From contig CBDBNN010000003.1 in assembly GCA_965207895.1 (NCBI GenBank), positions 451,755-515,754 of the forward strand: DNA of 64,000 nucleotides, in the 5' to 3' direction. The position numbers and the translations under genes were made by a program. Shown piece by piece: positions 1 through 64,000 of the stretch. The stretch is from Dehalococcoidia bacterium (GTDB lineage Bacteria > Chloroflexota > Dehalococcoidia > UBA6926). The stretch's first letter is position 1. Every line of letters starts with the position of its first letter. The notes under the pieces were generated by a model. The model was not told the DNA's origin. It saw only the letters and a list, made by a program, of their open reading frames with translations, and did no database searches.

Positions 1-39
1 ACGGCAAGTCCGATAGCGCATCAAAGCCCGACAAGAAGG

Positions 40-804
40 GTGTTTCTCGTTCCCCACGCCGACAACGCGCAGGCGCGGCAGCGGACACCACGTAGACCAT
101 CCATGCCTGAAGCCGCTGGACCTGAGGTCGCGACGGGAGCGTCACTCCTCGACGAATTGATCCTGACCTATATCCCCGAAAGCCTCCCGTGGTGGCTCGC
201 CTGGCCGTTCGTGGCCCTCGGCCTCGCGCTCTGCTTGCTCGGTTACTACGCCTATCGGTTGGTCGTTGCGCTCGCGGCGGGCGTGTCCGGCGGCGCGGTG
301 GTTGTAATTTTTGGACCGGACCTGCTTGCGCTGGAGGGAACGGCGCTGCTGACGACGGCGGGTGGGGCGGGAATCATCCTGCTTGTTCTTGGATCAGTCT
401 TCTATCGCGCGTCCGTCTTCGTGGTCGGCACGGGAATCGGCTTCGGAATCGGCGCCGTGTTCTGGATCCTGGTATCAGGTGACGTGGAGCCGGGCGGCGG
501 AGGACTGACGCTCAGCGGATGGAATCGATTCCAGATATTTGTCGGCTCCCTTATCCCGGGGATTGTCATCGGCATCATCTTCCTGAACTGGGAGCGCCGG
601 TTGATGACGTTGAGCGCCGTGATCATTGGAGCGGGCCTCATGCTGTTTGGACTGCGGTACAGCGGGCTGCCCCTGGGCGTCCGTGAATGGACGCCCTTGC
701 TCGCAGGCGCGGCTATCACCGCCGGCCTCTGGCTAGGCCTGAGGGGCGAGAGTGAAGAGCCTGACGAGCTGGATGAGTCGGATTACTCCTACACGTATCA
801 TTGA
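40..804 (+). CDS. hypothetical integral membrane protein
   Basis: Long ORF with several hydrophobic Gly/Ala/Ile-rich predicted TM segments (WWLAWPFVALGLALCLLGYYAY, IGFGIGAVFWILV). No recognisable family. The true start may be the internal Met near 103. Confidence 0.4.
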   Translation: MFLVPHADNAQARQRTPRRPSMPEAAGPEVATGASLLDELILTYIPESLPWWLAWPFVALGLALCLLGYYAYRLVVALAAGVSGGAVVVIFGPDLLALEGTALLTTAGGAGIILLVLGSVFYRASVFVVGTGIGFGIGAVFWILVSGDVEPGGGGLTLSGWNRFQIFVGSLIPGIVIGIIFLNWERRLMTLSAVIIGAGLMLFGLRYSGLPLGVREWTPLLAGAAITAGLWLGLRGESEEPDELDESDYSYTYH

Positions 805-812
805 CCGCCACA

Positions 813-1469
813 ATGCCCCCACGCATCCTGCTGGGATCGACGAACCCCGCCAAGATTGACCGCCTCCGCGACTGCCTTGAGGGATGGGCGTTCGACTTCG
901 TAACCGTCAAGGAACTGCCGCCGCACGAGCCGCCGGAAGAAACGGGTCACTCACATCTGGAGATTGCCGAGACGAAAGCGGTCGACTGGGCGAAGATCAG
1001 CGGCGGTCTGGCAATAGCCTCCGACGGCGGCATCGATATTCCCGCGCTGGGCCCAAACTGGGACAGCCTGCTGACGCGGCGCGCGGCGGGCGAGGACGCC
1101 ACGGACGAGGATCGAATCCGGCATCTGCTGGCTCTGATGGAGCATCTGCACACCGACGCGGAACGTGAGGCCACGTGGAGGGAGGCCCTTGCAATAGCCT
1201 CGCCGTCCGGCATCCTCCAAACGTGGGAGGTCGTGGGCCCGACGGGCGTCATACGAAATGAACCGTCCTCAAAACGCATCAAGGGATTTTGGCTCGCGGG
1301 CCTTTGGTATATCCCGGCCCTTGGCAAGACTTACACGGAACTTTCGGTTGAGGAACTCAGGCCTGCAAGAGACCCGTGGCTACGGCTGAAGTCGCAGATT
1401 CAGACGTGGCTTGCGGGCGGGGGATATGAAACACTGCACACTCATTCTGGCAACCCTACTGAATCCTGA
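813..1469 (+). CDS. Ham1/RdgB-like non-canonical purine NTP pyrophosphatase family protein
   Basis: ILLGSTNPAKIDRL resembles the N-terminal TxNxxKxxE motif and ASDGGIDIPALG resembles the DDSGLxxDALxGxPG loop of Ham1/RdgB. Start moved to the internal ATG (MPPRILL). Confidence 0.5.
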   Translation: MPPRILLGSTNPAKIDRLRDCLEGWAFDFVTVKELPPHEPPEETGHSHLEIAETKAVDWAKISGGLAIASDGGIDIPALGPNWDSLLTRRAAGEDATDEDRIRHLLALMEHLHTDAEREATWREALAIASPSGILQTWEVVGPTGVIRNEPSSKRIKGFWLAGLWYIPALGKTYTELSVEELRPARDPWLRLKSQIQTWLAGGGYETLHTHSGNPTES

Positions 1470-2404
1470 CTCATCGCCACCAGGCCGTCTTTCTCCAGTG
1501 CGGCCAGCAGTTCCCGCAGCCACTCTGAGTGTAGAGCGGGGGTGTAGTCGTCTCTAGCTAGTGCTCCGAGGTCGTCCAGCGGTATTGCGCCGTTTGAGTG
1601 GTTGCGGAGGGCTTCGACGATGCGGCCGCGGTAGTAGCGTGTCGTTCCGACCCAGCCTTGCTGTGATTGACGAGGCCGCTCGGCGACCTTGAGCGATGGC
1701 AACGTATCGGAAAGCTCTGCATATCGGATCTGCGGCTCGTTTGCGCCGTCGAACAGCGGCCTTGCCGCGCAGAGGTCATTGACTGGACATTCGCCGCACT
1801 TGGGGCGACGTGCTGAGCAGACGGTCGCGCCGAGGTCCATCAGGGCCTGATGCCAGGCCGATGCGCGTACGCCGTCTGATGGGACTGCTGCCTCCGCGAG
1901 CGTCCAACCGACAGCGGCGTCAACGTCACTTTGACCTGCTATCAGCCTGCCCAGCACGCGGCGGATATTGGTGTCCATCACAGGGACAGGTCGTTGGAAA
2001 GCAAAGCAGGTAATCGCTGAGGCGGTATAGCGGCCAATGCCGGGGAGTTCTTGAAGGGTTTGGGGATCATTGGGAACGTGGCCGCCGTATTCGTCAATGA
2101 TGGCCCGCGCTGCGCGTTGGAGGTTGATGGCGCGGCGGTTGTAGCCCATCCCACTCCATGCTCGGATCACGTCTGACACCGACGCATCCGCCAGCGCCTG
2201 AAGCGTCGGGAATCGCTCAAGGAATGCTGAATACACCGGTAGCACGCGCCCGACTCCGGTTTGTTGAAGCATGAACTCCGCGACCATGGCGTGGTAGGGA
2301 TCGTCCGTCCTGCGCCACGGAAGATCGCGGCCATGTTTGCGGTACCACGCGAGCAGCCGACGGCGCAGTTTGGTCAAAGTTGGCCCTGTCAATTTGGGCA
2401 CCAA
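1442..2404 (-). CDS. HhH-GPD family base-excision DNA glycosylase with 4Fe-4S cluster (MutY/endonuclease III-like)
   Basis: Helix-hairpin-helix motif LQELPGIGRYTASAI, catalytic region VMDTNIRRV and a C-x6-C-x2-C-x5-C cluster (CSARRPKCGECPVNDLC). The C-terminal region does not look like a NUDIX domain, so a MutY assignment is tentative. Confidence 0.8.
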   Translation of the reverse strand: MVPKLTGPTLTKLRRRLLAWYRKHGRDLPWRRTDDPYHAMVAEFMLQQTGVGRVLPVYSAFLERFPTLQALADASVSDVIRAWSGMGYNRRAINLQRAARAIIDEYGGHVPNDPQTLQELPGIGRYTASAITCFAFQRPVPVMDTNIRRVLGRLIAGQSDVDAAVGWTLAEAAVPSDGVRASAWHQALMDLGATVCSARRPKCGECPVNDLCAARPLFDGANEPQIRYAELSDTLPSLKVAERPRQSQQGWVGTTRYYRGRIVEALRNHSNGAIPLDDLGALARDDYTPALHSEWLRELLAALEKDGLVAMSQDSVGLPE

Positions 2405-2464
2405 AGCCGGAACGCGGGATGAGAACTGTAGAAGGCGATCATTTCTGATCGCGAACCGGGAAAA

Positions 2465-2832
2465 TTAATCGTAGCCGAGGTCATGCAGGTGGTCTTCCGA
2501 AAAGCCGAGGTGGTGGGCAAGCTCGTGAAGCACCGTCTTACGTATCTCCTCCACCGTCTCGGCAGGGGGCAGTCGCAGCGCCTCGAGTGGTTTCTGAAAG
2601 ATGGTGATTTTGTCCGGCGCGACCATGTTGTAGCCCGTTCCGCGATCCGGCAGGGCAATGCCCTCGTAGAGCCCAAGCAGGCCGTGTCGATTCCGAATAT
2701 CGTTGTCTTCCATCTGCTCCGGCGATGGCCAATCCTGGATGATGATGGCGACGTTATCCAGCCCCGCCTCGATCTCCGGGGGCAGCGAATCCAGTGCCTG
2801 CCCAACCAGCTCTTCAAATTGTTCTGTATCCA
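2465..2832 (-). CDS. putative zinc metallopeptidase (DUF1025-like, HExxH)
   Basis: HELAHHLGF zinc-binding motif near the C-terminus. Start placed at the internal ATG (MDTEQFEEL). Confidence 0.55.
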
Positions 2833-2960
2833 TATGTAGACGGTACCACCCAACCCGCTGCGCCTCACCCCCAAAAGTGCTATCGTGTACTGGCTGGTAT
2901 CGACACAAGCGTATAGGTTCCTCTTGCCGCAAGAGGGAAACCGACTGAAGGAGTGGGGCG

Positions 2961-3392
2961 ATGACAGAGGGGCAGACGATACCGAAGCCGGTTCCGACGC
3001 CGGATCAGGTCACAGAGCCGTTCTGGGAGGCCACCAAAGAGGGCAGGCTGATGATTCAGCGTTGCGTGACCTGTGGCGATCGCTTCTTCTACCCGCGCGA
3101 GCGGTGCCCCAGTTGCCTCTCCGGTGACCTGGAATGGGGCGACGTTAGCGGCAAGGGACGTATCTACAGCTTCATTGTTGTGCGGCAGCCCGGCCATCCC
3201 GGGTTCAATGACGAGGTCCCCTACATATACGCCGTCATCACGCTTGATGAGGATGTCCGCATGAACGGGAACGTCAAGGGCATCGACATCGAGGCCTGTG
3301 AGATTGATATGCCCGTGGAGGTCTACTTCGAGGAGCGCGGCGACCAGATGCTGCCGCAGTGGAAACCCCTCGGCGCGCCCGATCCGTCCTAA
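2961..3392 (+). CDS. DUF35-type Zn-ribbon/OB-fold protein
   Basis: C-x2-C ... C-x2-C zinc ribbon (CVTCGDRFFYPRERCPSC) followed by an OB-fold-like region. Typical of the DUF35 proteins that partner with thiolase/SCP-x-like enzymes. Confidence 0.65.
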   Translation: MTEGQTIPKPVPTPDQVTEPFWEATKEGRLMIQRCVTCGDRFFYPRERCPSCLSGDLEWGDVSGKGRIYSFIVVRQPGHPGFNDEVPYIYAVITLDEDVRMNGNVKGIDIEACEIDMPVEVYFEERGDQMLPQWKPLGAPDPS

Positions 3393-3498
3393 TAAGCCGC
3401 TCGCCCTGAGCCTGTCGAAGGGCGGCCCCCTGCCCGTCATTCTGGCCGTAGGCCAGAATCTGATGCGCATTGTGCGGCTAAATCTGCCCTAATAAGCC
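3388..3498. repeat. ~100-bp segment bounded by 11-bp direct repeats (cctaataagcc) between two convergent genes, containing a 9-bp perfect hairpin
   Basis: cctaataagcc at 3388-3398 and 3488-3498. Each copy overlaps a stop codon (plus-strand gene and minus-strand gene). Internal cattctggcc gta ggccagaat inverted repeat. Confidence 0.4.
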
Positions 3499-4031
3499 AA
3501 ACTCGTTAGCGGCAGGATTTCAGCCGCTGCTTGACTGTCCTCGATGGTGAGGATTCCGACGTGGCCCGGCTCGCGGATGTTGCGTGGCAGGGCCGGACTG
3601 CCCGGGTTGACGATCAGTACTCCTGATTCCGTGCGCTCCACGTGAGCGACGTGCGTGTCGCCGCACACGATCACGTTCACCGGCCCGCCGAAATTGCGCT
3701 CCATCAGTGCCTCTGTCGTGATCCACGGCGTTTCTGCCGGCAGCGGGAACCCGTGAATAAGACCGACGCTGACTCCCTCTGCCTCCACGACGTGGGCGTG
3801 TTTGACGCGGGGATCATCGTCCGGGAACGGCGGTCGAAACCCGTCGCCGTCGCCATTGCCCCGCGCGCCAATGACAGGCGCGATAACTTCCAGCCAATCC
3901 AGAACGTCGATGATGTGCATATCGCCGCCATGCATGACCATGTCGACGCCGGCAAGCAGATCGAACACCTCGCCGGGCATTCGCTCCCCGGCCTCCGGCA
4001 CGTGTGTGTCTGAAATCAGGCCGATGCGCAT
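3489..4031 (-). CDS. YfcE/MJ0936-type metallophosphoesterase
   Basis: MRIGLISDTHVP ... GGDMHI ... IVCGDTHV metal-ligand motifs of the calcineurin-like phosphoesterase fold. Confidence 0.75.
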   Translation of the reverse strand: MRIGLISDTHVPEAGERMPGEVFDLLAGVDMVMHGGDMHIIDVLDWLEVIAPVIGARGNGDGDGFRPPFPDDDPRVKHAHVVEAEGVSVGLIHGFPLPAETPWITTEALMERNFGGPVNVIVCGDTHVAHVERTESGVLIVNPGSPALPRNIREPGHVGILTIEDSQAAAEILPLTSLAY

Positions 4032-4173
4032 CTATTTGTCCCGACCACCTTTCCCTCTCATTGAGACTACCAGCGCCAGTGTTGTTGACCATGCTGATGA
4101 ACCGATTCAAAATAGAAGAGAATGTCCAGCTAGCCCAACTGATCGTCTACCTTGCCACCAAGGAAATCAAGGC

Positions 4174-6534
4174 TTGCAACTCACCGACGAACAGAAGCAG
4201 ATTATTGCACATCCAGATGGATATCACGCCAAAGTCCTGTCGGTTGCTGGCTCTGGCAAGACAACTACGATGGCATACCGTATCAAACACCTGCTTGAAG
4301 AGAGGCAAGTTAGCCCAAAACAAATCCGGGTCTTGATGTTCAATCGAAATGCCAGAGAACAATTCGAGGCGAAACTTAGAGAGATAGGCATTCCAACTGG
4401 GCAAGGCCCACGGGTTGGAACTTTCCACAGCTATGCCCTCGAAGGAATTCGGGATGTATCCTACGTCCGCTGGTTCGACCAAGCACTACAGGAAGTGGCT
4501 CATCTAGAGCTTCGGAAAGCAGTCGACCTTGTGAGACGAAAGCTCCAACTGGACGAAGATGACTTGGACATAGGAGAAGCCGAACGAGCCATTTCTCTCT
4601 GGAAGAGTGAGTTGATTCCACCATCCCGGGCCGGATACCGTGGCAATCTTGGTGACGCATACGTGGCAATCTATAAAGACTTTGAGAGACGAAGAGGAGA
4701 TGTCAATGCCATCACATTCGACGATTTTGTCCCGCTCGCGATCAACAGACTTGAAAGTGATCAGTTGAGACGTCAGTCATTTGTGACCGGGGTGAATTAC
4801 ATCATTGTGGATGAATACCAAGACGTGAATTATGGTCAACAGAGACTGATCGAAATACTCGCGGGCAGCGGTGCCGATGTGATGGTTGTCGGCGACGATG
4901 ATCAGACCATTTACGAATGGCGTGGTGCTCGCAGTGACTACATTCTAGGCGAGTTCGATGCTGTATTCAGTAACAAACCGCACGGCCGGTATAAGCTGAC
5001 CAACTCCTTTCGTTTTGGGTACCTCATAGCTCAGTCCAGCTACAACGTCATTTCGCATAATGCGGAGCGTCTCGCCAAGGATGTACTTTCGAGCAAACCC
5101 GACGAGGATTCTAATATCGGAACATTTGTCGATTCACAGAATGGGGGCGGCGATTCAAATCGTGGTCTGGCAGAAGAGATAGTTACTTTGGTGAAGGCCA
5201 AGGGTGTTGCGCCTCCGGATATTCGTGTACTGGGGCGTACTTACGCGCAGCTCAGCGGCCTTCAGGCAGAACTCTTGCTCGGGAAAGTTCCATTCAGAGT
5301 CATTGGTCAGACATCCTTCCTACAGTCTAAGGAATGTATCTCCCTGCTCGACTATTTGCGGGTTGCGGCAGTGATTCATGAAGTACCAACTCAGATAACC
5401 CGGGACCAGTTCGTCAATATCGCTAACAAGCCACGCCGTTATTTGGCCCGACACGATCTTGAGAGAATGATAGATGAAGCAAGACTGACGAACATCTCCC
5501 TGTCAGAACACATAAATCTCGTGTTGGAAAAAGGCGAAGCATTCACCAATGCGCGTCAGCTCAGGAATTTGACAGAGATGAGAGATGTGCTGGGAGACCT
5601 TTACCAGATGCTGAATGGTCTGAAACCCGGTGCAAAGGTCGAATTGAGCGAACCCATAGGTACCTCATCGAAAATATCAGGGAATAAGACAACGTCTACT
5701 CAGGAGCCAAAAGTCGGCCCAATACTGACGTGGTTGGACGAGAGAGTTGGATTCCGGGAACACTACGAGGACTACTACGGAAGCGGTGAAGCTTCACTTG
5801 AACGTGTCGGCAATCTTAATGCTCTGATTAGTTATGCAGTGCGGCAAGAGGTCGGTTGGCGAGAATTCCTCAACCAGATGGAACAGGCTGATACAACCCT
5901 GGGCTTGCCTGACGACCACTGCATCCTGATGACCACCATTCATAGGGTCAAGGGTCTTGAGTTTGACTATGTGATCATTCCCAACTGTCAGGAAGGCCAC
6001 ATGCCTGTAATCCTTGGAAACGATGACCCGACCTACGATAAGAGCAATGAGAGACAAAAGCCCAAGCAAGCGGAATGGATTGAGAATGAGCGTCGATTGT
6101 TCTATGTCGGCGCTACACGCGCCAAAAAAACACTACTAATCGGCTCGCCGACGATTCCTTCAGGGGGCAAGAACAACTCAACTGGCACCTCATCCGATAC
6201 TGCAGTCAAGTCATCGCGATTTATTGAGGAGATGGAGCTGGAGCCAACGCGCGCAGTGGCCGAAGAACTGTTGAGGGCAGCTCGGGGGGAGTCTGACAAC
6301 AAATTAGCGGATGTTCTACAGGGACTCCCCGGTTATCACCTCATACTAAGCACGGCCAAGAGCTTTTATTCGCAATTCTTCTCTGCTAAGGACAAACAAC
6401 GTCTGGAAAGGGTCAAGATTGGGTCAGCCGAAAGGCCGTTCAGGTACAAGCAGGCTTACGATTCCCCCGAGAAGACTAAACCCAATGATGATGAAGGGAA
6501 CCGTCAGATTTGGGGCCACCTTGACCTCGACTGA
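4174..6534 (+). CDS. UvrD/Rep/PcrA-family SF1 DNA helicase
   Basis: Motif I AGSGKTT, motif II IIVDEYQD, motif III GDDDQTIYEWRGA, motif V TIHRVKGLEFD, motif VI YVGATRA. Start reassigned to the TTG at 4174 (MQLTDEQKQII), preceded by AAGGAAA. The ORF-track N-terminus is read-through over the convergent upstream gene. The gene sits on a visibly AT-richer segment. Confidence 0.85.
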   Translation: MQLTDEQKQIIAHPDGYHAKVLSVAGSGKTTTMAYRIKHLLEERQVSPKQIRVLMFNRNAREQFEAKLREIGIPTGQGPRVGTFHSYALEGIRDVSYVRWFDQALQEVAHLELRKAVDLVRRKLQLDEDDLDIGEAERAISLWKSELIPPSRAGYRGNLGDAYVAIYKDFERRRGDVNAITFDDFVPLAINRLESDQLRRQSFVTGVNYIIVDEYQDVNYGQQRLIEILAGSGADVMVVGDDDQTIYEWRGARSDYILGEFDAVFSNKPHGRYKLTNSFRFGYLIAQSSYNVISHNAERLAKDVLSSKPDEDSNIGTFVDSQNGGGDSNRGLAEEIVTLVKAKGVAPPDIRVLGRTYAQLSGLQAELLLGKVPFRVIGQTSFLQSKECISLLDYLRVAAVIHEVPTQITRDQFVNIANKPRRYLARHDLERMIDEARLTNISLSEHINLVLEKGEAFTNARQLRNLTEMRDVLGDLYQMLNGLKPGAKVELSEPIGTSSKISGNKTTSTQEPKVGPILTWLDERVGFREHYEDYYGSGEASLERVGNLNALISYAVRQEVGWREFLNQMEQADTTLGLPDDHCILMTTIHRVKGLEFDYVIIPNCQEGHMPVILGNDDPTYDKSNERQKPKQAEWIENERRLFYVGATRAKKTLLIGSPTIPSGGKNNSTGTSSDTAVKSSRFIEEMELEPTRAVAEELLRAARGESDNKLADVLQGLPGYHLILSTAKSFYSQFFSAKDKQRLERVKIGSAERPFRYKQAYDSPEKTKPNDDEGNRQIWGHLDLD

Positions 6535-6589
6535 CCTAACAGCCTGAACGGAAGCGTTGTGCTATCTCCTGCTGAAGCTTATCCACCGC

Positions 6590-7318
6590 CTACGGCAGAA
6601 TAATCCCACCCGGCGAGACGCCCGGTGTTTGCGAGTCCGCCGGGGGCAGGACACGGGCGACCCACTGTGAGAGGTCCCGCAGCTCCGTCGGAGTGATCTC
6701 ATGGCCTGCACCGGCGTATTCGTTGTAAATCAGGTCGCCGTAGCCCCACACCTCCAGTTGTGCGTGGGCAATCCGGCCCCGGTCGATCGGCACGACTTGG
6801 TCCTGGTCGCCGTGGCCGACGAAGATGGGCTGCGTCCGCTCCTCAGGCAGTTGGGCGGCAAGCTCTTCCATGTCGCTGATGGAGGCACTGAGCGCGCCTA
6901 TGCCTGCGAACACGTCGGGCCGGGGCAGGCCGTAGCGATAGGCCAGCCCGCCCCCCTGTGAGAAGCCGATAATCAGGATTTTGCCCGGCTCAAGCTTGTA
7001 CGGCTCGCGCATTTCCTCCATGAAGGCGTTAAAGGCCTCCTCCGTGCGCTTTGCCTCCTCCGGGTCATTGAAGCCGCCCGGCGTCGTCCAGCCGAAGCCG
7101 ATCTGCCCTCCGCCGATGTCCAGGGGAACCATGCCGTTCGGGCAGAGATATACGTAGCCCGTCTGGTGGATCGCGGGGGCGAGGCCCGCAAGGTCGTACA
7201 TGCTTGCGCCGAACCCATGCACAAGGATGACGACAGGATAGGAACGCGACTCGTCATAGTCCGTGGGGGTGATGCTGACGTAGTTGAGGGCGTTGCCCTC
7301 GTTTGCCGTTCCCTCCAA
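6590..7318 (-). CDS. alpha/beta hydrolase, phospholipase/carboxylesterase family
   Basis: Nucleophile elbow GFSQGG and downstream HG...D/H residues characteristic of esterase/lipase alpha/beta hydrolases. Confidence 0.7.
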   Translation of the reverse strand: MEGTANEGNALNYVSITPTDYDESRSYPVVILVHGFGASMYDLAGLAPAIHQTGYVYLCPNGMVPLDIGGGQIGFGWTTPGGFNDPEEAKRTEEAFNAFMEEMREPYKLEPGKILIIGFSQGGGLAYRYGLPRPDVFAGIGALSASISDMEELAAQLPEERTQPIFVGHGDQDQVVPIDRGRIAHAQLEVWGYGDLIYNEYAGAGHEITPTELRDLSQWVARVLPPADSQTPGVSPGGIILP

Positions 7319-7335
7319 CGGGCCGCTCCCTTCCT

Positions 7336-8334
7336 CTAGTCGCCGCGACGCGCAGCCCTGCGCGTGCGCGAGGCCAACTCACGGGCCAACAGCAGCGCTC
7401 CGCGCAGGCCGTTGTCGTCCCCGAGTTCCGTCACTTCAAATCGGACAGTGCGGTTCTGCAGCTTGAACGCCCGCTCCCTGGCAACGCTGATTCCGTGTTT
7501 CACGTATTCATCCTGGCCGCGGGCAAGTCCGCCACCAAGCACAATCAACTCCGGGTTGAATATGTTGACGATGTTGGCAAGGCCGACGCCCAGAGCGTAG
7601 CCAGCCTCATCAACTACGGTGCGAGCAAGGTCATCATCCTGAGCTGCAGCGTCGAAGACATCGCGCGCCGTTATGCTTTCGCTGCCCTCTGCTGCCACCT
7701 TTTCAGCGAGAATCGAATCGCCGCCAGCCTCGATCCGCATGCGGGCCATACGCGCGACGGCCGTTCCGGAGGCCATCGCTTCGAAGCAGCCGGACGACAG
7801 CCCACACGGGCACTGGATGCCAGTGTTCATGCTGATTGTCATGTGTCCGAACTCGCCCGCTGCCCCGGCGATGCCGCGCAGCAGCTTGCCGCCGGAGATG
7901 ATGCCGCCGCCGATGCCTGTGCTGATGGTCAGGTAGATCATCTCTGTCGTGCCGCGCCCCGCGCCCATCTGGTGGACGGCGTGCGCAGCGGCAGTGGCGT
8001 CATTTTCGATCTCGATGGGGATGTTCAGTCGCTCCTTGAGCGCGTCTGCCATCGCGAACTCGCGCACCATCGGCAGGTTCGGCGATTCAACGATGACACC
8101 GCTTGCCGTGTCCACCGTGCCCGCGCAGGCCACGACTCCGGCGACTATTTCGCCGTTCGTCCTGGCGATAAGGTCATGGGCGGCCTCAACGATGCCGTCG
8201 ATGAGCAGTTTGGGGTCAGAGCGGGCGGGAGATGAGAACACAGTGCGCCGCATGGCTCCGCGTGGCCTGCGAGCGATTGCGACCCGTGTTTGGGTTCCCC
8301 CAATATCAACACCGAGCAGGTACGGGTTGGCCAT
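7336..8334 (-). CDS. ROK family sugar kinase/regulator (glucokinase-like)
   Basis: N-terminal LGVDIGGTQTRVA ATP-binding motif and CPCGLSSGCFE zinc motif typical of ROK proteins. Confidence 0.8.
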   Translation of the reverse strand: MANPYLLGVDIGGTQTRVAIARRPRGAMRRTVFSSPARSDPKLLIDGIVEAAHDLIARTNGEIVAGVVACAGTVDTASGVIVESPNLPMVREFAMADALKERLNIPIEIENDATAAAHAVHQMGAGRGTTEMIYLTISTGIGGGIISGGKLLRGIAGAAGEFGHMTISMNTGIQCPCGLSSGCFEAMASGTAVARMARMRIEAGGDSILAEKVAAEGSESITARDVFDAAAQDDDLARTVVDEAGYALGVGLANIVNIFNPELIVLGGGLARGQDEYVKHGISVARERAFKLQNRTVRFEVTELGDDNGLRGALLLARELASRTRRAARRGD

Positions 8335-8425
8335 AATTGTGCGCGCTCTCGCTGCCTAATGCTGACGATGGGGGCTGTTGTGCCTGACTGGCGTCCTTGC
8401 TCGTGCAGTTCGACTCTAAAGAACC

Positions 8426-8504
8426 TGGCGACCCGGACGGGATTTGAACCCGTGATCTCTGCCGTGACAGGGCAGTATGTTAAGCCAGACTACACCACCG
8501 GGCC
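8426..8504 (-). tRNA. tRNA-Asp (GTC)
   Basis: Cloverleaf read by eye on the minus strand: acceptor GGCCCGG/CCGGGTC, anticodon stem CTGCC/GGCAG with loop CTGTCAC, T arm ACGGG-TTCAAAT-CCCGT, encoded CCA. Confidence 0.8.
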
Positions 8505-8517
8505 GCGCTTGCTCATG

Positions 8518-10065
8518 CTACGAACGTGCCAATTCCGTGTCAAGAAGAGCCGACGCTGCCGCGCGCGTCCTCGCCGCCGATCGATCCCGCCCGAGTGCTT
8601 CAAGCGTGACGAACAGTGGCGGCGCCGCTGTCCGCCCCGTTGTGGCGACGCGTATTGCGCCAAACAACTTGCGGCCGGACGTGCCAAGCTCTTCCACGAG
8701 TGCCCTGAAACGCGTCTCAATCGACTCATGATTCCACGGTTCGATCTTTTCAATGGCATTGGCGGCGGAGTTCAGCCACTCATGGACTACGTTCGCGTCA
8801 TCCGGCAATGAAATCTTCCACAGGTTCTCATTTGCGTCCGCCAAACGCTTCATTGCCTTGTCGCCCATCCCGGCCCAGATGAGCGCAGGAGGGAATGAGA
8901 CCTCATCAGTGAAGAAGAAGTCAGCCAGGTCCGGCAATTCACTCAGCACGCGCGCGCGATCCTGCGTCAGCGTGGCTGCTTGCCGGGCGAGTTCATTATC
9001 GAGCGGCCGGGCAATCTCGGGCGGCAGACCGCTATCCAGGTACGGGCGCGACGCCTCCACAAACGTCTCCGGCGCCATCTCGCGGATGTACACGCCGTTC
9101 AGCCATTCCAGCTTCTCGCGGTCGAACATTGCCGGTGAGGCCGAGACGCGGTCAAGCGAGAACCCCGCAATTAGTTCGTCTCGCGTCATCTGCGTCGTCT
9201 TGTCGTCCAGTGACCAACCTAAAAGGGCCAGGAAATTCAGCATCGCCTCGGGCAAGAATCCCTCATCACGGTAGTCGAGCAGCGAGACAGAGCCGTGCCG
9301 CTTGGACAACTTTGTCCGGTCTGAACCGAGAATCAGTGGAAGGTGCGCGAACACGGGTGGCGTATAGCCAAACGCCTCATAGATCATGGCGTGGCGCGGG
9401 GCGGATGACATCCACTCATCGCCGCGTATCACGTGCGTGATGGCCATAGCGACGTCATCCACCACGTTGGCGAGATGATAGGTGGGGAACCCGTCCGACT
9501 TGAGGATGACGAAATCGTCGATGAGCCGGTTCTCCCATGAAACATCACCCCGGATGATGTCCGTGAACGTTGTTCGTCCGCTGAGGGGAGTCTTGAAGCG
9601 TACGACGCGATGCTCGCTGTTCTCCGCCTCCTCCCGAGCGCGTTCCTCCGCGCTCAGGTTGCGGCAGCGGCGGTCATAGCCTGTGGGCACATTTCGTTTC
9701 TGCTGCGCGGCGCGGATTGCATCCAGCCTCTCAGGGGTGCAGTAGCAATAGTAGGCCGCGTCCAACTCGACGAGCCGCTCAGCCGCTACGCCGTAGCCCT
9801 CAAGCCGCTGCGACTGCACGTACGGCCCGTAGGGGCCGCCGATGTCCGGCCCTTCATCCCATTCAATGCCGAGCCATCGGAGGGAATCGAGAATCCGCTC
9901 CTCGCTGCCCGGGATGCGCCGCTCCTGGTCGGTGTCCTCAATCCGCACCGCGAAAACGCCGCCTGTGCTGCGCGCAAAGAGCCAGGCGAACAGCGCGCTC
10001 CGGATGTTGCCGACGTGCGGATCTCCCGTCGGGCTTGGCGCGTAGCGTGTTCGCGTCTCTGACAT
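8518..10065 (-). CDS. gltX: glutamate--tRNA ligase
   Basis: Class I HIGH motif HVGNIRSALF and KLSKRHG (KMSKS) motif. Length and overall layout of GluRS. Confidence 0.95.
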   Translation of the reverse strand: MSETRTRYAPSPTGDPHVGNIRSALFAWLFARSTGGVFAVRIEDTDQERRIPGSEERILDSLRWLGIEWDEGPDIGGPYGPYVQSQRLEGYGVAAERLVELDAAYYCYCTPERLDAIRAAQQKRNVPTGYDRRCRNLSAEERAREEAENSEHRVVRFKTPLSGRTTFTDIIRGDVSWENRLIDDFVILKSDGFPTYHLANVVDDVAMAITHVIRGDEWMSSAPRHAMIYEAFGYTPPVFAHLPLILGSDRTKLSKRHGSVSLLDYRDEGFLPEAMLNFLALLGWSLDDKTTQMTRDELIAGFSLDRVSASPAMFDREKLEWLNGVYIREMAPETFVEASRPYLDSGLPPEIARPLDNELARQAATLTQDRARVLSELPDLADFFFTDEVSFPPALIWAGMGDKAMKRLADANENLWKISLPDDANVVHEWLNSAANAIEKIEPWNHESIETRFRALVEELGTSGRKLFGAIRVATTGRTAAPPLFVTLEALGRDRSAARTRAAASALLDTELARS

Positions 10066-10077
10066 CGCAGTCTCATT

Positions 10078-11031
10078 CTAACCCAGCGAATCGACGAGCC
10101 GCGCATCCGTCGTCCCCGCCGTCAGCTCTGCCAGGCATTCTGAAAGGTCATCCGCGAGGGGTGACCGGACCACCAACGTTTCGCGGGTGACAGGATGCTC
10201 GAAGGTCAGGGAAAGCGCGTGCAAAAAGAGTCGCGGCACCGGATCACGACTGCCGCGCGCGTAGATGACGTCTCCGGCGACCGGGTGCCGCAGCGACGCG
10301 AAATGCACCCGAATCTGGTGTGGGCGTCCTGTTTGCGGCTTAGCCTCGGTCAGGGTGTAGCCGCCTTTCAGGTGCGCCAGCACGCTGTAGCGGGTTGTAG
10401 CGGGGCGGCCCGACGCCACGACGGCCATTCGTTGCCGATGCCTCGGATCGCGCCCCACTGATGCCTCAATGACGCCCGCCGGCGGTTCCAACAATCCTCG
10501 CAGCAGGGCGACGTACACCTTCTCTACGCTCCGGGACTGGAACTGCCGGGAAAGCGCCGTGTGCGCGGAGTCATTCTTGGCAATCAGCATCACGCCGGAC
10601 GTGTCCTTGTCCAGACGGTGGACGATTCCAGGCCTGTCATCGCCGCCAATCGTGGAAAGTGGACCCTCGCGGCCCAACAGCGCGTTCACTATGGTTCCTG
10701 TTGGGTGGCCGGGTCCGGGATGAACGGCGACGCCGGGCGGCTTGTCGATCGCGAGGATTTCGTCGTCCTCGTACAGCACAGGCAAGGGTGAATCTTCAGC
10801 GGACAGCCCAGCCGCACCGCCGGTTTCTATCTCGCCGATAATCGTGATCTCGTCGCCGGGTTCAATGCCATGCCCACGCTTGCGCGGTGTCACTCCGTTA
10901 ACACTCACGCGCCCATCCTGGATCAGCCGGCCAATCGCGGAACGTGAAACACTGGCGGTGAGCGTAGCAGCCAGATATCGATCGAGCCGCTTCTCCGCTG
11001 TGTCAGGCGGGACGGTCAGACGTGTCTCCAT
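10078..11031 (-). CDS. rluD: RluA-family 23S rRNA pseudouridine synthase (RluD-like)
   Basis: N-terminal S4 domain (RLDRYLA) and catalytic HRLDKDTSGVML motif. Confidence 0.85.
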   Translation of the reverse strand: METRLTVPPDTAEKRLDRYLAATLTASVSRSAIGRLIQDGRVSVNGVTPRKRGHGIEPGDEITIIGEIETGGAAGLSAEDSPLPVLYEDDEILAIDKPPGVAVHPGPGHPTGTIVNALLGREGPLSTIGGDDRPGIVHRLDKDTSGVMLIAKNDSAHTALSRQFQSRSVEKVYVALLRGLLEPPAGVIEASVGRDPRHRQRMAVVASGRPATTRYSVLAHLKGGYTLTEAKPQTGRPHQIRVHFASLRHPVAGDVIYARGSRDPVPRLFLHALSLTFEHPVTRETLVVRSPLADDLSECLAELTAGTTDARLVDSLG

Positions 11032-11695
11032 CCTCGGCCTTCTGCTCTTCCGTTAGCGGCTCGTCACCTGGCGATGTGTCGGTCGATTCCTCACCCGACT
11101 CATTCTCCGAGGAATCCTCTCCCCCTTCGTGGTGGAGGGTTAGGGTGGGGGTGACACTCCCTGCTGCCGCCTCCAGTTCAAGCCTCTTCTCTGATGCCCG
11201 ATTACGTAGCACGTAGAATGCCAATGCGAACAGCCCTATTGTCAGCGCGGAATCAGCCACATTGAATGTCGGAAAATAGTAGTCGCTCCACACCTGCACG
11301 CTGATGAAATCGACGACTGCGCCCCGGATAAGCCGATCCGCCAGATTCCCCAGCGCGCCCCCCAACAAGAGGGCGAGGGAGTAACGCAGCAGTGCGCTTT
11401 CCCGCCCATTTGTCCGGTAATAGAACAGCACGCCCAACACCCCGATGATGCTTACCAGGATCAGGAACTCCGTGTGACCGCGCAGCAGGCCGAACGCGCT
11501 CCCGGTGTTCGTTACATGCGTCAGCCTTATCAGGCCGGAATCCGGAATCGACTCATATAGGCGTAGATTGCTGACGATCAATAGCTTGGCCGCCTGGTCA
11601 GCGATGAAGATGACCATTGTGACCGCGGCGAATGGCAGAAAATGGCTGCCGAATCCCCTCGGCGTGTTTGGACGCGAGCCGCCGTCCTCTACCAC
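11003..11695 (-). CDS. lspA: lipoprotein signal peptidase (signal peptidase II) with acidic C-terminal tail
   Basis: Conserved LspA blocks NTGSAFGLL, FYYR, NLADR and FNVADSA. Overlaps rluD (classic lspA-rluD arrangement). The start may be the internal Met (MVIFIADQ). Confidence 0.85.
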   Translation of the reverse strand: MVEDGGSRPNTPRGFGSHFLPFAAVTMVIFIADQAAKLLIVSNLRLYESIPDSGLIRLTHVTNTGSAFGLLRGHTEFLILVSIIGVLGVLFYYRTNGRESALLRYSLALLLGGALGNLADRLIRGAVVDFISVQVWSDYYFPTFNVADSALTIGLFALAFYVLRNRASEKRLELEAAAGSVTPTLTLHHEGGEDSSENESGEESTDTSPGDEPLTEEQKAEDGDTSDRPA

Positions 11696-12624
11696 CAGAT
11701 CTTGCGCCCCATCTCCGCGTCGATTTCATCAAGCGGGCGTGTCCACAGGCCGGTGGACAGGTATTTCCAGCCTCCGTCCGCGAACAGGCAGACGATGTTG
11801 CCGCTGTCCATCCGCTCCGCCAGCCGCTGCGCGCAAGCCAGCACCGCGCCGGATGAGATGCCTGCGAAGATGCTCTCCGTCTGCAGCAGCTCCCTGGTCT
11901 TTTCGAACGATTCACGTGAGGTGATGATGAACTGGCCGTCCAGAACCGTCGTATCGAGAATTGGTGGAATGAATCCGTCCTCCAGCGACCGCAGCCCCTG
12001 GATGCGCTCCTCCGGGTGCGGGACGACGGCGATGATACGCGCGTCCGGGTTATGCTCCTTCAGGCGCCTTCCAACGCCAGTCAACGTCCCGCCCGTGCCA
12101 AGCCCCGCCACGAATGTATCAACCTCAGGTAGTTGTTGGATAATCTCCTCGCCCGTGCCGTCGTAGTGGGCGCGTGGATTCGCCTCATTGCCGTACTGGT
12201 ACAGCATCACGTACTTGTCCGGCTCTTTTGCGGCCATCCCCTGCGCGACCTCAATCGCCCCATTCGTCCCGTGACGGCCCTCGCTGAACACGACATTCGC
12301 GCCGAACGATTCAATCAGCGCCTGCCGCTCATCCGTCACGTTGTCCGGCAGGACGACAGTGACGCTGTAGCCCTTGTAGCGGGCGACCATTGCGAGAGAG
12401 ACCCCGGTGTTGCCGCTGGAGGGTTCAAGAATGATGCGGCCGTCGCCCAACGTCCCATCTGCCTCTGCGTTCTCCACCATGAGCAGGGCGATGCGATCCT
12501 TGACACTGCCGGTCGGGTTCTGGCCCTCCAGCTTGGCGAAAAGGCGAACGCCCGGCTTGGGTTGAAGCCGTTTCAGTTCAACGAGGGGTGTATTGCCGAT
12601 TGTGTCTAGTATGCTGCCGGTCAT
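11689..12624 (-). CDS. cysK: cysteine synthase (O-acetylserine sulfhydrylase)
   Basis: PLP-lysine motif NPTGSVKDR, glycine-rich loop SSGNTG and GTGGT motif. Confidence 0.9.
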   Translation of the reverse strand: MTGSILDTIGNTPLVELKRLQPKPGVRLFAKLEGQNPTGSVKDRIALLMVENAEADGTLGDGRIILEPSSGNTGVSLAMVARYKGYSVTVVLPDNVTDERQALIESFGANVVFSEGRHGTNGAIEVAQGMAAKEPDKYVMLYQYGNEANPRAHYDGTGEEIIQQLPEVDTFVAGLGTGGTLTGVGRRLKEHNPDARIIAVVPHPEERIQGLRSLEDGFIPPILDTTVLDGQFIITSRESFEKTRELLQTESIFAGISSGAVLACAQRLAERMDSGNIVCLFADGGWKYLSTGLWTRPLDEIDAEMGRKIWW

Positions 12625-12745
12625 GTGTTATCCGTCATTCTCACGAAAGAGGGAATCCATCGGGCACGGATGCGCCCGTTCGACTAGTGTATCGCGTTGG
12701 CAGTGCGCGTATGTAGGGGGCAAGCCCAAGGCGGAGAAGCGGGCG

Positions 12746-12916
12746 TCAGATAGCGATATCTTTCAGATATTCCTTGAGGTTCTTGGTCATGCTGCGCAGA
12801 GAGACTGCCGTAATTGATGCCGAGATGCCACCACCCGCAAGGGGAACTAGTTTGCCAAGTCCTTTCGCGAACGAGGTCTTTGTCAGCCGCACGCCGATCG
12901 TGCGGAAGAGGGCATA
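12746..12916 (-). pseudogene. displaced C-terminal fragment of an EcsC-family gene (56-codon ORF, below the track cutoff)
   Basis: Translation MPSSAPIGVRLTKTSFAKGLGKLVPLAGGGISASITAVSLRSMTKNLKEYLKDIAI resembles the glycine-rich C-terminal segment I recall for EcsC-family proteins. It begins immediately after, and in the same frame as, the recombinase stop codon. The matching N-terminal part is at 31174-31890. Confidence 0.4.
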
Positions 12917-12946
12917 GCGAAGCGGGATATAGAGTGGCGTCGCGGT

Positions 12947-14563
12947 CAGTCGGAGTTTGGCGATGCGATACGCGGCGTTTGAGTCTCTTGTTTGGCAATC
13001 GACACTACATCCTCGGTCGGGATGGCCAAGGTCAGTTCGACGTTGTTGCTCCCGTCGATGGTGGCCCCGTCCAGGAGCAGCCCCAGCGCCTCCTTGCGCT
13101 CCTCGTCGGTCAGGTCGTCAAGCCTGCCGCCGAGCCGGTGTGCCCACTCGACGATGTGCTCGCCCAGCGCCCGCTTCTCCGCCTCGGCCATCTCCCTGGC
13201 TCGGTAGTCGTCCAGCTTCAGCCGGAGCGTCTCCAGCCGTTCAGTGATGAACTTGCGCTGGCGGTCGAGCTGCTTCTCGGTGATCTTCCCCGACACGTAG
13301 AGCCTTATGGCCCGGTCCTCCTCCAACTGCACCTTTTGCAACTCCCGCTCCGCAATGGCGATCTCCTCGACCAGCTCGCCGTTGTCCGCCCGCGAGTCCA
13401 TGGCCTCGATGCCGGCGACGATGACGCCGGGGTTCTCCAGCACCTTCTTGACCTCGCCCCAGACAAGCGCCTCAAGCCGCTCGGCCCTGATGTTGGGACG
13501 CTCCCGGCATTGCACGCCCTCATTCTCCATTCCGTAGCACCGGTAGTAGCGGCGGGGGGTGTCCAGGTCGTAGATGTAAGCCTTGCCCTTTCGCCTGGAG
13601 GTCTGGCGTCTCGTCCCACGGCAGCCCATGAGGTACCCGCACTCGGCGCACCTGACCAGGTGCTGCAAGAGATAGAAGAGCTTGGTGTTGCGGCCCGAAC
13701 GGGTCAGACGCTTCTTCTTGGTCTCCTGCGCCAGGTCCCATATCTCCTCGTCCACCACCGGGGGGAAGGGCACCTCGACCCACTCGTCCTCGGGTCGGTC
13801 GTACCGCCTCATCCCGTTCTCGGTGGCGACGTGGCGGCGCTTGCCGAAATACCAGGTGCCCTTGTATGCCTCGGTGCGTAGGATGCGGGTGACTATGGCG
13901 TCGTACCAGGGACCGACGGCCCTGGGCGTGGGGACGCCCTCGGCATTCAACTGCTTGGCGATGGCCGGAGCGCCCATGTCTTCGCGGACGTACATGCGGA
14001 AGACGCGGCGTACGACCTCGGCCTCCTTCTCCACGATCTCCGGCCTGCGGTTCTCGCTGAGTTCGTAGCCGTAGGGGACGTTGTTGACAGGGATGCGGCC
14101 CTGCTTGGCCGAGCCCCGCTTGCCCATCGAGGCCCTCTCCCGGAAGTTGTCCAGCTCGATCTTGCCGATGGCCGCCATCAGGCCGAAGGTCTTCATGTCG
14201 ATGGCGTCAAGGACAGCTTCCAGTTCTATCTGGTACGCCTCGACGACCTCCATGAGAGCGGCTGCGGGGTACATGCCCCGGCTGAGCCGGTCGGACTTCC
14301 AGCAGACGATGGTGTCGAAACGTCCCTGGCGGGCGTCGGCCAGCATCCGCTGGAACTCCGGGCGGTTCTTGGACCATCCTCTGCCCACCTCCTGGTAGCG
14401 CGCGGTAATGGTCAGTCCCCTGCGCTCGCAGTGGGCCTCCATGTCGCTGATCTGCTCGGAGATGGAGGTCTTGTCCTCCGTGTCCTGGCTCTTGTCCGAG
14501 ACGCGGGCGTAGATGGCCGCCCGTTTCGTTCCCGTCTGCCTATCGGTGGTACTCGTCGCCATG
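12947..14563 (-). CDS. large serine recombinase (phage-type serine integrase)
   Basis: N-terminal resolvase domain with catalytic AAIYARVSDKSQ, a recombinase domain, a Cys-rich zinc-ribbon region (CAECGYL...C...C) and a coiled-coil C-terminus. Start set to ATG MATSTTDRQ with AGGAGG 6 nt upstream. The longer track ORF is read-through. Confidence 0.9.
12991..13010. repeat. left copy of terminal imperfect inverted repeat (candidate att half-site)
   Basis: 16/20 match to the reverse complement of 31288-31307. Confidence 0.4.
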
Positions 14564-14590
14564 TCTGCCTCCTGTCGTGTCCCTGAAATA

Positions 14591-14622
14591 AAGAAGACCC
14601 GCCTCCTGTCGGGAGCGGGTCT
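14591..14622 (-). promoter_or_regulatory. stem-loop followed by a T-tract immediately upstream of the integrase RBS (terminator/attenuator-like)
   Basis: Minus strand reads gacccgctcccgacaggaggcgggtc then cttctttatttc, then the RBS and ATG of the integrase. Confidence 0.35.
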
Positions 14623-14900
14623 GCGAGTAGTACAATCACTTCGCATCACCTGTTCCCGCAGGTGGCGCCACGGCCCGGGGTGTTTGCAGCACCGCCGGGT
14701 CAACTTCTATCTGCCCTCCATTTTACCGCGCTGGGCTGGAGGGAGTCAAAACGCGTCACCGGTCGGTGCTGCCTCCATTTGAATTGCTGACGCCAATCCC
14801 AGATTACCGACTAGACGCCGGTGAACCATGTCAACGGTCTTGGTGGCAGGTATTTCAGCCGAGCCTAGGTGCCGCCAATGGGTTCGGCGGGAACCGTCAT

Positions 14901-15188
14901 TTACCAGATCCGATACCAGCCGGGGCTGACCACGGACATGATCCCCATGACGAGGATTGCAGCCATGGTAAGGACCCCAACGGCCCAGGCCGCCCCCAGG
15001 TCCCCGCTCAATCGCCACGTGGCCAGGAATGTCAAAGCGCCGCCAAGGACAGCCCAGGGGAGGACGCCGCTCTCAATGATCCATATGGCGATCAGAATGG
15101 CAGAGACTAGACCCGCTCCGACGAGCAGATATGCAGCCGCCAAGTTATCGGTCCCAGCGCTGCTTCGGGCTGAACGCCGTCGCCCCAT
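14901..15188 (-). CDS. small two-TM membrane protein
   Basis: Strong RBS AAGGGAGG 7 nt upstream of the ATG. Two hydrophobic helices (LAAAYLLVGAGLVSAILIAIWII, VGVLTMAAILVMGIMSVV). Confidence 0.45.
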   Translation of the reverse strand: MGRRRSARSSAGTDNLAAAYLLVGAGLVSAILIAIWIIESGVLPWAVLGGALTFLATWRLSGDLGAAWAVGVLTMAAILVMGIMSVVSPGWYRIW

Positions 15189-15383
15189 GCCCGTGCCTCC
15201 CTTTTTGAGATAGAATATCAGAGTTTTCTATCGGCACCAAGACCTTCTTGGTCCGAGTTTGGCACCCCTGGTCCACGATAGGGACTTCAAGAACTCCTTC
15301 AGGTCAGTGGAGGAAGCAGCACCTCCGCTGACAGAGGCGGAAAGCCCGTAGACCCTACCCTCCGCTCCTTACGGTGCGTTCGT

Positions 15384-16589
15384 TCACTCCTCCCGGTCGT
15401 TTCCCGAGAGTGCGCCTCGCAGCTCTATCGCCTGCCGCGTCCGGTCGAGTTCCGCGGCTAGGATCGTCTCCTCTGGCAGGGTGATGCGGTACTCCCCGGC
15501 CATGACGTTGTTGGGCAGGCCGTCGAGGGCGTACCGCGCCAACGCCTCGTCCTTCTCGGAGCAGAGGATGAGTCCCACGGGCGGGTTCTCGCCCTCTCGA
15601 ACCCAGTGCTCCCGCGCGTAGTTCAGGTAGAGGTGCATCTGTCCGGCGTCGGCGTGGGTGAACGCCCCGATCTTCAGGTCGATGACCACGAGACACCGCA
15701 GACCACGGTGGTAGAAGAGCAGGTCCACCCTGTACCACCTGTTGCCGATGCGCAGGCGCCTCTGCCTGCCCATGAAGCAGAAGTCGTCCCCCAGCTCCAT
15801 GAGAAAGGTCTCCAGGTGGCGGATGAGCGCGTCTTCAAGATCGCTCTCGGAGTACTCGTCCTTGAGGCCGAGGAACTCCAGGACGAAGGGGTCCTTGATC
15901 TGCTCCTGGGGCAGCACGGCGTCTTCGGCATTGGGCTTCCGTCCCGACGTGAGCATGGCAGCCTTGTTCTTGGACAGGGCGGTGCGCTCGTAGAACTGGG
16001 AGGCGATCTGTCGGTCTAGCTGACGGACCGACCACCCTCCCCTCAGCGCCTCCGTCTCGTAGAACTCGCGGGCCTGCTCGTCCCTGACCGACAGCAGCCT
16101 CACGTAGGCCGACCAGGGCAACGGGAAGGCTGACAGCAGGTCTTCGAAGCCTACGCCGTCCGATGCGGTCATGAATTCTCCCGACGCCGTCGAGAGAATC
16201 CTCTGTCGATGGGATGAAGCCGATTTTCCCGACACTGTCGGGAGAATCCGGTCAGACGGGAACGAGAGGTAGAAGAGACGCATCTTGTAGATGCCCTGGA
16301 GGGAGAAGCCCCGACCGAACCTTCCGGTCAGGTCCTCAGCCAGTCTCTCGATGAGCGCCGCCCCGTACTCGGCCCGCTCCTCTCCCGACTGCTCGAACTC
16401 GACGATGCGACGTCCTATCAGCCAGTACGCGGCGGTCATGGCGGCGTTCACCGACCGAGCGGCAGAGTCTCTGGCCGCGTCGATGATTCTCGACACGTCT
16501 CCGAAGACAGCCTCGTACGGGGCGTCGTGACTGAGGGTTGAACGCCTCAGTGATGGCTGATTGCGGTTGGGGGACATCTCGGATGGCAT
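15384..16589 (-). CDS. DUF1016 (YhcG/RhuM-like) PDDEXK-fold nuclease family protein
   Basis: C-terminal block RVDLLFYHRGLRCLVVIDLKIGAFTHADAGQMHLYLNY matches the restriction-endonuclease-like core of DUF1016 proteins (D...D/E-x-K arrangement: DLLFY ... IDLK). Confidence 0.75.
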   Translation of the reverse strand: MPSEMSPNRNQPSLRRSTLSHDAPYEAVFGDVSRIIDAARDSAARSVNAAMTAAYWLIGRRIVEFEQSGEERAEYGAALIERLAEDLTGRFGRGFSLQGIYKMRLFYLSFPSDRILPTVSGKSASSHRQRILSTASGEFMTASDGVGFEDLLSAFPLPWSAYVRLLSVRDEQAREFYETEALRGGWSVRQLDRQIASQFYERTALSKNKAAMLTSGRKPNAEDAVLPQEQIKDPFVLEFLGLKDEYSESDLEDALIRHLETFLMELGDDFCFMGRQRRLRIGNRWYRVDLLFYHRGLRCLVVIDLKIGAFTHADAGQMHLYLNYAREHWVREGENPPVGLILCSEKDEALARYALDGLPNNVMAGEYRITLPEETILAAELDRTRQAIELRGALSGNDREE

Positions 16590-16813
16590 CAGGCTTCCTC
16601 CTCCAAGTGGTTGTCCACTTGGACGTCCGGGAGCGCGTCCTTCTCGGACTCCGCTTGCCCGTCGCCGGCCGAGGGCCTGAGCAGCAGGGTGAAGAGACGG
16701 AGCAGCCGGTCCTCGGCGTCGGGTGCGGGCCTGGAGATGACCCTCACCTCCCCAAACTCCGAGAAGTCCTCTTCGGGCATCCGTCGCACTTTCGGTCTCC
16801 TCTTGTCGTTCAT
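16589..16813 (-). CDS. small ORF (73 aa, MNDKRRPKVRRMPEEDF...) translationally coupled to the DUF1016 nuclease
   Basis: Its TGA stop overlaps the ATG of the nuclease (TGATG). A diverged paralogous copy at about 18310-18095 lacks a stop, so that copy is decayed. Substitutions between the copies are enriched at third codon positions in this frame. Confidence 0.3.
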   Translation of the reverse strand: MNDKRRPKVRRMPEEDFSEFGEVRVISRPAPDAEDRLLRLFTLLLRPSAGDGQAESEKDALPDVQVDNHLEEEA

Positions 16814-17060
16814 CGTTCTCTTCGCCGGGCTCTCGTGAGCCCGCACCGGGCTGTCAATGTCGGCGGATCGCAGCCCTCGCCAGAGAGTGTGAACAACTCG
16901 AACGCCGAAAAAGACCTCACGCGTGGTGGCGCCACGGAAGGTCGCCAACGAACAAGCCTCTTCGCGCAGTATTGGGGGTGTACAGGAAATGGAGTTTGGT
17001 GACGAAGTGGCCTGAGTCGTGATTTCGTAGCTGAATCAGGGGCAAATCGCCCTCTACAGG
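16596..17060. repeat. copy A of a diverged ~450-bp duplication
   Basis: Aligns by eye to 18096-18560 at roughly 70-80% identity. Both copies end in gtga(t/g)ttcgtagctgaatcagg ... ctctacagg. Confidence 0.6.
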
Positions 17061-18095
17061 AGGTGGTCGGCGAGCAATCTGTTGAAAGGGTGGAGTTCGG
17101 TCGGCAATGACAAAAGCAGGCTTGAGGTGGGGGTGCATGACGCGGCCCAAATCGGCGGCCCGATGACAAAAGCGGCCAAAAGATGCGCTTGAGGTGGGGG
17201 TGCGTTACACCGGGCGAGACATCGCAAGAAACGCGGACCTGGTGGAAGGCAAAGCTGAAACGAGTTTGCGGGGAAGCAGGAAACTGCCATAGAGACGACC
17301 CAACACGGCCTCTAGGACAGCAAAGACCTGGAGCACATGTACCCCATGAGGCCCGGTCAGCTGGCACCACGCGGCGCTTTACGACACGCAGAGAGCGCGG
17401 GGCAGAAGCGAGGTTGCGTCCAGGGTGTGGCGGGCGCTCACGCAGAGGTGGTTGTGGCGGTAGTTGTGGAGCAATACGTTGCCCAAGGTCGCGCTGGAGC
17501 AATATCCGGGGTGGGGGCACGCATGGGGTCTTCTTGGTCTCGCAGATCGGTGATAATGACCTCACTGTTTGGCTTTCTCCAAGGTTTCCGACCACAGAAA
17601 CCTGGGTGCGTGATCCCTGTTGCACGGGCTTCGCCCAAGAGGGAATGCTGGCGATGCGGAGTTTGACGTTGGTCCTCCGCAACCAGCGCGGGCCGGATCG
17701 ACGGAGTTGACGCAGGGGCCTCCGTTTTCGGTCCAGTCCAGCGGGTTGGAGTTTGACGTTGGTCCTCCACTCGAAGGACATCTGCCTGACGTTCGGCGTT
17801 GATCGCTCCCTCCGTTGGGCACCGGTCTGACGGCTGGGGTTGATCGCCTCGCAGTCTGACCAGGGGGACGACGTGTTAGCGCATCGTCCCCGGCAAACTG
17901 GCCAAAGTGCGCCTGTCGCTTTGGCCAGTTCAGCACGTCTGCGGGATGGCTGGAACGCAGCCGCACCGCAGCTTCCGCACGCAGTTGATGGGGTGCGGTC
18001 CTGGCTGAGGGTTGACCGCCTCGCCGGAGACAGATGACGTTCGGATGCCAATGCTAAGTTGGAATTGACCCACCCCGATAGCGGGCGCATTGGGC

Positions 18096-18560
18096 TTCTG
18101 CCTCCAGGTGGTTGTCCACGAGTCGGTGATCCGAGGGCGGGTCCTTCTGGGACTTCCGCCTGCCTCTCCTCGTCCGTGGGCCTGAGCGGCAGGATGAAGA
18201 GGCGGCGCAGCCGGCCCTCGGCGTCGGGGGCAAGCCTGGAGATGACCCTGACCACGCCGCATTCGGAGAATCCCTCCTCGTGTATCCGTTGTCCGCTCCG
18301 TCTGCTCCTGTCGTTCATCACTCTCTTCACCGGGCTCGCGTGAGCCCCAAAAGGGCTATCAATGTCGGTCTGAATGCCATTGAGTCTGGGGAGCCGAGGG
18401 GCGAAAAAACACGGTCCGTGAGGGGGGCGCTCGCGGGATGCTCCCTCACGAGGTCTCCATCCCAAATGGCCGGATGTGATGTACTACCCGTGTACAAGGA
18501 AATGCGCCGGTTGCATAAATGCAAGTCGGTGGTGAGTTCGTAGCTGAATCAGGTTGGAGT
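18096..18560. repeat. copy B of the diverged ~450-bp duplication
   Basis: See copy A. Confidence 0.6.
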
Positions 18561-18775
18561 GGAGGGGTGTGGGGCCGTTGTTGCGAGCACTTCGAGATAA
18601 GGGCGGGTTCACCCGATTTGGGCGGAAGTTGCAGAAATGCAAGTCGGAAAAGCGGAACAGCGGAGCGCATCGCTGCTAAATCGGAGCGAGCGATTTGGGG
18701 AACGAGGCCTAAACCGGGCCGTGATGGCCTCTACAGGACGCCCCTATCGGACATGAACATGAGGAGGTTTGACGC

Positions 18776-19705
18776 ATGAACGAGGCAGAGTTGAACGGCA
18801 CGCGGGTTGAGGAGACCCAGGATGGCGGGAACCAGGACACCGACGTGTTGGACGATGAAACCCTGACGAGCGAAGTCGGGGACGGTGACGACGCGGACAA
18901 GGAGCGGATGCGGCGGCACAGGTTGAGGGGGTTCCTGCGGGAGCTGGTGCGGGAGGAGGGCCGGATGGAGGCTGCGGAACTACTGGGCGTTGCCTACCGC
19001 ACGCTGGTCAAGGCCGAGGAGACCGGCGAGATCACGGGACGCATGGGCGACGCCATCGAACGGCTGTCGAGCGCGGGCGACAGCCCGGAGGTGAAGCGGC
19101 TCAGGGAGTCGGTCGGAATGGTCGAGGAACGCATGGCCGCGTTGGAATCCGGCATGGGGGCGCTGGGGAAGGAGCTCCGGGACGGACTGGACAAGTTGCG
19201 CATTGCGGCGGCCGGCAAGTCCGATGCCGAGGGCGGCGGCGAGGAAGGGACCCAAGCGGAGGACGCGGGTGAGAAGAAGGCGGGCCGGTCGGAGACCGGG
19301 GCCGCACCTCCGGTGGCGGGCCTGCGCCCCAAAAAGCCCTTCAGGGAGCGGCGCAAGGAGCCCGAGGTGGTCACGGTGAAGCCTGCCGACGACGACCGGG
19401 AGGTCTACGGCAAAGCCTGGCCGCTCATCGAGGAGTGGCGCAGCCTGCGGACAGGTCACCCCAATGAAGGCAAGAGCCTGTCGTGGCTCACGACGCATGA
19501 GCGGCTGCTCGTGCTGGAACTGGCGATGCTGGAGGAGCACGGGCTGACCCTGCCGCCGGAGAAGCAGGCGCTCAGGGGGTTCGGGCGCAGTGGCCAGACC
19601 ACCTGGCGGTGGACGGCGCTGGCGGACACGAGGAAGTCCCTGGCAAGGCGGGAACTGCTGCGCTGGGTGCGCCGGGTCCTCACCGTGGGACTGTGGCGGG
19701 AGTAG
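18776..19705 (+). CDS. hypothetical DNA-binding protein with putative HTH and coiled-coil/charged regions
   Basis: Strong RBS GAGGAGG before the ATG. Segment AAELLGVAYRTLVKAEETGEI resembles an HTH. Flanked on both sides by related repeats (gctgctaaa ... cggagcgag(c/t)gatt). Confidence 0.55.
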   Translation: MNEAELNGTRVEETQDGGNQDTDVLDDETLTSEVGDGDDADKERMRRHRLRGFLRELVREEGRMEAAELLGVAYRTLVKAEETGEITGRMGDAIERLSSAGDSPEVKRLRESVGMVEERMAALESGMGALGKELRDGLDKLRIAAAGKSDAEGGGEEGTQAEDAGEKKAGRSETGAAPPVAGLRPKKPFRERRKEPEVVTVKPADDDREVYGKAWPLIEEWRSLRTGHPNEGKSLSWLTTHERLLVLELAMLEEHGLTLPPEKQALRGFGRSGQTTWRWTALADTRKSLARRELLRWVRRVLTVGLWRE

Positions 19706-19931
19706 GCCCCGGAGCCTGCCTTCGGGGCCGGTTTTCGGCGGCTGCTAAAGCGCAGCGACATGGGCGCTAACTCGGAGCGAGTGATTCACGCTGGGTTGAC
19801 CTGAAACCCCTTCCGAAGCCTTCCATTGCCTGTCCGACCAGGCGATAATTGACGCAGTTTCTGGCTTTTCCAGCGTTTCGTGCCGAGAAACCTGGAGGGT
19901 TCCCGTCCCCCGAATCCGGGACCGGCTGCAT

Positions 19932-20080
19932 AGGATCGAGCCTCGCTCTCCGAACAGCCGCCCAGGGGTCAGACCGGAAGGATTGAGCCTCGCTCTCCCG
20001 ATGGTCTCCCCGGAGGGACAAACGCCTTCCCGCTGCGTGAGCCGGTCGAGGGGTCGAGCCGTTGCTCCTCCGATGCCGTC
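19932..20080. repeat. three imperfect ~30-bp direct repeats (iteron-like) upstream of the 4xHTH gene
   Basis: ggatcgagcctcgctctccgaacagccgcc / ggattgagcctcgctctcccgatggtctcc / gggtcgagccgttgctcctccgatgccgtc at about 50-70 bp spacing. Confidence 0.5.
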
Positions 20081-20749
20081 TCGGAAGTCGGGACACCACC
20101 GTAGCGAGTACGGTGCAGACTCTCGCCGAGGTGCGCCCAGCGTCCCGGCCATTCCTCATGCCTGCGGCGCAAACGTCACGCGGTTGGGTCGCAGCTTCAA
20201 CGCACGCCGTCCTGCTATGACTCCGCATGGCTGCGTCGCTCTCACGGCACCGGTCTCGGACCGATCTGCAGGCCGGACGCATTTCCTCTCACAGCAGCTC
20301 CCCGGTCCGCATCCCCGTGATATGACCCTGGACGAGCTGCGTTTTTCTCACCCCACTTCGTCCCCGCGTCCGGCATCCGACCGTGGGCGAAGTGCGTCTT
20401 GCGTCAAACGAACCCATCACACACACAACCCGCGCCCCGGATGCCGCGCGGGTCAGCAACATCAATATCAAGGAGGTGCACATGCACGTTGAGTAGTTAG
20501 TAGGCGAGACCAAGGGCGCCGGAGTCGGCATTGACGGCTTCACGCCCCCGCCTCTCGCACACAAGGCCCCCATAACAGTTGGCGAGCAAAGGGCCGCTTC
20601 TTCCTCCGCGCGAGGAAGGGTGGCCCTTCTCTTTGCCAGCAACGAACCCACGGAGACGGTCCCGGCTGCCGGGACATCAATTCGAGCGGGACTGTCTCCG
20701 CCCCACGGGGTGGCGGCCGTCCCGCTTCTTCATTGAAAGGAGAAGCGAC

Positions 20750-21907
20750 ATGACGACGGCAACCACACCAACGACCAATCGGCAGAACACGACGGAGACA
20801 ACGACGGATGCGGCAACGCCCGTTGAGGCCATGGGCAAGCCTGAGAGCGAACTCAGGGCGGTGGCCAGGAAGAAGGGCCTCACCATGAGGGAGCTTGCGG
20901 CCCTGATGGGCGTGAGCGCCAGCCACCTCTCCCAGGTCGGCACGGGCAAGAAGCCCTGGACCCCCAACCTGCGGGAGAAGGCGATGGCTGTGCTGGGCGA
21001 GGTCCCAGGACAGGGCTTCGTCTACCGACAGCGCGGCGAGGTCAATTCGGAGAGCAGCTACATCCGGGAGCAGGCACGGACGATGGGCTACACCATGCGG
21101 GAACTCTCCGACCGGTCGGGGGTGAGCTACTCCTACCTCACCCAGGTGGCCCGTGGCCGCCGCAACATGGGCGTCAAGGTGCAGGCCAGCATCGAATCGG
21201 CTCTTGGGGTGGCGGCCAGGGTCGCTCCGGCCAAGCTCGCCAACCGTCAGGGCGAGGTGGTCGAAGGGACGGACAGCAGCTTCATCCGGGAGACCGCCCG
21301 CGCCCTCGGCATCACCATGCGGGAGCTGGCCGAGAAGGTGGGCGTGTCCGCCGGGTACCTGTCCCAGGTGTCACGCGGGCACAGGAGCATGGGCGTGAAG
21401 CTTCAGGCTCGGGTCGAGGCTGTGCTTGGAGGGCGTGCGAAGGTCGCTTCCGCCCAGTGCCCCGACATCGACCGCCAGTTCATCTGGGAGCAGATGGACG
21501 CGCTAAACGTCAGCCAGAACGAGGTCGCGAGGCGGGCGGGCATCAGCTCCGGTCACCTCTCCCAGATCATGAACGGCCAGCGCAGCCCGTCCGCCGTGGT
21601 CATCAGAAAGCTGCACGGGGCGCTGTTCCGGCGCAGCCAAGACCCGCAGCGGGTGATGCCCGTTGCCATGAAGGTCCTGGGCTGGAAGAAGGGTGAGCGC
21701 AGCGGGATGGTGGTGCACGGCGCCCGTGGCCGGGACGGCACTGCCAGGGGCGGCGCGGTGCGCGTCGGCGGCCGGGTGCCCTGGGGCGCGAAGGTGGAGT
21801 ACGCCTTCCGCGCCGGGTACGACGGCAGGGGCAAGGTGTCGGTGGACCACGTGGTGGCGCCGAGCTGCTCCGCCCTGTTGATGCGGCCGGAGCCTACGAC
21901 CGCTTAA
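20750..21907 (+). CDS. protein with four tandem XRE-type helix-turn-helix domains
   Basis: Four repeats of the pattern (L/Y/I)TMRELAxxxGVSxxYLSQVxRGxR(S/N)M. RBS AAAGGAGAAG before the ATG at 20750. Gly/Arg-rich C-terminus. Confidence 0.75.
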   Translation: MTTATTPTTNRQNTTETTTDAATPVEAMGKPESELRAVARKKGLTMRELAALMGVSASHLSQVGTGKKPWTPNLREKAMAVLGEVPGQGFVYRQRGEVNSESSYIREQARTMGYTMRELSDRSGVSYSYLTQVARGRRNMGVKVQASIESALGVAARVAPAKLANRQGEVVEGTDSSFIRETARALGITMRELAEKVGVSAGYLSQVSRGHRSMGVKLQARVEAVLGGRAKVASAQCPDIDRQFIWEQMDALNVSQNEVARRAGISSGHLSQIMNGQRSPSAVVIRKLHGALFRRSQDPQRVMPVAMKVLGWKKGERSGMVVHGARGRDGTARGGAVRVGGRVPWGAKVEYAFRAGYDGRGKVSVDHVVAPSCSALLMRPEPTTA

Positions 21908-21915
21908 GCGCAAAG

Positions 21916-21954
21916 AGAGGGAGGCCATCGGAAGTTGATGGTCTCCCTCTCTAC
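21916..21954. terminator. strong hairpin (16-bp stem, one mismatch) followed by a T-run
   Basis: agagagggaggccatc ggaagtt gatggtctccctctct, then cgctttttgg. Sits between the convergent 4xHTH gene and the R-M operon end. Confidence 0.6.
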
Positions 21955-22274
21955 CGGGCACATATATGTCGCTTTTTGGCGTTGCCGAAATGTCTACGCT
22001 CGTATCAGACGTGTACTGAGAGACAATTGGCGCCAGTTGGCTGCGGCAATAAGCAGTCTCCCGAAAAGCGGCATCACCTGCCGGTTCAACATCCGCTCGT
22101 CTCTAGCTTCGGTAGCCCCTTGTTCTCTCCTTAGACCAGCGCCAGGATAGCCTCAATCTGTCCCACATCTATCTGAGAGGGTACAGCGATATTCTTCTGC
22201 GGCCCTGAGGCGGGCTGAACGGCGGGCGAGGCTTGGCTCACAGTCGGAGTCCCGCTCATTTGTCCGTGCAGCCA

Positions 22275-23003
22275 TCACAGGGGCAGCGACTCTCCGCTCT
22301 CCCGAAGATGCTGGCGACGCCGCTGCGCGTCCGGCATCACCGAAGCAATGAGTGTCCAGAACTCCGGTGAGTGGTCCCGGTGGGTCAGGTGCGCCAATTC
22401 GTGGACGACGACGTATTCCATCAGCGCCGGTTTCACCATCATGGCGCGCCAGTTGAAGCGCAGCGTCCCGTCGGGCGCGCAACTTCCCCAACGCTGACGC
22501 TGGTCGCGCACCAGCACACGAATCCTATCTCCATGTCCAAGCCGCGGCGTCCACCGTTCGACGACCTCTTCAAGTCTCTCTTGGGCGCGCGAGCGGTACC
22601 AGCGCACTACTGCTCGGCGGATCGACTCGTAGCGTTCATCGCCGCTCAGTCCCTTCGGGGCGGCGACCCGGAACCTCCAGTGATCGAAGCGGACTTCCGC
22701 CCTGCGCACGTCTGCGTCCTCCACAACCATGCGGACGTTGCGGCCCAGATAGGGTAGCGTCTCCCCGCTCACGAAGCGCTTGGGGGCGGTTTCCAGCATC
22801 CGGTCCGAGGCGTGACTCAGTATCCAGCCAGCCCGCTTCCGCACAATGGCGCGCAATTCGTTGACGGGCGTGGTCGTCGGCGCGACGACCTGCACCCCGC
22901 CGCCATCCACCGTGATCTGGACGGTCTTCCTGCGCCGACTGCTGCGTCGCACCTCGTAGTCGATGCTGGTATCGCCGAAGCGTACACGGCCCTCCTCGGT
23001 CAC
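22275..23003 (-). CDS. DUF45/YgjP-like zinc metallopeptidase (WLM/SprT-like)
   Basis: HELAHLTHRDHSPEFW zinc-binding motif. GTG start overlaps the hsdR stop (GTGA). This family is commonly linked to Type I R-M loci. Confidence 0.8.
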   Translation of the reverse strand: MTEEGRVRFGDTSIDYEVRRSSRRRKTVQITVDGGGVQVVAPTTTPVNELRAIVRKRAGWILSHASDRMLETAPKRFVSGETLPYLGRNVRMVVEDADVRRAEVRFDHWRFRVAAPKGLSGDERYESIRRAVVRWYRSRAQERLEEVVERWTPRLGHGDRIRVLVRDQRQRWGSCAPDGTLRFNWRAMMVKPALMEYVVVHELAHLTHRDHSPEFWTLIASVMPDAQRRRQHLRESGESLPL

Positions 23004-26000
23004 TGCCCGCTCCGGCGGCTGGCAAGCTCGACTATCCGGCTGGCCAACTCCTCCAGCTGGTCTTCGGTGTAGTCGCCCTTGGGTCTGAGTTCGCGCTTGA
23101 TGTCCCGGCGCATCAGCCGCCTGACATCCTCGTTCACATGCCAATCCACGACCCTGCTGCGCTGGGCGACGACCGACTCGATCCTCAGGGCAACGCTCCT
23201 GGCCTCCTCATCTATCTGAACGTGGTAAACGCCCTGCTCCTCTGCGATGTGCCGGGGAGGAACCTCTCCATTCTCCGGGCGTCTTTCCAGCAGCGCGTAG
23301 ATGGCGAAGGAGGTGGGTGAGAGACCGAACTCCGCCGCGATGTCGGCCTCGCTTCGCATCCGTCCCCGCACCTCAGCGTAGCGCCGGCACGCCTCGGCAG
23401 CGTCTATCACCCTGTTGCGCAGATCGTCGATGATGCGGGCCAGCTGTTCGGACAAGCGCTCGTAGAATGCGGGATTGTCTCCCAGACTCTCGTGGATCTG
23501 GGAGCGGATGGCGTGCTCCATGATGGACGCCCGCGCCTCGTCGTGGGGCAGGGCGGCGATCTTCTGGTCGAAGTCCCGGTCGAGGATGGACACCGGCCGC
23601 ATCATCTCCCGCACCTGGGCGCTGATGCGCTCGTCCACCAGCTTCTTCACCTTGGCCCCAATCTCCGTCCAGTCGATGTCGGCGTCCTCGCGAAGGAATT
23701 GGGCGCGCACGTAGGCGCGTATCTCCGTGAGCCGCGCCAGCCGGTCCGTGTAGTCCAGCGCGCGCGGGTCCGGCAGGAATCGGTCCATGAGACGGGAGAA
23801 ACCCCGGTAGTCGGCGTTGAACCGCTCGAATACGTGAGCCTTGAGGTTGCCCTCGGTGCTGGCGTCGGGCGCGAAGACGCTGACGCACGCCCAGGTGTCG
23901 CTCAGGTCCCGGCCCTTGAAGTGTGACTCGGCCTGGACGGCCGCGGCCTCGACGACCGACGCCGGGTCCTCGTCCATCTCCTGCATCGTGCCCTGCACAT
24001 CCGACCAGTCGAATGTTGAAAGAACGTCTTCGAGGTCCCGAGATACGCCGTGGTAGTCCACGACCAAGCCGTGGGTCTTTTCGGTCTCCGCCCCGTCCTT
24101 TCTATGCGAGAACCGGCGGTTGACCCTCGCAACGGCCTGAAGCAGCCCGTGCTCCCGCAGCGCTCTATCCAGGTAGAGCACCTGCTCCACGGGCGCGTCG
24201 AACCCGGTCAGCAGCATGTCCACCACGACCAGCACCTCCGGCTCGCCCTCCGGATCGACGAAGGCGCTTTCGACCTGTCCCTGGTCGAGTTCGCGCGCCG
24301 CCTTGAACTCCGGCCCGTCGTTTGGGGCTGTGGTGATGATGGGATAGGCGCTGAGGCCGAAATCCTTCAGTCGGCTGGCGTACCGGAGGGCGGCTACCCG
24401 GCTGGGCGCAACCACCTGGGCCTTGAACCCGTTGGGGCGAATCTTCGCCTTGAAATGCTCGGCGATGTCTAGGGCGATCATCTCGATGCGTCGCTCCGCC
24501 TCAGCCACCGTCTCTTTGTTGGCGTAGCGTCGGCGAATCTGCGCTTGGACAGCGGGCGGCTCGTCGCCGAACATGGCATCGTAGAGCTTGTCCAGGGTCT
24601 CCGGCCCCTCGATGGCAAGCTCGGGCAGGCGCGCCTCGTAGAAGATGGGCACCGTCGCGCCGTCGGCCACCGACTGGGGGATGGTGTAGGTGTCGATGAG
24701 CGAGCCAAAGCGCCCTATGGTGTTGCGCTTGAAGCCCTTCTCTATGGGCGTTCCGGTGAACCCGATGAGCGCCGCGTTGGGCAGCGCTTTGGAGAGCCGT
24801 CCCCCGAGGATGCCGTACTGCGTGCGGTGCGCCTCGTCCACCATGACGATGACGTTCTCCGAGGCGTTGAGCACGTCAAGCTCGCCCTCGGGGGTCGTCA
24901 GCGCCTCCTCGAACTTCTGGATGGTCGTCATGATCGTGCGGCCCGCGCCCGTGGTGAGCAGACGACGCAGGTCCCGGCTGGTCGCCGCCCGCTCCGGCGC
25001 AGGGAAGCCGCAACGCTCGAAGGTGCCGGTGATCTGCCGGTCCAGTTGCGTGCGGTCGGTCACCACGACAATCGTGGGATTGCCCAGACGAGGCTCCCGA
25101 CGCAGCCTCGTCGCCAACCACAGCATGGTCAGGGACTTGCCCGAACCCTGCGTGTGCCAGACCACGCCGCCCCGTTCCTCCGGCTTCAGGCCGGTGAGCA
25201 ATCGCTCCAACCCAGCGCGAACCGTGCGGTACTGCTGGTAGCGTGGCAGCTTCTTAACCACACGTCCCCGCTCCGGCTCATAGACCACATAGTCGCGGAG
25301 GATGTCCAGCAGGGTTGCGGGAGGCAGCAGGCCGACGATGAGCTGGGCCTGCCCCTGGGGTTCGACCCCGTACCTCTGCCTCACGTCGTCCTCGGAATGG
25401 CTCCCAAGCCATTTCCACTCGAAGTAGGCGTTCTCCGGCGCGCCGATGGAGGCGTACGCGGCAGCGGCCCCGCAGTGTGCGACGCACAGCAGGTTGTAAT
25501 GGAAGAGCTCGGGAGCGCCGCTCCCGCGCCACTCCGGCCCTGCCTCCTGGTAACGTCGCAACTGCCGCACCGCGTTGGTCTTCCACACGTCCAACAAGGA
25601 AGGCGACTTCGCCTCCATCACCACTAGGGGGATGCCGTTGACGAACAGCACGATGTCGGGAATGACCATGCGTTCGTCGTCCTCGGCGCCGCCTCTCTCG
25701 TTGGCGCGGCGGACGCGGAACTGGGTGGTGACGACGTACTCGTTGAGTCCGCCTTCAGGATGGTCGAAGTCGAAGAAACGAACGATCCGCGAATCCCTGC
25801 CCTGCGGCCCGTCAACGGTCAAGGGCTTGCCATAGGTCAGATACTCGTGGACCGCCTGGTTGCGGCCCATGCCGGTGGCGTCGATGTGCTCAAGGTCGAA
25901 GATGACCCGCCCGGCCTGGGCCTCGGTCATCCATTCGTTCAGACGAAGCAGGGCCGCTCTCAGGCGCCCCTTCAAGAGCACCTCCCGCTCGTCGCCTCGC

Positions 26001-26131
26001 TCCGCCGCCAGCGCCTCGCGCGGCACGTAGGTCCAACCCAGCTTCTCCAGCAAGCGCCTCGCTGGGTCCTCGGCGTGGTTGAATTCGTTGAGCTTGGAGG
26101 GTGTGGTCATAGGACTCCTAGCTACCCTCAT
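23000..26131 (-). CDS. hsdR: Type I restriction enzyme R subunit
   Basis: N-terminal nuclease motif (PDIVLFVNGIPLVVMEAK), SF2 helicase motifs (WHTQGSGKSLTM; VIVMVDEAHRTQ) and a long C-terminal domain. The start may be the internal MTTPSKL (about 26110). Confidence 0.95.
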   Translation of the reverse strand: MRVARSPMTTPSKLNEFNHAEDPARRLLEKLGWTYVPREALAAERGDEREVLLKGRLRAALLRLNEWMTEAQAGRVIFDLEHIDATGMGRNQAVHEYLTYGKPLTVDGPQGRDSRIVRFFDFDHPEGGLNEYVVTTQFRVRRANERGGAEDDERMVIPDIVLFVNGIPLVVMEAKSPSLLDVWKTNAVRQLRRYQEAGPEWRGSGAPELFHYNLLCVAHCGAAAAYASIGAPENAYFEWKWLGSHSEDDVRQRYGVEPQGQAQLIVGLLPPATLLDILRDYVVYEPERGRVVKKLPRYQQYRTVRAGLERLLTGLKPEERGGVVWHTQGSGKSLTMLWLATRLRREPRLGNPTIVVVTDRTQLDRQITGTFERCGFPAPERAATSRDLRRLLTTGAGRTIMTTIQKFEEALTTPEGELDVLNASENVIVMVDEAHRTQYGILGGRLSKALPNAALIGFTGTPIEKGFKRNTIGRFGSLIDTYTIPQSVADGATVPIFYEARLPELAIEGPETLDKLYDAMFGDEPPAVQAQIRRRYANKETVAEAERRIEMIALDIAEHFKAKIRPNGFKAQVVAPSRVAALRYASRLKDFGLSAYPIITTAPNDGPEFKAARELDQGQVESAFVDPEGEPEVLVVVDMLLTGFDAPVEQVLYLDRALREHGLLQAVARVNRRFSHRKDGAETEKTHGLVVDYHGVSRDLEDVLSTFDWSDVQGTMQEMDEDPASVVEAAAVQAESHFKGRDLSDTWACVSVFAPDASTEGNLKAHVFERFNADYRGFSRLMDRFLPDPRALDYTDRLARLTEIRAYVRAQFLREDADIDWTEIGAKVKKLVDERISAQVREMMRPVSILDRDFDQKIAALPHDEARASIMEHAIRSQIHESLGDNPAFYERLSEQLARIIDDLRNRVIDAAEACRRYAEVRGRMRSEADIAAEFGLSPTSFAIYALLERRPENGEVPPRHIAEEQGVYHVQIDEEARSVALRIESVVAQRSRVVDWHVNEDVRRLMRRDIKRELRPKGDYTEDQLEELASRIVELASRRSGQ

Positions 26132-27086
26132 CGAAAGTAGTTGAACTCCAATGACTGGCTACCCTAAGCACGTAATCGGCACAGATTATGGCATTCAGGG
26201 CTTGCCTGCTTGTATTGTATGCAGCAAAACCGTGACTAGCCGCATGGCGATTCGGTGTCGGACTGTGCCTGATTTCTTCCAGGTTCTCGCTCTCCACCCG
26301 AGCGTAGAGTTCGTGCATGATGTATTTGATGACGACCCACTCGTGGCGACCATCCCAGATCAAATTTCTAAACGGTGTATGACCTACTCGCTCCTGGATT
26401 TCTCCGTACTGCCCGCTCTTCGTTCCTTCGATACCGAGCAAGTCCTCACGAATCACTTTCTCGATTAGAGGCAATACTCCGTAACAGGCTGAGCGAAAAT
26501 AACCTAGCCTATAGACCTCCAACGCTTCACGGACCGCGCTCTTGTCTTCGTCATCTACTGAGTAATCCGATAAGCGCGTGGATATGTCTTCAACTATCTC
26601 GCTTGTACATTCACTGTAATACCGGTCTACGAGGTCGCTGAACGTGCTCTCGTCGTAACTTGAGTCGTCCAAGAACTGTGCAAACGGAACAGTTCTATAT
26701 GGGAGCCATCCGGTGGTTGTGCTTGCCTCTTCCATTCGTTGTTCAAATGCAAATGGATTGGGAAGCTTCAGCACGTCCAACGAGGGGAGCCAGGTGTTTG
26801 GCTGCAAGGTAATCTGGGTTATCTCTGATATGGCCCCCAATTGTTGTGTCAACAGGTGAGCCATAAGGGAAGTCATGCGACTCTGGTCAAGGATCGACTG
26901 TAGACCGCTCGTCATGTGTGCCAACGAGCTTTGCCATCTACCCAATTGCCCTTCCATGATACTGGCCTGAATCTTGAAGGAGTCATCCCACAGCTTGCTG
27001 AATGACGCTGTTATCTGATTCATATCGCTCATCACGTGACGCAGGTCCTCATGGGAGGTACCGCGAACATCATCTTCAGTGCTCAT
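26118..27086 (-). CDS. hypothetical protein on an AT-richer segment inside the R-M operon; possible HEPN-like (R-x4-H) protein
   Basis: Clean 322-codon ORF with 14-nt and 4-nt overlaps with neighbours. C-terminal NRHAASHG fits the Rx4-6H HEPN signature. Composition is clearly AT-richer than hsdS/hsdR. Confidence 0.6.
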   Translation of the reverse strand: MSTEDDVRGTSHEDLRHVMSDMNQITASFSKLWDDSFKIQASIMEGQLGRWQSSLAHMTSGLQSILDQSRMTSLMAHLLTQQLGAISEITQITLQPNTWLPSLDVLKLPNPFAFEQRMEEASTTTGWLPYRTVPFAQFLDDSSYDESTFSDLVDRYYSECTSEIVEDISTRLSDYSVDDEDKSAVREALEVYRLGYFRSACYGVLPLIEKVIREDLLGIEGTKSGQYGEIQERVGHTPFRNLIWDGRHEWVVIKYIMHELYARVESENLEEIRHSPTPNRHAASHGFAAYNTSRQALNAIICADYVLRVASHWSSTTFDEGS

Positions 27087-28351
27087 AGCTGCTTTGCCGC
27101 CGTCCTTCCATGCATACGAACGCGACCCGTCAGCAGCGCCTCTGACGCCGATCCCTTCAGTGCTTGCAGCCTTTCCCGCTCCTCGTGCCCCTGCTCAATG
27201 GCCGAGTCTACGCCAGTCAGCACTGAGGCGATGGTCTGCTGCTCTCGCAACGCCGGAAGTGGAATCGAAAGAGAGTTTGTAGCACCCAGCGTCAGGCCAA
27301 AGCGAGTGACTCCATTGGCGATGCGAGCAAACCGGCTTGCCGTCCGTGGAGACCCTAGTAGCTCAGCCAGATACGCGCCATCGGCTAGCTCCATGCGCGG
27401 TCGTGCCAATCCCAGGTGATAGCCACACAGGACTGTTGGCATATCCGCAGTCACATAGGCGGGAATCCCGATTTCATCTGGCGTTTCCGAGTCCTTCGTG
27501 AAGAGAACGTCGTTCTTCCGCAACGCCCATCGGTCACACTCAACCGGGCTAGCGGTCGCAGCCATAAAGCGCATTCCAGGTCGGATTCGGCGACTGTAGA
27601 AGACATCCGTGTAGTTGCAGAGTTCAACCGGAACCTCGCCGTCCACGGTTCTCTTATCGACGCTACTGAAAGCTACCTCCGTCACATCCCCCAGCCGTAC
27701 CACCTCCCAGTTCGCCGGTATCGTCCCGATGCCCGGCGCTTCCTTCCACTCTGTGTGCCAGCCGGGGACACCGCGGGTGAGGAGTTCGTGTAGTAGAGAG
27801 TCGCGCAGTTGCTCGGTGGCGGCGATGGCTGCATCCGTCCTCTCGATTGCTTCATCGATGCCGTCCAGCACGGCGGCGATGGCCCGCTGTTCGGGTAGTG
27901 GGGGGAGTAGGATGGGGAGATTGCGCAAGTGTGTCCAGGATGTTCTTGGCATCTTGGTCCCACCGACTCCACGCATCGCGTATTCATAGGTCTGGTCGCC
28001 ACGAAGCAAGTGACTGAGAAAGGAACTGTCTGCCTCGCTGCCACCGAATATGGCGAGGATGTCGGTCGAGCAAACGCCGTCAAACTGTGCTCGAATCACT
28101 TTTCTCAGGTTTGGACGAAGCTTCCCGTAAAGCGTGTCACCCTCTCGGAAGAGAGTCTTGTTGCTGATCGACTCTCCCGCTCTTCCGTACCCGTTCAAAG
28201 CCCCCTCAGCAATGATGTGTTCAAGGGCAATGTAAGGCCGGTGATCGTGTTTCGTGGGTTTGACTTGCTCCATGCGGAGATTCGCCACATCCCCCAACTG
28301 CACTACCTGCCAGCCGTCGGGTATCGTCCCATTGTCTCCTGAACGTCCCAT
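27083..28351 (-). CDS. hsdS: Type I restriction specificity subunit (two TRDs)
   Basis: Two target-recognition domains each followed by the conserved L-x-x-L-P-x-L-x-E-Q-x-x-I block (LPPLPEQRAIAAVL; LPALREQQTIASVL). Confidence 0.9.
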   Translation of the reverse strand: MGRSGDNGTIPDGWQVVQLGDVANLRMEQVKPTKHDHRPYIALEHIIAEGALNGYGRAGESISNKTLFREGDTLYGKLRPNLRKVIRAQFDGVCSTDILAIFGGSEADSSFLSHLLRGDQTYEYAMRGVGGTKMPRTSWTHLRNLPILLPPLPEQRAIAAVLDGIDEAIERTDAAIAATEQLRDSLLHELLTRGVPGWHTEWKEAPGIGTIPANWEVVRLGDVTEVAFSSVDKRTVDGEVPVELCNYTDVFYSRRIRPGMRFMAATASPVECDRWALRKNDVLFTKDSETPDEIGIPAYVTADMPTVLCGYHLGLARPRMELADGAYLAELLGSPRTASRFARIANGVTRFGLTLGATNSLSIPLPALREQQTIASVLTGVDSAIEQGHEERERLQALKGSASEALLTGRVRMHGRTAAKQL

Positions 28352-28359
28352 CGGTCTCT

Positions 28360-28710
28360 TCAGTTACCTTCGTCCGTGGGCGGGCGTATCTCGTGGATGG
28401 TCACCGGAAGTCCTGCCCGCTTAGCTTCCAGCCAGCGTTTGAAGGAACGCTGGCTTTCTCCGGAGGGCCATCCTCCCAACAGCATTTCCACGCTGATGTC
28501 CTCATCCAGGGCAGGCCAGTGGATGCCCTCGCCAGCGCCTATCAGCCGCCAGTTGTGGCGTTCCTCAGGCGTGGCGTGGATGAGCCTGGGATACCAGGAC
28601 AGTGGCACCGACACGGTCCGCCCGTCGGAGAGCTCTGCGGTCAGGGTATCGTCGGTCACCTCGACCGTCATGGCCTCCGGCACACTCACCTTAAGCGTTG
28701 AAACGTTCAT
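28360..28710 (-). CDS. DUF2442 family protein
   Basis: Size and sequence pattern of DUF2442. Overlaps the DUF4160 gene by 20 nt, the usual pairing. Confidence 0.65.
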   Translation of the reverse strand: MNVSTLKVSVPEAMTVEVTDDTLTAELSDGRTVSVPLSWYPRLIHATPEERHNWRLIGAGEGIHWPALDEDISVEMLLGGWPSGESQRSFKRWLEAKRAGLPVTIHEIRPPTDEGN

Positions 28711-28927
28711 TCCAAGCCTCCAGAAACGAATTCTGATTTTCCTCGACTATCTTCTCGATGCGGCGTATCTCATGCCGCCTCAATCCGCCTGTCTGTTGAA
28801 GCCTGACCGGCTCCAGCCAAAACTTGGCGATGCGGTCATCGCGTTCGACGTGAATGTGGGGAGGCTCTCCCCGGTCGCTCGCGTAGAAGAAGAACCGGTA
28901 CGGCCCCTCCCTCAGTATGACCGGCAT
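28691..28927 (-). CDS. DUF4160 family protein
   Basis: MPVILREGPYRFFFYASDRGEPPHIHVE is the hallmark N-terminus of DUF4160. Confidence 0.7.
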   Translation of the reverse strand: MPVILREGPYRFFFYASDRGEPPHIHVERDDRIAKFWLEPVRLQQTGGLRRHEIRRIEKIVEENQNSFLEAWNERFNA

Positions 28928-28942
28928 GGTCCACCAAGCCTC

Positions 28943-30469
28943 CTATCTGGCATAGCCCATCTCCGCCAGAAGTTCGTCCATCCTGGCCACCGCCTCATCC
29001 CGCCGCTGCTCCGCCTCTCTCAGTTGAGCCAGCGCCTCCTCTACCGGCATCACCTCAACCGGTTCCGTGGTGTCCACGTAGCGGCTGATGTTCAGGTTGA
29101 AGTCGTTGCCCTGTATCTCCTCAAGCTCTGCGACGTGGGCGAATCGCTTCACGTCCTCGAAGTCCCTGTACGCCTCAACGATCCTGCTTATGTGCTCCGG
29201 GTCGATGAAGTTTTGAGCCTTGCCGGGACGGAAGTAACCCTCTTGGGCCGCGTCCACGAACAGCACCTTCCCCCGCCTCTCCACAGGCTTGGCCTTGTTC
29301 AGCACGCAGATGGCGACGGGGATGCTGGCCCCGAAGAAGAGATTTGGGGTTAGGCCGATCACCGCCTCGAACAGGTCGGCCTCAACGATGCCCCGCCGTA
29401 TCCTTCCCTCCGCTCCGCCACGGAACAGGATTCCGTGGGGCATGACCACGCCCACCATGCCCTGGGAGTTGGTCACTCCCAGCATGTGCAGCAGGAAGGC
29501 GAGGTCGCCCCTGGTTCTGGGCGGCGTTGCACCGTAGCGGTCAAAGCGGTGGTGCGGGTCGTTGGGAGCGAAGTCATGCCCCCAGTTTTTGAGGCTGAAG
29601 GGAGGATTGGCGATAACCCGGTCGTAGGACAGTAGCCGTCCTGACTGGTCCACAAGACCCGGCTCCGCTATCACGTCACCAGCCTCCAATCGACCGGCGC
29701 GGAGCCCGTGAAGGAGCAGGTTGAGCTTGCCGATTGCCAGAGTACCGAGGTTCCGCTCTTGGCCATGCAGCGCGAGGTTCCGGTAGTCTCCGCCCTGTTC
29801 CCGCACGTACTGCGCCGCATAGATGAGCATCCCCCCGGAACCGGCTGTCGGATCGCAGATGCGCATCCCTTCTCGGGGTTGGAGTAACTCGATGATGAGC
29901 CGCACCACCGAGCGGGGCGTGTAGAACTCGCCGCCCTTCTTGCCGGCGTCGTCGGCGAACCGGTTGATCAGGTACTCGTAAGCGTCTCCCAGCACGTCAC
30001 CGCCCCCTGCCGCGTCCCTGCGCAGGTTCTCGTCGCTCAGGTCCAAGTCGCCAAAGTGGTTCAATAGGCTGCGGATGATGCGCTCCCGGTTGGCCGGACT
30101 GCCCAGCTTCGACTCGTCGTTCCAGTTGTTCGGAGCCAGTACGCCTTCCAGCCTGGGGTTGGCCTCTTCAATCGCATGGCTGGCCACGTTGAGCGCCTCT
30201 CCCAAGCCCATGGTGGCTCCCAGGAGAGTGGTCCATCGGGCGGATTCAGGGACGAAGAACTCGTGCTCGTCCTGGTCGGTGAGCGCAACCTCACGGGCAA
30301 CGCCCGACTCCACCGCGCCCTCAACCTCCTCGTCGAAGCGGTCGGAGAGCCGCTTGAGGAAGAGGATGGAGAAGATGTAATTCTTGTAGTCGGCGGCGTC
30401 GATCTGCCCGCGCAGAATGTCGGCGGCCTGCCACAGCTTGGACTCAAGCTCCTGTTTAGTGAGTGGCAA
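28943..30469 (-). CDS. hsdM: Type I R-M N6-adenine DNA methyltransferase subunit
   Basis: N-terminal HsdM_N block (LWQAADILRG ... YKNYIFSILFLKRLSD), AdoMet motif and NPPF catalytic motif. Confidence 0.95.
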   Translation of the reverse strand: MPLTKQELESKLWQAADILRGQIDAADYKNYIFSILFLKRLSDRFDEEVEGAVESGVAREVALTDQDEHEFFVPESARWTTLLGATMGLGEALNVASHAIEEANPRLEGVLAPNNWNDESKLGSPANRERIIRSLLNHFGDLDLSDENLRRDAAGGGDVLGDAYEYLINRFADDAGKKGGEFYTPRSVVRLIIELLQPREGMRICDPTAGSGGMLIYAAQYVREQGGDYRNLALHGQERNLGTLAIGKLNLLLHGLRAGRLEAGDVIAEPGLVDQSGRLLSYDRVIANPPFSLKNWGHDFAPNDPHHRFDRYGATPPRTRGDLAFLLHMLGVTNSQGMVGVVMPHGILFRGGAEGRIRRGIVEADLFEAVIGLTPNLFFGASIPVAICVLNKAKPVERRGKVLFVDAAQEGYFRPGKAQNFIDPEHISRIVEAYRDFEDVKRFAHVAELEEIQGNDFNLNISRYVDTTEPVEVMPVEEALAQLREAEQRRDEAVARMDELLAEMGYAR

Positions 30470-31088
30470 CTAGCGCCTCTCCCATTGATGTGTATACGGC
30501 CCTGCGGCCGATGTCATGGATTACGGAGTCCCTAAGTGTCTCGCGTCGCAGGCGGGCGACCTCGACCGCCGCAACGTAGGCATCCTCGGACACCTCCACG
30601 AGTCTGGCCACTGCATCAAGCTCTCCGTCGGACAGTAATGGAATCTCGATCTCTCCCAAGCTACGTGCGGATAGAGTCGTCACCGTGGCGTTGACCACCA
30701 GCCGCTTGGCGAGTTGCGCTCGGCCCTGGGAGGAAGTGAGGAAATACCAGAGCCAGTGTCCCAAGCCGGATTCGGGTCGCTTGGGCCGCACCACCAGCAA
30801 GGTTACACCTGCAACCGTACGCGACACGCCGGGTGGCACAAGCGCGGTCTGAAGCGACCCTGCGCGGGCCGTCACCAGTATGTCGAAGGGTCTCAGCAGG
30901 TGGCGCTCGGTGCGCAGGGTGCGCACGACTCCCACTTCCCGAAGACCGTGTGATTCCAGCCAACCGTCGTCACGCAGGTCGCCGCTCTCGACGATGCGGA
31001 GCATCCAGTCGCCGCGTTGCGATCCGGCCCCGCGTCCAGCTTGGGCGAGGCCCTGGTGTACATGGGCGAGGTCTGCAACACATGCCAT
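30456..31088 (-). CDS. HsdS-like protein with a single target-recognition domain (half-S)
   Basis: FDILVTARAGSL ... VVRPK ... WLWYFLTS ... IEIPLLSDGELDAVARLVE follows the TRD plus conserved-linker pattern of HsdS. It is only about 210 aa and overlaps the hsdM start. Confidence 0.5.
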   Translation of the reverse strand: MACVADLAHVHQGLAQAGRGAGSQRGDWMLRIVESGDLRDDGWLESHGLREVGVVRTLRTERHLLRPFDILVTARAGSLQTALVPPGVSRTVAGVTLLVVRPKRPESGLGHWLWYFLTSSQGRAQLAKRLVVNATVTTLSARSLGEIEIPLLSDGELDAVARLVEVSEDAYVAAVEVARLRRETLRDSVIHDIGRRAVYTSMGEALVATH

Positions 31089-31173
31089 GCGAGTAACATA
31101 GCAGTGTATGGCTATTCAGTCAATGCTTGACATTGTTACAGGGTCAGTAAGCTGCCGAACATAGGAACATGGC

Positions 31174-31890
31174 CTAGCCTCGCCTCCAAAGCTTACCTCG
31201 TCGGGCCGGAGAGGTCTGTAAGGCTACCCTACCTTCTATCGATCCTCGGCTGCTTCCAAATCGGCTGTCCATGAGAACCGTATTTTTTTGTGTCCGCTTT
31301 CGTGTCGATTGGCAGACGAAGAAGGACTTTGATGCATACGCGATCTCTCTCAGGCTGTCAGTCGCCTGGCGTACCCCGAAGACTGCGCCGACCAACAGCC
31401 ATATCCTGACCTCTGTTTCCTCGTTCAGCTGCAGAACACCCTCCTCGAACAGGTCGTCCCACCCATACAGGTACATCAACTTCTGGGCGCATACCACCGC
31501 ATGCCAATTGAGTTGGGCAATGTCTGCCGGAAGCGTCGCTGCCATCAGCCATCCCCCAGGCAGACCGGCGGCGAAGGAAACGCTGGATGACTTGACGATA
31601 TGCGACATGATGATCGCATCGGCCATCCGGTCAAGCGTTTCCATAGGCACGCCGGCCGCAAGAGGCGTTGTCGCGATCGCCTTCCCGACCTCGATGCTGT
31701 TCTGGGCATAGTAGCGATCCAGCTGTTTCCCCAGGAACGTTCTGCGGTCCACCTTCAGTCCTGGGATAGCCGTCATCGCAGGCAGCAGCCGTCGCAGAAT
31801 GGGGTGAGAATGACTATCCCCACGCCCGTTCTTGCTCTCACTTTCCACGCCGCCATCCTCGTCTTGCGTCCGCGTTGATATGTCGGTCAC
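31174..31890 (-). pseudogene. EcsC-family gene, N-terminal part, disrupted by the integrative element
   Basis: The first ~190 residues look protein-like (AAGLPGGWLMAATLP ... LMYLYGWDD). From about residue 192 the ORF reads low-complexity junk (STRKRTQKNTVLMDSRFGSSRGS...). The displaced C-terminus is at 12746-12916. Confidence 0.45.
31288..31307. repeat. right copy of terminal imperfect inverted repeat (candidate att half-site)
   Basis: 16/20 match to the reverse complement of 12991-13010. Confidence 0.4.
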
Positions 31891-32012
31891 GATTATCTCC
31901 CCACGCTTGTCACATCTATTTTAACTGGTCCGCGCGTGCCCACCTAGTCTACGTGTCTGTAGGATCGGTATCGGCGAGGAATGTAGGTAACGTCACGGCA
32001 ATTGTGGAGCAG

Positions 32013-32291
32013 TTACTTGAGCTTTATGTGCTGAATCAATTCTAGGAATTTTGTGGCATCCTTTTCCCGCTCACTAAGGGTAGTCGTATGGATATAGAGA
32101 TCCGGCGAACGCTCAAGAAACCTCTCCATGAGCCGTCGCTTCTCGCTTTCGACTCGATTCAACTGAGAGGGTTCATATACTAGCAACAGGTCGATGTCGT
32201 TTGGGGAGTCGACGCGAAGGCCTGAACCAAACAAATATGCTTCACTGAAACAGTCGCTGATCAGCGAAGCGATAAAAGAGTAGTCTTGCAC
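32013..32291 (-). CDS. minimal nucleotidyltransferase (MNT, Pol-beta superfamily)
   Basis: hG[GS] and DxD signature LFGSGLRVDSPNDIDLLLVY. AT-rich segment. Confidence 0.75.
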   Translation of the reverse strand: MQDYSFIASLISDCFSEAYLFGSGLRVDSPNDIDLLLVYEPSQLNRVESEKRRLMERFLERSPDLYIHTTTLSEREKDATKFLELIQHIKLK

Positions 32292-32298
32292 CGTTCAT

Positions 32299-33474
32299 CT
32301 ACTTCAGATTGTTATGGGCATAGGCGAAAAACGCAGTTTGATTCGCGAGCCAAACGCCAATCGACTCAGCAAAGTCTTGAGCATCCGCACTTACTGGGCC
32401 GCCATTCCAGTTATGTAGATTTATCACGATGTCACCTTTGTCCAAGGTCATTCCGTGGAGATCAGAGAGAGAAAGTACGTATTTGTAGCACAGGATTACC
32501 GTAACCTTGTCCGCTATAAGCAATTTGGTCAGCTGAGGGAAGTCCGGGAAGCTGTAGCGAATCTGATTCCTTTCCAGCCAATTCGCGAAGAAGACGAGAT
32601 CACTTAGGCGTACATCTGTCGTATGTGCCCTATAATGATGACCATTCCAAAAGATTTGCTGCAGCCTTGGGCGGTCTTCCAAGCTCATTTCAACTACCTC
32701 CCCGTCTTGGAGGTATGCGACGCTTGGGTGGTCTCTAAAGTTCAACGTAACGAGGTTGTCATTAGCAGAGATGACCGACAAAAAGTTCTGGAAAGCTGAC
32801 AGGCTAGGGGGATAGCCGCGCCTCTGAGGTTTAATGCCGAAAAGGGATAATAGACCATCCGGGAAAAATAATATGCGCTCCATAGGCTGGTCTGCTCTCG
32901 TGTGGAGAAACTCATGGGAATGGGCAACGAACTGCTCGACCACGTTTTTGTTCTCGCGGTGCAGGAGGTGTTTGTTCTTAGTCAATAAGAGCTCTAGACG
33001 TTGGTTGTTGCTAACCAGTGCGTTTTCAAATTGACGCCACAGTTTCCCGCTGATGGCTTCTTGGTTTTCGCTATGGGGACCGTAGTCATCAAAAATCTGT
33101 TCATTTCGTTGCAAGAGAGGGACTACGGCACGCTCTAAATCTGCAAAAGAGTTGAATCTCTTTGCAAAGAGGGCATCTAGAGATTTCTTTCTGGAGGCTT
33201 TCCATTGCTGGAGCATCAAGATTGTAGTAGAGGTCCTGTCACTATCTGTAGTTCTGTGGCAGTTGGGGCAGAGGAGGAGTAGGTTATTGGGCTCTATAGA
33301 GCCTCCCCCTGCATGCGGTTCAATGTGAGCAATGTCGGCAATACTCTGCCCATCAACTATGAGTTCGGATTGACAGCTCGGATTCATGCATAGGCCTGCC
33401 GATTCGGACCAAAGTAGTCGCTGGGTGGTAAGTGGGACTGGGGGTCTAGTCATCACAGATACCCAGCGAATCAT
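32299..33474 (-). CDS. HNH endonuclease-domain protein with an uncharacterised ~280-aa C-terminal domain
   Basis: N-terminal C-x4-C ... IAHIEPHAGGGSIEPNNLLLLCPNCH HNH motif. AT-rich. 7-bp gap to the downstream MNT gene, so an operon. Confidence 0.75.
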   Translation of the reverse strand: MIRWVSVMTRPPVPLTTQRLLWSESAGLCMNPSCQSELIVDGQSIADIAHIEPHAGGGSIEPNNLLLLCPNCHRTTDSDRTSTTILMLQQWKASRKKSLDALFAKRFNSFADLERAVVPLLQRNEQIFDDYGPHSENQEAISGKLWRQFENALVSNNQRLELLLTKNKHLLHRENKNVVEQFVAHSHEFLHTRADQPMERILFFPDGLLSLFGIKPQRRGYPPSLSAFQNFLSVISANDNLVTLNFRDHPSVAYLQDGEVVEMSLEDRPRLQQIFWNGHHYRAHTTDVRLSDLVFFANWLERNQIRYSFPDFPQLTKLLIADKVTVILCYKYVLSLSDLHGMTLDKGDIVINLHNWNGGPVSADAQDFAESIGVWLANQTAFFAYAHNNLK

Positions 33475-33530
33475 GCCCTTACTTCACCTCACAAAGCACG
33501 AGGGAAGATTGGTGAGCGTCTAGCTTTGTT

Positions 33531-34406
33531 CTATTCGAACGCGGGCATGCCGCAGAAGGCTTCGTAGTCGATGAGTTCCGTCACCGTCGGGTTCTCGCCG
33601 CATGCGGGGCAATTCGGATCCTTGCGGATCTTGACCGTCCGCATGTCCATGTCCAGCGCATCGACCATCAGCAGTCGATTCACCAGCGGCTTGCCGACGC
33701 CCAGGATCAGCTTGATGGCCTCTGTGGCCATGAGGGAGCCGATGATGCCCGGCAGCACGCCAAGCACGCCAGCCTCCGCGCAGGAGGGAACCATGCCGGG
33801 GGGCGGCGGCGCGGGGTACAGGCAGCGGTAGCAGCCCTTCTCGGGCAGGAACGTCGTTACCTGCCCGTCAAACATGAAGATTGAACCGTGCACGACGGGC
33901 TTGCCCGTCAGCACGCCGAGGTCGTTGATGAGGTACCGCGTGGGGAAGTTGTCCGTCCCGTCGATGAGGATGTCAAACTCCTCCGCGATCTCCATGGCGT
34001 TCTCAGAGTTGATATGCTTGGCGATCTTGACGATGTCTGCGTCCGGGTTGATCTCCCGGATGGTGTCCTCGGCGGAGTCGACCTTGGGGCGGCCGATGTC
34101 ATCGTGCCCGTGCAGTAGTTGTCGGTGCAGGTTGGTGATATCGACGTCATCGAAATCGACGATGCCGATCTTGCCGACACCGGCGGCGGCCAGGTACATG
34201 GCGAGCGGGGAACCGAGCCCGCCGGCCCCGATGAGCAGCACGCTCGCGTCCATCAGCTTGCGCTGCCCGATGCTGCCGACCTGCGGCATGATGATGTGCC
34301 GACTGAATCGTTGCACCTGCTGCGGCGTCATCACGCGCGGGGGGTCAATCGGAGCGGTTGCCGCGACACCGTTCGCAGTCGTTGTCCTCTCTGTTGTCGT
34401 CGCCAT
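33531..34406 (-). CDS. moeB: molybdopterin-synthase adenylyltransferase MoeB/ThiF (E1-like)
   Basis: Rossmann GAGGLGS, ThiF-family core and a C-terminal CxxC...CxxC zinc motif (CYRC ... CPAC). Confidence 0.85.
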   Translation of the reverse strand: MATTTERTTTANGVAATAPIDPPRVMTPQQVQRFSRHIIMPQVGSIGQRKLMDASVLLIGAGGLGSPLAMYLAAAGVGKIGIVDFDDVDITNLHRQLLHGHDDIGRPKVDSAEDTIREINPDADIVKIAKHINSENAMEIAEEFDILIDGTDNFPTRYLINDLGVLTGKPVVHGSIFMFDGQVTTFLPEKGCYRCLYPAPPPPGMVPSCAEAGVLGVLPGIIGSLMATEAIKLILGVGKPLVNRLLMVDALDMDMRTVKIRKDPNCPACGENPTVTELIDYEAFCGMPAFE

Positions 34407-34547
34407 TACTGATGTCTCCAGTTATCCCTAGCGGTATCCCGTTCAGACAGTATAGGGGATTGGGGGTGGGGGTGGGGGGGGATTCTGTTGGCACGCCCGT
34501 TGCCAAAAACGTTACGCTAGTAACGTTACGCAATAACCGCCACACTT

Positions 34548-35255
34548 TTGGAGGGAGAGATGGCAACAGCGACGCGGGAGCAGGTACCGCGGGAAGCATT
34601 TCGGGGTATGTATTTGGCCCCGAATGCTTCGTTGTACATCCGAGCAACTTTCCCCCCAGAAACTCACTTAAGCCTACCTTCAACCAAGCTACTTAGGTGG
34701 ATACGAACTGGTGTAGCTGGCGATTCGTACCAAGGCATCCCGGGTAAGGACATCTTGATTGACTTCGAAGACCTGATTTCAATGCGAGTCATTTCTGCGC
34801 TGCGGGGTGCCGGTGTGACCTGGCCCAAGATTTGGGAAGGAGAGAACTGGCTAAAGGAGAATACGACTGCTAGGAAACCTTTCGCCACGATGCACATTTG
34901 GAGCGGTTCGGGTGACATCTTTACGGAGTGGTCTAGGAGGCTGATTGCTGCTAGTCGGCATGGCCAACTTGCGTTCGACATATTGCGCGATTTCATAATT
35001 CCAGTTCATGGCCTGGGTTTCGATGAGCACAGCAAAGTAGCTAGATGGTGGGAGCCGTCTTCGGAAGTAAGACTCCATCCAGAAATCCAGTTTGGTGCGC
35101 CATGCATAGCGGGGACACGAATTCCCACACAGGCGGTTGTAGGAGCCGTAAACGCTGGGGATCCCAAAGAGCTTGTGCAAAAGGCCTACGAGATTACTGC
35201 GGAACAACTGGAGGCCGCACTTGTCTGGGAATCGCGACTCCGTTCTGCAGCCTAA
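34548..35255 (+). CDS. DUF433 domain protein with N-terminal extension
   Basis: C-terminal PEIQFGAPCIAGTRIPTQAVVGAVNAGDPKELVQKAYEITAEQLEAAL matches DUF433. AT-rich islet. Confidence 0.65.
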   Translation: MEGEMATATREQVPREAFRGMYLAPNASLYIRATFPPETHLSLPSTKLLRWIRTGVAGDSYQGIPGKDILIDFEDLISMRVISALRGAGVTWPKIWEGENWLKENTTARKPFATMHIWSGSGDIFTEWSRRLIAASRHGQLAFDILRDFIIPVHGLGFDEHSKVARWWEPSSEVRLHPEIQFGAPCIAGTRIPTQAVVGAVNAGDPKELVQKAYEITAEQLEAALVWESRLRSAA

Positions 35256-35649
35256 CCCTCGGTACGCTTTAGATGAATCTTTGTCGCGGCCTGTCGCTCA
35301 GGCCTTGGCTAGTGTAGGTATTCCGATCTTCTCAGTAATTGACATTCTTGGGAAAGAGGGCGCAACCGACAAAGAGATCTTAACGTGGTGCCTAAACGAA
35401 GATGGAATCTGGATACATGCGGATGACATTCGACATAGGAGATTGTTGCGCGAAGGTTCAGCTGGTGCCAAGACAGTTTGGGTGTTTAGGCCTGATGGCA
35501 AACTAGGTGTAGCTGAGCAACTCCGCATACTCGCTGTAGTGCTACCACGCCTCGAAGATAGGATTGAATCTAACCCTTCGACACTTCACTACATAGCGAG
35601 CGCTGTTAATTCGCTCGCGACTCCCAAGCTAACGGCAATTAGGGGTTGA
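35173..35649 (+). CDS. DUF5615 (PIN-like, Mut7-C-type) protein, partner of DUF433
   Basis: LDESLSRPVAQALASVGIPIFSVIDILG matches the DUF5615 N-terminus. Start is uncertain (no clean ATG; possibly TTG near 35219). Overlaps the upstream gene as DUF433/DUF5615 pairs usually do. Confidence 0.5.
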   Translation: MCKRPTRLLRNNWRPHLSGNRDSVLQPNPRYALDESLSRPVAQALASVGIPIFSVIDILGKEGATDKEILTWCLNEDGIWIHADDIRHRRLLREGSAGAKTVWVFRPDGKLGVAEQLRILAVVLPRLEDRIESNPSTLHYIASAVNSLATPKLTAIRG

Positions 35650-35735
35650 GGTTTTCTCTTCAGGCCCCACTCTTCGTTCTATTCATACTCATGCGTACTT
35701 TGCTCTGCTGCTGCGTGGTACCTAGGGCACATGAT

Positions 35736-36020
35736 TCAGCTTATCCGAGCGCTGATTGATGAACGGGCGACAATTACACGTCTTGCAGCTAGCCTGACGT
35801 CGTCGGCTGCGTCCTTGAGCACTTTGATATCGCCAAGTGCGTAGTCATAGTCGCTGGCATCTGAGTCCATGTCAGCCACGCTCTCTTGCAGGAAGTTTTG
35901 CTGGCTTACGATAGCCTCTTCAAGCAGTTGGAGTGCCTTTTCAGCGGCGGTGGCGATGCCGTCCAGAAAAAACAGTTCGTGTAGCCCACTATGTTCGATA
36001 TCACTCATTTGGTACCTCAA
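35736..36020 (-). CDS. hypothetical small acidic protein
   Basis: ORF on the AT-rich islet. No family recognised. Confidence 0.3.
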   Translation of the reverse strand: MRYQMSDIEHSGLHELFFLDGIATAAEKALQLLEEAIVSQQNFLQESVADMDSDASDYDYALGDIKVLKDAADDVRLAARRVIVARSSISARIS

Positions 36021-36107
36021 GACTGCCTAGTTGATTTGTAGTCCGGTGACCGGAACACAGGAGGCTGGCCGGTGTCAAGGTGGTCTTGGCGGTGTACGAA
36101 CAAAAGG

Positions 36108-36184
36108 TGGCGCGCCCGGCAGGATTCGAACCCGCGACCCTCGGTTCCGAAGACCGATGCTCTACTCCACTGAGCTACGGGCGC
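36108..36184 (-). tRNA. tRNA-Arg (TCG)
   Basis: Cloverleaf by eye: acceptor GCGCCCG/CGGGCGC, D arm GCTCAGTGGAGTAGAGC, anticodon stem TCGGT/ACCGA with loop CTTCGGA, T arm GCGGG-TTCGAAT-CCTGC, discriminator G and encoded CCA. Confidence 0.8.
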
Positions 36185-36395
36185 GCGCCATCAGTACAGA
36201 ACAGTATCCATCGTAACGCTGATTGGGGCGAGGGGGCTTTTGGTACCCGCTCCTCCTTCGACAGGATCGGGGCGAGCGGGGGAGAGATTCCTCGGCTGTG
36301 CTCGGAATGACAGGGGAAGGCAGCGCTGCGCGCCGCACTGGATCCCCGCTTTCGCGGGAATGACGAAAGGGATGCGGGGATGACGGTTAAAGACT

Positions 36396-36423
36396 GGGGG
36401 CGCCCACCACGGTGGGCGCCCCC
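36396..36423 (-). terminator. GC-rich hairpin downstream of the substrate-binding-protein gene
   Basis: ggcgcccacc ac ggtgggcgcc perfect inverted repeat, followed on the minus strand by a short T-rich run. Confidence 0.4.
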
Positions 36424-36484
36424 TTCAACTCGATCACTCTGCGAGCCTCACATGGCTCGTGTCATGTCAGGTTGTCTGTTTGAG

Positions 36485-38278
36485 CTAGTTGTCCTCCAGC
36501 AGGTACGTGTGCGCATGGCGGTAGAAGTTGCCGTAGGACTGTGACGGAATCGTCGGCATCACGCCGCCGACCCGGTCGGAGAAGACCGGAATCGCCAACT
36601 GGAAGCCGCCCATCGTGCGCACCTGATCCTTCAGGACGATCTCTGCCGCCTGCCACGCCAACTCGCGCCGCGCCTCGCGGTCGAGCTCAATGGACTGCGC
36701 GTCGATCAGCCTGTCCAGCTCAGGGTTGGAGTACTTGCCGTAGTTCCTGCCGGAACCGGAGTAGAAGTACTCATACAGGATGAAGTCCGGGTCAAACCCG
36801 CCGATCCATCCCGCGTGGCCGCCCAGATCGAAGTCGCCGGCGTTCATCCGTGTGTAGTAGTCGGCCGTTTCGAGTTGGCCGGCAACGACATTGAAGCCGA
36901 CCTTCTCAAGGTCTTCAATCACGGTGACTGCGTACACGCTGTAGAACGGGGCGTAAATCATGGTGGCGGACAACTCACCCTGCTCATAGCCCGCGTCCGC
37001 CAGGATCTGGCGCGCCTGCTCCTGGTTCGCCTCAGGATCGCTGTAGTCGTGGCCTGTGATGGCCTTCAGCCGCTCCTCCGGCAGCGCGAAGTAGCTAGTG
37101 GGCAGGAACGGGCCGCCGGTGCCGGGAGCGATCCAGTCGTTGTATCCGAGCTTGATGAGCTTGTTCCGATCAATCGCCAGGCTGATGGCGTCACGCACCG
37201 GCTGGGTGTTCCACGGCTCGCGATTGAAGTTCGGGATGGCGGAGAACATCATGCCGGGGTGAACGGCGGACGCCCACTTCTGGCAGACGTCGCACTCGCG
37301 CAGGAGGGTGTTGGCGTTCGCCCCGTTCCAACCGCCGGCGCTGCCGCCGATGTGGATGCGGCCGGAGCGAAGGCCGGCAACCTGCGACTGGTTGTTGAGA
37401 ATCAGGATCTCGATTCCGTCAAGGTACGGGAACGGCTGATCCCAATAGTCGTCCTTGCGCTCCATGACCATCTTCTCGCCGGAGAGCCAATCTGCGACCA
37501 CGAACGGTCCGGTCCCGATTGGCGGCTCCTCGCGCATTCTATTTGTGTCCTCGGCGTAGAGGTGGCTTGGCTTGACCACGTGATAGGGCAGCCCGATCAC
37601 TTCCAGCATCGACGGCTTGGGGCGGTCCAGATGGAATACCGCCGTCAGGTCGTCTGCGCACGTCACGTTATTCAGAACTGCGAAGTGGGCTGAGCGCGGG
37701 TTGCGCAACAGCCCGTCGCCTGTGCGCAGCGTGTTATACATCCATTCGATATCCGCGCAGGAGAACGCGACGCCATCCGAGAACGTGACGCCATCACGTA
37801 GATTGAACGTCCACGTCAAGCCGTCTTCTGCCTGCTCCCAGTCGGTGGCCAGGTCAGGAACGATGGTCCAATATGCCCCGTCAATGAAGTCCTGCTTGTC
37901 ACCCCAGTCTTGCTTGGAGACGAGCATATTGCCCACCGGATGGCCGTAATGCGGCGCGCTTCCGGCTGCCTCCTCCCAGTTGCTGAAGGTAGGGCCTTCG
38001 GACGTCGTCGCCATGATCAGCGTTCCGCCGTAGCTCGCGTTCGGATCAATCGGAACGCCGCTGATGGAATGGGTCATCATGTCGGTGCTCATGTCGTCGT
38101 CCATGTCATCGTCCATGTCCGTTTCTTCATCCATGTCATCGTCGTCCATGGACGTATCTTCGCTGGACGTGTCAGTGGACGTGTCGTCGTCGTCTGATGT
38201 TGTTCCGCACGCGGACGCAACGACGAGGAACGCCGCCGCCACAAGCGTGAGCAACAGTAGTAACATCCGATTTGTCAT
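36485..38278 (-). CDS. ABC transporter substrate-binding lipoprotein, family 5 (peptide/nickel type)
   Basis: Lipoprotein signal peptide with lipobox VASAC, then a poly-acidic Asp/Met/Thr low-complexity linker, then the SBP_bac_5 fold. Confidence 0.85.
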   Translation of the reverse strand: MTNRMLLLLLTLVAAAFLVVASACGTTSDDDDTSTDTSSEDTSMDDDDMDEETDMDDDMDDDMSTDMMTHSISGVPIDPNASYGGTLIMATTSEGPTFSNWEEAAGSAPHYGHPVGNMLVSKQDWGDKQDFIDGAYWTIVPDLATDWEQAEDGLTWTFNLRDGVTFSDGVAFSCADIEWMYNTLRTGDGLLRNPRSAHFAVLNNVTCADDLTAVFHLDRPKPSMLEVIGLPYHVVKPSHLYAEDTNRMREEPPIGTGPFVVADWLSGEKMVMERKDDYWDQPFPYLDGIEILILNNQSQVAGLRSGRIHIGGSAGGWNGANANTLLRECDVCQKWASAVHPGMMFSAIPNFNREPWNTQPVRDAISLAIDRNKLIKLGYNDWIAPGTGGPFLPTSYFALPEERLKAITGHDYSDPEANQEQARQILADAGYEQGELSATMIYAPFYSVYAVTVIEDLEKVGFNVVAGQLETADYYTRMNAGDFDLGGHAGWIGGFDPDFILYEYFYSGSGRNYGKYSNPELDRLIDAQSIELDREARRELAWQAAEIVLKDQVRTMGGFQLAIPVFSDRVGGVMPTIPSQSYGNFYRHAHTYLLEDN

Positions 38279-38387
38279 TAACCAGCCTCCTCCCCTTTAA
38301 AGGGCTGTTGGTACTAGACGATAATGAACCGCCTACAGACAAGGGTCAATACCTAGTTATGCAAAGTTGTGTGGGGAGAAGGGGCCG

Positions 38388-40052
38388 TCACATGGATTCC
38401 GGCGCTGTCATCCCCATCAACGTCAACGCGTTTCGCAGAACCGTGCCCGCCGCCTGTGTGAGTCGCAGCCGTGCCAGCGTCACGTGTGATTCTTCTCCCA
38501 AAACGCGATGTTTCGTATAGAAATCATGAAATGCCGTGGCGAGTTCATAGGAATAGTGCGGCAGATGGTGCGGCTCCAGGTTGCGCGCTGCCAGTTCCAC
38601 AACTTCCGGAAAACGGAGCATCGTGCGAGCCAGCTGAAGCTCTGCGTCTTCAGTCAGCGCGTCGAAGTCGGCGTCCTGCGACGTATCGTCAGGGTCGATG
38701 CCATTTTCTCGAGCATTGCGAAGGATGGATGAGATGCGGGCGAAGGCGTACTGGATGTAGTAGACGGGGTTATCGGGAGCTTCTTTCTTGGCCAACTCAA
38801 GATCGAAATCCATCTGGGAATCCGCCGACCGCGCCAGGAAGAAATACCGGCAGGCATCCGGGCCCACCTCGCTAATCACCTCTGCCAGTGTGATGATGTC
38901 GCCCGTCCGCTTGGATACCCGCACGACCTCATCCCCACGCTTGAGGGTGACAAGCTGGACGAGGATGAATTGCAGACGTTCCGGGTCGACGTCCAGCGCC
39001 TTAACCACCGCCTTCATGCGCGGCACGTGCCCCTGGTGATCCGCGCCCCATACGTTGACCACGCGATCGAAACTCCGCCCCAGGAACTTGTCGTAGTGAT
39101 AGGCGATGTCTGAGGCGAAATACGTTGGCGCGCCAGTTTGTCGTACCAGCACACTGTCACGTTCGTCGCCCAGATCGGTGCCGGTGAACCAGACTGCACC
39201 CTCGCGCTCAGCCGTGTAGCCGTTTGCGCGAACCTCGTCGATCGCCTTTTCGTATGTCCCGTCCGCAAACAGGGAGCGCTCACTGAACCAGCGGTCAAAG
39301 CGAACGTCGATGAGTTCGAGGTCTTCGCGGATAGAGTCAATCATCCGCGCCATGCCGATTTCGCCGAGCTCACGGATGCCGTCCTCGCCGTCTGCGAATT
39401 GCTCACCGTAATCCGAGGCCAGCTCTTGTCCGAGCTCTACGAGGTACGCGCCGTGGTAGCCCTCCGTCGGAAATTCCGCGTCTCTCTCCAACGCCTGCAG
39501 GTAGCGGGCGTGGAGGGACTCAAAGAAATTGTCCATCTGGCTGCCGGCGTCATTCACGTAGTATTCGCGCTGGACGGCGTAGCCGGACGCCTCCAGCACG
39601 TTCGCGACGGCGCTGCCCTGTACCGCCCCGCGACCATGGCCGACGTGAACGGGGCCCGTTGGATTCACACTGACGAACTCAACCTGTGCGCTGATGCCCG
39701 TTCCGCTCGTTCCGTGCCCGAAGCGGTCTCCCTCGGCCAGGATCGTACCCACCTGCTGCATGATCCAGCGCGCATCCAGACCGAAATTGACAAATCCGGG
39801 CGGCGCGACGGTCACCGAGGTGACCTCCTCTTGCTCCGGCAGACGCTCACGCAAGATTTCCGCGATGGCCAGCGGTGACATCCGCGCGGATCGGGCCATT
39901 TTAAGCGGCAGACTGGAGGCGTAGTCGCCGTGTTCCTGGTTCTGTGGCCGCTCCACGGCGGGGTCCTGGTGCTCAAGGGCAGGCAGCGCGCCATCGGCCT
40001 GCGCGCGGCGCAGCGCCTCGGAGAGCATGTCAGAGATTGTGTCCTTGATCAT
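38388..40052 (-). CDS. argS: arginine--tRNA ligase
   Basis: HIGH-type motif PTGPVHVGHGRG and a C-terminal DALR anticodon-binding region. Confidence 0.95.
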   Translation of the reverse strand: MIKDTISDMLSEALRRAQADGALPALEHQDPAVERPQNQEHGDYASSLPLKMARSARMSPLAIAEILRERLPEQEEVTSVTVAPPGFVNFGLDARWIMQQVGTILAEGDRFGHGTSGTGISAQVEFVSVNPTGPVHVGHGRGAVQGSAVANVLEASGYAVQREYYVNDAGSQMDNFFESLHARYLQALERDAEFPTEGYHGAYLVELGQELASDYGEQFADGEDGIRELGEIGMARMIDSIREDLELIDVRFDRWFSERSLFADGTYEKAIDEVRANGYTAEREGAVWFTGTDLGDERDSVLVRQTGAPTYFASDIAYHYDKFLGRSFDRVVNVWGADHQGHVPRMKAVVKALDVDPERLQFILVQLVTLKRGDEVVRVSKRTGDIITLAEVISEVGPDACRYFFLARSADSQMDFDLELAKKEAPDNPVYYIQYAFARISSILRNARENGIDPDDTSQDADFDALTEDAELQLARTMLRFPEVVELAARNLEPHHLPHYSYELATAFHDFYTKHRVLGEESHVTLARLRLTQAAGTVLRNALTLMGMTAPESM

Positions 40053-40194
40053 GGGAACTTAAAGTATGCCACCTAAGGGAATTCGGAGCGAAACGAGAAA
40101 CCTATAGAGGGTGTGACTGTTTGAGAGCCGGAACGCGGCACACAACCTATTCCAAGGTCAAAGCCTGACCGCGAACCTTGGCTGTCGGCACTGC

Positions 40195-42894
40195 CTACCC
40201 GCCCTCCGGCGCGTCGCTCACACGCTCCCAGAATCGCTTTAGTTCTACCTTCAGGGGCGCATGTTTGTCCTGCGATAACTCCGGGTCATGCGCCGCGACG
40301 GCCAGCGCATGCCGCCGCGCCTCTTCAATGAGCGCCAGATCGGCGAATGTCGCGACCTGCAGGTCCGGCAGTCCGCTTTGTCGCGTGCCAAGAAGTTCTC
40401 CCGGTCCGCGCAATTGAAGGTCGGCCTCCGCCACCTTGAATCCGTCGCTCGTGTTCTCCATCACCGATAGCCGTTTATTGACCTCTTCCGTGTCTGACTC
40501 AGAGACAAGGATGCAGTAGCTGTTCTCCGTGCCGCGCCCCACTCGTCCCCGGTACTGGTGCAGCTGGGACAGGCCGAAGCGATCCGCTCCGTCAATCATC
40601 ATCACCGTCGCGTTGGGAACGTCGATACCGACCTCTACAACAGCAGTAGACACAAGCACGTCAACATCACCCCCGTGCAGCGCGTCCATGACGCGATCCT
40701 TCTCCGCAGCCCGCATCCGGCCGTGGAGCAGCCCAACGCTCAGGTCAGGAAAGACCTCCCGGGAGAGTCGTTCATGCTCTGCCACCGCCGCCTTGGCCGC
40801 CACAGCCTCGGACTCCTCGACCAGTGGGCAGATGATGAATGATTGCCGACCCTCTCCCGCCTCTCTGCGGATGAATCCGTAAGCCCGCTCGCGCTCGTGC
40901 GGCGGGACAATGGCAGTTCTGATGGGCGGCCTTCCGGGTGGCATCTCATGAATGGTTGAAACATCCAGGTCGCCATAGATCGCAAGCGCCAGCGTGCGCG
41001 GGATAGGGGTTGCGGTCATGACGAGCAGGTGTGGTGCAAAGCCCTTGTTGCGGAGCGAGGCCCGCTGCTCAACGCCAAACCGGTGCTGCTCGTCCACCAC
41101 CGCAAGTCCGAGATTATTGAAAGCGACCCCTTCCTGGATCAGCGCGTGTGTGCCGATGACGATATCAACGTCGCCCCGGGCGATGAGATCATGCAGCTGC
41201 GATTTCGCGCCTGCCGCCATGCTGCCCGTCAGGCGAGCGATGCGGAGCGGTCTGTCCGGCAGGATTCCGCTGAAGCCTCGATAGGGACCTCCGTCATTCG
41301 CCTCCCGGTTTCCGTAACTGAAGACGCCCGTGAGGGTACGGAAATGCTGTTCCGCAAGCACCTCCGTCGGGGCCATCAAAGCACCCTGGAAGCCGTTCGC
41401 CGCGGCTGTCACGAGGGCCAGCGCCGCGACAACCGTCTTGCCACTGCCAACGTCGCCCTGCAAGAGCCGCATCATCGGCGCGCTCCCGCCAATGTCCGTC
41501 AGTATCTCTTCCACCACATGATCCTGGTCGGCCGTCAGCGTGAAGGGCAGGGCGCTCAGCACATTCTTGACAGCCTCGTCGCTGCGCGGGATCGGCGCGC
41601 CAAGCTCTCGCTGCTGCTGCCTCCGCCGTTCCAGCAAACCGAGTTGGAGGAGGAAGAGTTCATCGAACGCCAGCCGACGGCGCGCCCGCTCGTCGTCGGA
41701 CAAGTCCGAGGGGTGATGAATGAGGCCGAGGGCCTGTCGCAGCCCCGGCAGGTTCGCCGTTCGAATGATGTCATCCGGCAAGAATTCCTCTACGAGCGGC
41801 AGCGCCCGTTCCGCCGCCGGGCCGATCAGCCGCCTCATCCCGCTCTGTGTCACCCCTTTGGTAAGCGGGTAAATGGGGACTAACTCGCCGGCAGCCATCC
41901 TGTCCTCAGCCCGAAGCTGCTCATACGTCTCCACCTGGAACTGCGCCCGGTTGCGATATTCTCCAAGCCGACCAATCAGGAGCAGCCGCGCCCCTTTCTT
42001 GAGATTTCTCATGACCCACGGGTTGCCGAACCAGACCGCCTTCACCTGCCCCGTGGCATCGCTGACCGCCGCCTCGACGCGCATGACCTGGCGGCCCCTG
42101 GTGTAGCCTCCCCCGCCCGCCCTCTCAACGCGAACGGAGATAGCGGTCTGCTCCCCGTAGGTCAGCCGTGCGATGGGTGAGACGGGCACGTACCGCCGTG
42201 GAAAAGCCCAGAGCGCATCGCGATACGTCTCAACGCCCAGCTTTCCAAGGCCCGCCTTCATTCGCGATGGCGCGTCCAACGGGTCATCGAGCGACGTGAC
42301 CGGCGTCACCTTTGGAGCGGGCTTGGGAACATTGCGCCGCGTTGGTTTGGGCGGCGCGATCCTCTCTGCCGGGGATCGATGTTCCGTTCTCGAACGAGTA
42401 GTCGAGACTTCTTCCACCCGATCCCAACCCGGGTCGGGCGGCACGTCCATCCGTTGCGGAGGCTGTCGTCGTTCCACCGTGTCCGCGGTGACAGGGCCAC
42501 GTGTGGCGCCGGGATTTTCTGACGGTTCGTGCACTCTCTCCGTCTGAGGCCGCTCCGAATCCGAGACTGGCTCGGAATCGCGCAGTTGTTCCAGTGTCTC
42601 GCGTATCCACGCTGCGCGCGCGTCCGGCAGCAGATCGTCATAACCTGGCAGACCGATGCCCGCTACATCCAACGCGCGCTTAACGTCCGGGTCTTCAATC
42701 CATCTCTCAAGGAATGCGTCCAGTCCGCCGATGACGGCGCGGTTTGCGTGGTTCTGGTCGCGTTCAAGGCGCAGAACATGGCGAATTGTTTCAACTTTGC
42801 GCGTGACGCGCTCGTCCTGTGCCGCAGGGGTAGACGATGGCTCGCTTTGAGATGCGCGGCTGGGGCCGACAGGCAAGCGGCCCTGTGTCATGGT
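40195..42894 (-). CDS. recG: ATP-dependent DNA helicase RecG with a long low-complexity N-terminal extension
   Basis: Walker A GDVGSGKT, DEQHRFG motif, TATPIPRTL and RGRVGRG motifs. Start moved to MTQGRL, just downstream of the DegV stop. About 240 N-terminal residues are Pro/Glu/Arg/Thr-rich. Confidence 0.9.
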   Translation of the reverse strand, partial: TMTQGRLPVGPSRASQSEPSSTPAAQDERVTRKVETIRHVLRLERDQNHANRAVIGGLDAFLERWIEDPDVKRALDVAGIGLPGYDDLLPDARAAWIRETLEQLRDSEPVSDSERPQTERVHEPSENPGATRGPVTADTVERRQPPQRMDVPPDPGWDRVEEVSTTRSRTEHRSPAERIAPPKPTRRNVPKPAPKVTPVTSLDDPLDAPSRMKAGLGKLGVETYRDALWAFPRRYVPVSPIARLTYGEQTAISVRVERAGGGGYTRGRQVMRVEAAVSDATGQVKAVWFGNPWVMRNLKKGARLLLIGRLGEYRNRAQFQVETYEQLRAEDRMAAGELVPIYPLTKGVTQSGMRRLIGPAAERALPLVEEFLPDDIIRTANLPGLRQALGLIHHPSDLSDDERARRRLAFDELFLLQLGLLERRRQQQRELGAPIPRSDEAVKNVLSALPFTLTADQDHVVEEILTDIGGSAPMMRLLQGDVGSGKTVVAALALVTAAANGFQGALMAPTEVLAEQHFRTLTGVFSYGNREANDGGPYRGFSGILPDRPLRIARLTGSMAAGAKSQLHDLIARGDVDIVIGTHALIQEGVAFNNLGLAVVDEQHRFGVEQRASLRNKGFAPHLLVMTATPIPRTLALAIYGDLDVSTIHEMPPGRPPIRTAIVPPHERERAYGFIRREAGEGRQSFIICPLVEESEAVAAKAAVAEHERLSREVFPDLSVGLLHGRMRAAEKDRVMDALHGGDVDVLVSTAVVEVGIDVPNATVMMIDGADRFGLSQLHQYRGRVGRGTENSYCILVSESDTEEVNKRLSVMENTSDGFKVAEADLQLRGPGELLGTRQSGLPDLQVATFADLALIEEARRHALAVAAHDPELSQDKHAPLKVELKRFWERVSDAPEGG

Positions 42895-42904
42895 TGAATC
42901 CCCG

Positions 42905-43822
42905 TCACCGTCCGGGCGGCGAAACAATTGCGACGCCAATGCACCCCGGCCCGGCGTAGGTTCCCACCGCCGCGCCGATTGTATAGACGGGCACGTCATC
43001 AAGGCTGAGGCGCTCCTTGGCGCGGCCAGCCATCTCTTGTGCCCGATCATGATCTGTCGTGCTGGCGTAGGCGAGCTGTTCAAGGTCTCCGCTTTCTAGC
43101 GCCAGTGACTCAAGGCGCGCATGCGCCTTGGCGCGAGAGCGTACACGTTCCAATGGATGAACCTCGCCGTCGCGAAACTCCAGCACCGGCTTGACACTCA
43201 GCAGCCCGCCAAGGAACCGCTGTGCCTTGCCGATCCGGCCGCCACGGGCCAGGTATTCCAGAGTATCGACTGCGAAATAGATGCGGGTTCGGCTAGCCGT
43301 ATCGCGCGCCCATTCAGCGAGTTCCTCAATCCCCATTCCGTCCTGCGCCCTTTGCACAGCGCCTTGCGCAAGAACCCCGAGGCCCATCGCGACCAGCAGG
43401 GAGTCCACAACCTCAATGACGGCGTCGGGATGGTCTTTCAGAGTCATATCCCTGCCAATCAGCGCTGAGTTGTATGTTCCACTCAGCTTGGACGAGCAGG
43501 TCAGTGCCAAAACAGGGCCGTTGGGCGCCAACGCAGAGAATGCGTCGGCGAAGTCCTGTGGCGACGGCTGTGCCGTCTTTGGGAAAGTGCGTCCCTGTTG
43601 CAGACGATCATAGAACTCTCCACTGCGGATGGTGACACCATCGCGGAATTGTTCCTCGCCGAAAAAGACATACGCCGGGACAATTGTGATTCCGGCTCGC
43701 TCGGCGTCCTCCTGACCGATATCGGACGTGCTGTCGGTGACGATCTGTACCGTGCTCTGGGATGCGCTTGTCACATGAACCTCCGGATGGTCCCCGCGCG
43801 CCCGTGCGGACGCTATTGGCAC
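42905..43822 (-). CDS. DegV family fatty-acid-binding protein
   Basis: DegV hallmark IVTDSTSDI near the N-terminus and overall DegV length. Confidence 0.85.
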   Translation of the reverse strand: MPIASARARGDHPEVHVTSASQSTVQIVTDSTSDIGQEDAERAGITIVPAYVFFGEEQFRDGVTIRSGEFYDRLQQGRTFPKTAQPSPQDFADAFSALAPNGPVLALTCSSKLSGTYNSALIGRDMTLKDHPDAVIEVVDSLLVAMGLGVLAQGAVQRAQDGMGIEELAEWARDTASRTRIYFAVDTLEYLARGGRIGKAQRFLGGLLSVKPVLEFRDGEVHPLERVRSRAKAHARLESLALESGDLEQLAYASTTDHDRAQEMAGRAKERLSLDDVPVYTIGAAVGTYAGPGCIGVAIVSPPGR

Positions 43823-43963
43823 AATGCCAACAACCCGTCACCCTGTCAACGCAAGTGAGGACATCAGTGCGAGGCCGATTACACTTGGTTCACGCCATAA
43901 ACCGTGCAGGTCGTGATGTTCTGAGTAGTCTTGAGCGCATAGGATCTGTTCAGGCCACGGCGT

Positions 43964-45490
43964 GTGGAGGTTGGGCGTCGAATGAAAGGGCTATTCGCCG
44001 CGGGCACGCTGTTTCTGTTGGTTGTTATTGCGATCACCTTGGCTGGAGCTTTCCCCTCTGTTTGGGATTACACATTCACGGGGTTTTGCGGCCAACTCTG
44101 TGAGGAGGATTTTTGGGAATCAGCAACGTTGGAGGATGTAAGAGCGAAGATTGACGGCGGCACTAACGTCAATGCGAGGAGGACGCACGACGAGAATTCG
44201 CCACTGCACGTTGCGCTGCGACAGGCCGTCGATCCTGCAATCGTCGAACTTCTGCTAATCTCCGGGGCAGACCCGAATGCAGCCGGCTACAGGCACCTTG
44301 GAAACCGAAGACTCCCAAAGCGGCTGAGTCCAAGAAGCCCCCTGCAAATGGCCACAGAATACGGTGAGCATGATCCGGCCGTCATACGACTCCTTCTGGA
44401 ATATGGCGCTGACCCCAACCCCGAAACCGAGGCCCAGGATGGCAGCTACGCTCTAAGATCAAACTCCCCACTTGTCTACGCTACCTTGCGCCCGACCACA
44501 TATGGCCGTGAAATTATCGACGCCCTGCTGAGTTACGGGGCGGATCACGAGGCACGGGCAAAAACCCGGAGCGGCCTTGGCGCAACACCACTTCAACTCG
44601 CGGCGGCACACGCGGATGCCGCCACCCTCAATGTGTTTGGGCAACACGGGGTGGGCATCAATAGCCAGTTAGACAGTGAGGGATCCGGAGAACATTGCAA
44701 GTATGGATGGATTCTGCGTACGGCGGCCCAGTATAATCCGCACCCTGACACTGTCAATTTCATCGTTGAACAAGGAGTTGGCGTCAACTGCGTGAATGAC
44801 GAAGGTGTAACTCCCCTCCACCTAGCGGCTCAACACAATGGGAATCTCGAAGTGGTTCAAGCTCTGCTGGAACTCGGGGCGGATGTCAACGCAAGAACCA
44901 TTCGATATGCGTATGGTTCTCCGCTCTCGCTACATACTGGTGTTACGCCCCTCCACGCGGCTCTCTTAGGCGACCATTGTCAGGAGGTGGGCCACTGCCT
45001 GAGTGTCGGAGCCCGACTGCTGTCACACGGCGCTAATGCCGATGCGCATACCTCGGGAGACGTAACTCCTCTTCACCTGGGTGCCACAACTGGAGTTGAC
45101 GCCGAAGTGATCCGGTTGCTGCTACATCAGGGCGCCGACGCTTCAGTTGTGACATCTAGGGGTAAAGGTAAATCTGTATTGCATTCCGCGCTATCCGGAA
45201 CCCGCGAAGCCAATCCTGAAGTAATCGCCCTGTTGTTGGACAACGGCGCGCCAATCCCTTGGCGGACGAAGAGTAGAGGATACGGTAACGCTAACCTGCA
45301 CCAAGCTCAAGCGATCCACTGGGCGGTATTCAACGAGGCTCCACTTGAGGTACTCAAAATACTCATCGACCGCGGCGCCAATCTGAATTCGAAAAATGCG
45401 GTGGGCAACACGCCATGCAAACTGGCCCAGAGGGACAGCTACGTGAGAAGCAGTTACTGGGACGCCGCCGCCGAGTTGCTCTGCCACTAG
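43964..45490 (+). CDS. secreted/membrane-anchored ankyrin-repeat protein
   Basis: N-terminal hydrophobic signal/anchor (LFAAGTLFLLVVIAITLAGA). About 12 ANK repeats (SPLHVALRQAVDPAIVELLLISGADPNA; TPLHLAAQHNGNLEVVQALLELGADVNA, and so on). Confidence 0.8.
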   Translation: MEVGRRMKGLFAAGTLFLLVVIAITLAGAFPSVWDYTFTGFCGQLCEEDFWESATLEDVRAKIDGGTNVNARRTHDENSPLHVALRQAVDPAIVELLLISGADPNAAGYRHLGNRRLPKRLSPRSPLQMATEYGEHDPAVIRLLLEYGADPNPETEAQDGSYALRSNSPLVYATLRPTTYGREIIDALLSYGADHEARAKTRSGLGATPLQLAAAHADAATLNVFGQHGVGINSQLDSEGSGEHCKYGWILRTAAQYNPHPDTVNFIVEQGVGVNCVNDEGVTPLHLAAQHNGNLEVVQALLELGADVNARTIRYAYGSPLSLHTGVTPLHAALLGDHCQEVGHCLSVGARLLSHGANADAHTSGDVTPLHLGATTGVDAEVIRLLLHQGADASVVTSRGKGKSVLHSALSGTREANPEVIALLLDNGAPIPWRTKSRGYGNANLHQAQAIHWAVFNEAPLEVLKILIDRGANLNSKNAVGNTPCKLAQRDSYVRSSYWDAAAELLCH

Positions 45491-45873
45491 TTCCTCTGTG
45501 ATGCAACCGCGCTCCCATATGACATGGGTCCGGCGTTAGGCAGCCCTCCGAACTCCGCGCCGTCGCTCCGCCGGGGATGGCGTCTGCCTGAGGCCCCACT
45601 GGACCTCGCGCCGATACCTCGCCGGACCGTAGGCGGCAGGGCTCCGAGTGGCTGTGCTGCCGGTTGATGGCTTGCCCTGTGGCCTCATTGGTGTCGTCGT
45701 CATGTTTATCCCCTGTCTCCCTCTGAGCGCCCCTTACTGCCATTCAACGCATGCATGCAAACGGGATGCGCTCGTGTGTTCTATTACATACAGAATAGCA
45801 CGGGCGTTCCATAATGCAAGTCTTGGACAAACGTGCAGTAGGCGACCGTTCGGCGGATGTATAGTGAGGCAAG

Positions 45874-46605
45874 TTGGAGACTAGTAAGGACACGGTCGTG
45901 ATTGAACTTGAAGGTATTGCCAAGCGCTACGAGGTTGGCGCAATCACCGTTACCGCCCTGGAAAATGTCGACCTGACCATCAATGAGGGTGAATTTGTGG
46001 TCGTTCTCGGCCCATCCGGCAGTGGCAAGACAACGCTGCTGAATATGATTGGGGCGTTGGATACCCCCACCGAGGGTCGCATAACGGTGCATGGGCAGGA
46101 GGTCACGGGCGCGTCAAAGGGTCAACTCTTTGCGTATCGCCGCTCTAAGGTGAGTTTCATCTTCCAGAGCTTCAACCTGTTCCCCGGACTTACTGCACGT
46201 GAAAACGTGCAATTCGGGATTGATGCCGCCGAGAAGCGCAACGGTAATGGGCCCGGGGCAGTCGATGTGCTAACGGATGTCGGTCTTGGCGAGCGCGTCG
46301 CTCATTTCCCACATGAACTCTCCGGCGGCGAGCAGCAGCGCGTGGCCATTGCTCGTGCCCTCGCAACGGGCAATCCCGTTGTTCTTGCCGATGAGCCGAC
46401 CGGCGAACTGGATTTCACCACCGGCGCCCAGATCCTTGAGCTGCTGCGCCGCCAGTCAGAATCCGGAAAGACAATCCTGGTTGTCACACACAACAGGGAG
46501 ATCTCCCGCATGGCGGATCGTGTCATCGAGCTGAGCAGCGGCAACATTGTTCATGACGGGCCGCCGGAGGGCGGCCGTGCCGCCATCTCTGATCTGCGCT
46601 GGTAG
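45874..46605 (+). CDS. ABC transporter ATP-binding protein (MacB/LolD-like)
   Basis: Walker A GPSGSGKTT, ABC signature LSGGEQQRVAIARAL, Walker B VLADEPTGELD. Confidence 0.9.
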   Translation: METSKDTVVIELEGIAKRYEVGAITVTALENVDLTINEGEFVVVLGPSGSGKTTLLNMIGALDTPTEGRITVHGQEVTGASKGQLFAYRRSKVSFIFQSFNLFPGLTARENVQFGIDAAEKRNGNGPGAVDVLTDVGLGERVAHFPHELSGGEQQRVAIARALATGNPVVLADEPTGELDFTTGAQILELLRRQSESGKTILVVTHNREISRMADRVIELSSGNIVHDGPPEGGRAAISDLRW

Positions 46606-46618
46606 TCGGATCCCATCA

Positions 46619-49102
46619 ATGACACTCCGCTTACTGATCAAATGGTCCCTGCGTGACCTGCGGTCGCGCTGGATTCAGGTGCTCACCATCGCCCTGGTTA
46701 TCGGTCTGGGCATTGGCAGCTTCGCCTCGTTCAACAGCATGACGGCGTGGCGTTTGGCTTCAAATGACGCCAGCTTTGAGGCCACCCGCATGTACGACCT
46801 GCGTGTTGGCCTCAGTGACAACAGCTTTGTTCCTACCGGACAACTGACTGAGGCAATCGAGTCCATCCCCTCCGCGCAGAGCATCGAGGGCATCGAAGAG
46901 CGGCTTTCGATTCCTACTCAACTCAAGCTCAATTACGAGGTGGAGGACGAGGAAACGGGCGAGACCCGGACTGAAACACTGCTTGTGCCCGGGCTGCTGG
47001 TTGGCATGGACTTTGCAGACCCCGAAGGTATTTCCGTCAACCGCGTTCATCTGACCGAAGGACGTGAACTTGGCCCCTCTGACGCCGGCCAATTCAACGT
47101 TTTGTTTGAGCACAAATTTGCGCTCGCATACAGCCTGCCGCCCGAGGGAGAGGCTCTTCTGGCAGGAGGGCGAACGGTCCGCTATGTCGGCCACGTTCTT
47201 GCGCCGGAGCATTTCCTGGTGCTCACGGAAACCGGCGCCTTCTTTGCCCATGCCAGTTATGCCGTCGTCTTCGCCTCACTGGAAACCGTGCAGACTGTCG
47301 CTGAACGTCCTGGCCTTGTGCATGAGGCGATTATTCGCATCAACGATGACGCATCGAGGGAGGCAATCATCGGGGAGCTGGAAAGCGCCTTGCGTACCGC
47401 GCTCCCGCAGGTTGGGTTTGAAGTGACGCAGGACATTGATCATCCCTCATATCGTTCCATCACGGAGGATGTTGAGGGCGACCAACAGACAACGAACATC
47501 ATCGCATTTGCCCTCTTCATCGGCGCAGTCTTTGCTGCGTTCAACCTCACGTCCCGGATGGTGGAGACGCAGCGACGGGAGATCGGCGTGGCGATGGCGC
47601 TTGGCGTCACACCGAAACAGATCGCTCTCCGTCCGCTCATCGCGGGCGCGCAGATAGCCGTTACGGGTGTCGTCTTCGGCTTGATTGTCGGATGGCTGTT
47701 GGCACAAGCCCTGAAGAGTGTGCTAAATGAGTTTGTTCCGCTGCCCATCTGGGTTTCGCCGTTCCAGTACGGGATATTCGGAACCGTTACGGTCGTCGGA
47801 CTGCTTGTCATGTTCATCGCTATCGGCTATCCGGTCTGGCGCGCCGTCAGGGTCAATCCGATTGACGCCATCAAAACTGGACACCTGGCCGCGCGGGGCG
47901 GCGGGCTCGCGCCGCTGCTTACCCGGCTGCCAATTCCGGGCGCGACCTTTGCTCAACTGCCGTTCCGCAACGTTGCGCGAGCGCCGCGCCGTGTTTTCCT
48001 CACCGTCATGGGCATCGCTGCGGCCGTCGCCGTCACCGTCGTTCTTGTTGGGATACTCGACTCCTACCTGGAGACTCTTCGGCAGGGCCGTGACGAGGTG
48101 CTGAGCACGGCTCCGGAACGCCTGGAAATCGATCTTGCTCTGCCGGTACCGGTCAATTCGTCCATCGTCGAAAATGTCCGTGACGCCGAAACGATCACCG
48201 CAATTGAACCGGGGCTGCGCACGTTCGCGTCACTCTCAGTGCCGGAGGGCGACGTGGAAATCGACGGTCTTCTCAGGTTCATGGACTTTGACAGCGATAT
48301 CTGGACTCCGACGTCCATTGAAGGTTCACTGGATACCGATAGACGAGGCGTTGTTATCGCTCGAAAGGCAGCTGCCGACCTGGGTGTTGATGTTGGAGAC
48401 TCCATCGTTCTTACGCATCCCGTGCGAGAAGGACTGACATCATTCTCGCTGCAGGACACCATTCTGCCTGTACTCGCTATCCATCCGCACTACATCCGCA
48501 ACTCTGCGTATATGGACAACCGCCATCTGGATCTGCTGAATATCCCCACAATGACCAATCGCATCACTGCGGTGGCGAAACCGGGAGCGGCGGTTGTGGA
48601 CATCAAGGAAGAGCTGTTCCCGATAAGCGGAGTGGTGTCCGTTGCGACGGTCGCCGAAGAGGCCAACCTTACCGAGGAGTTGCTCAATCAGTTCATCAGC
48701 GTGATGCGGCTGATGCAGTTGATTCCGTTGCTGCTGGCAATCTTGATTGCCTACAACACCGCGAACATTGCCATGGATGAGCGCCGCCGTGAGCATGCGA
48801 CGATGGCCGCGTTTGGCGTTCCTTATAGGACCGTGCTTCGCATGGCCGTCGTGGAGAGCGCGATTCTGGGCGCGCTGGCCACTATTGTCGGGGCGATGCT
48901 CGGCTTTGGGCTGATGCTCTACATCACGGAAGTGCTGCTGCCGCGAACGACGCCTGATCTGGGTCTGGTCATCACATTCTCCGTGACATCCGTGTTGACG
49001 GTCGTCATCCTGGGCGTGGTAGCCGTGGGCCTGGCCCCGCTCCTGACGACGCGCCGCCTCCGCCGCGCGGACATCCCCTCCACGCTGCGGGTGATGGAGT
49101 AG
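46619..49102 (+). CDS. ABC transporter permease with two FtsX-like domains
   Basis: Two blocks of four TM helices separated by large extracytoplasmic domains. Start moved to ATG MTLRLLIKW, after the ATPase stop. Confidence 0.85.
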   Translation: MTLRLLIKWSLRDLRSRWIQVLTIALVIGLGIGSFASFNSMTAWRLASNDASFEATRMYDLRVGLSDNSFVPTGQLTEAIESIPSAQSIEGIEERLSIPTQLKLNYEVEDEETGETRTETLLVPGLLVGMDFADPEGISVNRVHLTEGRELGPSDAGQFNVLFEHKFALAYSLPPEGEALLAGGRTVRYVGHVLAPEHFLVLTETGAFFAHASYAVVFASLETVQTVAERPGLVHEAIIRINDDASREAIIGELESALRTALPQVGFEVTQDIDHPSYRSITEDVEGDQQTTNIIAFALFIGAVFAAFNLTSRMVETQRREIGVAMALGVTPKQIALRPLIAGAQIAVTGVVFGLIVGWLLAQALKSVLNEFVPLPIWVSPFQYGIFGTVTVVGLLVMFIAIGYPVWRAVRVNPIDAIKTGHLAARGGGLAPLLTRLPIPGATFAQLPFRNVARAPRRVFLTVMGIAAAVAVTVVLVGILDSYLETLRQGRDEVLSTAPERLEIDLALPVPVNSSIVENVRDAETITAIEPGLRTFASLSVPEGDVEIDGLLRFMDFDSDIWTPTSIEGSLDTDRRGVVIARKAAADLGVDVGDSIVLTHPVREGLTSFSLQDTILPVLAIHPHYIRNSAYMDNRHLDLLNIPTMTNRITAVAKPGAAVVDIKEELFPISGVVSVATVAEEANLTEELLNQFISVMRLMQLIPLLLAILIAYNTANIAMDERRREHATMAAFGVPYRTVLRMAVVESAILGALATIVGAMLGFGLMLYITEVLLPRTTPDLGLVITFSVTSVLTVVILGVVAVGLAPLLTTRRLRRADIPSTLRVME

Positions 49103-49123
49103 TTAGTAGCGCGGCTAGATGGA

Positions 49124-49375
49124 CTACCTTCCAAATAGCACCTGAATAAGCTCGTCCTTCGTAACCTCAAGATAATTGGCAACATCCCGCAAAATGCTAT
49201 CCAGAGTACCCACCGGCAGTGGGTCGTTCTTGGGCACTGTTACATGGTGAGGAGCACCCATCTCATCACTTACGAGCCGCATATGACTTCCCCGTTGACG
49301 CCGAGAGTTGTAACCATAGTGTCTACGCAACAGCGCGGCCAACTCTTGCCCCGAGAGATCGCGGGGTGCCCTCAC
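49124..49375 (-). CDS. hicA: HicA-family toxin (YcfA-like mRNA interferase)
   Basis: RQRGSHMRL ... HHVTVPKNDPLPVGTLDSILRD fits the HicA GSH motif. 4-nt overlap with the upstream HicB gene. Confidence 0.65.
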   Translation of the reverse strand: MRAPRDLSGQELAALLRRHYGYNSRRQRGSHMRLVSDEMGAPHHVTVPKNDPLPVGTLDSILRDVANYLEVTKDELIQVLFGR

Positions 49376-49599
49376 ACTGCAATAACTTCCTTGTCAGTGA
49401 CGCGCTCGATAGAGATTGTCTCCGGCGCTTCTCCGTCCTCGAAGTGGCATAATACGGCGTCACGGATCATGAATTTGATCCCATTCCAGTCGTCCGCGAA
49501 TGTGAAAATGCTGTAACCAAGGGCCTGCGCCTCGAAGCCACCCTCCGGTGATTCCCGTACAAGAAACGTGATTTCCTTAGGTGCTATGTCCATGGCCAC
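49372..49599 (-). CDS. hicB: HicB-family antitoxin
   Basis: Small acidic protein (ESPEGGFEAQALGYSIFTFADDWNGIKFMIRDA) of the HicB/UPF0150 type. Confidence 0.65.
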   Translation of the reverse strand: MAMDIAPKEITFLVRESPEGGFEAQALGYSIFTFADDWNGIKFMIRDAVLCHFEDGEAPETISIERVTDKEVIAV

Positions 49600-49638
49600 T
49601 GCCTCCCTTGCCCAACAGTATAGTCAGGCGTGGACAGC

Positions 49639-51882
49639 CTACCCACCGTTGCGCTTCTCCTGGAGGGCCGCGTAGACTTTCTCAGCTGTGATTGGCAGCG
49701 ACGTGATTCGTACGCCCACGGCGTCCTCAATGGCGTTTGCAATGGCGGGCGCGGTCATGATGTTCGTGTGCTCGCCGATGCCGCGGACTGCGTATGGTCC
49801 GTCGCCCACATCCGACTCCAACACAATCTCGTTCAGCTCCGGCAGATCACGAATGGTCGGGAGTTTCATGTCCGCGAATGACGGGTTTGTGACGCGGCCC
49901 GATTCGTCGTAGACCGTCTCCGTCATCACCGTCTCGCCGAAGCCGTATACGACGCCGCCCTCAAGCTGGCCGTAGAAAGCGACAGGGTTCAGCACGCGGC
50001 CCGTCTCATGGACGGCGGTGATCTTGACCACGCGGACCTCGCCCGTCTCAGGGTCGACCTCAACCTCGGCGATCTGCGTGCCGAATGCGGTGTAGGGGCT
50101 TGTCCCCTCCTGGATATCCACGCGAGTCACCATAGGCTCGCCGGTCCGCGCCACAAGCTGACCGAAAGAGATGCTCTCGCCGCTCTCATTGGTCACGTTG
50201 CCGCCCGTGAGCGTCAGACGCTCCTCATCCCAGCCCTGGAACTCTGCCGCAAGACGCCGCAGCTTGTCCGCCGTGTCCGATGCAGCCATGTGGCCGACAG
50301 TGCTCGTCACACGCGCGCCGCGGCTGCCGCCGATGCCCTGCAATGGTCCAAGCTGGCTGCTAGGGAAGGACAGCGCCTCCACATCCTGCGGCGAAACACC
50401 AAGCTGCTCCGCGACAACCTGGGCGATGATCGTGAACGTCCCCCCGCCGGTATCAAATGTGGAGAAGTGGGCGGTGATTGAGCCGTCTGCCGCAATCGTC
50501 ACCTGGCAGGCCGCCGCGCCGCCTCCCTGCGAGTGGTGGCCGGTGCCAATGCCGCGCCCGACATTCGTCGTCTTGGCTGCAGAATAGTCCGCCGCCTGAA
50601 GCGCCTCCTCCAGTGTGGTGTCTGCCCGAAGCGCCTGATATTCATCACCGTTCATCAGTGGCTCGCCTTCGTGGACGATATTCCGGGTGCGGAACTCCGC
50701 CGGCTCCATGCCGATGGCCCGCGCGCAAAGGTCGATGTGTGACTCTCCGGCCCACAACCCCTGCGGCATCCCCGGCGCCCGCGCGAAACCGCACGGTACA
50801 AGGTTGGCGTATGTGTGCGTGATGGACATGGCAACGTTTTCGCAGCGGTATGCCCCGCCCATTTCGAATACGCCCCGCAGGCCGTTCGGGACAGGCGCGT
50901 AGGACACGTAGCCCCCGATGGCCAGATATGCGTCCGCCTGCCACGCCGTGATCGTCCCATCGTGCTTGACCCCCGCCTTGATGCGAATCTCAGACGGATG
51001 CCTCGGGTTGGACGCCATCAACTCTTCGGAATAATCAAAGAGTAGCTTGATGGGGCGACCCGTCCTCTTGGCGAACTCATACATGATGTACACGCCCACC
51101 GCGTCCGTCTTGCCGCCAAAAGACCCGCCGATGTACGAGGTGTTGATGACTACCTTTTCCTGGGGCAGTTCAAGAACCCGCGTCAGTTCCCCAATGTTCA
51201 TGGCTGGCAACTGGCACGACATCCAGATCTGCGCCGTGCCATCCGCCTCAACGTCAATGAGAACGGCGTGCGGCTCCAAATATGCCTGATGCTGGTGCGG
51301 TGTCGAGTAAGACTCCTCGACAATCACGTCCGCCTCTGCGAATCCTGCCTCAATGTCGCCACGGCCACGATCCAGCGCGACAACAATGTTTGTCGGCGTC
51401 TCCGGCGCGTCCTTGACGCCGATGTAGTTCGCAAAATCCGGATGCAGAATTGGCGCGTCCGGCTGTGCAGCCTCCCGAGCAGAAAGCACGGCTGGCAACT
51501 CTTCATATTCCACCTGGATCAGCTCAAGTGCGCGCTCGGCGATGTCCTCGTCCTCCGCAACGACTGCCGCCACCTTGTCGCCTACGTACATCACTTTGTC
51601 CCAGCACAGCGCGGGCTCATCCTTGATTGGCGCTCGACTCGTTCGCACACCCTCCAGGTCTTTGCCCGTCAGCACCAGATGGACGCCGGGCAAAGCCGAC
51701 GCCTCGGTCGTATCGATATTCACGATGCGCGCATGGGCGAACGGGCTGCGCAGGATCTTGCACCACAGCATCCCCGGCAGCGCGCGATCCATCCCATAGA
51801 TACCGCTGCCAGTCACCTTGTCAGGGCCCTCCGCCCGCGGTGTCGCCCGACCGACGATGTTGTAGGACGCAAGTTGTGTCAC
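49639..51882 (-). CDS. xanthine dehydrogenase/aldehyde oxidase family molybdopterin-binding subunit
   Basis: Ald_Xan_dh_C and molybdopterin-binding domain pattern. About 747 aa. Confidence 0.9.
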   Translation of the reverse strand: MTQLASYNIVGRATPRAEGPDKVTGSGIYGMDRALPGMLWCKILRSPFAHARIVNIDTTEASALPGVHLVLTGKDLEGVRTSRAPIKDEPALCWDKVMYVGDKVAAVVAEDEDIAERALELIQVEYEELPAVLSAREAAQPDAPILHPDFANYIGVKDAPETPTNIVVALDRGRGDIEAGFAEADVIVEESYSTPHQHQAYLEPHAVLIDVEADGTAQIWMSCQLPAMNIGELTRVLELPQEKVVINTSYIGGSFGGKTDAVGVYIMYEFAKRTGRPIKLLFDYSEELMASNPRHPSEIRIKAGVKHDGTITAWQADAYLAIGGYVSYAPVPNGLRGVFEMGGAYRCENVAMSITHTYANLVPCGFARAPGMPQGLWAGESHIDLCARAIGMEPAEFRTRNIVHEGEPLMNGDEYQALRADTTLEEALQAADYSAAKTTNVGRGIGTGHHSQGGGAAACQVTIAADGSITAHFSTFDTGGGTFTIIAQVVAEQLGVSPQDVEALSFPSSQLGPLQGIGGSRGARVTSTVGHMAASDTADKLRRLAAEFQGWDEERLTLTGGNVTNESGESISFGQLVARTGEPMVTRVDIQEGTSPYTAFGTQIAEVEVDPETGEVRVVKITAVHETGRVLNPVAFYGQLEGGVVYGFGETVMTETVYDESGRVTNPSFADMKLPTIRDLPELNEIVLESDVGDGPYAVRGIGEHTNIMTAPAIANAIEDAVGVRITSLPITAEKVYAALQEKRNGG

Positions 51883-51995
51883 GCTGTTACCCCCATTGGA
51901 CTGCCTCGAGCCGGAACGCGGCGGCCAAACGACTTGTATATTCGGCGCCTGAGCGCGAACTTCAAAAAACGCCGCACCTGAATCATACCGCGAAA

Positions 51996-53114
51996 CTAGA
52001 ATCGCATCCGTATCTGGCCGCCCGCCGCCGGCCCGGTCTCAACATGCTGCGGCTGATCAAGCGCAGGCTCCAAAGACGCCACCGCAACGCCAATCAGGCG
52101 GAACTCCCGCCCCGGCTCGAGTTCGCGACGCAAGAGCTCATCCGCCAGGCCAAGCACTGCGGCCTCATCATCGGTGGGGCGTGGCAACGATTGTTGCCGC
52201 GTGAACGTTGTGAAATCCGAGAGACGCAACTTGAGGCGGACAGTCCGCGCCCGCAGGCCCTTGGTCCGCATCTGACGAACCACGTCTGCTCCTTGCTCAC
52301 GAACCAAATTGAGCAAGACTTCCCCGTCAGCAGTGTCCGTGCGCATCGTCGTCTCGCTACTGATGGACTTGACTTGGCGCTCGTCCTCGAACTCCAACTC
52401 AGATGAGCCGCCGCCGAGTGCTCGCTCCTTCAGCCATGCCCCCCGCGCCCCGAACTCCCTGGTGAGCCAGTCACTGTCTGCTGTGGCAAGGTCTCCCATG
52501 GTGCGAATGCCGCGGGCGTTGAGCGCACGGAGCGCCACCGGCCCGACACCGCTCAGCAGGGAAACGTCCAGTGGCGCAAGGAATTCGTCTTCGGTTGCGG
52601 GGGGCACAAGCAGCAGCCCGTCAGGCTTACCGACCTGTGACGCTACTTTTGCCACGGTCCGGTTGACGCCACCGCCGATTGTCACGGCGAGACCCGTGGC
52701 GCGCCGTACACGCCTCTTGATCTCCATGCCCAGGGGCTCCAGCATCTCCGGCCCGGCTACGTCTGTGACATCCACGTATGCCTCATCCACGGAGATCTGC
52801 TGCACCATTGGGGTTACACGACGCAGTATGGTCATAACTTGCCGCGAGATGTTGCCGTATCCTCCGGGACGATGTCCGACGCGAATGATGTCAGGGCTGA
52901 GACGCAGCGCGGTCGCCATGGGCATCGCAGAGCGGGCTCCCAGCTTGCGCGCTTCATACGACGCGGCGGCAACTACTCCGCGCGATTCCGGCGGCCCGCC
53001 CACAACGATGGGTTTGCCGCGCAGGCTGGGATCATCACGCTGCGCGACAGCCGCGAAAAACGCGTCCATATCCGCGTGAAAGATGTATCTCCACGGCCGC
53101 GGCCACTCACTCAT
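51996..53114 (-). CDS. dinB: DNA polymerase IV
   Basis: Y-family N-terminus YIFHADMDAFFAAV and a little-finger region. Confidence 0.9.
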   Translation of the reverse strand: MSEWPRPWRYIFHADMDAFFAAVAQRDDPSLRGKPIVVGGPPESRGVVAAASYEARKLGARSAMPMATALRLSPDIIRVGHRPGGYGNISRQVMTILRRVTPMVQQISVDEAYVDVTDVAGPEMLEPLGMEIKRRVRRATGLAVTIGGGVNRTVAKVASQVGKPDGLLLVPPATEDEFLAPLDVSLLSGVGPVALRALNARGIRTMGDLATADSDWLTREFGARGAWLKERALGGGSSELEFEDERQVKSISSETTMRTDTADGEVLLNLVREQGADVVRQMRTKGLRARTVRLKLRLSDFTTFTRQQSLPRPTDDEAAVLGLADELLRRELEPGREFRLIGVAVASLEPALDQPQHVETGPAAGGQIRMRF

Positions 53115-53194
53115 GCCAGCATTCTACCCAGCTGTTGTCATTCTGAGCGCAGCGAAGAATCTAGAGACTCAATCTGCAAGCAACGCCGGAACGC

Positions 53195-53330
53195 GGCAGA
53201 CCTACGTATGTGGCCGTCCAATCTGGTTTGCGAACCGGGGAAAAAGCCGCCGACGCCGGAACGCGGCGGACTAACGAAAAGGACTGTCCAATCCGGATCG
53301 CGAACCGAGAAAACAATTAGCTGAAATTAG
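53195..53330. repeat. two imperfect tandem ~60-bp repeats in the dinB-MFS intergenic region
   Basis: gccggaacgcggcagacctacgtatgtggccgtccaatctggtttgcgaaccgggg and gccggaacgcggcggactaacgaaaaggactgtccaatccggatcgcgaaccgag. Confidence 0.5.
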
Positions 53331-54603
53331 GGCGCCGAAGCGTGAGAATAAGCACGATGCACAGGAGCAGAGGCATGAATAGCAACAGGATCGGTGTCTT
53401 GTATTCGTCGTGTGTGTCGAACCACCAGCCGACGAATATCGGGGAGAGGATGGACCCGATGGCAGATGTCCCTGTCTGTATTCCCATCAACCGACCAAAG
53501 ATGGCCCGACCCCAGAGCTCGCCCTGCAGCGCCAGCCGGGACGGCGTTGTCATTCCCCAGCCGATTCCGTGGGTGACGCCGTACAAGATTGCGCCATTCA
53601 GATTTGTTGTCGTCAAGAAGAAGTACAAGCCGATGAGCTGCATGATGAATGCCGCCGCCAGCACATATCGCTTGTCAAACTTGTCGGCCAGGAAGCCCGA
53701 GCCAAGGCGGCCCGGCAGCCCGCCGATTGTCCAAATCAACACGGCCAGCCCGGCCTCGGTTGCCGAAAGTCCAAAGGTCTGCAGCGCGGGAATCTGGAAG
53801 ATGACCAGCGCCGAGAAGCCCATCTGCTGCATGCCGCTTGCAAGGACATACTGGTAATATCCAGGGCTTCGCAGCACATTGCCGATACCAATCAGCGAAG
53901 CCTCTCCGACCGGTACCCCTCCCCCTGTCAATGTGACCGGCGCGCCCGATGAGTCTTCAGTCGGCGGGTCCCCGTCCGGACGTTGGCCATACGCCTCCGG
54001 CGCGCGCCGCGTGATCAGCGCCAATGGGATGCAGATCACCCACATGGCAACCCCGATGCCGGCTAGTGTGGGTCGCCAGCCGAACATCTCGACCAACGCG
54101 ACAATTCCGAAAACAAGGAAACCGGCAAAGCCCGGCCCGAGGAGCATGAATCCGAGCGCGCGGCCACGCATGCGGTTGAACCAATTCGTGACTGCTGTGC
54201 TGATGATCAGGAATGACCCTGCGCCGAGCCCCAGGGCCAACAACATATACGCCGCATAAAATTGCACGACGTTCTGAGTGAGCGACACCAGGATGAAGCC
54301 TATTCCGCCGATGATAAAGCCAAAAATGAGGATGATTCTCGGGCCTACCCGATCGACGAGAAATCCCATGATCGGCCCCAGGACTCCCGATTCGGCACGT
54401 TGAATTGCTACTGCTCCCGAGACGACAGTTCGACTACCTCCTGCCACAGAGTCCGCAATAGGATTCACGAAGGCAGAGAAGCCGTAGAAACCGACGCCAG
54501 TGGAAAAGAGCATCAACAGGAAGCCGGACAGAACGATCCACCACCCGTAGAACACGCGACGGGGATTCAATATCCCGAGTGACGACCGCGGCTGAACCGT
54601 CAT
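53317..54603 (-). CDS. MFS transporter
   Basis: Twelve predicted TM helices and an MFS loop motif (GFLVDRVGPR). Confidence 0.85.
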   Translation of the reverse strand: MTVQPRSSLGILNPRRVFYGWWIVLSGFLLMLFSTGVGFYGFSAFVNPIADSVAGGSRTVVSGAVAIQRAESGVLGPIMGFLVDRVGPRIILIFGFIIGGIGFILVSLTQNVVQFYAAYMLLALGLGAGSFLIISTAVTNWFNRMRGRALGFMLLGPGFAGFLVFGIVALVEMFGWRPTLAGIGVAMWVICIPLALITRRAPEAYGQRPDGDPPTEDSSGAPVTLTGGGVPVGEASLIGIGNVLRSPGYYQYVLASGMQQMGFSALVIFQIPALQTFGLSATEAGLAVLIWTIGGLPGRLGSGFLADKFDKRYVLAAAFIMQLIGLYFFLTTTNLNGAILYGVTHGIGWGMTTPSRLALQGELWGRAIFGRLMGIQTGTSAIGSILSPIFVGWWFDTHDEYKTPILLLFMPLLLCIVLILTLRRPNFS

Positions 54604-54709
54604 TTATCGTCCACTAGTCCGTGGGCGCCACCAAAGAAGTGTCACGCGCCCGCCACTTATACTGGCGTGAGCGTGAGCGCAACGCTAACCCCTGTCAAGC
54701 CGCGCGCGG

Positions 54710-56335
54710 CTATTCGACAGAGATAAGGTAGGGATACAGCGGTTGGCCGCCGTTCTGGATTTCCACCTCGACATCATCCGGGCAGACGGCGCTTATGGCC
54801 TCGGCGGCGGATTCAGCCTGCTCTTCTGTGATTCCTGCGCCGTAGTACAGCGTGACGATCATTTCGCCCTCGGGTGCGATGCGCTCAACAAGTGACTGTG
54901 CCACTGCCTCCGGAGTTTCACCGGACACAACCAAGTCACCTTCAAGCAGGCCGATTGGCTGCTCCGCCGCGTACGTCACGTCGCCGGCCTGGCCGCTGCG
55001 GACGGCAAATGTCACCTCCGCCCATCGGAGTTCATCAACCGCGCCCTGCATGCCGTCAACGTTGTCCTGGACAGTGTCGGTCGCTGAGTAGGTCAACAGA
55101 GCCGCGATGCCCTGCTGCACGGACTCTGTCGGTAGCACGGTGACAGTCTTGGTGTGGATGAGGTCGCGCGAGACCTCTGCCGTTGCGGAGATGTTCTTGT
55201 TGTTGGGCAGGATGATGATGTCCGGGGCGGGTATTGACTCCACCGCCTCCGCGATCTCCTCTGCGGACGGGTTCATGGATTGTCCGCCCCAGATAATCGA
55301 GCCCGCGCCAAGCCCTCGCATGATGCGCACAAATCCGGGGCCGGACGCTACCGATACGACGCCGCAGACCACGTCTTCGATGTCCTCGCCGTGTCCCGCG
55401 AGAAACTGCTGGTGTTGTTGATCCATGTCCCGGATGGAGACCTGCTCCAGCCGTCCCATCCCTTCGGCCTCGGTCAGCACGATCTCCGGTTCTGAGGTGT
55501 GCAGGTGGACGCGAATCAACCCATCTCCCTCAACGATGGACTCGGACTCGCCGAACAGCGCCATCGTTGCGCGAACAGTGTCCATGTTGGACGTGGGCTC
55601 CATCAGCACGAACTCCGTGCAATAGCCCCATGCCTCCCCTTCGCCGCCTGCGTACAGGCTTGGGTCGATGGCGGATATTGTGGGGGCTTCAAGGGCCGGG
55701 CCGGGGTCTTCTCCCGTCAGCCGGGAGAGCGCTCCACGCAGCAGCACCGCAATGCCCTGTCCGCCGGAATCAACGACGCCTGCGCTTGCGAGCACGGGCA
55801 ACAACTCCGGCGTCCGAGCGGTGGACGCGTCAGCCTCATCGGCAGCGGCACGTAGAGTGTCGATAACGTCCGCCGAGTCGCTCGCATTTGCCGCCTCGCC
55901 CGCCTCGCGCCCAACGGTCAGCATCGTGCCTTCGACGGGCTTGCTCATTGCTCCATAGGCGGCGTCAGACGCGGCCTGCAGCCCCTTCGCAAGCGCCGGC
56001 CCGTCCATGACGCCAACACCGTCCAGCCCTTGTGCGAGGCCCTTCAGATACTGCGAGAGGATGACGCCGCTGTTGCCGCGGGCCCCACGCAACGCCCCCT
56101 GCCCAATGGTGTGTGACATCGCGCCGACAGTGCCGTCGCCGGGGTTCTCCTGTGCGTCTCGGAGAGCCGTTTGGATCGTGAGCATCATGTTCGTGCCCGT
56201 GTCGCCGTCCGGCACTGGATACACATTGAGCGCGTTCACGGCGTCAACATTCGTTTGAAGCCACTCTGCGCCGCCCGTTAAGGCCTCAAGCAGCTCCTGT
56301 CCATTGAGAGTTCCGTCGCCGCCCGAAGTCGTCAT
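54710..56335 (-). CDS. DAK2-domain fusion protein (YloV/FakA-like fatty acid kinase subunit)
   Basis: N-terminal Dak2 domain (DGDTGTNM) plus a C-terminal DegV-interacting domain. Start moved to MTTSGGD with GGGGAGG RBS. Confidence 0.8.
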   Translation of the reverse strand: MTTSGGDGTLNGQELLEALTGGAEWLQTNVDAVNALNVYPVPDGDTGTNMMLTIQTALRDAQENPGDGTVGAMSHTIGQGALRGARGNSGVILSQYLKGLAQGLDGVGVMDGPALAKGLQAASDAAYGAMSKPVEGTMLTVGREAGEAANASDSADVIDTLRAAADEADASTARTPELLPVLASAGVVDSGGQGIAVLLRGALSRLTGEDPGPALEAPTISAIDPSLYAGGEGEAWGYCTEFVLMEPTSNMDTVRATMALFGESESIVEGDGLIRVHLHTSEPEIVLTEAEGMGRLEQVSIRDMDQQHQQFLAGHGEDIEDVVCGVVSVASGPGFVRIMRGLGAGSIIWGGQSMNPSAEEIAEAVESIPAPDIIILPNNKNISATAEVSRDLIHTKTVTVLPTESVQQGIAALLTYSATDTVQDNVDGMQGAVDELRWAEVTFAVRSGQAGDVTYAAEQPIGLLEGDLVVSGETPEAVAQSLVERIAPEGEMIVTLYYGAGITEEQAESAAEAISAVCPDDVEVEIQNGGQPLYPYLISVE

Positions 56336-56461
56336 CGATCCTCCCCGCCTTATTGCCTCACTCCCATCACTCTGGTAGCATACGTCCTCGTGCAGTAACG
56401 GTGCAGCCGCCCTTTTTGGGCGCGCGAGAATCAACCTAAAGACAACGATAGATTAGTAACC

Positions 56462-56659
56462 ATGGCAAAGTGTCAATTCTGCGACAAAGGTCCCCAATTC
56501 GGTAACCGCGTCAGCCACTCGAATCGCAAGACGCGTCGACGCTGGAACGTGAACATGCAGCGCGTCTCCCAGTACGACGAGAACGGTGTTCGCACGCAGG
56601 TGCGCATGTGTACCCGCTGCATCCGAACACTCGCCAAGACGGGGAAGTTGCCCACCTAG
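56462..56659 (+). CDS. rpmB: 50S ribosomal protein L28
   Basis: MAKCQFCDKGPQFGNRVSHSNRKTRRRWNVN is the canonical L28 N-terminus. Confidence 0.9.
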   Translation: MAKCQFCDKGPQFGNRVSHSNRKTRRRWNVNMQRVSQYDENGVRTQVRMCTRCIRTLAKTGKLPT

Positions 56660-56757
56660 GGCTTCCGTACGACTGCCCGCCATTCCACGCTAGAATGACT
56701 AGGCGCTTTGGCTAATGACGCCGAGGCGTCCCGATTCAGATACCAAGGTGGGGGTTC

Positions 56758-57955
56758 AATGGCGGAGAAACTTGTTCTTGCGTATAGCGGTGGATTAGAT
56801 ACGTCCGTTGCCGTGCGGTGGATCCAGGAGAACTACGGCTACGATGTCGTCACGCTGACGGCCAACCTCGGCAACGTTGATAACCTCGATGAGATTCGCC
56901 AGCGCGCGCTGGAGTCCGGCGCGGTCGGGGCGCACGTCGCCGATGTCCGTGATGACTTCATCCGCGAGTTTGTTTTCCCCGCCCTCAAGGCTAACGCCCT
57001 CTATCAGGGCGTCTATCCTGTCGCTACTGCGCTCGGTCGCCCGCTGATCGCCCGGCTGATGGTCGAGGCGGCTCGGCAGGAGGGCGCGACGGCAGTCGCG
57101 CACGGTTGCACCGGCAAGGGCAATGACCAGGTTCGCCTCGATGTGTCCGTTGGCGCGCTCGCCCCGGATCTCAAGGTTGTCGCGCCCGCCCGCGAGTGGG
57201 GCATGACACGCGTCGAAGAGATTGCCTACGCCAGGGAACATGAGATTCCTGTCCCATCCACGCTCGAAAAGCCGTATTCGACCGATGACAACCTGTGGGG
57301 CCGCAGCATCGAGGCCGGCGTGCTTGAGGACGCGTGGCGGGAGCCACCGGAGAACGCCTACGAGTGGACGGTCGCGCCGCACGAAGCGCCGGATGAGCCG
57401 CGCTACGTCGAATTGCAGTTTGAAGAGGGCCTGCCCATCGCGCTGGACGGCGCGGAGATGGAGCCGGTTGACCTGGTGGAGACGCTATCAAACATTGGCG
57501 GCGAGCACGGTGTTGGCCGCATCGACCACATCGAGGATCGGCTCGTCGGCATCAAGTCGCGCGAGATCTATGAGGCCCCCGCTGCGACCATCCTGATCCA
57601 CGCGCACAAGGCGTTGGAAGGCATGGTTCTCACCAAGGACCAGGTGAGGTTCGGCGAGACCGTATCCCGTGAGTACGCGCAGCTTGTGTACGATGGCCTG
57701 TGGTTCAGCCAGTTGCGGGAGGACTTGCAGGCGTACGTGGATAGCAGCCAGCGGGCGGTGACCGGCGCGGTGCGGGTCAAGCTGCATAAGGGCCACGCGA
57801 CGGTGGTTGGGCGAAAGAGCGATTACGCCCTCTACCAGCACGCGCTCGCCACCTACGACGAGGGTGATGTCTTTGATCAATCAGCCTCTCCGGGCTTCAT
57901 CCACCTTTGGGGCCTCCCCATCCGCACACAGGCGCGCGTCCGTCCGGAGGAGTAG
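56758..57955 (+). CDS. argG: argininosuccinate synthase
   Basis: AYSGGLDTS PP-loop and downstream ArgG blocks. Start at ATG MAEKLVLA. Confidence 0.95.
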
Positions 57956-57966
57956 GGGGTACACCC

Positions 57967-58356
57967 CTAGTACATAATCAGTTCGCGCGGAACGAGGGTT
58001 TCGCCCCTCGGATCGACAGCGAGGGCAAATGCCTCTAGGGTCAGAGCACCCAGCAGGAGAGGTGAATCTTCGTCTCCGAAAGCGGCATAAGTGATGAGAC
58101 TCTGGTCGCCAATCGTAGCTACGGCGTAGCCAATGTCTCGTTCGATGCGCTGTCCATTCGCAATTGTAAATGACTGCCTGGCAACGGGTTCTACGCCTAG
58201 TTCCTGCAACATCGTTGCGGGAAGTGTTGTCATGGACGCGCCCGTATCAACAAAGGCGTCAACATCCAGCGATTGTTCGCCATCCAAACTCGCCAAACGT
58301 ATTGGCCACGTAAACGTACTCACGAAGAAGTCCTTAGTCCAACTGCGTCCTTCCAT
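57967..58356 (-). CDS. retropepsin-like aspartic protease family protein
   Basis: DTGAS active-site motif in a roughly 130-aa clan AA-like protein. Confidence 0.65.
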   Translation of the reverse strand: MEGRSWTKDFFVSTFTWPIRLASLDGEQSLDVDAFVDTGASMTTLPATMLQELGVEPVARQSFTIANGQRIERDIGYAVATIGDQSLITYAAFGDEDSPLLLGALTLEAFALAVDPRGETLVPRELIMY

Positions 58357-58428
58357 AGTCTAATGATATTCGAGAGATCCAGAGGGACGATTCCAAGCCA
58401 CCGCTCCCCCGCGCCGTATCCTGTGTGT

Positions 58429-58527
58429 ATGGCGAATGAATTGAGTACGAACCCCGCGGATTTTCTTGCCTCGCTGCCGTTTGACCGGCGGTTGGCCACG
58501 CATGATGTCAAAGGATCGATTGCGTGA
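58429..58527 (+). pseudogene. duplicated 5' fragment of argH (33 codons, premature stop)
   Basis: MANELSTNPADFLASLPFDRRLATHDVKGSIA* matches the argH N-terminus at 61962. The nucleotide duplication spans about 58405-58560 versus 61940-62095, close to 88% identity by eye. Confidence 0.6.
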
Positions 58528-58589
58528 GCACTGGCGCTTGGGCGGGCGAACGTGCTGACGTCGACGAACTGGGAACCCGACGTTACGTC

Positions 58590-59048
58590 TTACCCACTCG
58601 TCTTCTTACTTCTGGACTCCTCGTAAGAAGTGAGAAAATCATCCACGCTCGTGCGGGCGATGGCCTGACCGACCACGTCCAGCGGCAGATCATCGAGGCG
58701 CTTGAAACGCACACATGACTTGCCCATGTTCAGCCGCTTACCGCTCGCCGTGTATGCGGACGTGAACCACTCCAACGTCTCGGGGTTGTCATAGACATTG
58801 TTTAGATAGAGCGACATGTATTGCTTCTGGGACGCGAGCGCTGCGAATCCGAGCGGCTGCTTGTTATACGTGTCGGGATAACGGCTGAGCGGCACAACGT
58901 AGCCGATCATCCCATAGGCCATGCACTCCTCGTAGCCGTCCGGGAGATTGGCCAATACAACCTGCCGTACTGCTTGCATTGCCTCCCGCCGCTCCTCCGG
59001 CAGGCCGGCCAGATACTCCTCAACCGTTGCGGCGTCACTCTTCACCAT
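58590..59048 (-). CDS. DUF1801 (YdhG-like) domain protein
   Basis: Sequence pattern EEYLAGLPEERREAMQAVRQVV ... GMIGY typical of DUF1801. Confidence 0.65.
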   Translation of the reverse strand: MVKSDAATVEEYLAGLPEERREAMQAVRQVVLANLPDGYEECMAYGMIGYVVPLSRYPDTYNKQPLGFAALASQKQYMSLYLNNVYDNPETLEWFTSAYTASGKRLNMGKSCVRFKRLDDLPLDVVGQAIARTSVDDFLTSYEESRSKKTSG

Positions 59049-59492
59049 CTCACTGTCCTTCGACCCATCTTTTCCCGACGTAATCCTCCCATCGGCTGCC
59101 TGCCAATGTTGTGCAGGTACTGTAGCAAACAGCCCTGACGATACTAATAATTGGGGACTTATATCGAATCTTACCCAAACGAGGATAGGGGTTAGCTATG
59201 ACTGAGACAGAGCAATTTGCGCCTGATACAACAAAGTGTGAAGAGCATCACGTGACAGACGAAGAGAGACTTGCGGCTCTTGGCCTGACCGGCGGGCTTC
59301 TGGGGAAGGCCAAAATGCGGCTACGTATTCTTCCTGAGCAGGATGAACCTCCACGTAAAGACTCTGATAAGCACGATATTCAAACTCAGTCATGCCCACC
59401 TCCCGTAGACGTAGCCTAACAGGACTTGACATCGCACGGAAGTTCGGGTAAAATAGTACCATAAAGTCGAGTAGGGGGGGCAGGGAGAAGAC

Positions 59493-60431
59493 ATGGCAAG
59501 AAACGCACCAGGTAAGCACTACCGCAAGGGTATGTCCCTTGTGGAGGCGGTCAAGGCATTCTCGGATGAAGAGGCGGTTGAGGCGATGTTCGTCTCGGCT
59601 CGATGGCCTGACGGCGTGCGTTGCCCTGAGTGCGATTCCGAGAACATCCAGGAGCGCCCGACACGCAAGCCACAGCCATTCCGTTGCCGAACGTGCCGCA
59701 AGGATTTCAGCGTCAAGACAGGAACGGTGATGCAGGGGTCTAACCTGCCACTAGGGACATGGGCGCTGGCCTCTTACCTGCTCACGACGAACCTCAAGAG
59801 CGTATCCAGCATGAAGCTACATCGTGACTTGGGAATCGGGCAGAAGGCCGCGTGGCATCTAGCCCATCGCATTCGCAAGGCATGGGAATCGGATAACGGG
59901 CTGTTCTCCGGTCCAGTCGAGTCAGATGAGACGGCGATAGGCGGTGTAGAGAAGAATAAACACGCGAACAAGAAGAATCGGCAAGGCCGCGGATCGGTTG
60001 GCAAGACCATCGTTCACGGTATGCTTGACCGCCCCACGAATCAGGTTGTGGCGGACGTTGTGGACACGCCGGACGCGACAACGCTACAGGGGCGCGTGCT
60101 AGACGCTACTGAGACGACAGCGCAGGTCTACACGGACGATGCGACAGCCTACAAGGGCATGGCACGCCGCCACTCGGCAGTCAGTCACAGCGCAGGCGAG
60201 TACGTGCGCGAGCAAGCCCACACGAACGGGATTGAGTCGTTCTGGGCGATGCTCGACCGAGGAATCATGGGAACGTTCCACCATGTCAGCCCGAAGCATC
60301 TGGGGCGCTACGTCACGGAGTTTGCCGAGCGGCACAATGACCGCATGGAAGACACGCAGGAGCAGATTCTACGGCTGGTTCGTGGCATGGACGGTAAGCG
60401 CCTGCGATACCAAGACTTGATAGAGGGGTAA
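59493..60431 (+). CDS. IS1595-family (ISXO2-like) transposase
   Basis: N-terminal zinc ribbon (CPECDS ... CRTCRKDF), DDE region with TDDATAYKG and ISXO2-like C-terminus. Moderately AT-richer than the flanks. Confidence 0.85.
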   Translation: MARNAPGKHYRKGMSLVEAVKAFSDEEAVEAMFVSARWPDGVRCPECDSENIQERPTRKPQPFRCRTCRKDFSVKTGTVMQGSNLPLGTWALASYLLTTNLKSVSSMKLHRDLGIGQKAAWHLAHRIRKAWESDNGLFSGPVESDETAIGGVEKNKHANKKNRQGRGSVGKTIVHGMLDRPTNQVVADVVDTPDATTLQGRVLDATETTAQVYTDDATAYKGMARRHSAVSHSAGEYVREQAHTNGIESFWAMLDRGIMGTFHHVSPKHLGRYVTEFAERHNDRMEDTQEQILRLVRGMDGKRLRYQDLIEG

Positions 60432-60444
60432 ACGGGGGAACAGA

Positions 60445-60711
60445 ATGAACAGAGACAGGAAATTGATTCGCGGCATCCTTGCGTATACAAAGGCAAATGC
60501 GTGCGGAGAGCCTATAGATGCGCCTGAAATTGACAATTACACGGCGATTCAGATTCATTATCATATCCGTCTTTGCACCGAGGCTGGATTCATTCGGTCA
60601 AGGGAAATCACCACAAAGGCGGATGCCCATGAACGCTATCAGATTCTAGACCTCACATGGCAGGGGCATGAGGAACTCGCCAAGATGAATAATCCTCAGG
60701 TATATCTGTGA
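60445..60711 (+). CDS. DUF2513-like small protein (passenger of the IS1595-family element)
   Basis: MNRDRKLIRGILAYTK resembles the DUF2513 N-terminus. Immediately downstream of the transposase. Confidence 0.5.
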   Translation: MNRDRKLIRGILAYTKANACGEPIDAPEIDNYTAIQIHYHIRLCTEAGFIRSREITTKADAHERYQILDLTWQGHEELAKMNNPQVYL

Positions 60712-60712
60712 A

Positions 60713-61111
60713 TCACCCTGACGCCCTGCAATCATTGAGGAACATGGTTCCGAGCACGTATAGGCCGACAACGCATGTGGCCTCGAAGCGCTGTCCTTTG
60801 TCGAGTCGGATGATTTCAGCTTCTGAGAGGTCGTTCAACCTCATGCTGTCCATTAATCCATCAACTCGTAGATACACGGATTCGCTCTCGATTCGCTCGA
60901 TGCGCCCGTACACCGTTATCCATTTGTCCTTGCGTTGCGCGTCGAATCGAACGGCGTTGCTATCGCGCTCATTGAAGAGCGTCTGCGCGGAAACCCTTGG
61001 GATTGGCGTGGGCGTGGCAGTCGGGGCACTTGGTGTTGGCGTTGGCTCTGCACCGCACCCCATGATGATGAGCGCGAACACGAAAACGGACACGGCAAAC
61101 AGGATTCTCAC
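60713..61111 (-). CDS. hypothetical lipoprotein
   Basis: Signal peptide with lipobox (FALIIMGCGAEP) then a Pro/Thr linker. Start placed at a GTG (VRILFAV). Confidence 0.45.
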   Translation of the reverse strand: MRILFAVSVFVFALIIMGCGAEPTPTPSAPTATPTPIPRVSAQTLFNERDSNAVRFDAQRKDKWITVYGRIERIESESVYLRVDGLMDSMRLNDLSEAEIIRLDKGQRFEATCVVGLYVLGTMFLNDCRASG

Positions 61112-61329
61112 GCAGGTACCCCCTTGTGGCAAGGATCGGACTATGTTTGCGTACCACAGCCACAAGCCTCGTTGAGCCACAAGGGGGCATGTTTAGCCCA
61201 TCCCTGCATCGCTCAACGGCGTCAGGACTGTGGTACGCACGGGTAGACTAGGAGTTGGTACGGGGCGATGTCAAATTGCGGAACACACCAGCATTACAGG
61301 ACGGACGCTGGGGCATGGGGGTAAAGGAT

Positions 61330-61737
61330 ATGGCTATGCCGAAACAAGATTTTGAGAATCACTACACGAAGTGGCACAAGCCGAACGAAGAACAGAACGA
61401 CACTGTTTGCGGTCTTCTCGCAGGCAGTGACAGCTACACTGGCCAGTACTTTGTTTATGAAGGTAGGTGGATATGCAGTGATTGCCTTGAATTCTCGAAC
61501 ACGAGACTCTACAGCCGCCTTGAGCAAGGTGTGACTCTCAATGCTGGGGAGTTGGGTCAATGGCTTGGAGGTAAGGCGTTTCTCGTACCCACCTTATTGA
61601 GTCTTATTAACAGTCGTGTTGCAACGACAGCCAAAAGATTCGCCGACTATCGGCGTGAGCAGGAGGGATTGAATCTCGCGGCTCGTGTAGAGGAACTTGA
61701 AAAAATCGTCGAGAGGCTATTGAACAATGTCGAGTAA
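61330..61737 (+). CDS. hypothetical protein
   Basis: ORF on the inserted AT-richer DNA. Start at internal ATG (MAMPKQDF). Cys-containing, no family recognised. Confidence 0.35.
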   Translation: MAMPKQDFENHYTKWHKPNEEQNDTVCGLLAGSDSYTGQYFVYEGRWICSDCLEFSNTRLYSRLEQGVTLNAGELGQWLGGKAFLVPTLLSLINSRVATTAKRFADYRREQEGLNLAARVEELEKIVERLLNNVE

Positions 61738-61961
61738 GAAACCCAAGCGCAAGACCGGCAGACCACCCAAGCAAGTGGAGAAGATACCCGACACGTTCGA
61801 GAACGTGGTCAAGGCTCTGGTCAAGCCATCACCGAAGAAGAAGCCGCCCAAGGCGGGAACTTAGTGGGGCTTGGGTAAGATTCGATATAAGTCCCAATAA
61901 TTGCATCCGCGCTTGCCCGGGCGCCGTCATGTCCTCTCGTTCCACCCGCTATCCTGTATGT

Positions 61962-63320
61962 ATGGCGGATGAATTGAGTACGAACCCGGCGGATTTTCTT
62001 GCCTCGCTGCCGTTTGACCGGCGGGTGGCCATGCATGACGTCGTCGGCTCTATTGCATGGGCACGGGCATTGACGCGCGCTGATGTGCTGACAAGTGATG
62101 AAGAGCAGTCAATCGTTGATGGCCTGGAGTCCATCCGCGCCGAGCTTGAATCAGGAGAGTTCCCGTTCCGCCCCGAACTCGAAGACATCCACTTCAATGT
62201 TGAGCGGCGGCTGATCGAGCTTATCGGCCCTGTTGGCGGCAAGCTGCATACCGGCCGCTCTCGCAACGACCAGGTCGCGACGGATTCCCGCCTCTATGTA
62301 AAGGACGCTATTGCCGCCGCGCTGGAACGCCTGAATTCATATTGCCGTGCCCTTTTGGATCAAGCGGAGCAGGGCATGGACGTCATCTTGCCCGGCTATA
62401 CGCATCTCCAACGCGCCCAGCCCGTCTTGCTCGCCCACCACCTGCTCGCCTATGTTGAGATGGCGGATCGCGACGCGGGCCGTTTGCGGGATGCGCTCAC
62501 ACGTACAGACGTGATGCCTCTTGGCAGCGCTGCCCTCACCGGCACGGCCTACCCAATCGACCGTGAGGCGCTGGCCGCCGATCTTGGGTTCGCCGCCGTT
62601 AGCCGCAACAGCATGGACGCCGTGGCTGATCGCGACTACATCATTGAGTTCCTGTCCGCCGCCGCGCTGACGATGACGCATCTTTCGCGTTTCTGCGAGG
62701 AGATCATCCTGTGGTCGTCGGATGAATTCGGCTTCGTGCGCGTTGGCGGAGACTATGCCTCCGGTTCCAGCATCATGCCGCAGAAGCGCAACCCGGACAT
62801 CGCAGAGTTGGTGCGCGGAAAGACGGGGCGCGTAGTGGGCGACCTGGTCGCCCTTGTTACCAGCGCCAAGGCGCTGCCGCTCGCCTACAACCGTGACCTG
62901 CAGGAAGACAAGGAGCCGCTGTTCGACGCGGCGGATACTCTACTTGGCAGCCTTGTAATGATGGTCGGCATGGTTCCGACGCTGGAGTTCCAGCCGGACA
63001 AGATGCGTGCTGCTGCTGAGAGCGGCTTTCTGTTGGCGACGGAGTTGGCAGATTATCTCGCCGCAAAAGGCGTCCCCTTCCGGGAGGCCCATGGCATCGT
63101 CAACGTTTTGGTGGAGTCGACGTTGGCAGATGGCAAGGAACTACGCGACCTGACTCTCGACGATTACAAGCGCGCCTCGGAGCACTTTGAGCAGGATGTC
63201 CTGGACATTACAGTCGAGTCCGCAGTCGCCAAGCGAGATACCACCGGCGGTACCGCCCCTAACCGCGTGCGAGATGCCATCGCTGCTGCGCGGGCGCGTC
63301 TCGACGCGGAAAAACCCTAA
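61962..63320 (+). CDS. argH: argininosuccinate lyase
   Basis: Fumarate-lyase family signature GSSIMPQKRNPD and the ArgH N-terminus. Start set to MADELSTNP. Confidence 0.95.
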   Translation: MADELSTNPADFLASLPFDRRVAMHDVVGSIAWARALTRADVLTSDEEQSIVDGLESIRAELESGEFPFRPELEDIHFNVERRLIELIGPVGGKLHTGRSRNDQVATDSRLYVKDAIAAALERLNSYCRALLDQAEQGMDVILPGYTHLQRAQPVLLAHHLLAYVEMADRDAGRLRDALTRTDVMPLGSAALTGTAYPIDREALAADLGFAAVSRNSMDAVADRDYIIEFLSAAALTMTHLSRFCEEIILWSSDEFGFVRVGGDYASGSSIMPQKRNPDIAELVRGKTGRVVGDLVALVTSAKALPLAYNRDLQEDKEPLFDAADTLLGSLVMMVGMVPTLEFQPDKMRAAAESGFLLATELADYLAAKGVPFREAHGIVNVLVESTLADGKELRDLTLDDYKRASEHFEQDVLDITVESAVAKRDTTGGTAPNRVRDAIAAARARLDAEKP

Positions 63321-63329
63321 GCGCCACAC

Positions 63330-64000
63330 ATGTCTTGCCGCGATCACATCAAGATCGGCCCGTCCATCCTTGCTGCCGACTTTGCGCGGCTTGGCGAAGA
63401 GGTAGAGGCGGCGGCTCGGGGCGGCGCAGACTACATTCACGTCGATGTGATGGACGGAAATTTTGTTCCCCCCATCACGTTTGGCGCGCAGATGATCGAG
63501 GCCATCAAACCGTATGCCGGCGGCCTGCCCCTCGTCATCCACATGATGGTTACCGAGCCCGCGCGACAGGTTGAACATATTGCTAAGGCTGGCGGCGACG
63601 TCATCGTCGTCCACGCCGAGGCCTGCGTGGATCTGGCCGGAACAATTGCCGCGATACGCAAGGCGGGGGTACGGGCGGGCATCGCCGTCAAGCCGGACAC
63701 GCCTATCGACCCTATCCTGCCATTTCTGGACGACATCGCCACTGCGCTTCTGATGACAGTGAATCCGGGCTACGGCGGACAACCATACCAGCCAGAGGTG
63801 GAATCCAAGATTGCCGAAATGCGCAGGATCATCGACAAGCGCGGCGTCGACGTCAGCATCGAAGTCGATGGGGGTATCAACGAGAACACGGTTGAACAAG
63901 TAGTGCGGGCCGGCGCCCGCCTGCTCGTTGCCGGAACAGCCGTCTACGGTCGCCCGGAACCCGTTCCGGAGCGCATTGCTTTACTTCGGCAGATGGCGGA
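63330..64000 (+). CDS. rpe: ribulose-phosphate 3-epimerase (partial; runs off the window end)
   Basis: IGPSILAADFARLGEE ... DVMDGNFVP ... VHAE motifs of Rpe. No stop codon before the end of the window. Confidence 0.85.
   Translation, partial: MSCRDHIKIGPSILAADFARLGEEVEAAARGGADYIHVDVMDGNFVPPITFGAQMIEAIKPYAGGLPLVIHMMVTEPARQVEHIAKAGGDVIVVHAEACVDLAGTIAAIRKAGVRAGIAVKPDTPIDPILPFLDDIATALLMTVNPGYGGQPYQPEVESKIAEMRRIIDKRGVDVSIEVDGGINENTVEQVVRAGARLLVAGTAVYGRPEPVPERIALLRQMA

Follow-up and report, generated by a model that had tools for sequence, protein, structure and literature searches.

What is encoded by the GC-poor gene that separates hsdS from hsdR in this type I restriction-modification (R-M) operon? 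The 64,000 nt stretch of Dehalococcoidia DNA analysed here (hereafter the window) carries at this place a clean ORF of 322 codons, which we call gene X. The original prediction, made from the sequence, suggested that it might be a HEPN-type RNase toxin transcribed together with its neighbours. We consider it moderately likely that gene X is a stand-alone protein of the HEPN superfamily, representing a new family, and provides a second line of defence as an RNase toxin that is coupled to R-M.

The ORF listing of the window confirmed 322 uninterrupted codons on the minus strand, closed by a TAG stop codon at 26118-26120. Gene X belongs to an eight-gene minus-strand type I R-M operon in the order half-S-like gene, hsdM, DUF4160, DUF2442, hsdS, gene X, hsdR and YgjP-like gene (Table 1). 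Its two neighbours are what they had been taken for, as Pfam identified hsdS by PF01420 and hsdR by PF04313, PF18766 and PF11867. The half-S-like gene is also kept upstream of hsdM at the homologous loci L002, L006 and L007, and the YgjP-like gene also follows hsdR at L001-L003, L006, L007, L090 and L091. The true start of the YgjP-like gene is probably near 23003.

Gene X had been described as overlapping hsdS by 4 nt and hsdR by 14 nt. The first overlap stood, since the ATG of gene X shares an ATGA with the stop codon of hsdS, and this start codon is supported by a 48% identical homologue (locus L001), in which the N-terminus M-S/T-x-E-D-D-V/I-R is retained. The second overlap arises when hsdR is read as its longest ORF, which starts at 26131 (23000-26131). 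However, six homologous HsdR proteins begin with MT(T/S)P..LNE, and in hsdR of the window this position falls on the second ATG, at 26110. An AGGAG sequence located four bases upstream of this ATG overlaps the TAG stop codon of gene X. Judged from these sequences, the 14 nt overlap is probably a longest-ORF artefact of start-codon choice; most likely, the two genes are separated by a 7 nt gap with the stop codon of gene X lying within the ribosome-binding site of hsdR. The coupling of gene X to hsdR stays tight even with the revised start. Because of the ATGA overlap, the stop codon inside the hsdR ribosome-binding site, and the fact that no minus-strand terminator was found inside the operon, the best reading is that gene X would share its transcript with the type I restriction enzyme and be translationally coupled to both hsdS upstream and hsdR downstream.

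The lower GC content of gene X relative to both neighbours was also confirmed. The GC and GC3 values are 0.503 and 0.573 for gene X, 0.587 and 0.641 for hsdS, 0.655 and 0.854 for hsdR, and 0.628 and 0.807 for hsdM. Among equal-sized windows, 3.6% are as GC-poor as gene X.

Table 1. Features of gene X and the surrounding type I R-M operon (window coordinates).
Feature	Coordinates	Strand	Evidence
Promoter-like site, sigma-70-like, just upstream of the half-S-like gene	31123-31095		
Half-S-like gene, single TRD, operon opener	30456..31088	-	PADLOC Specificity_I / mad5, 8e-8 to 3e-7
hsdM	28943..30469	-	PF02384 6e-94, PF12161
DUF4160 small protein, first of the DUF4160-DUF2442 pair between hsdM and hsdS	28691..28927	-	ORF listing; PF13711 8e-20
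DUF2442 small protein	28360..28710	-	PF10387 1.6e-22
hsdS, two target-recognition domains	27083..28351	-	PF01420 E 3.8e-24; stop overlaps gene X start
Gene X, HEPN-like protein	26118..27086	-	ORF call; 44 close and ~450 distant homologue clusters; N-terminus conserved with L001 homologue
Gene X, N-terminal helical extension, residues 1-110	26757..27086	-	Full-length AF2 model: helices 12-58 and 68-93, pLDDT 50-72; alignment A1
Gene X, conserved all-alpha domain, residues 111-319, predicted HEPN fold	26130..26756	-	Domain-only AF2 model; Foldseek PDB; region shared family-wide
Gene X, E209-K-V-I-R213, Ex3[KR] motif (HEPN helix-2 acidic residue) in the long helix before the insert	26448..26462	-	Translation; alignment A2 columns
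Gene X, N279-R-H-A-A-S-H-G286, R-x4-H catalytic-type motif with polar H281 after R	26229..26252	-	Translation; alignment A2 columns
Shine-Dalgarno AGGAG of hsdR	26115..26119	-	Read directly from the sequence; overlaps gene X TAG
hsdR, full-length, revised start 26110	23000..26110	-	PF04313 (HSDR_N), PF18766, PF22679, PF11867 (SWI2_SNF2, T1R_D3 and T1RH-like_C also among the domains); N-termini of six homologues
YgjP-like metallopeptidase, operon closer	22275..23144	-	PF01863 1.4e-54, match begins at residue 73

Gene X is a genuine gene with many homologues. A word-indexed search retrieved 44 relatives, and an exhaustive search of 1.84 billion representatives retrieved 453 clusters at E <= 1e-3, 316 of which at E <= 1e-10. 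The family thus comprises about 450 clusters at 50% identity and is found in high-GC environmental bacteria. All members share a domain of about 200 aa, corresponding to residues 110-312 of gene X, while the regions N-terminal to it vary from 0 to about 250 aa; the extension formed by residues 1-110 of gene X is present only in its closest homologues. The family has a signature of its own, GWLP[HY]RT ... PEIERVxR ... PNRHAxxHG ... SLN. The sources that name any of the members call them 'hypothetical protein', and the listed members contain no Pfam domain.

To assess the HEPN reading, we aligned the 44 homologues (A1), 136 diverse representatives (A2) and the domain alone (A3). The prediction had relied on the string NRHAASHG, which is present at residues 279-286, as an instance of the HEPN signature Rx4-6H. 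The string alone is not informative: gene X contains three R-x4-6-H strings, and shuffles of its sequence contain 1.9 on average, with a probability of 0.87 for at least one. It is the conservation across homologues that lifts this site above chance. Residues 280-285 form the only conserved R-x4-6-H site of gene X (43/44 in A1 and 136/136 in A2), the other two strings not being conserved, and R280 and H285 are the sole invariant columns of A2. E209 is retained in 135 of the 136 sequences, N279 and P278 in 134 each, G286 in 133, H281 in 132 (three others have N) and R213 in 119. A HEPN domain typically shows Rx4-6H, its R is followed directly by a polar residue (in most cases N, D or H), and helix-2, further upstream, holds an acidic residue that usually belongs to Ex3[KR] (PMC3710099). 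All three occur in gene X as R280-H281-x3-H285 and E209-x3-R213.

Three other positions conserved in the family, H192, R202 and E207, are replaced in the window's copy (H192Y, R202Y and E207L), and its codon usage is atypical, with a GC3 of 0.57 in an operon with GC3 values above 0.8. Both features would be expected if this copy of a real family were decaying or inactive, but we regard this as very improbable. The frame runs intact over its 322 codons and still encodes E209, R213 and both residues of the core dyad. R202 and E207 are also substituted in the 48% identical homologue at L001, which indicates features of the clade rather than decay. In addition, four near-identical gene X sequences are found in independent assemblies, and the low GC3 recurs in all homologues embedded in type I operons.

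The gene X family lies outside every current profile library. Gene X matched nothing relevant among the Pfam, PADLOC, NCBIfam and PHROGs profiles. When the 44 and 136 family members and the consensus of the HMM were compared with Pfam, NCBIfam and PADLOC, the matches were sporadic, confined to the variable N-termini and of coiled-coil or HTH type only. In HMM-versus-sequence comparison, no HEPN-clan Pfam model was matched by gene X, by the 44 and 136 members or by the consensus at E values up to 10. The Pfam models of AbiV, AbiJ/Abi_C, AbiU2, Abi_2, DUF4145, RnlA/LsoA and Swt1 were matched by no member nor by the consensus; the sole Abi-type Pfam listing, AbiTii in one member at an E value of 1.1, is noise. 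Against PDB sequences, phmmer with gene X returned noise only, the A2 profile was swamped by coiled-coil matches from its N-terminal columns, and the domain-only A3 profile had no match at E = 10. A tblastn search of plasmid and phage collections gave no match, and a profile search of a 5.8-billion-protein database for remote annotated relatives gave unnamed family members alone among the matches listed. Most HEPN families have been defined by profile-profile comparison (HHpred). The analysis gave no confident fold other than HEPN, and the R and H proved conserved in homologues, so that neither of the two outcomes named beforehand as refuting the prediction arose. The HMM profiles examined here did not provide a profile-level link to HEPN.

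The predicted structure is in line with the motif analysis. The domain-only AlphaFold (AF2) model is confident (pLDDT 94, pTM 0.92) and all-helical, and places the motifs where they are expected in a HEPN domain. In the numbering of this model, helix 90-109 (predicted at 197-216 of the full-length protein) bears Ex3R and is followed by a variable helical insert, a short distorted helix with Rx4H and a long last helix. This order agrees with that of helix-2, insert, helix-3 and helix-4 described for HEPN domains (PMC3710099). When the full-length and domain models were compared with 350,542 PDB chains using Foldseek, the top four matches were both times the HEPN proteins 1wol, 1ufb, 1o3u and 2hsb, and the next was the HEPN RNase AbiV. 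The target TM scores of the top four ranged from 0.48 to 0.62 with E values of 0.6-2.2, none of which is significant, and this fold evidence is consistent with HEPN rather than decisive. Among the viral models of BFVD, a single match covered the whole domain; its target is an uncharacterised siphovirus protein (prob 0.99).

With HEPN homology missing at the profile level and the fold matches statistically non-significant, the likeness to HEPN might be superficial. Gene X could then be a non-nuclease helical accessory of R-M, with a role in assembly, regulation or nucleic-acid binding, or a metal-dependent hydrolase with H281-x3-H285 as ligands; the HxxxH spacing and the conserved E187, H192 and E209 could in principle bind metal, and inactive binding domains are known among proteins of the HEPN fold (PMC3710099). 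We judge this explanation quite unlikely. It is improbable that a non-HEPN protein would combine by coincidence the invariant R and H of Rx4H with the polar residue and Ex3R, placed in the helices where a HEPN domain has them, and the four best matches out of all PDB chains were HEPN proteins without exception. Moreover, three members have N instead of H281, a change that a HEPN domain tolerates but a metal ligand would not. Taken together, motif conservation, predicted topology and the weak fold matches make HEPN homology of gene X quite likely, and the HEPN-type reading of the original prediction is supported to this extent.

We compared the genomic context of gene X homologues to see whether the linkage to R-M extends beyond the window. 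In the window's clade, gene X is located directly after hsdS in 9 of the 12 loci, within the same hsdM...hsdS-X-...hsdR-YgjP operon. The hsdS-X order in this operon type was found at L001, L002, L003, L006, L007, L088, L090 and L091, and the 4 nt overlap is often repeated. The three remaining members of the clade adjoin other methyltransferases or nucleases or reside in a prophage-like region. A pattern scan of GTDB reference genomes yielded 80 further loci in Alphaproteobacteria, Gemmatimonadota, Chloroflexota, Latescibacterota, Acidobacteriota and others. Type I genes are nearby in only 8 of 87 loci, by which we rejected a type I linkage of the whole family; as most members lie away from type I genes, gene X cannot be an obligate Hsd subunit.

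The neighbours at the further loci were clustered, and the clusters were annotated with Pfam, except for a PIN-like cluster, which was judged by eye. This PIN-like gene (without Pfam match) is present at 13 loci, a type ISP-like methyltransferase at 7 and a HEPN_RES_NTD1-RES toxin at 4, each mostly immediately upstream of the gene X homologue on the same strand. An MmeI-type R-M enzyme is present at 9 loci, mostly downstream on the opposite strand, and Dcm, a serine recombinase and IS21 IstB are found near gene X homologues at a few loci each. The context tracks phylogeny, with type I genes beside the window's clade and MmeI-type and ISP-like R-M enzymes beside other clades. Separate clades of one family have each settled beside a different class of R-M enzyme.

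The low GC3 is not restricted to the window. Across the family, GC3 of gene X is below that of its neighbours by a median of 0.13 (-0.13), and it is the lowest in the locus in 27 of 73 cases. It is the type I operons that show the largest deficit, with hsdS taking an intermediate value there. A family-wide low GC3 fits a mobile defence gene. Low GC as an inherent property of the family was rejected, as the copy in the prophage-like region at L004 has a GC3 of 0.78, like its neighbours.

The hsdM-hsdS and hsdS-hsdR gaps of sister operons also carry PhdYefM-PIN, MazE-PIN and MNT genes; therefore, these gaps of this type I lineage are cargo slots for toxins. Gene X might accordingly be a HEPN-type toxin that occupies the variable hsdS-hsdR slot as selfish addiction or stabilisation cargo, in the style of toxin-antitoxin (TA) modules and with no functional sensing of restriction status. 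The classical TA modules held in the sister slots (those named above and DUF4160-DUF2442) point in this direction, as do the relatives that stand by themselves in surroundings that are prophage-like or rich in recombinases or IS elements, and the low GC3 common to gene X and hsdS suggests an often-exchanged cassette. However, no conserved small partner that could be an antitoxin is found beside gene X in the type I clade. Furthermore, the tight coupling of gene X directly after hsdS and the repeated pairing of clades with three R-M types argue for a functional, not merely positional, linkage. We therefore think that selfish cargo is an unlikely explanation and prefer a toxin whose function is coupled to R-M.

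How might such a toxin work? If gene X works like the HEPN defence proteins that have been characterised, its protein would pair with a second copy of itself, and the R280/H285 dyads, assisted by H281 and E209/R213, would build an RNase site that needs no metal. RNase activity of gene X is likely on this analogy. The enzyme may cut cellular or phage RNA (tRNA, rRNA or mRNA) and thereby arrest translation, acting as a second line of defence. In healthy cells, either contact with the Hsd complex, as the PrrC model has it, or the variable N-terminal helices of the protein itself would keep it silent, and it would be released once a phage disables or overwhelms restriction. Gating by restriction status is the more tentative part, which we consider possible but less likely than not.

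The closest precedent for this logic is PrrC. The prr locus is organised as prrA-prrB-prrC-prrD, that is hsdM-hsdS-prrC-hsdR, with prrC in the same hsdS-hsdR slot as gene X, and PrrC requires its ABC ATPase and dTTP. The anticodon nuclease PrrC, a relative of RloC, is a HEPN-type effector encoded inside the type IC locus EcoprrI (PMC3710099, PMC12707154). Gene X would likewise be a HEPN-type effector gene inside a type I hsd locus. PrrC acts as a guardian of R-M from within this locus ('RM guardian'; PMC12707154), and the logic proposed for gene X would be similar in that an RNase is silenced by the R-M enzyme and freed when a phage blocks restriction. In contrast to PrrC and RloC, gene X lacks the N-terminal Rad50/SbcC-like ABC ATPase head and has a variable coiled-coil-like N-terminus instead. 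As had been noted from the sequence, neither Pfam nor the all-helical AF2 models revealed an ABC ATPase or P-loop domain in gene X. It also has no detectable sequence similarity to PrrC. Membership of gene X in the PrrC/RloC group was rejected on account of the absent ATPase domain.

The 'different architecture' suggested earlier for gene X thus holds relative to PrrC but not as a new kind, since at least 16 R-M-linked HEPN clades have been described, many of them solo proteins, for which a second layer of defence was proposed by analogy with PrrC (Anantharaman et al. 2013, PMC3710099). Gene X resembles these solo R-M-linked HEPN proteins of abortive infection and defence, such as AbiU2, AbiJ / Abi_C lacking the NTD (e.g. 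SadR), Abi2/Swt1-like and DUF4145 proteins, which have a single or short HEPN domain with R-polar-x3-5-H and are located in or beside R-M operons and in defence islands (Anantharaman et al. 2013). For the solo HEPN Abi proteins, an RNase that aborts infection has been inferred, and it was shown for SadR and AbiV (PMC3710099, PMC13590631). In SadR/AbiJ, a solo HEPN protein without an ATPase domain, mutation of any of the three motif residues (R, polar residue, H) abolishes both RNase activity and defence (PMC13590631). Gene X differs from these proteins in its larger domain of roughly 200 aa, the extra N-terminal helices and its own signature. A solo HEPN protein in an R-M operon is hence of a kind documented since 2013, while the gene X family itself is uncatalogued.

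If our reading is true, an uncatalogued and fairly large family joins the HEPN effectors that back up R-M, concentrated in poorly studied high-GC environmental groups (Chloroflexota, Gemmatimonadota, Latescibacterota and Alphaproteobacteria), and supplies a model missing from PADLOC, DefenseFinder, Pfam and NCBIfam for annotation. Because the same domain occurs beside type I, MmeI-type and ISP-like enzymes, it would also offer a compact, ATPase-free system for studying the coupling between an RNase toxin and the state of a restriction enzyme. A bolder version, which we hold to be improbable, is that the family constitutes a minimal ATPase-less 'restriction-failure sensor': the variable N-terminal helices would dock on the cognate R-M enzyme, whether type I, MmeI-type or ISP-like, and the HEPN RNase would fire when that enzyme is inhibited or stalled. 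Were this so, gene X would be a general modular guardian plugged repeatedly into three R-M classes, with a mechanism distinct from PrrC and from PARIS.

The two remaining groups matched by fold differ from gene X in other respects. AbiV of Lactococcus (PDB 9bj6/9bj7), a HEPN RNase from an antiphage system with two components, is a defence protein of similar size whose fold match covers about 183 aligned columns, but the match probability is low (0.1-0.2). In AbiV, the canonical H is typically missing and another H takes its role (PMC3710099), whereas gene X has the canonical Rx4H. The best structural matches, ST0689 (1wol), TT1696 (1ufb), TM0613 (1o3u) and AF0298 (2hsb), are minimal HEPN proteins (HEPN-T) of MNT-HEPN TA pairs, with which the gene X model shares the predicted four-helix core and the placement of the motifs. 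The domain of gene X alone is, however, about 80 residues larger, the E values are non-significant, and gene X is flanked by hsdS and hsdR instead of an adjoining nucleotidyltransferase antitoxin. As a separate observation, the only ORF in the window that looks like a nucleotidyltransferase (by eye, without Pfam match) is located at 32013-32291, 5 kb off and outside the operon.

In this type I restriction-modification (R-M) lineage, the slots between the genes behave like landing pads for toxin-like cargo. The hsdM-hsdS slot is occupied by a DUF4160-DUF2442 gene pair in the window and in five homologous loci of the type I operon clade (L002, L003, L006, L007 and L088), while another locus of this clade, L091, harbors PhdYefM-PIN in its place. 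The hsdS-hsdR slot of L088, L090 and L091 carries antitoxin-PIN or MNT genes besides the gene for the HEPN-like protein, hereafter X.

The hsdS and X genes constitute a module of low GC at third codon positions (GC3) in the window and likewise in L001, L002, L003 and L006. In these five operons, GC3 is 0.46-0.57 for X and 0.62-0.65 for hsdS, in contrast to 0.81-0.93 for hsdM and hsdR. A single recent transfer was ruled out as the source, because the low GC3 recurs in loci whose X proteins share only 34-58% identity. The bias could instead result from frequent cassette exchange or from selection for poor codon usage in a toxin. At the downstream end of this module (window 26108-26131), hsdR most likely starts at the ATG at 26110 rather than at 26131. 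An AGGAG sequence at 26115-26119 overlaps the TAG stop codon of X, and thus termination of X and initiation of hsdR are physically coupled.

The operon opens with a single-domain S-subunit-like ORF of 210 aa, which overlaps the hsdM start and weakly matches the PADLOC type I specificity models and MADS mad5. Its homologues are located 5′ of hsdM in L002, L006 and L007, and it is possibly a second, half-size specificity subunit. After hsdR lies a gene for a YgjP-like zinc metallopeptidase, found at this position also in L001-L003, L006, L007, L090 and L091. Taken as its longest ORF, the gene would extend 145 nt into hsdR; since the Pfam match begins only at residue 73, translation probably initiates close to the stop codon of hsdR.

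Residues 192, 202 and 207 of X (about 26466-26513) are Y, Y and L in the window. Among 136 diverse aligned family members, these positions are H in 134, R in 118 and E in 118, respectively. R202Y and E207L are common to the window protein and its nearest relatives, and H192Y appears to be specific to the window copy. The N-terminal extensions in the same alignment are anywhere between 0 and about 250 residues long; the sensor/regulatory end thus differs greatly from member to member, against a constant HEPN-like domain. One member carries an N-terminal winged-HTH of the ArsR/MarR type, and several have long coiled-coil N-termini.

X has other partners in other clades. In 13 loci of one clade (L020, L022, L027, L032, L039, L042, L044, L046, L047, L053-L055 and L070), from Gemmatimonadota, with one locus from Bryobacterales and one from a gammaproteobacterium, a co-oriented gene of ~160 aa lies immediately 5′ of X and frequently overlaps it. 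The product has no Pfam match and looks PIN-like by eye. Further on, 7 of the 13 loci have an MmeI-type R-M gene in convergent orientation. The ~160-aa gene and X may together form a toxin module, or one may encode a toxin and the other its antitoxin. In four loci (L008, L016, L041 and L078), a protein with HEPN_RES_NTD1 and RES domains is encoded 5′ of X on the same strand, and its gene directly abuts X in L008 and L016. As HEPN_RES_NTD1 is otherwise fused to the HEPN domains of the MAE_18760 family, this arrangement hints at a common regulatory logic.

The R-M operon lies inside a region that looks like an integrated island (window 12946-36184), which also contains DUF433. Just upstream of the operon, a 238-aa ORF belonging to no Pfam family matches PDC-S30, a phage-defence candidate of PADLOC (E 8e-48) and adds a further uncharacterised defence candidate next to the R-M system.

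Positions of the members of the putative island, the operon genes and examples of X partners
Feature	Position	Strand	Remarks
Large serine recombinase	12946-14703		Island member
YhcG/DUF1016 PDDEXK nuclease	15384-16589		Island member
Protein with four XRE-type HTH repeats	20579-21907		Island member
YgjP-like gene	22275-23144	-	
hsdS + X	26118-28351		Low-GC3 module
DUF4160-DUF2442 pair	28360-28927		
S-subunit-like ORF	30456-31088	-	
238-aa ORF	31174-31890		
92-aa ORF	32013-32291		Nucleotidyltransferase-looking by eye; precedes HNH protein
HNH protein	32299-33474		Island member; within GC-poor stretch
ThiF	33531-34406		Island member
tRNA-Arg	36108-36184		After ThiF and DUF433
~160-aa gene before X	L055:1222-1710	Same as X	
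HEPN_RES_NTD1 + RES-domain protein	L078:3695-4984	Same as X	

In two homologous loci (L006:1-3419 and L007:797-3420), the type I operon with X directly adjoins CBASS-type genes, namely SMODS and ThiF/E1 in both and SAVED in L006, which confirms the defence-island setting.

Follow-up and report, generated by a model that had tools for sequence, protein, structure and literature searches.

To our knowledge, minimal nucleotidyltransferase (MNT) antitoxins are known almost only with HEPN RNase partners. The question raised by the locus described here is what an MNT may be doing beside a gene for a predicted HNH nuclease. The two genes lie in a 64,000-nucleotide stretch of DNA from a Dehalococcoidia bacterium (the window). 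They were described in the original prediction as encoding a 391-aa HNH-domain protein and, 7 nt away, a 92-aa MNT, and as a possible uncharacterised toxin–antitoxin or anti-phage pair. Both open reading frames are present on the minus strand and agree fully with that description, with the HNH effector gene first and the MNT gene last (Table 1). Homologues of the effector begin at the equivalent of M8, and for this reason its true start is probably M8, at position 33453.

Table 1. Features of the HNH–MNT locus, in window coordinates.
Feature	Position	Strand	Basis or remark
Effector gene, 391 aa	32299..33474	minus	ORF list; stop codon 32299-32301
HNH (His-Me finger) nuclease domain, effector residues 1-81	33232..33474	minus	Pfam, PADLOC, Foldseek
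Four-helix domain, effector residues 82-204	32863..33231	minus	Predicted secondary structure, conservation
Alpha/beta domain, effector residues 205-391	32302..32862	minus	AF2 model, hhalign
Spacer, 7 nt, effector-gene stop to MNT GTG	32292..32298	minus	
MNT gene, 92 aa, GTG start	32013..32291	minus	Pol-beta superfamily

The pair had been noted to be more AT-rich than the DNA on either side, and this was readily confirmed. GC content is 0.47–0.49 over positions 32000–33400 and 0.58–0.64 in both flanks, and the 32–33 kb bin has the lowest GC content of all 64 one-kilobase bins of the window (0.48 vs ~0.60). No direct or inverted repeats that could mark insertion boundaries flank the two genes in the window, and a search for an att-like repeat of the nearby tRNA-Arg, prompted by the suggestion that the pair sits beside an integrative element, found none. 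Neither a promoter nor a terminator was picked up at the operon by consensus scans, whose overall counts were not above those of shuffled controls. Overall, the HNH–MNT pair looks like a horizontally acquired two-gene cassette. Its upstream neighbour belongs to the ThiF/MoeB family, in agreement with the moeB gene expected there. The downstream neighbour, in contrast, had been taken for ecsC; it has no Pfam EcsC match at E ≤ 0.1 and matched instead the PADLOC candidate defence profile PDC-S30 (7.8e-48). Besides this gene, the pair adjoins a type I restriction–modification (RM) operon and a DUF433/PIN-like pair. No CD-NTase is present in its neighbourhood in the window.

Homologues of the effector are widespread. 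A word-indexed protein search returned 14 of them, and a profile search of a representative library, in which each representative stands for one 50%-identity cluster, returned 104 representatives at E < 1e-30 and 411 at E < 1e-10. The phyla concerned include Nitrospirota, Verrucomicrobiota, Proteobacteria, Chloroflexota, Gemmatimonadota and Firmicutes, and culturable carriers were found among Pseudomonas, Halomonas, Janthinobacterium and Clostridium strains. With ~400 representatives across many phyla, the module is far from confined to a single genome. A single homologue was found on plasmids (a Clostridium butyricum megaplasmid, where its annotation is generic) and a single one in IMG/VR; the phage genome collection contained none.

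Comparison of these loci revealed that the same modules occur as one, two or three genes. In the two-gene family, an intact MNT gene on the same strand lies directly downstream of the effector gene in 32/32 evaluable loci, in addition to the window. These loci come from at least eight phyla and share 30–59% identity, and in most of them the two genes overlap, by 4 nt to ~40 nt. All-against-all clustering of the neighbours of the two-gene family gave no third conserved gene. The three-gene relatives form a larger family, in which an HNH-plus-helical protein, an alpha/beta protein and an MNT are encoded separately, and the MNT gene closes the operon in 68 of the 71 evaluable metagenome loci. In the one-gene family (~28 protein clusters), all parts are fused in a protein of 460–480 aa. 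Its hosts include Pseudomonas viridiflava, Halomonas halodenitrificans and Janthinobacterium lividum, and in P. viridiflava the fused version is a lone single gene. The modules are linked across the architectures by hhalign probabilities of 94–99.7%. A lack of conserved adjacency had been named in the original prediction as one finding that would speak against it. The census shows the opposite, and the pairing is not due to chance: a tiny MNT is tied, by adjacency and by gene fusion, to an HNH effector with two unassigned domains. Based on the strict adjacency, the fusions, the patchy spread over at least eight phyla and the low GC content, the genes form the kind of conserved, compact and horizontally mobile operon that is typical of toxin–antitoxin and abortive-infection modules.

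Variations were also observed in the integrity of the two genes. The effector gene was disrupted beside an intact MNT gene in three loci (two of these being frameshifts in MAG assemblies, where errors of sequencing could be the cause), and the reverse was observed in none. Such an asymmetry is what would be expected if loss of the MNT were lethal.

The assignment of the N-terminal part of the effector to the HNH nucleases held up well. PF01844 matched residues 41–75 with an E-value of 7e-6 and 26.5 bits, above its cut-off of 21.4. The domain has a CX4C...CX2C zinc site and the putative catalytic residues H50, N64 and H73, and its key positions (C29-x4-C34, H50, N64 and C69-x2-C72-H73) are unchanged in 39/39 full-length homologues. 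The effector therefore combines the profile match, the catalytic residues and the zinc residues that define His-Me finger nucleases. Its best PADLOC match was PDC-M68A (5e-13). Membership of PDC-M68, a name absent from the searchable literature, was considered and rejected; the match is limited to the HNH part (profile positions 1–137 of 253), and the three-gene relatives behave alike. PADLOC profiles for the CBASS “Effector Endonuclease” and SAVED_HNH also matched the window effector, with E-values down to 2e-9, and matched the three-gene relatives at ~1e-24. The SAVED_HNH profiles cover only effector residues 9–95, and a match to the SduA N-terminus is likewise confined to the HNH part. In Foldseek comparisons, McrA (6ghc), Cap5 (8fmh/9dih) and ScoMcrA were aligned over ~85–114 columns only, those to Cap5 being ~106–114 N-terminal columns with an rmsd of 3.5. 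Judged by these profile and model comparisons, the HNH domain of the effector is of the Cap5-type subfamily.

The remaining portion of the effector, ~280 residues, had been described as unassignable. This was correct to the extent that residues ~82–391 have no match in Pfam, NCBIfam or PADLOC, but the region is not a single unit. It comprises two domains, and relatives encode one of them as a gene of its own. The four-helix domain (predicted helices at 82–103, 110–131, 139–166 and 173–191) is the most conserved portion of the effector, with P119, N124, Y131, W146, N156, N157, N167, H185, R193 and R200 unchanged in 39/39 homologues. It is also common to the ~230-aa gene-1 proteins of the three-gene relatives. 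Among 24 members no Pfam match recurred at E ≤ 10, a PDB sequence-profile search was empty, and the domain has neither a HEPN-like signature (Rx4-6H) nor a HEPN Pfam match. The last ~100 residues of the alpha/beta domain (~286–391) correspond by homology to the protein that the middle gene of the three-gene relatives encodes on its own; hhalign probabilities for the domain against the middle-gene families were 95.7% (E 8.7e-9) and 94.1%. AF2 modelled the whole effector with a pLDDT of 85.5 and a pTM of 0.80, and residues 200–391 with values of 92.5 and 0.86. Searched against Foldseek-PDB, the alpha/beta model gave nothing real (best E 0.055, probability 0.25, TM 0.24).

The lengths of the PADLOC profiles raised the suspicion that this C-terminus might be a diverged SAVED domain, as in the Cap5 architecture. 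That reading was rejected, as Foldseek aligns Cap5 to the HNH part only and the confidently modelled C-terminal region has no match. The effector is thus composed of three parts, a predicted Cap5-type HNH domain, a four-helix domain and an alpha/beta domain, of which the last two are previously undescribed. The original prediction had named a known housekeeping fold as the other finding that would speak against it, and none was recognisable with Pfam, NCBIfam, PADLOC, PDB profiles or Foldseek-PDB. Taken together with the conserved adjacency, this supports an uncharacterised toxin–antitoxin or anti-phage pair, a function that we infer from these features.

Two tyrosines of the effector are of particular note. 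Y332, in the alpha/beta domain, aligns with a Tyr in all four architectures. Y131 closes helix 2 of the helical domain. It never varies in the two-gene family or among the aligned gene-1 proteins from three-gene relatives, and some of the fused single-gene proteins (e.g., P0178 of P. viridiflava) have Cys there.

Assignment of the smaller protein as an MNT is solid at the level of the family. A single-sequence search with the window MNT returned only the query itself, and its Pfam Polbeta match (E 0.0057, 17.2 bits) is under the 26.9-bit cut-off. The family was assembled from the genes downstream of effector homologues; 20/21 of its MNTs matched Polbeta (PF18765; best 6.5e-11) and 14/21 matched PF01909 (NTP_transf_2). 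Against the PDB, the family profile found the solved MNTs 2rff (1.5e-5) and 1ylq (0.004) and, weakly, MntA (5yep). Matches in PADLOC were weak as well (PDC-M63A, 7e-5, and PDC-S09). These proteins are 92–106 aa in length, have no substrate-binding domain of their own, and share the motif F21-G22-S23-x8-D32-x-D34 plus E76. At the family level they have the motif, the size of ~100 aa and the profile matches of minimal nucleotidyltransferases.

All six residues of that motif are invariant in 90/90 non-redundant MNTs from the two- and three-gene systems, whose overall identity is ~30–40%. The third metal-ligand position is more variable, being Asp in 60/90 and His in 27/90. In the window MNT, which also has a shortened N-terminal helix, it is H68, aligned with D71, the third metal-binding carboxylate of MntA. 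The His could mean an altered chemistry, or the nearby invariant E76 might replace the missing carboxylate. From their invariant sites, both the HNH protein and the MNT look like active enzymes.

Neighbours of the pair in other genomes were surveyed by scanning 124 of their proteins with Pfam and PADLOC, and the outcome is read here as aggregated counts. The pair was observed inside or adjoining type I RM operons, and other neighbours included McrBC, MmeI-type RM, AbiJ, a reverse transcriptase, AAA_15/21 with DUF4276, and recombinases. Housekeeping genes were also present in many neighbourhoods. Overall, the genomic context fits a conflict system.

We hypothesize that the pair is a type-VII-like toxin–antitoxin or abortive-infection module, in which the MNT restrains a DNase, likely by nucleotidylylation. 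This is our leading reading, and a tentative one, to which we give a little short of an even chance. The two genes would constitute a self-contained, horizontally mobile conflict module, with the 391-aa protein as an effector that has an HNH DNase head and the MNT as a catalytically active regulator acting in complex with it. The MNT would keep the nuclease off, most likely by attaching NMP units to the effector in the way that MntA modifies HepT in type VII toxin–antitoxin systems. Tyr332 is the best candidate acceptor because it is conserved in every architecture, with Tyr131 as the second; the acceptor is uncertain as Y131 is Cys in some fused members, and a conserved Tyr of the effector may be purely structural. 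If the modification could no longer be kept up or were stripped off, the HNH protein would be free to cleave DNA, which would halt the cell or the invader. This might be triggered by phage-induced shut-off, by MNT loss, by a shortage of NTPs or by an enzyme of the phage. In the fused family, a single-polypeptide toxin–antitoxin needs an added release mechanism.

The same fusion bears on a classical type II logic, in which a catalytically irrelevant MNT would neutralise an HNH toxin simply by sequestering it. Such a logic is in keeping with the strictly adjacent genes and their tight coupling in translation or overlap, and the His in place of the third Asp and the shortened N-terminal helix of the window MNT can be read as catalytic decay. 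However, a fused single chain cannot release a labile antitoxin without extra steps, and the invariance of F21, G22, S23, D32, D34 and E76 in 90/90 MNTs at ~30–40% identity is not expected of a purely structural antitoxin. We regard this explanation as very improbable. Hardly better is the chance that the two proteins process nucleic acids, the nuclease cutting and the MNT tailing or marking the ends, in a repair, restriction-like or selfish homing cassette with no immune or toxin–antitoxin role. The 3′ ends of nucleic acids are common substrates of Pol-beta family enzymes. Homing and restriction enzymes are found among the HNH nucleases, and the N-terminal matches of the effector include McrA-type type IV restriction; several loci are in or adjoin RM operons, and some neighbourhoods are plainly housekeeping. 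Yet no DNA-recognition or modification-reading domain was recognisable in the effector by domain profile searches, and the patchy spread over at least eight phyla, low GC content, defence genes and recombinases are traits of conflict systems, not of repair. A phage homing nuclease is also at odds with the zero homologues in the phage genome collection and the one in IMG/VR. Characterised MNTs of similar size, with a helical partner, modify proteins or small molecules (PMC7641770, PMC3710099).

A stronger competitor, though a rather unlikely one in our estimate, is that the MNT and the helical domain make a nucleotide signal, a free or protein-primed (oligo)nucleotide that would be bound by the helical and alpha/beta domains. 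This ligand could hold the HNH domain off, as in guard-type systems such as HalB/HalA and CloB/CloA, or turn it on, as in CBASS with a CD-NTase and Cap5. The predicted HNH subfamily is that of the ligand-activated effector Cap5, whose layout (an N-terminal HNH followed by ~300 residues) and size the effector mimics. The most conserved polar residues (N124, W146, N156, N157, N167, H185, R193 and R200) are in the helical domain, as is expected of a ligand pocket. Furthermore, NTases that act as negative regulators, with toxic consequences of their inactivation, are known (PMC13434031), and the negative-regulator version fits the decay asymmetry equally well. Under the positive, CBASS-like version, a cell should be able to lose the NTase without harm, but no locus had an intact effector and a broken MNT. 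Against both versions, the C-terminal domains are neither SAVED nor CARF and their isolated model is unmatched, MNTs of 92–106 aa are far below known signal synthases in size, and the solved structures nearest to them are those of minimal nucleotidyltransferases, the antitoxin MntA being a weak match among these. A synthase joined covalently to its receptor would also be unusual among diffusible-signal systems. A more specific proposal, that the MNT is completed by the four-helix domain to give the smallest known immune signal synthase, with its product read by a new sensor fold that gates the HNH domain, seems to us improbable. If true, it would represent a nucleotide-signalling or “guard” pathway unrelated to SAVED/CARF, with one-, two- and three-gene forms in many phyla.

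PADLOC 2.0 contains no model for the helical domain, the alpha/beta domain or the middle gene of the three-gene relatives. No description of an HNH plus MNT system was found in the full-text literature searched, a body of text outside which most subscription-journal papers lie. If the mechanism of restraint by the MNT holds, the pair would be a candidate defence system that PADLOC 2.0 lacks. For work on it, the one-gene version would be an unusually simple construct; both active sites can be altered by point mutation, and the candidate acceptors are one or two tyrosines.

Among known systems, CBASS Cap5 resembles the effector in its N-terminal HNH, which appears to be of the same subfamily, and in its length (~380–390 aa), and both have a Pol-beta superfamily nucleotidyltransferase as a partner. 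The C-terminus here is, however, not SAVED, the partner is a 92-aa MNT rather than a CD-NTase (cGAS/DncV-like, ~300–400 aa), and no evidence here implies cyclic-nucleotide chemistry. Hailong (HalA/HalB) and Clover (CloA/CloB) are recently characterised two-gene defence systems in which the NTase is a negative regulator that restrains a toxic effector, and its inactivation is toxic (PMC13434031). That logic is compatible with the asymmetry between intact MNTs and broken effectors at our loci. In contrast to the predicted HNH nuclease, their effectors (an ion channel in one case and a dNTPase in the other) are regulated by a bound nucleotide or oligodeoxyadenylate ligand; the tie seen to the MNT is a shared superfamily.

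A further system close in design is HepT/MntA, in which MntA oligoAMPylates a conserved Tyr of HepT through a GSX10DXD motif (PMC7641770). The classical companion of MNTs is a helical partner domain (PMC3710099), and fused MNT-HEPN proteins AMPylate themselves (PMC13000451). There are clear differences in our system. The spacing of the motif is GS-x8-DxD, the effector gene comes first, reversing the typical mntA-hepT order, an alpha/beta module is added that is a third gene in relatives, and protein AMPylation is, for this system, a prediction. The Rx4-6H(xY) motif and a HEPN family match are absent, and with no HEPN signature or Pfam match the analogy to HepT is functional, not homologous. 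What the two share is a Pol-beta MNT of ~100 aa (GS...DxD) that is strictly paired with an effector predicted to cleave nucleic acid, a conserved helical domain and a conserved Tyr in that effector, and the occurrence of both separate-gene and fused single-chain (FhepTA) forms; the nearest solved relatives of the MNT also belong to the MntA-type class. The effector here is a predicted HNH DNase, not a HEPN RNase, and should the proposed mechanism prove right, DNase toxins would join RNase toxins as targets of enzymatic (type VII) neutralisation.

The original prediction of a 391-aa HNH protein (hereafter the effector) followed after 7 nt by a 92-aa minimal nucleotidyltransferase (MNT) was confirmed, as both ORFs were found on the minus strand and both lie in DNA that is AT-richer than its surroundings. 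The GC content across the pair was 0.47–0.49, versus 0.58–0.64 on either flank, and the 32–33 kb bin was the lowest in GC of the window's 64 one-kilobase bins. The HNH motif was matched by Pfam above threshold (26.5 bits versus a 21.4-bit cut-off, residues 41–75). The window MNT alone gave only a sub-threshold Polbeta match (E 0.0057), but 20 of 21 MNT relatives matched PF18765 (best, 6.5e-11), and against solved structures the family profile matched the minimal nucleotidyltransferases 2rff (1.5e-5), 1ylq (0.004) and, weakly, MntA (5yep). It is this combination of ORFs, GC dip, HNH match and family-level evidence that supports the two-gene observation. In homologues the effector starts at the equivalent of M8 (33453). 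The public annotation of the same gene (P0001, 362 aa, "MNPSC...") begins at M30 (codon 33385–33387), so that C29, one of the invariant HNH zinc ligands, is lost. RefSeq labels the pair only as "HNH endonuclease signature motif containing protein" and "nucleotidyltransferase domain-containing protein".

Features around the HNH–MNT gene pair in the window, and parts of the effector in its AlphaFold2 model
Feature	Position	Strand	Remarks
YgjP-like peptidase gene	22275–23144	−	type I RM operon
hsdR	23000–26131	−	type I RM operon
322-aa ORF	26118–27086	−	between hsdS and hsdR; local GC dip 0.52
hsdS	27083–28351	−	type I RM operon
hsdM	28943–30469	−	type I RM operon
Half-size type I S subunit	30456–31088	−	
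PADLOC PDC-S30 candidate	31174–31890	−	238 aa; E 7.8e-48; just downstream of MNT
MNT gene	32013–32291	−	92-aa ORF; GTG start; 7-nt spacer after effector gene
Effector gene	32299–33474	−	391-aa ORF
DUF433 (235 aa) + DUF5615/PIN-like (158 aa)	34548–35649	+	overlapping; between ThiF/MoeB gene and tRNA-Arg
tRNA-Arg(TCG)	36108–36184		
HNH domain	residues 1–81		effector
Four-helix domain	helices 82–103, 110–131, 139–166, 173–191		effector
Alpha/beta domain	residues 205–391		effector

The effector family was scarce in the word-indexed database (14 matches); a profile scan of the full 50%-identity representative library returned 104 representatives at E < 1e-30 and 411 at E < 1e-10. Loci were gathered by exact-protein look-up (6) and from one-genome-per-species contigs (24), together with one IMG/VR contig and one Clostridium butyricum megaplasmid. 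Hosts include Nitrospirales, Opitutales, Ca. Foliamicus, Dehalococcoidia, Longimicrobiales, Ca. Multivorans, Latescibacterota and many Firmicutes. The proposed pairing held throughout: in an HMM census an intact MNT homologue lay directly downstream of the effector, on the same strand, at all 32 evaluable loci, the single locus without one being cut by a contig end and left out of that count. The two genes usually overlap, by 4 to about 40 nt, and all-against-all clustering of neighbors found no third conserved gene next to them. At three loci the effector was disrupted and the MNT intact: the effector gene was frameshifted in L013 and L027, and in L023 (Ca. Multivorans) it was split by an insertion of ~785 bp (L023:6781–7566) between profile positions 69 and 66. 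The reverse was never seen, and this asymmetry is as expected if MNT loss is lethal, although the numbers are small and frameshifts in MAGs may be sequencing errors.

Many further proteins from the effector profile search, ~225–240 aa long, matched over the HNH and helical domains only. Their loci are three-gene operons, in which this HNH+helical gene is followed by a middle gene (~125 or ~214 aa) and then by the MNT. In a metagenome scan with the three-gene family, tblastn confirmed at least 452 places; 80 of these were kept, 71 were evaluable, and in 68 of the 71 the MNT follows. Profile–profile comparison shows the middle-gene product to be a homologue of the final ~100 residues of the window effector (probabilities 95.7%, E 8.7e-9, and 94.1%). 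Judged from this homology, the window's large gene has genes 1 and 2 of a more widely distributed three-gene system fused into one. In another arrangement the HNH, helical, alpha/beta and MNT modules occupy a single polypeptide of 460–480 aa. This fused family comprises ~28 clusters (34–39% identity, full-length coverage), with hosts including Pseudomonas viridiflava, Halomonas halodenitrificans and Janthinobacterium lividum. In P. viridiflava GCA_900587505.1 (L118:6001–7410) the fused version is a lone gene in an island, with gaps of ~250 bp or more on each side. A 490-aa fusion of a window-type effector with its MNT (P0033) was seen once only, on a short contig. Across all architectures, hhalign connects the alpha/beta modules with probabilities of 94–99.7%, and the three modules evidently form one working unit. 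Overall, our data show a module whose parts (intact HNH nuclease, two unassigned domains and intact MNT) are obligately associated and linked by fusion, and which has spread by horizontal transfer. The L118 island also carries an MvaT/H-NS-like gene, a ProQ-domain gene and a 988-aa SMC_N/AAA_21 ATPase, and its host is a handy culturable source of the single-gene version.

A confident AlphaFold2 model (pLDDT 85.5, pTM 0.80), built with the family alignment, divided the effector into three parts. The HNH domain is of the Cap5/Shedu-N-terminal/PDC-M68A type, and homologues show no variation in its catalytic and zinc residues. The best-conserved region, however, is the helical domain and not the nuclease, with P119, N124, Y131, W146, N156, N157, N167, H185, R193 and R200 invariant in 39 sequences. 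That the C-terminal residues could not be assigned still stands: neither the helical nor the alpha/beta domain had a match in Pfam, NCBIfam, PADLOC or PDB sequence profiles. Foldseek matches of the whole effector in the PDB were confined to the HNH part (McrA, Cap5, ScoMcrA, IscB), and residues 200–391, modeled separately with very high confidence (pLDDT 92.5), matched nothing in the PDB (best E 0.055, probability 0.25, TM 0.24).

Across 90 non-redundant MNTs of the two- and three-gene systems, F21, G22, S23, D32, D34 and E76 are invariant at about 30–40% overall identity, which indicates, on sequence grounds, a working nucleotidyltransferase. At the site where solved MNTs carry the third metal-binding Asp, 60 of the 90 also have Asp and 27 have His. 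The window copy is among the latter (H68, codon 32088–32090), and its first helix, at the N-terminus (around 32250–32291), falls ~6 residues short of that in close homologues. The MNTs, of 92–106 aa, have no substrate-binding domain of their own, a role classically supplied to an MNT by a partner helical domain (PMC3710099). Two effector tyrosines are candidate acceptors. Y332 lies just past a beta-strand of the alpha/beta module, and each of the four architectures has a Tyr at the aligned position. Y131 closes helix 2, ahead of a disordered loop; it does not vary within the two-gene family or among the aligned three-gene gene-1 proteins, and some single-gene fused members have Cys in its place. 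Our best inference, which we hold tentatively, is a type VII-like arrangement in which the MNT would add a nucleotidyl group to the effector, most likely at Y332 and next at Y131, so that the HNH DNase is kept off; DNA cleavage would be released when the modification is not maintained under infection or stress. In HepT/MntA the antitoxin, with its GSX10DXD motif, oligoAMPylates a conserved Tyr beside the toxin active site (PMC7641770), and in fused MNT–HEPN proteins oligoAMPylation occurs in cis (PMC13000451).

The main alternative, which we consider less likely, is that the MNT product is a nucleotide or oligonucleotide ligand bound by the helical and alpha/beta domains. It could act as a negative regulator of the guard type, as in Hailong and Clover (PMC13434031), or as an activator in the manner of CBASS. 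Such a ligand would suit an HNH domain of Cap5 type and a helical domain conserved as if around a pocket, whereas the minute MNT, its kinship with minimal nucleotidyltransferases (weakly including MntA) and the covalent fusions argue against one; the decay asymmetry counts against the activating version only. It is improbable that the pair processes nucleic-acid ends or is a restriction-like enzyme, and still more so that the MNT is a non-catalytic type II antitoxin, a role contradicted by the invariance of its active site.

The window pair lies directly upstream of the PDC-S30 gene, the half-size S subunit and a complete type I RM operon, the RM region with the extra S subunit spanning 22275–31088 (−). 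The downstream neighbor had been taken for ecsC, but this gene had no Pfam EcsC match at E ≤ 0.1 and matched PDC-S30 instead; it is not conserved beside the pair in other loci. The 322-aa ORF had no Pfam or PADLOC match. On the opposite side are a ThiF/MoeB gene, the toxin-antitoxin-like DUF433 and DUF5615/PIN-like pair, and tRNA-Arg, of which no att-like repeat was found anywhere in the window. Elsewhere, the pair sits within a type I RM operon (L003) or near hsdM or hsdR (L007, L008, L013), and other neighbors are AAA_15/21+DUF4276, reverse transcriptase, AbiJ, MmeI-type RM, DUF4238, McrBC, PDC-S01, SoFic, type II RM, resolvases and integrases. At some loci it adjoins ordinary metabolic genes. 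In the loci described, the context is thus variable and often defense- or mobilome-associated.

Other features of the window were also noted. A YhcG-type PDDEXK nuclease gene (DUF1016_N + YhcG_C), of a kind often found in mobile or defense contexts, lies at 15384–16589 (−). A 214-nt direct repeat of 79% identity (16650–16863 and 18155–18368) brackets most of a 551-aa ORF (16810–18465) without a family match, and further short repeats occur at 17016/18529 and 17658/17748. A dispersed short repeat starting GCCGGAACGCGG, up to ~61 nt long (2404–2464, 40127–40149, 51910–51932, 53183–53243, 53253–53313), is in tandem at 53.2 kb and resembles a REP-like intergenic element.

Past the HNH domain, the module is not covered by any PADLOC 2.0 model, and a full-text literature search, of incomplete coverage, found no description of an HNH+MNT system. 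This widespread family has no name and lends itself to clean tests, and much can be learned from its one-, two- and three-gene forms; the general logic of the module, however, would surprise specialists only if the signaling reading is right. By the proposed mechanism, HepT/MntA would be nearest in way of working. The module falls outside that family, however, because it has no HEPN domain or Rx4-6H motif and its gene order is reversed. With Cap5 it has the nuclease head in common, but it is not Cap5, as both other defining features, the SAVED domain and the CD-NTase partner, are missing. We rate it as a putative MNT-regulated, nucleic-acid-cleaving conflict module, new in its predicted DNase effector and two undescribed domains.
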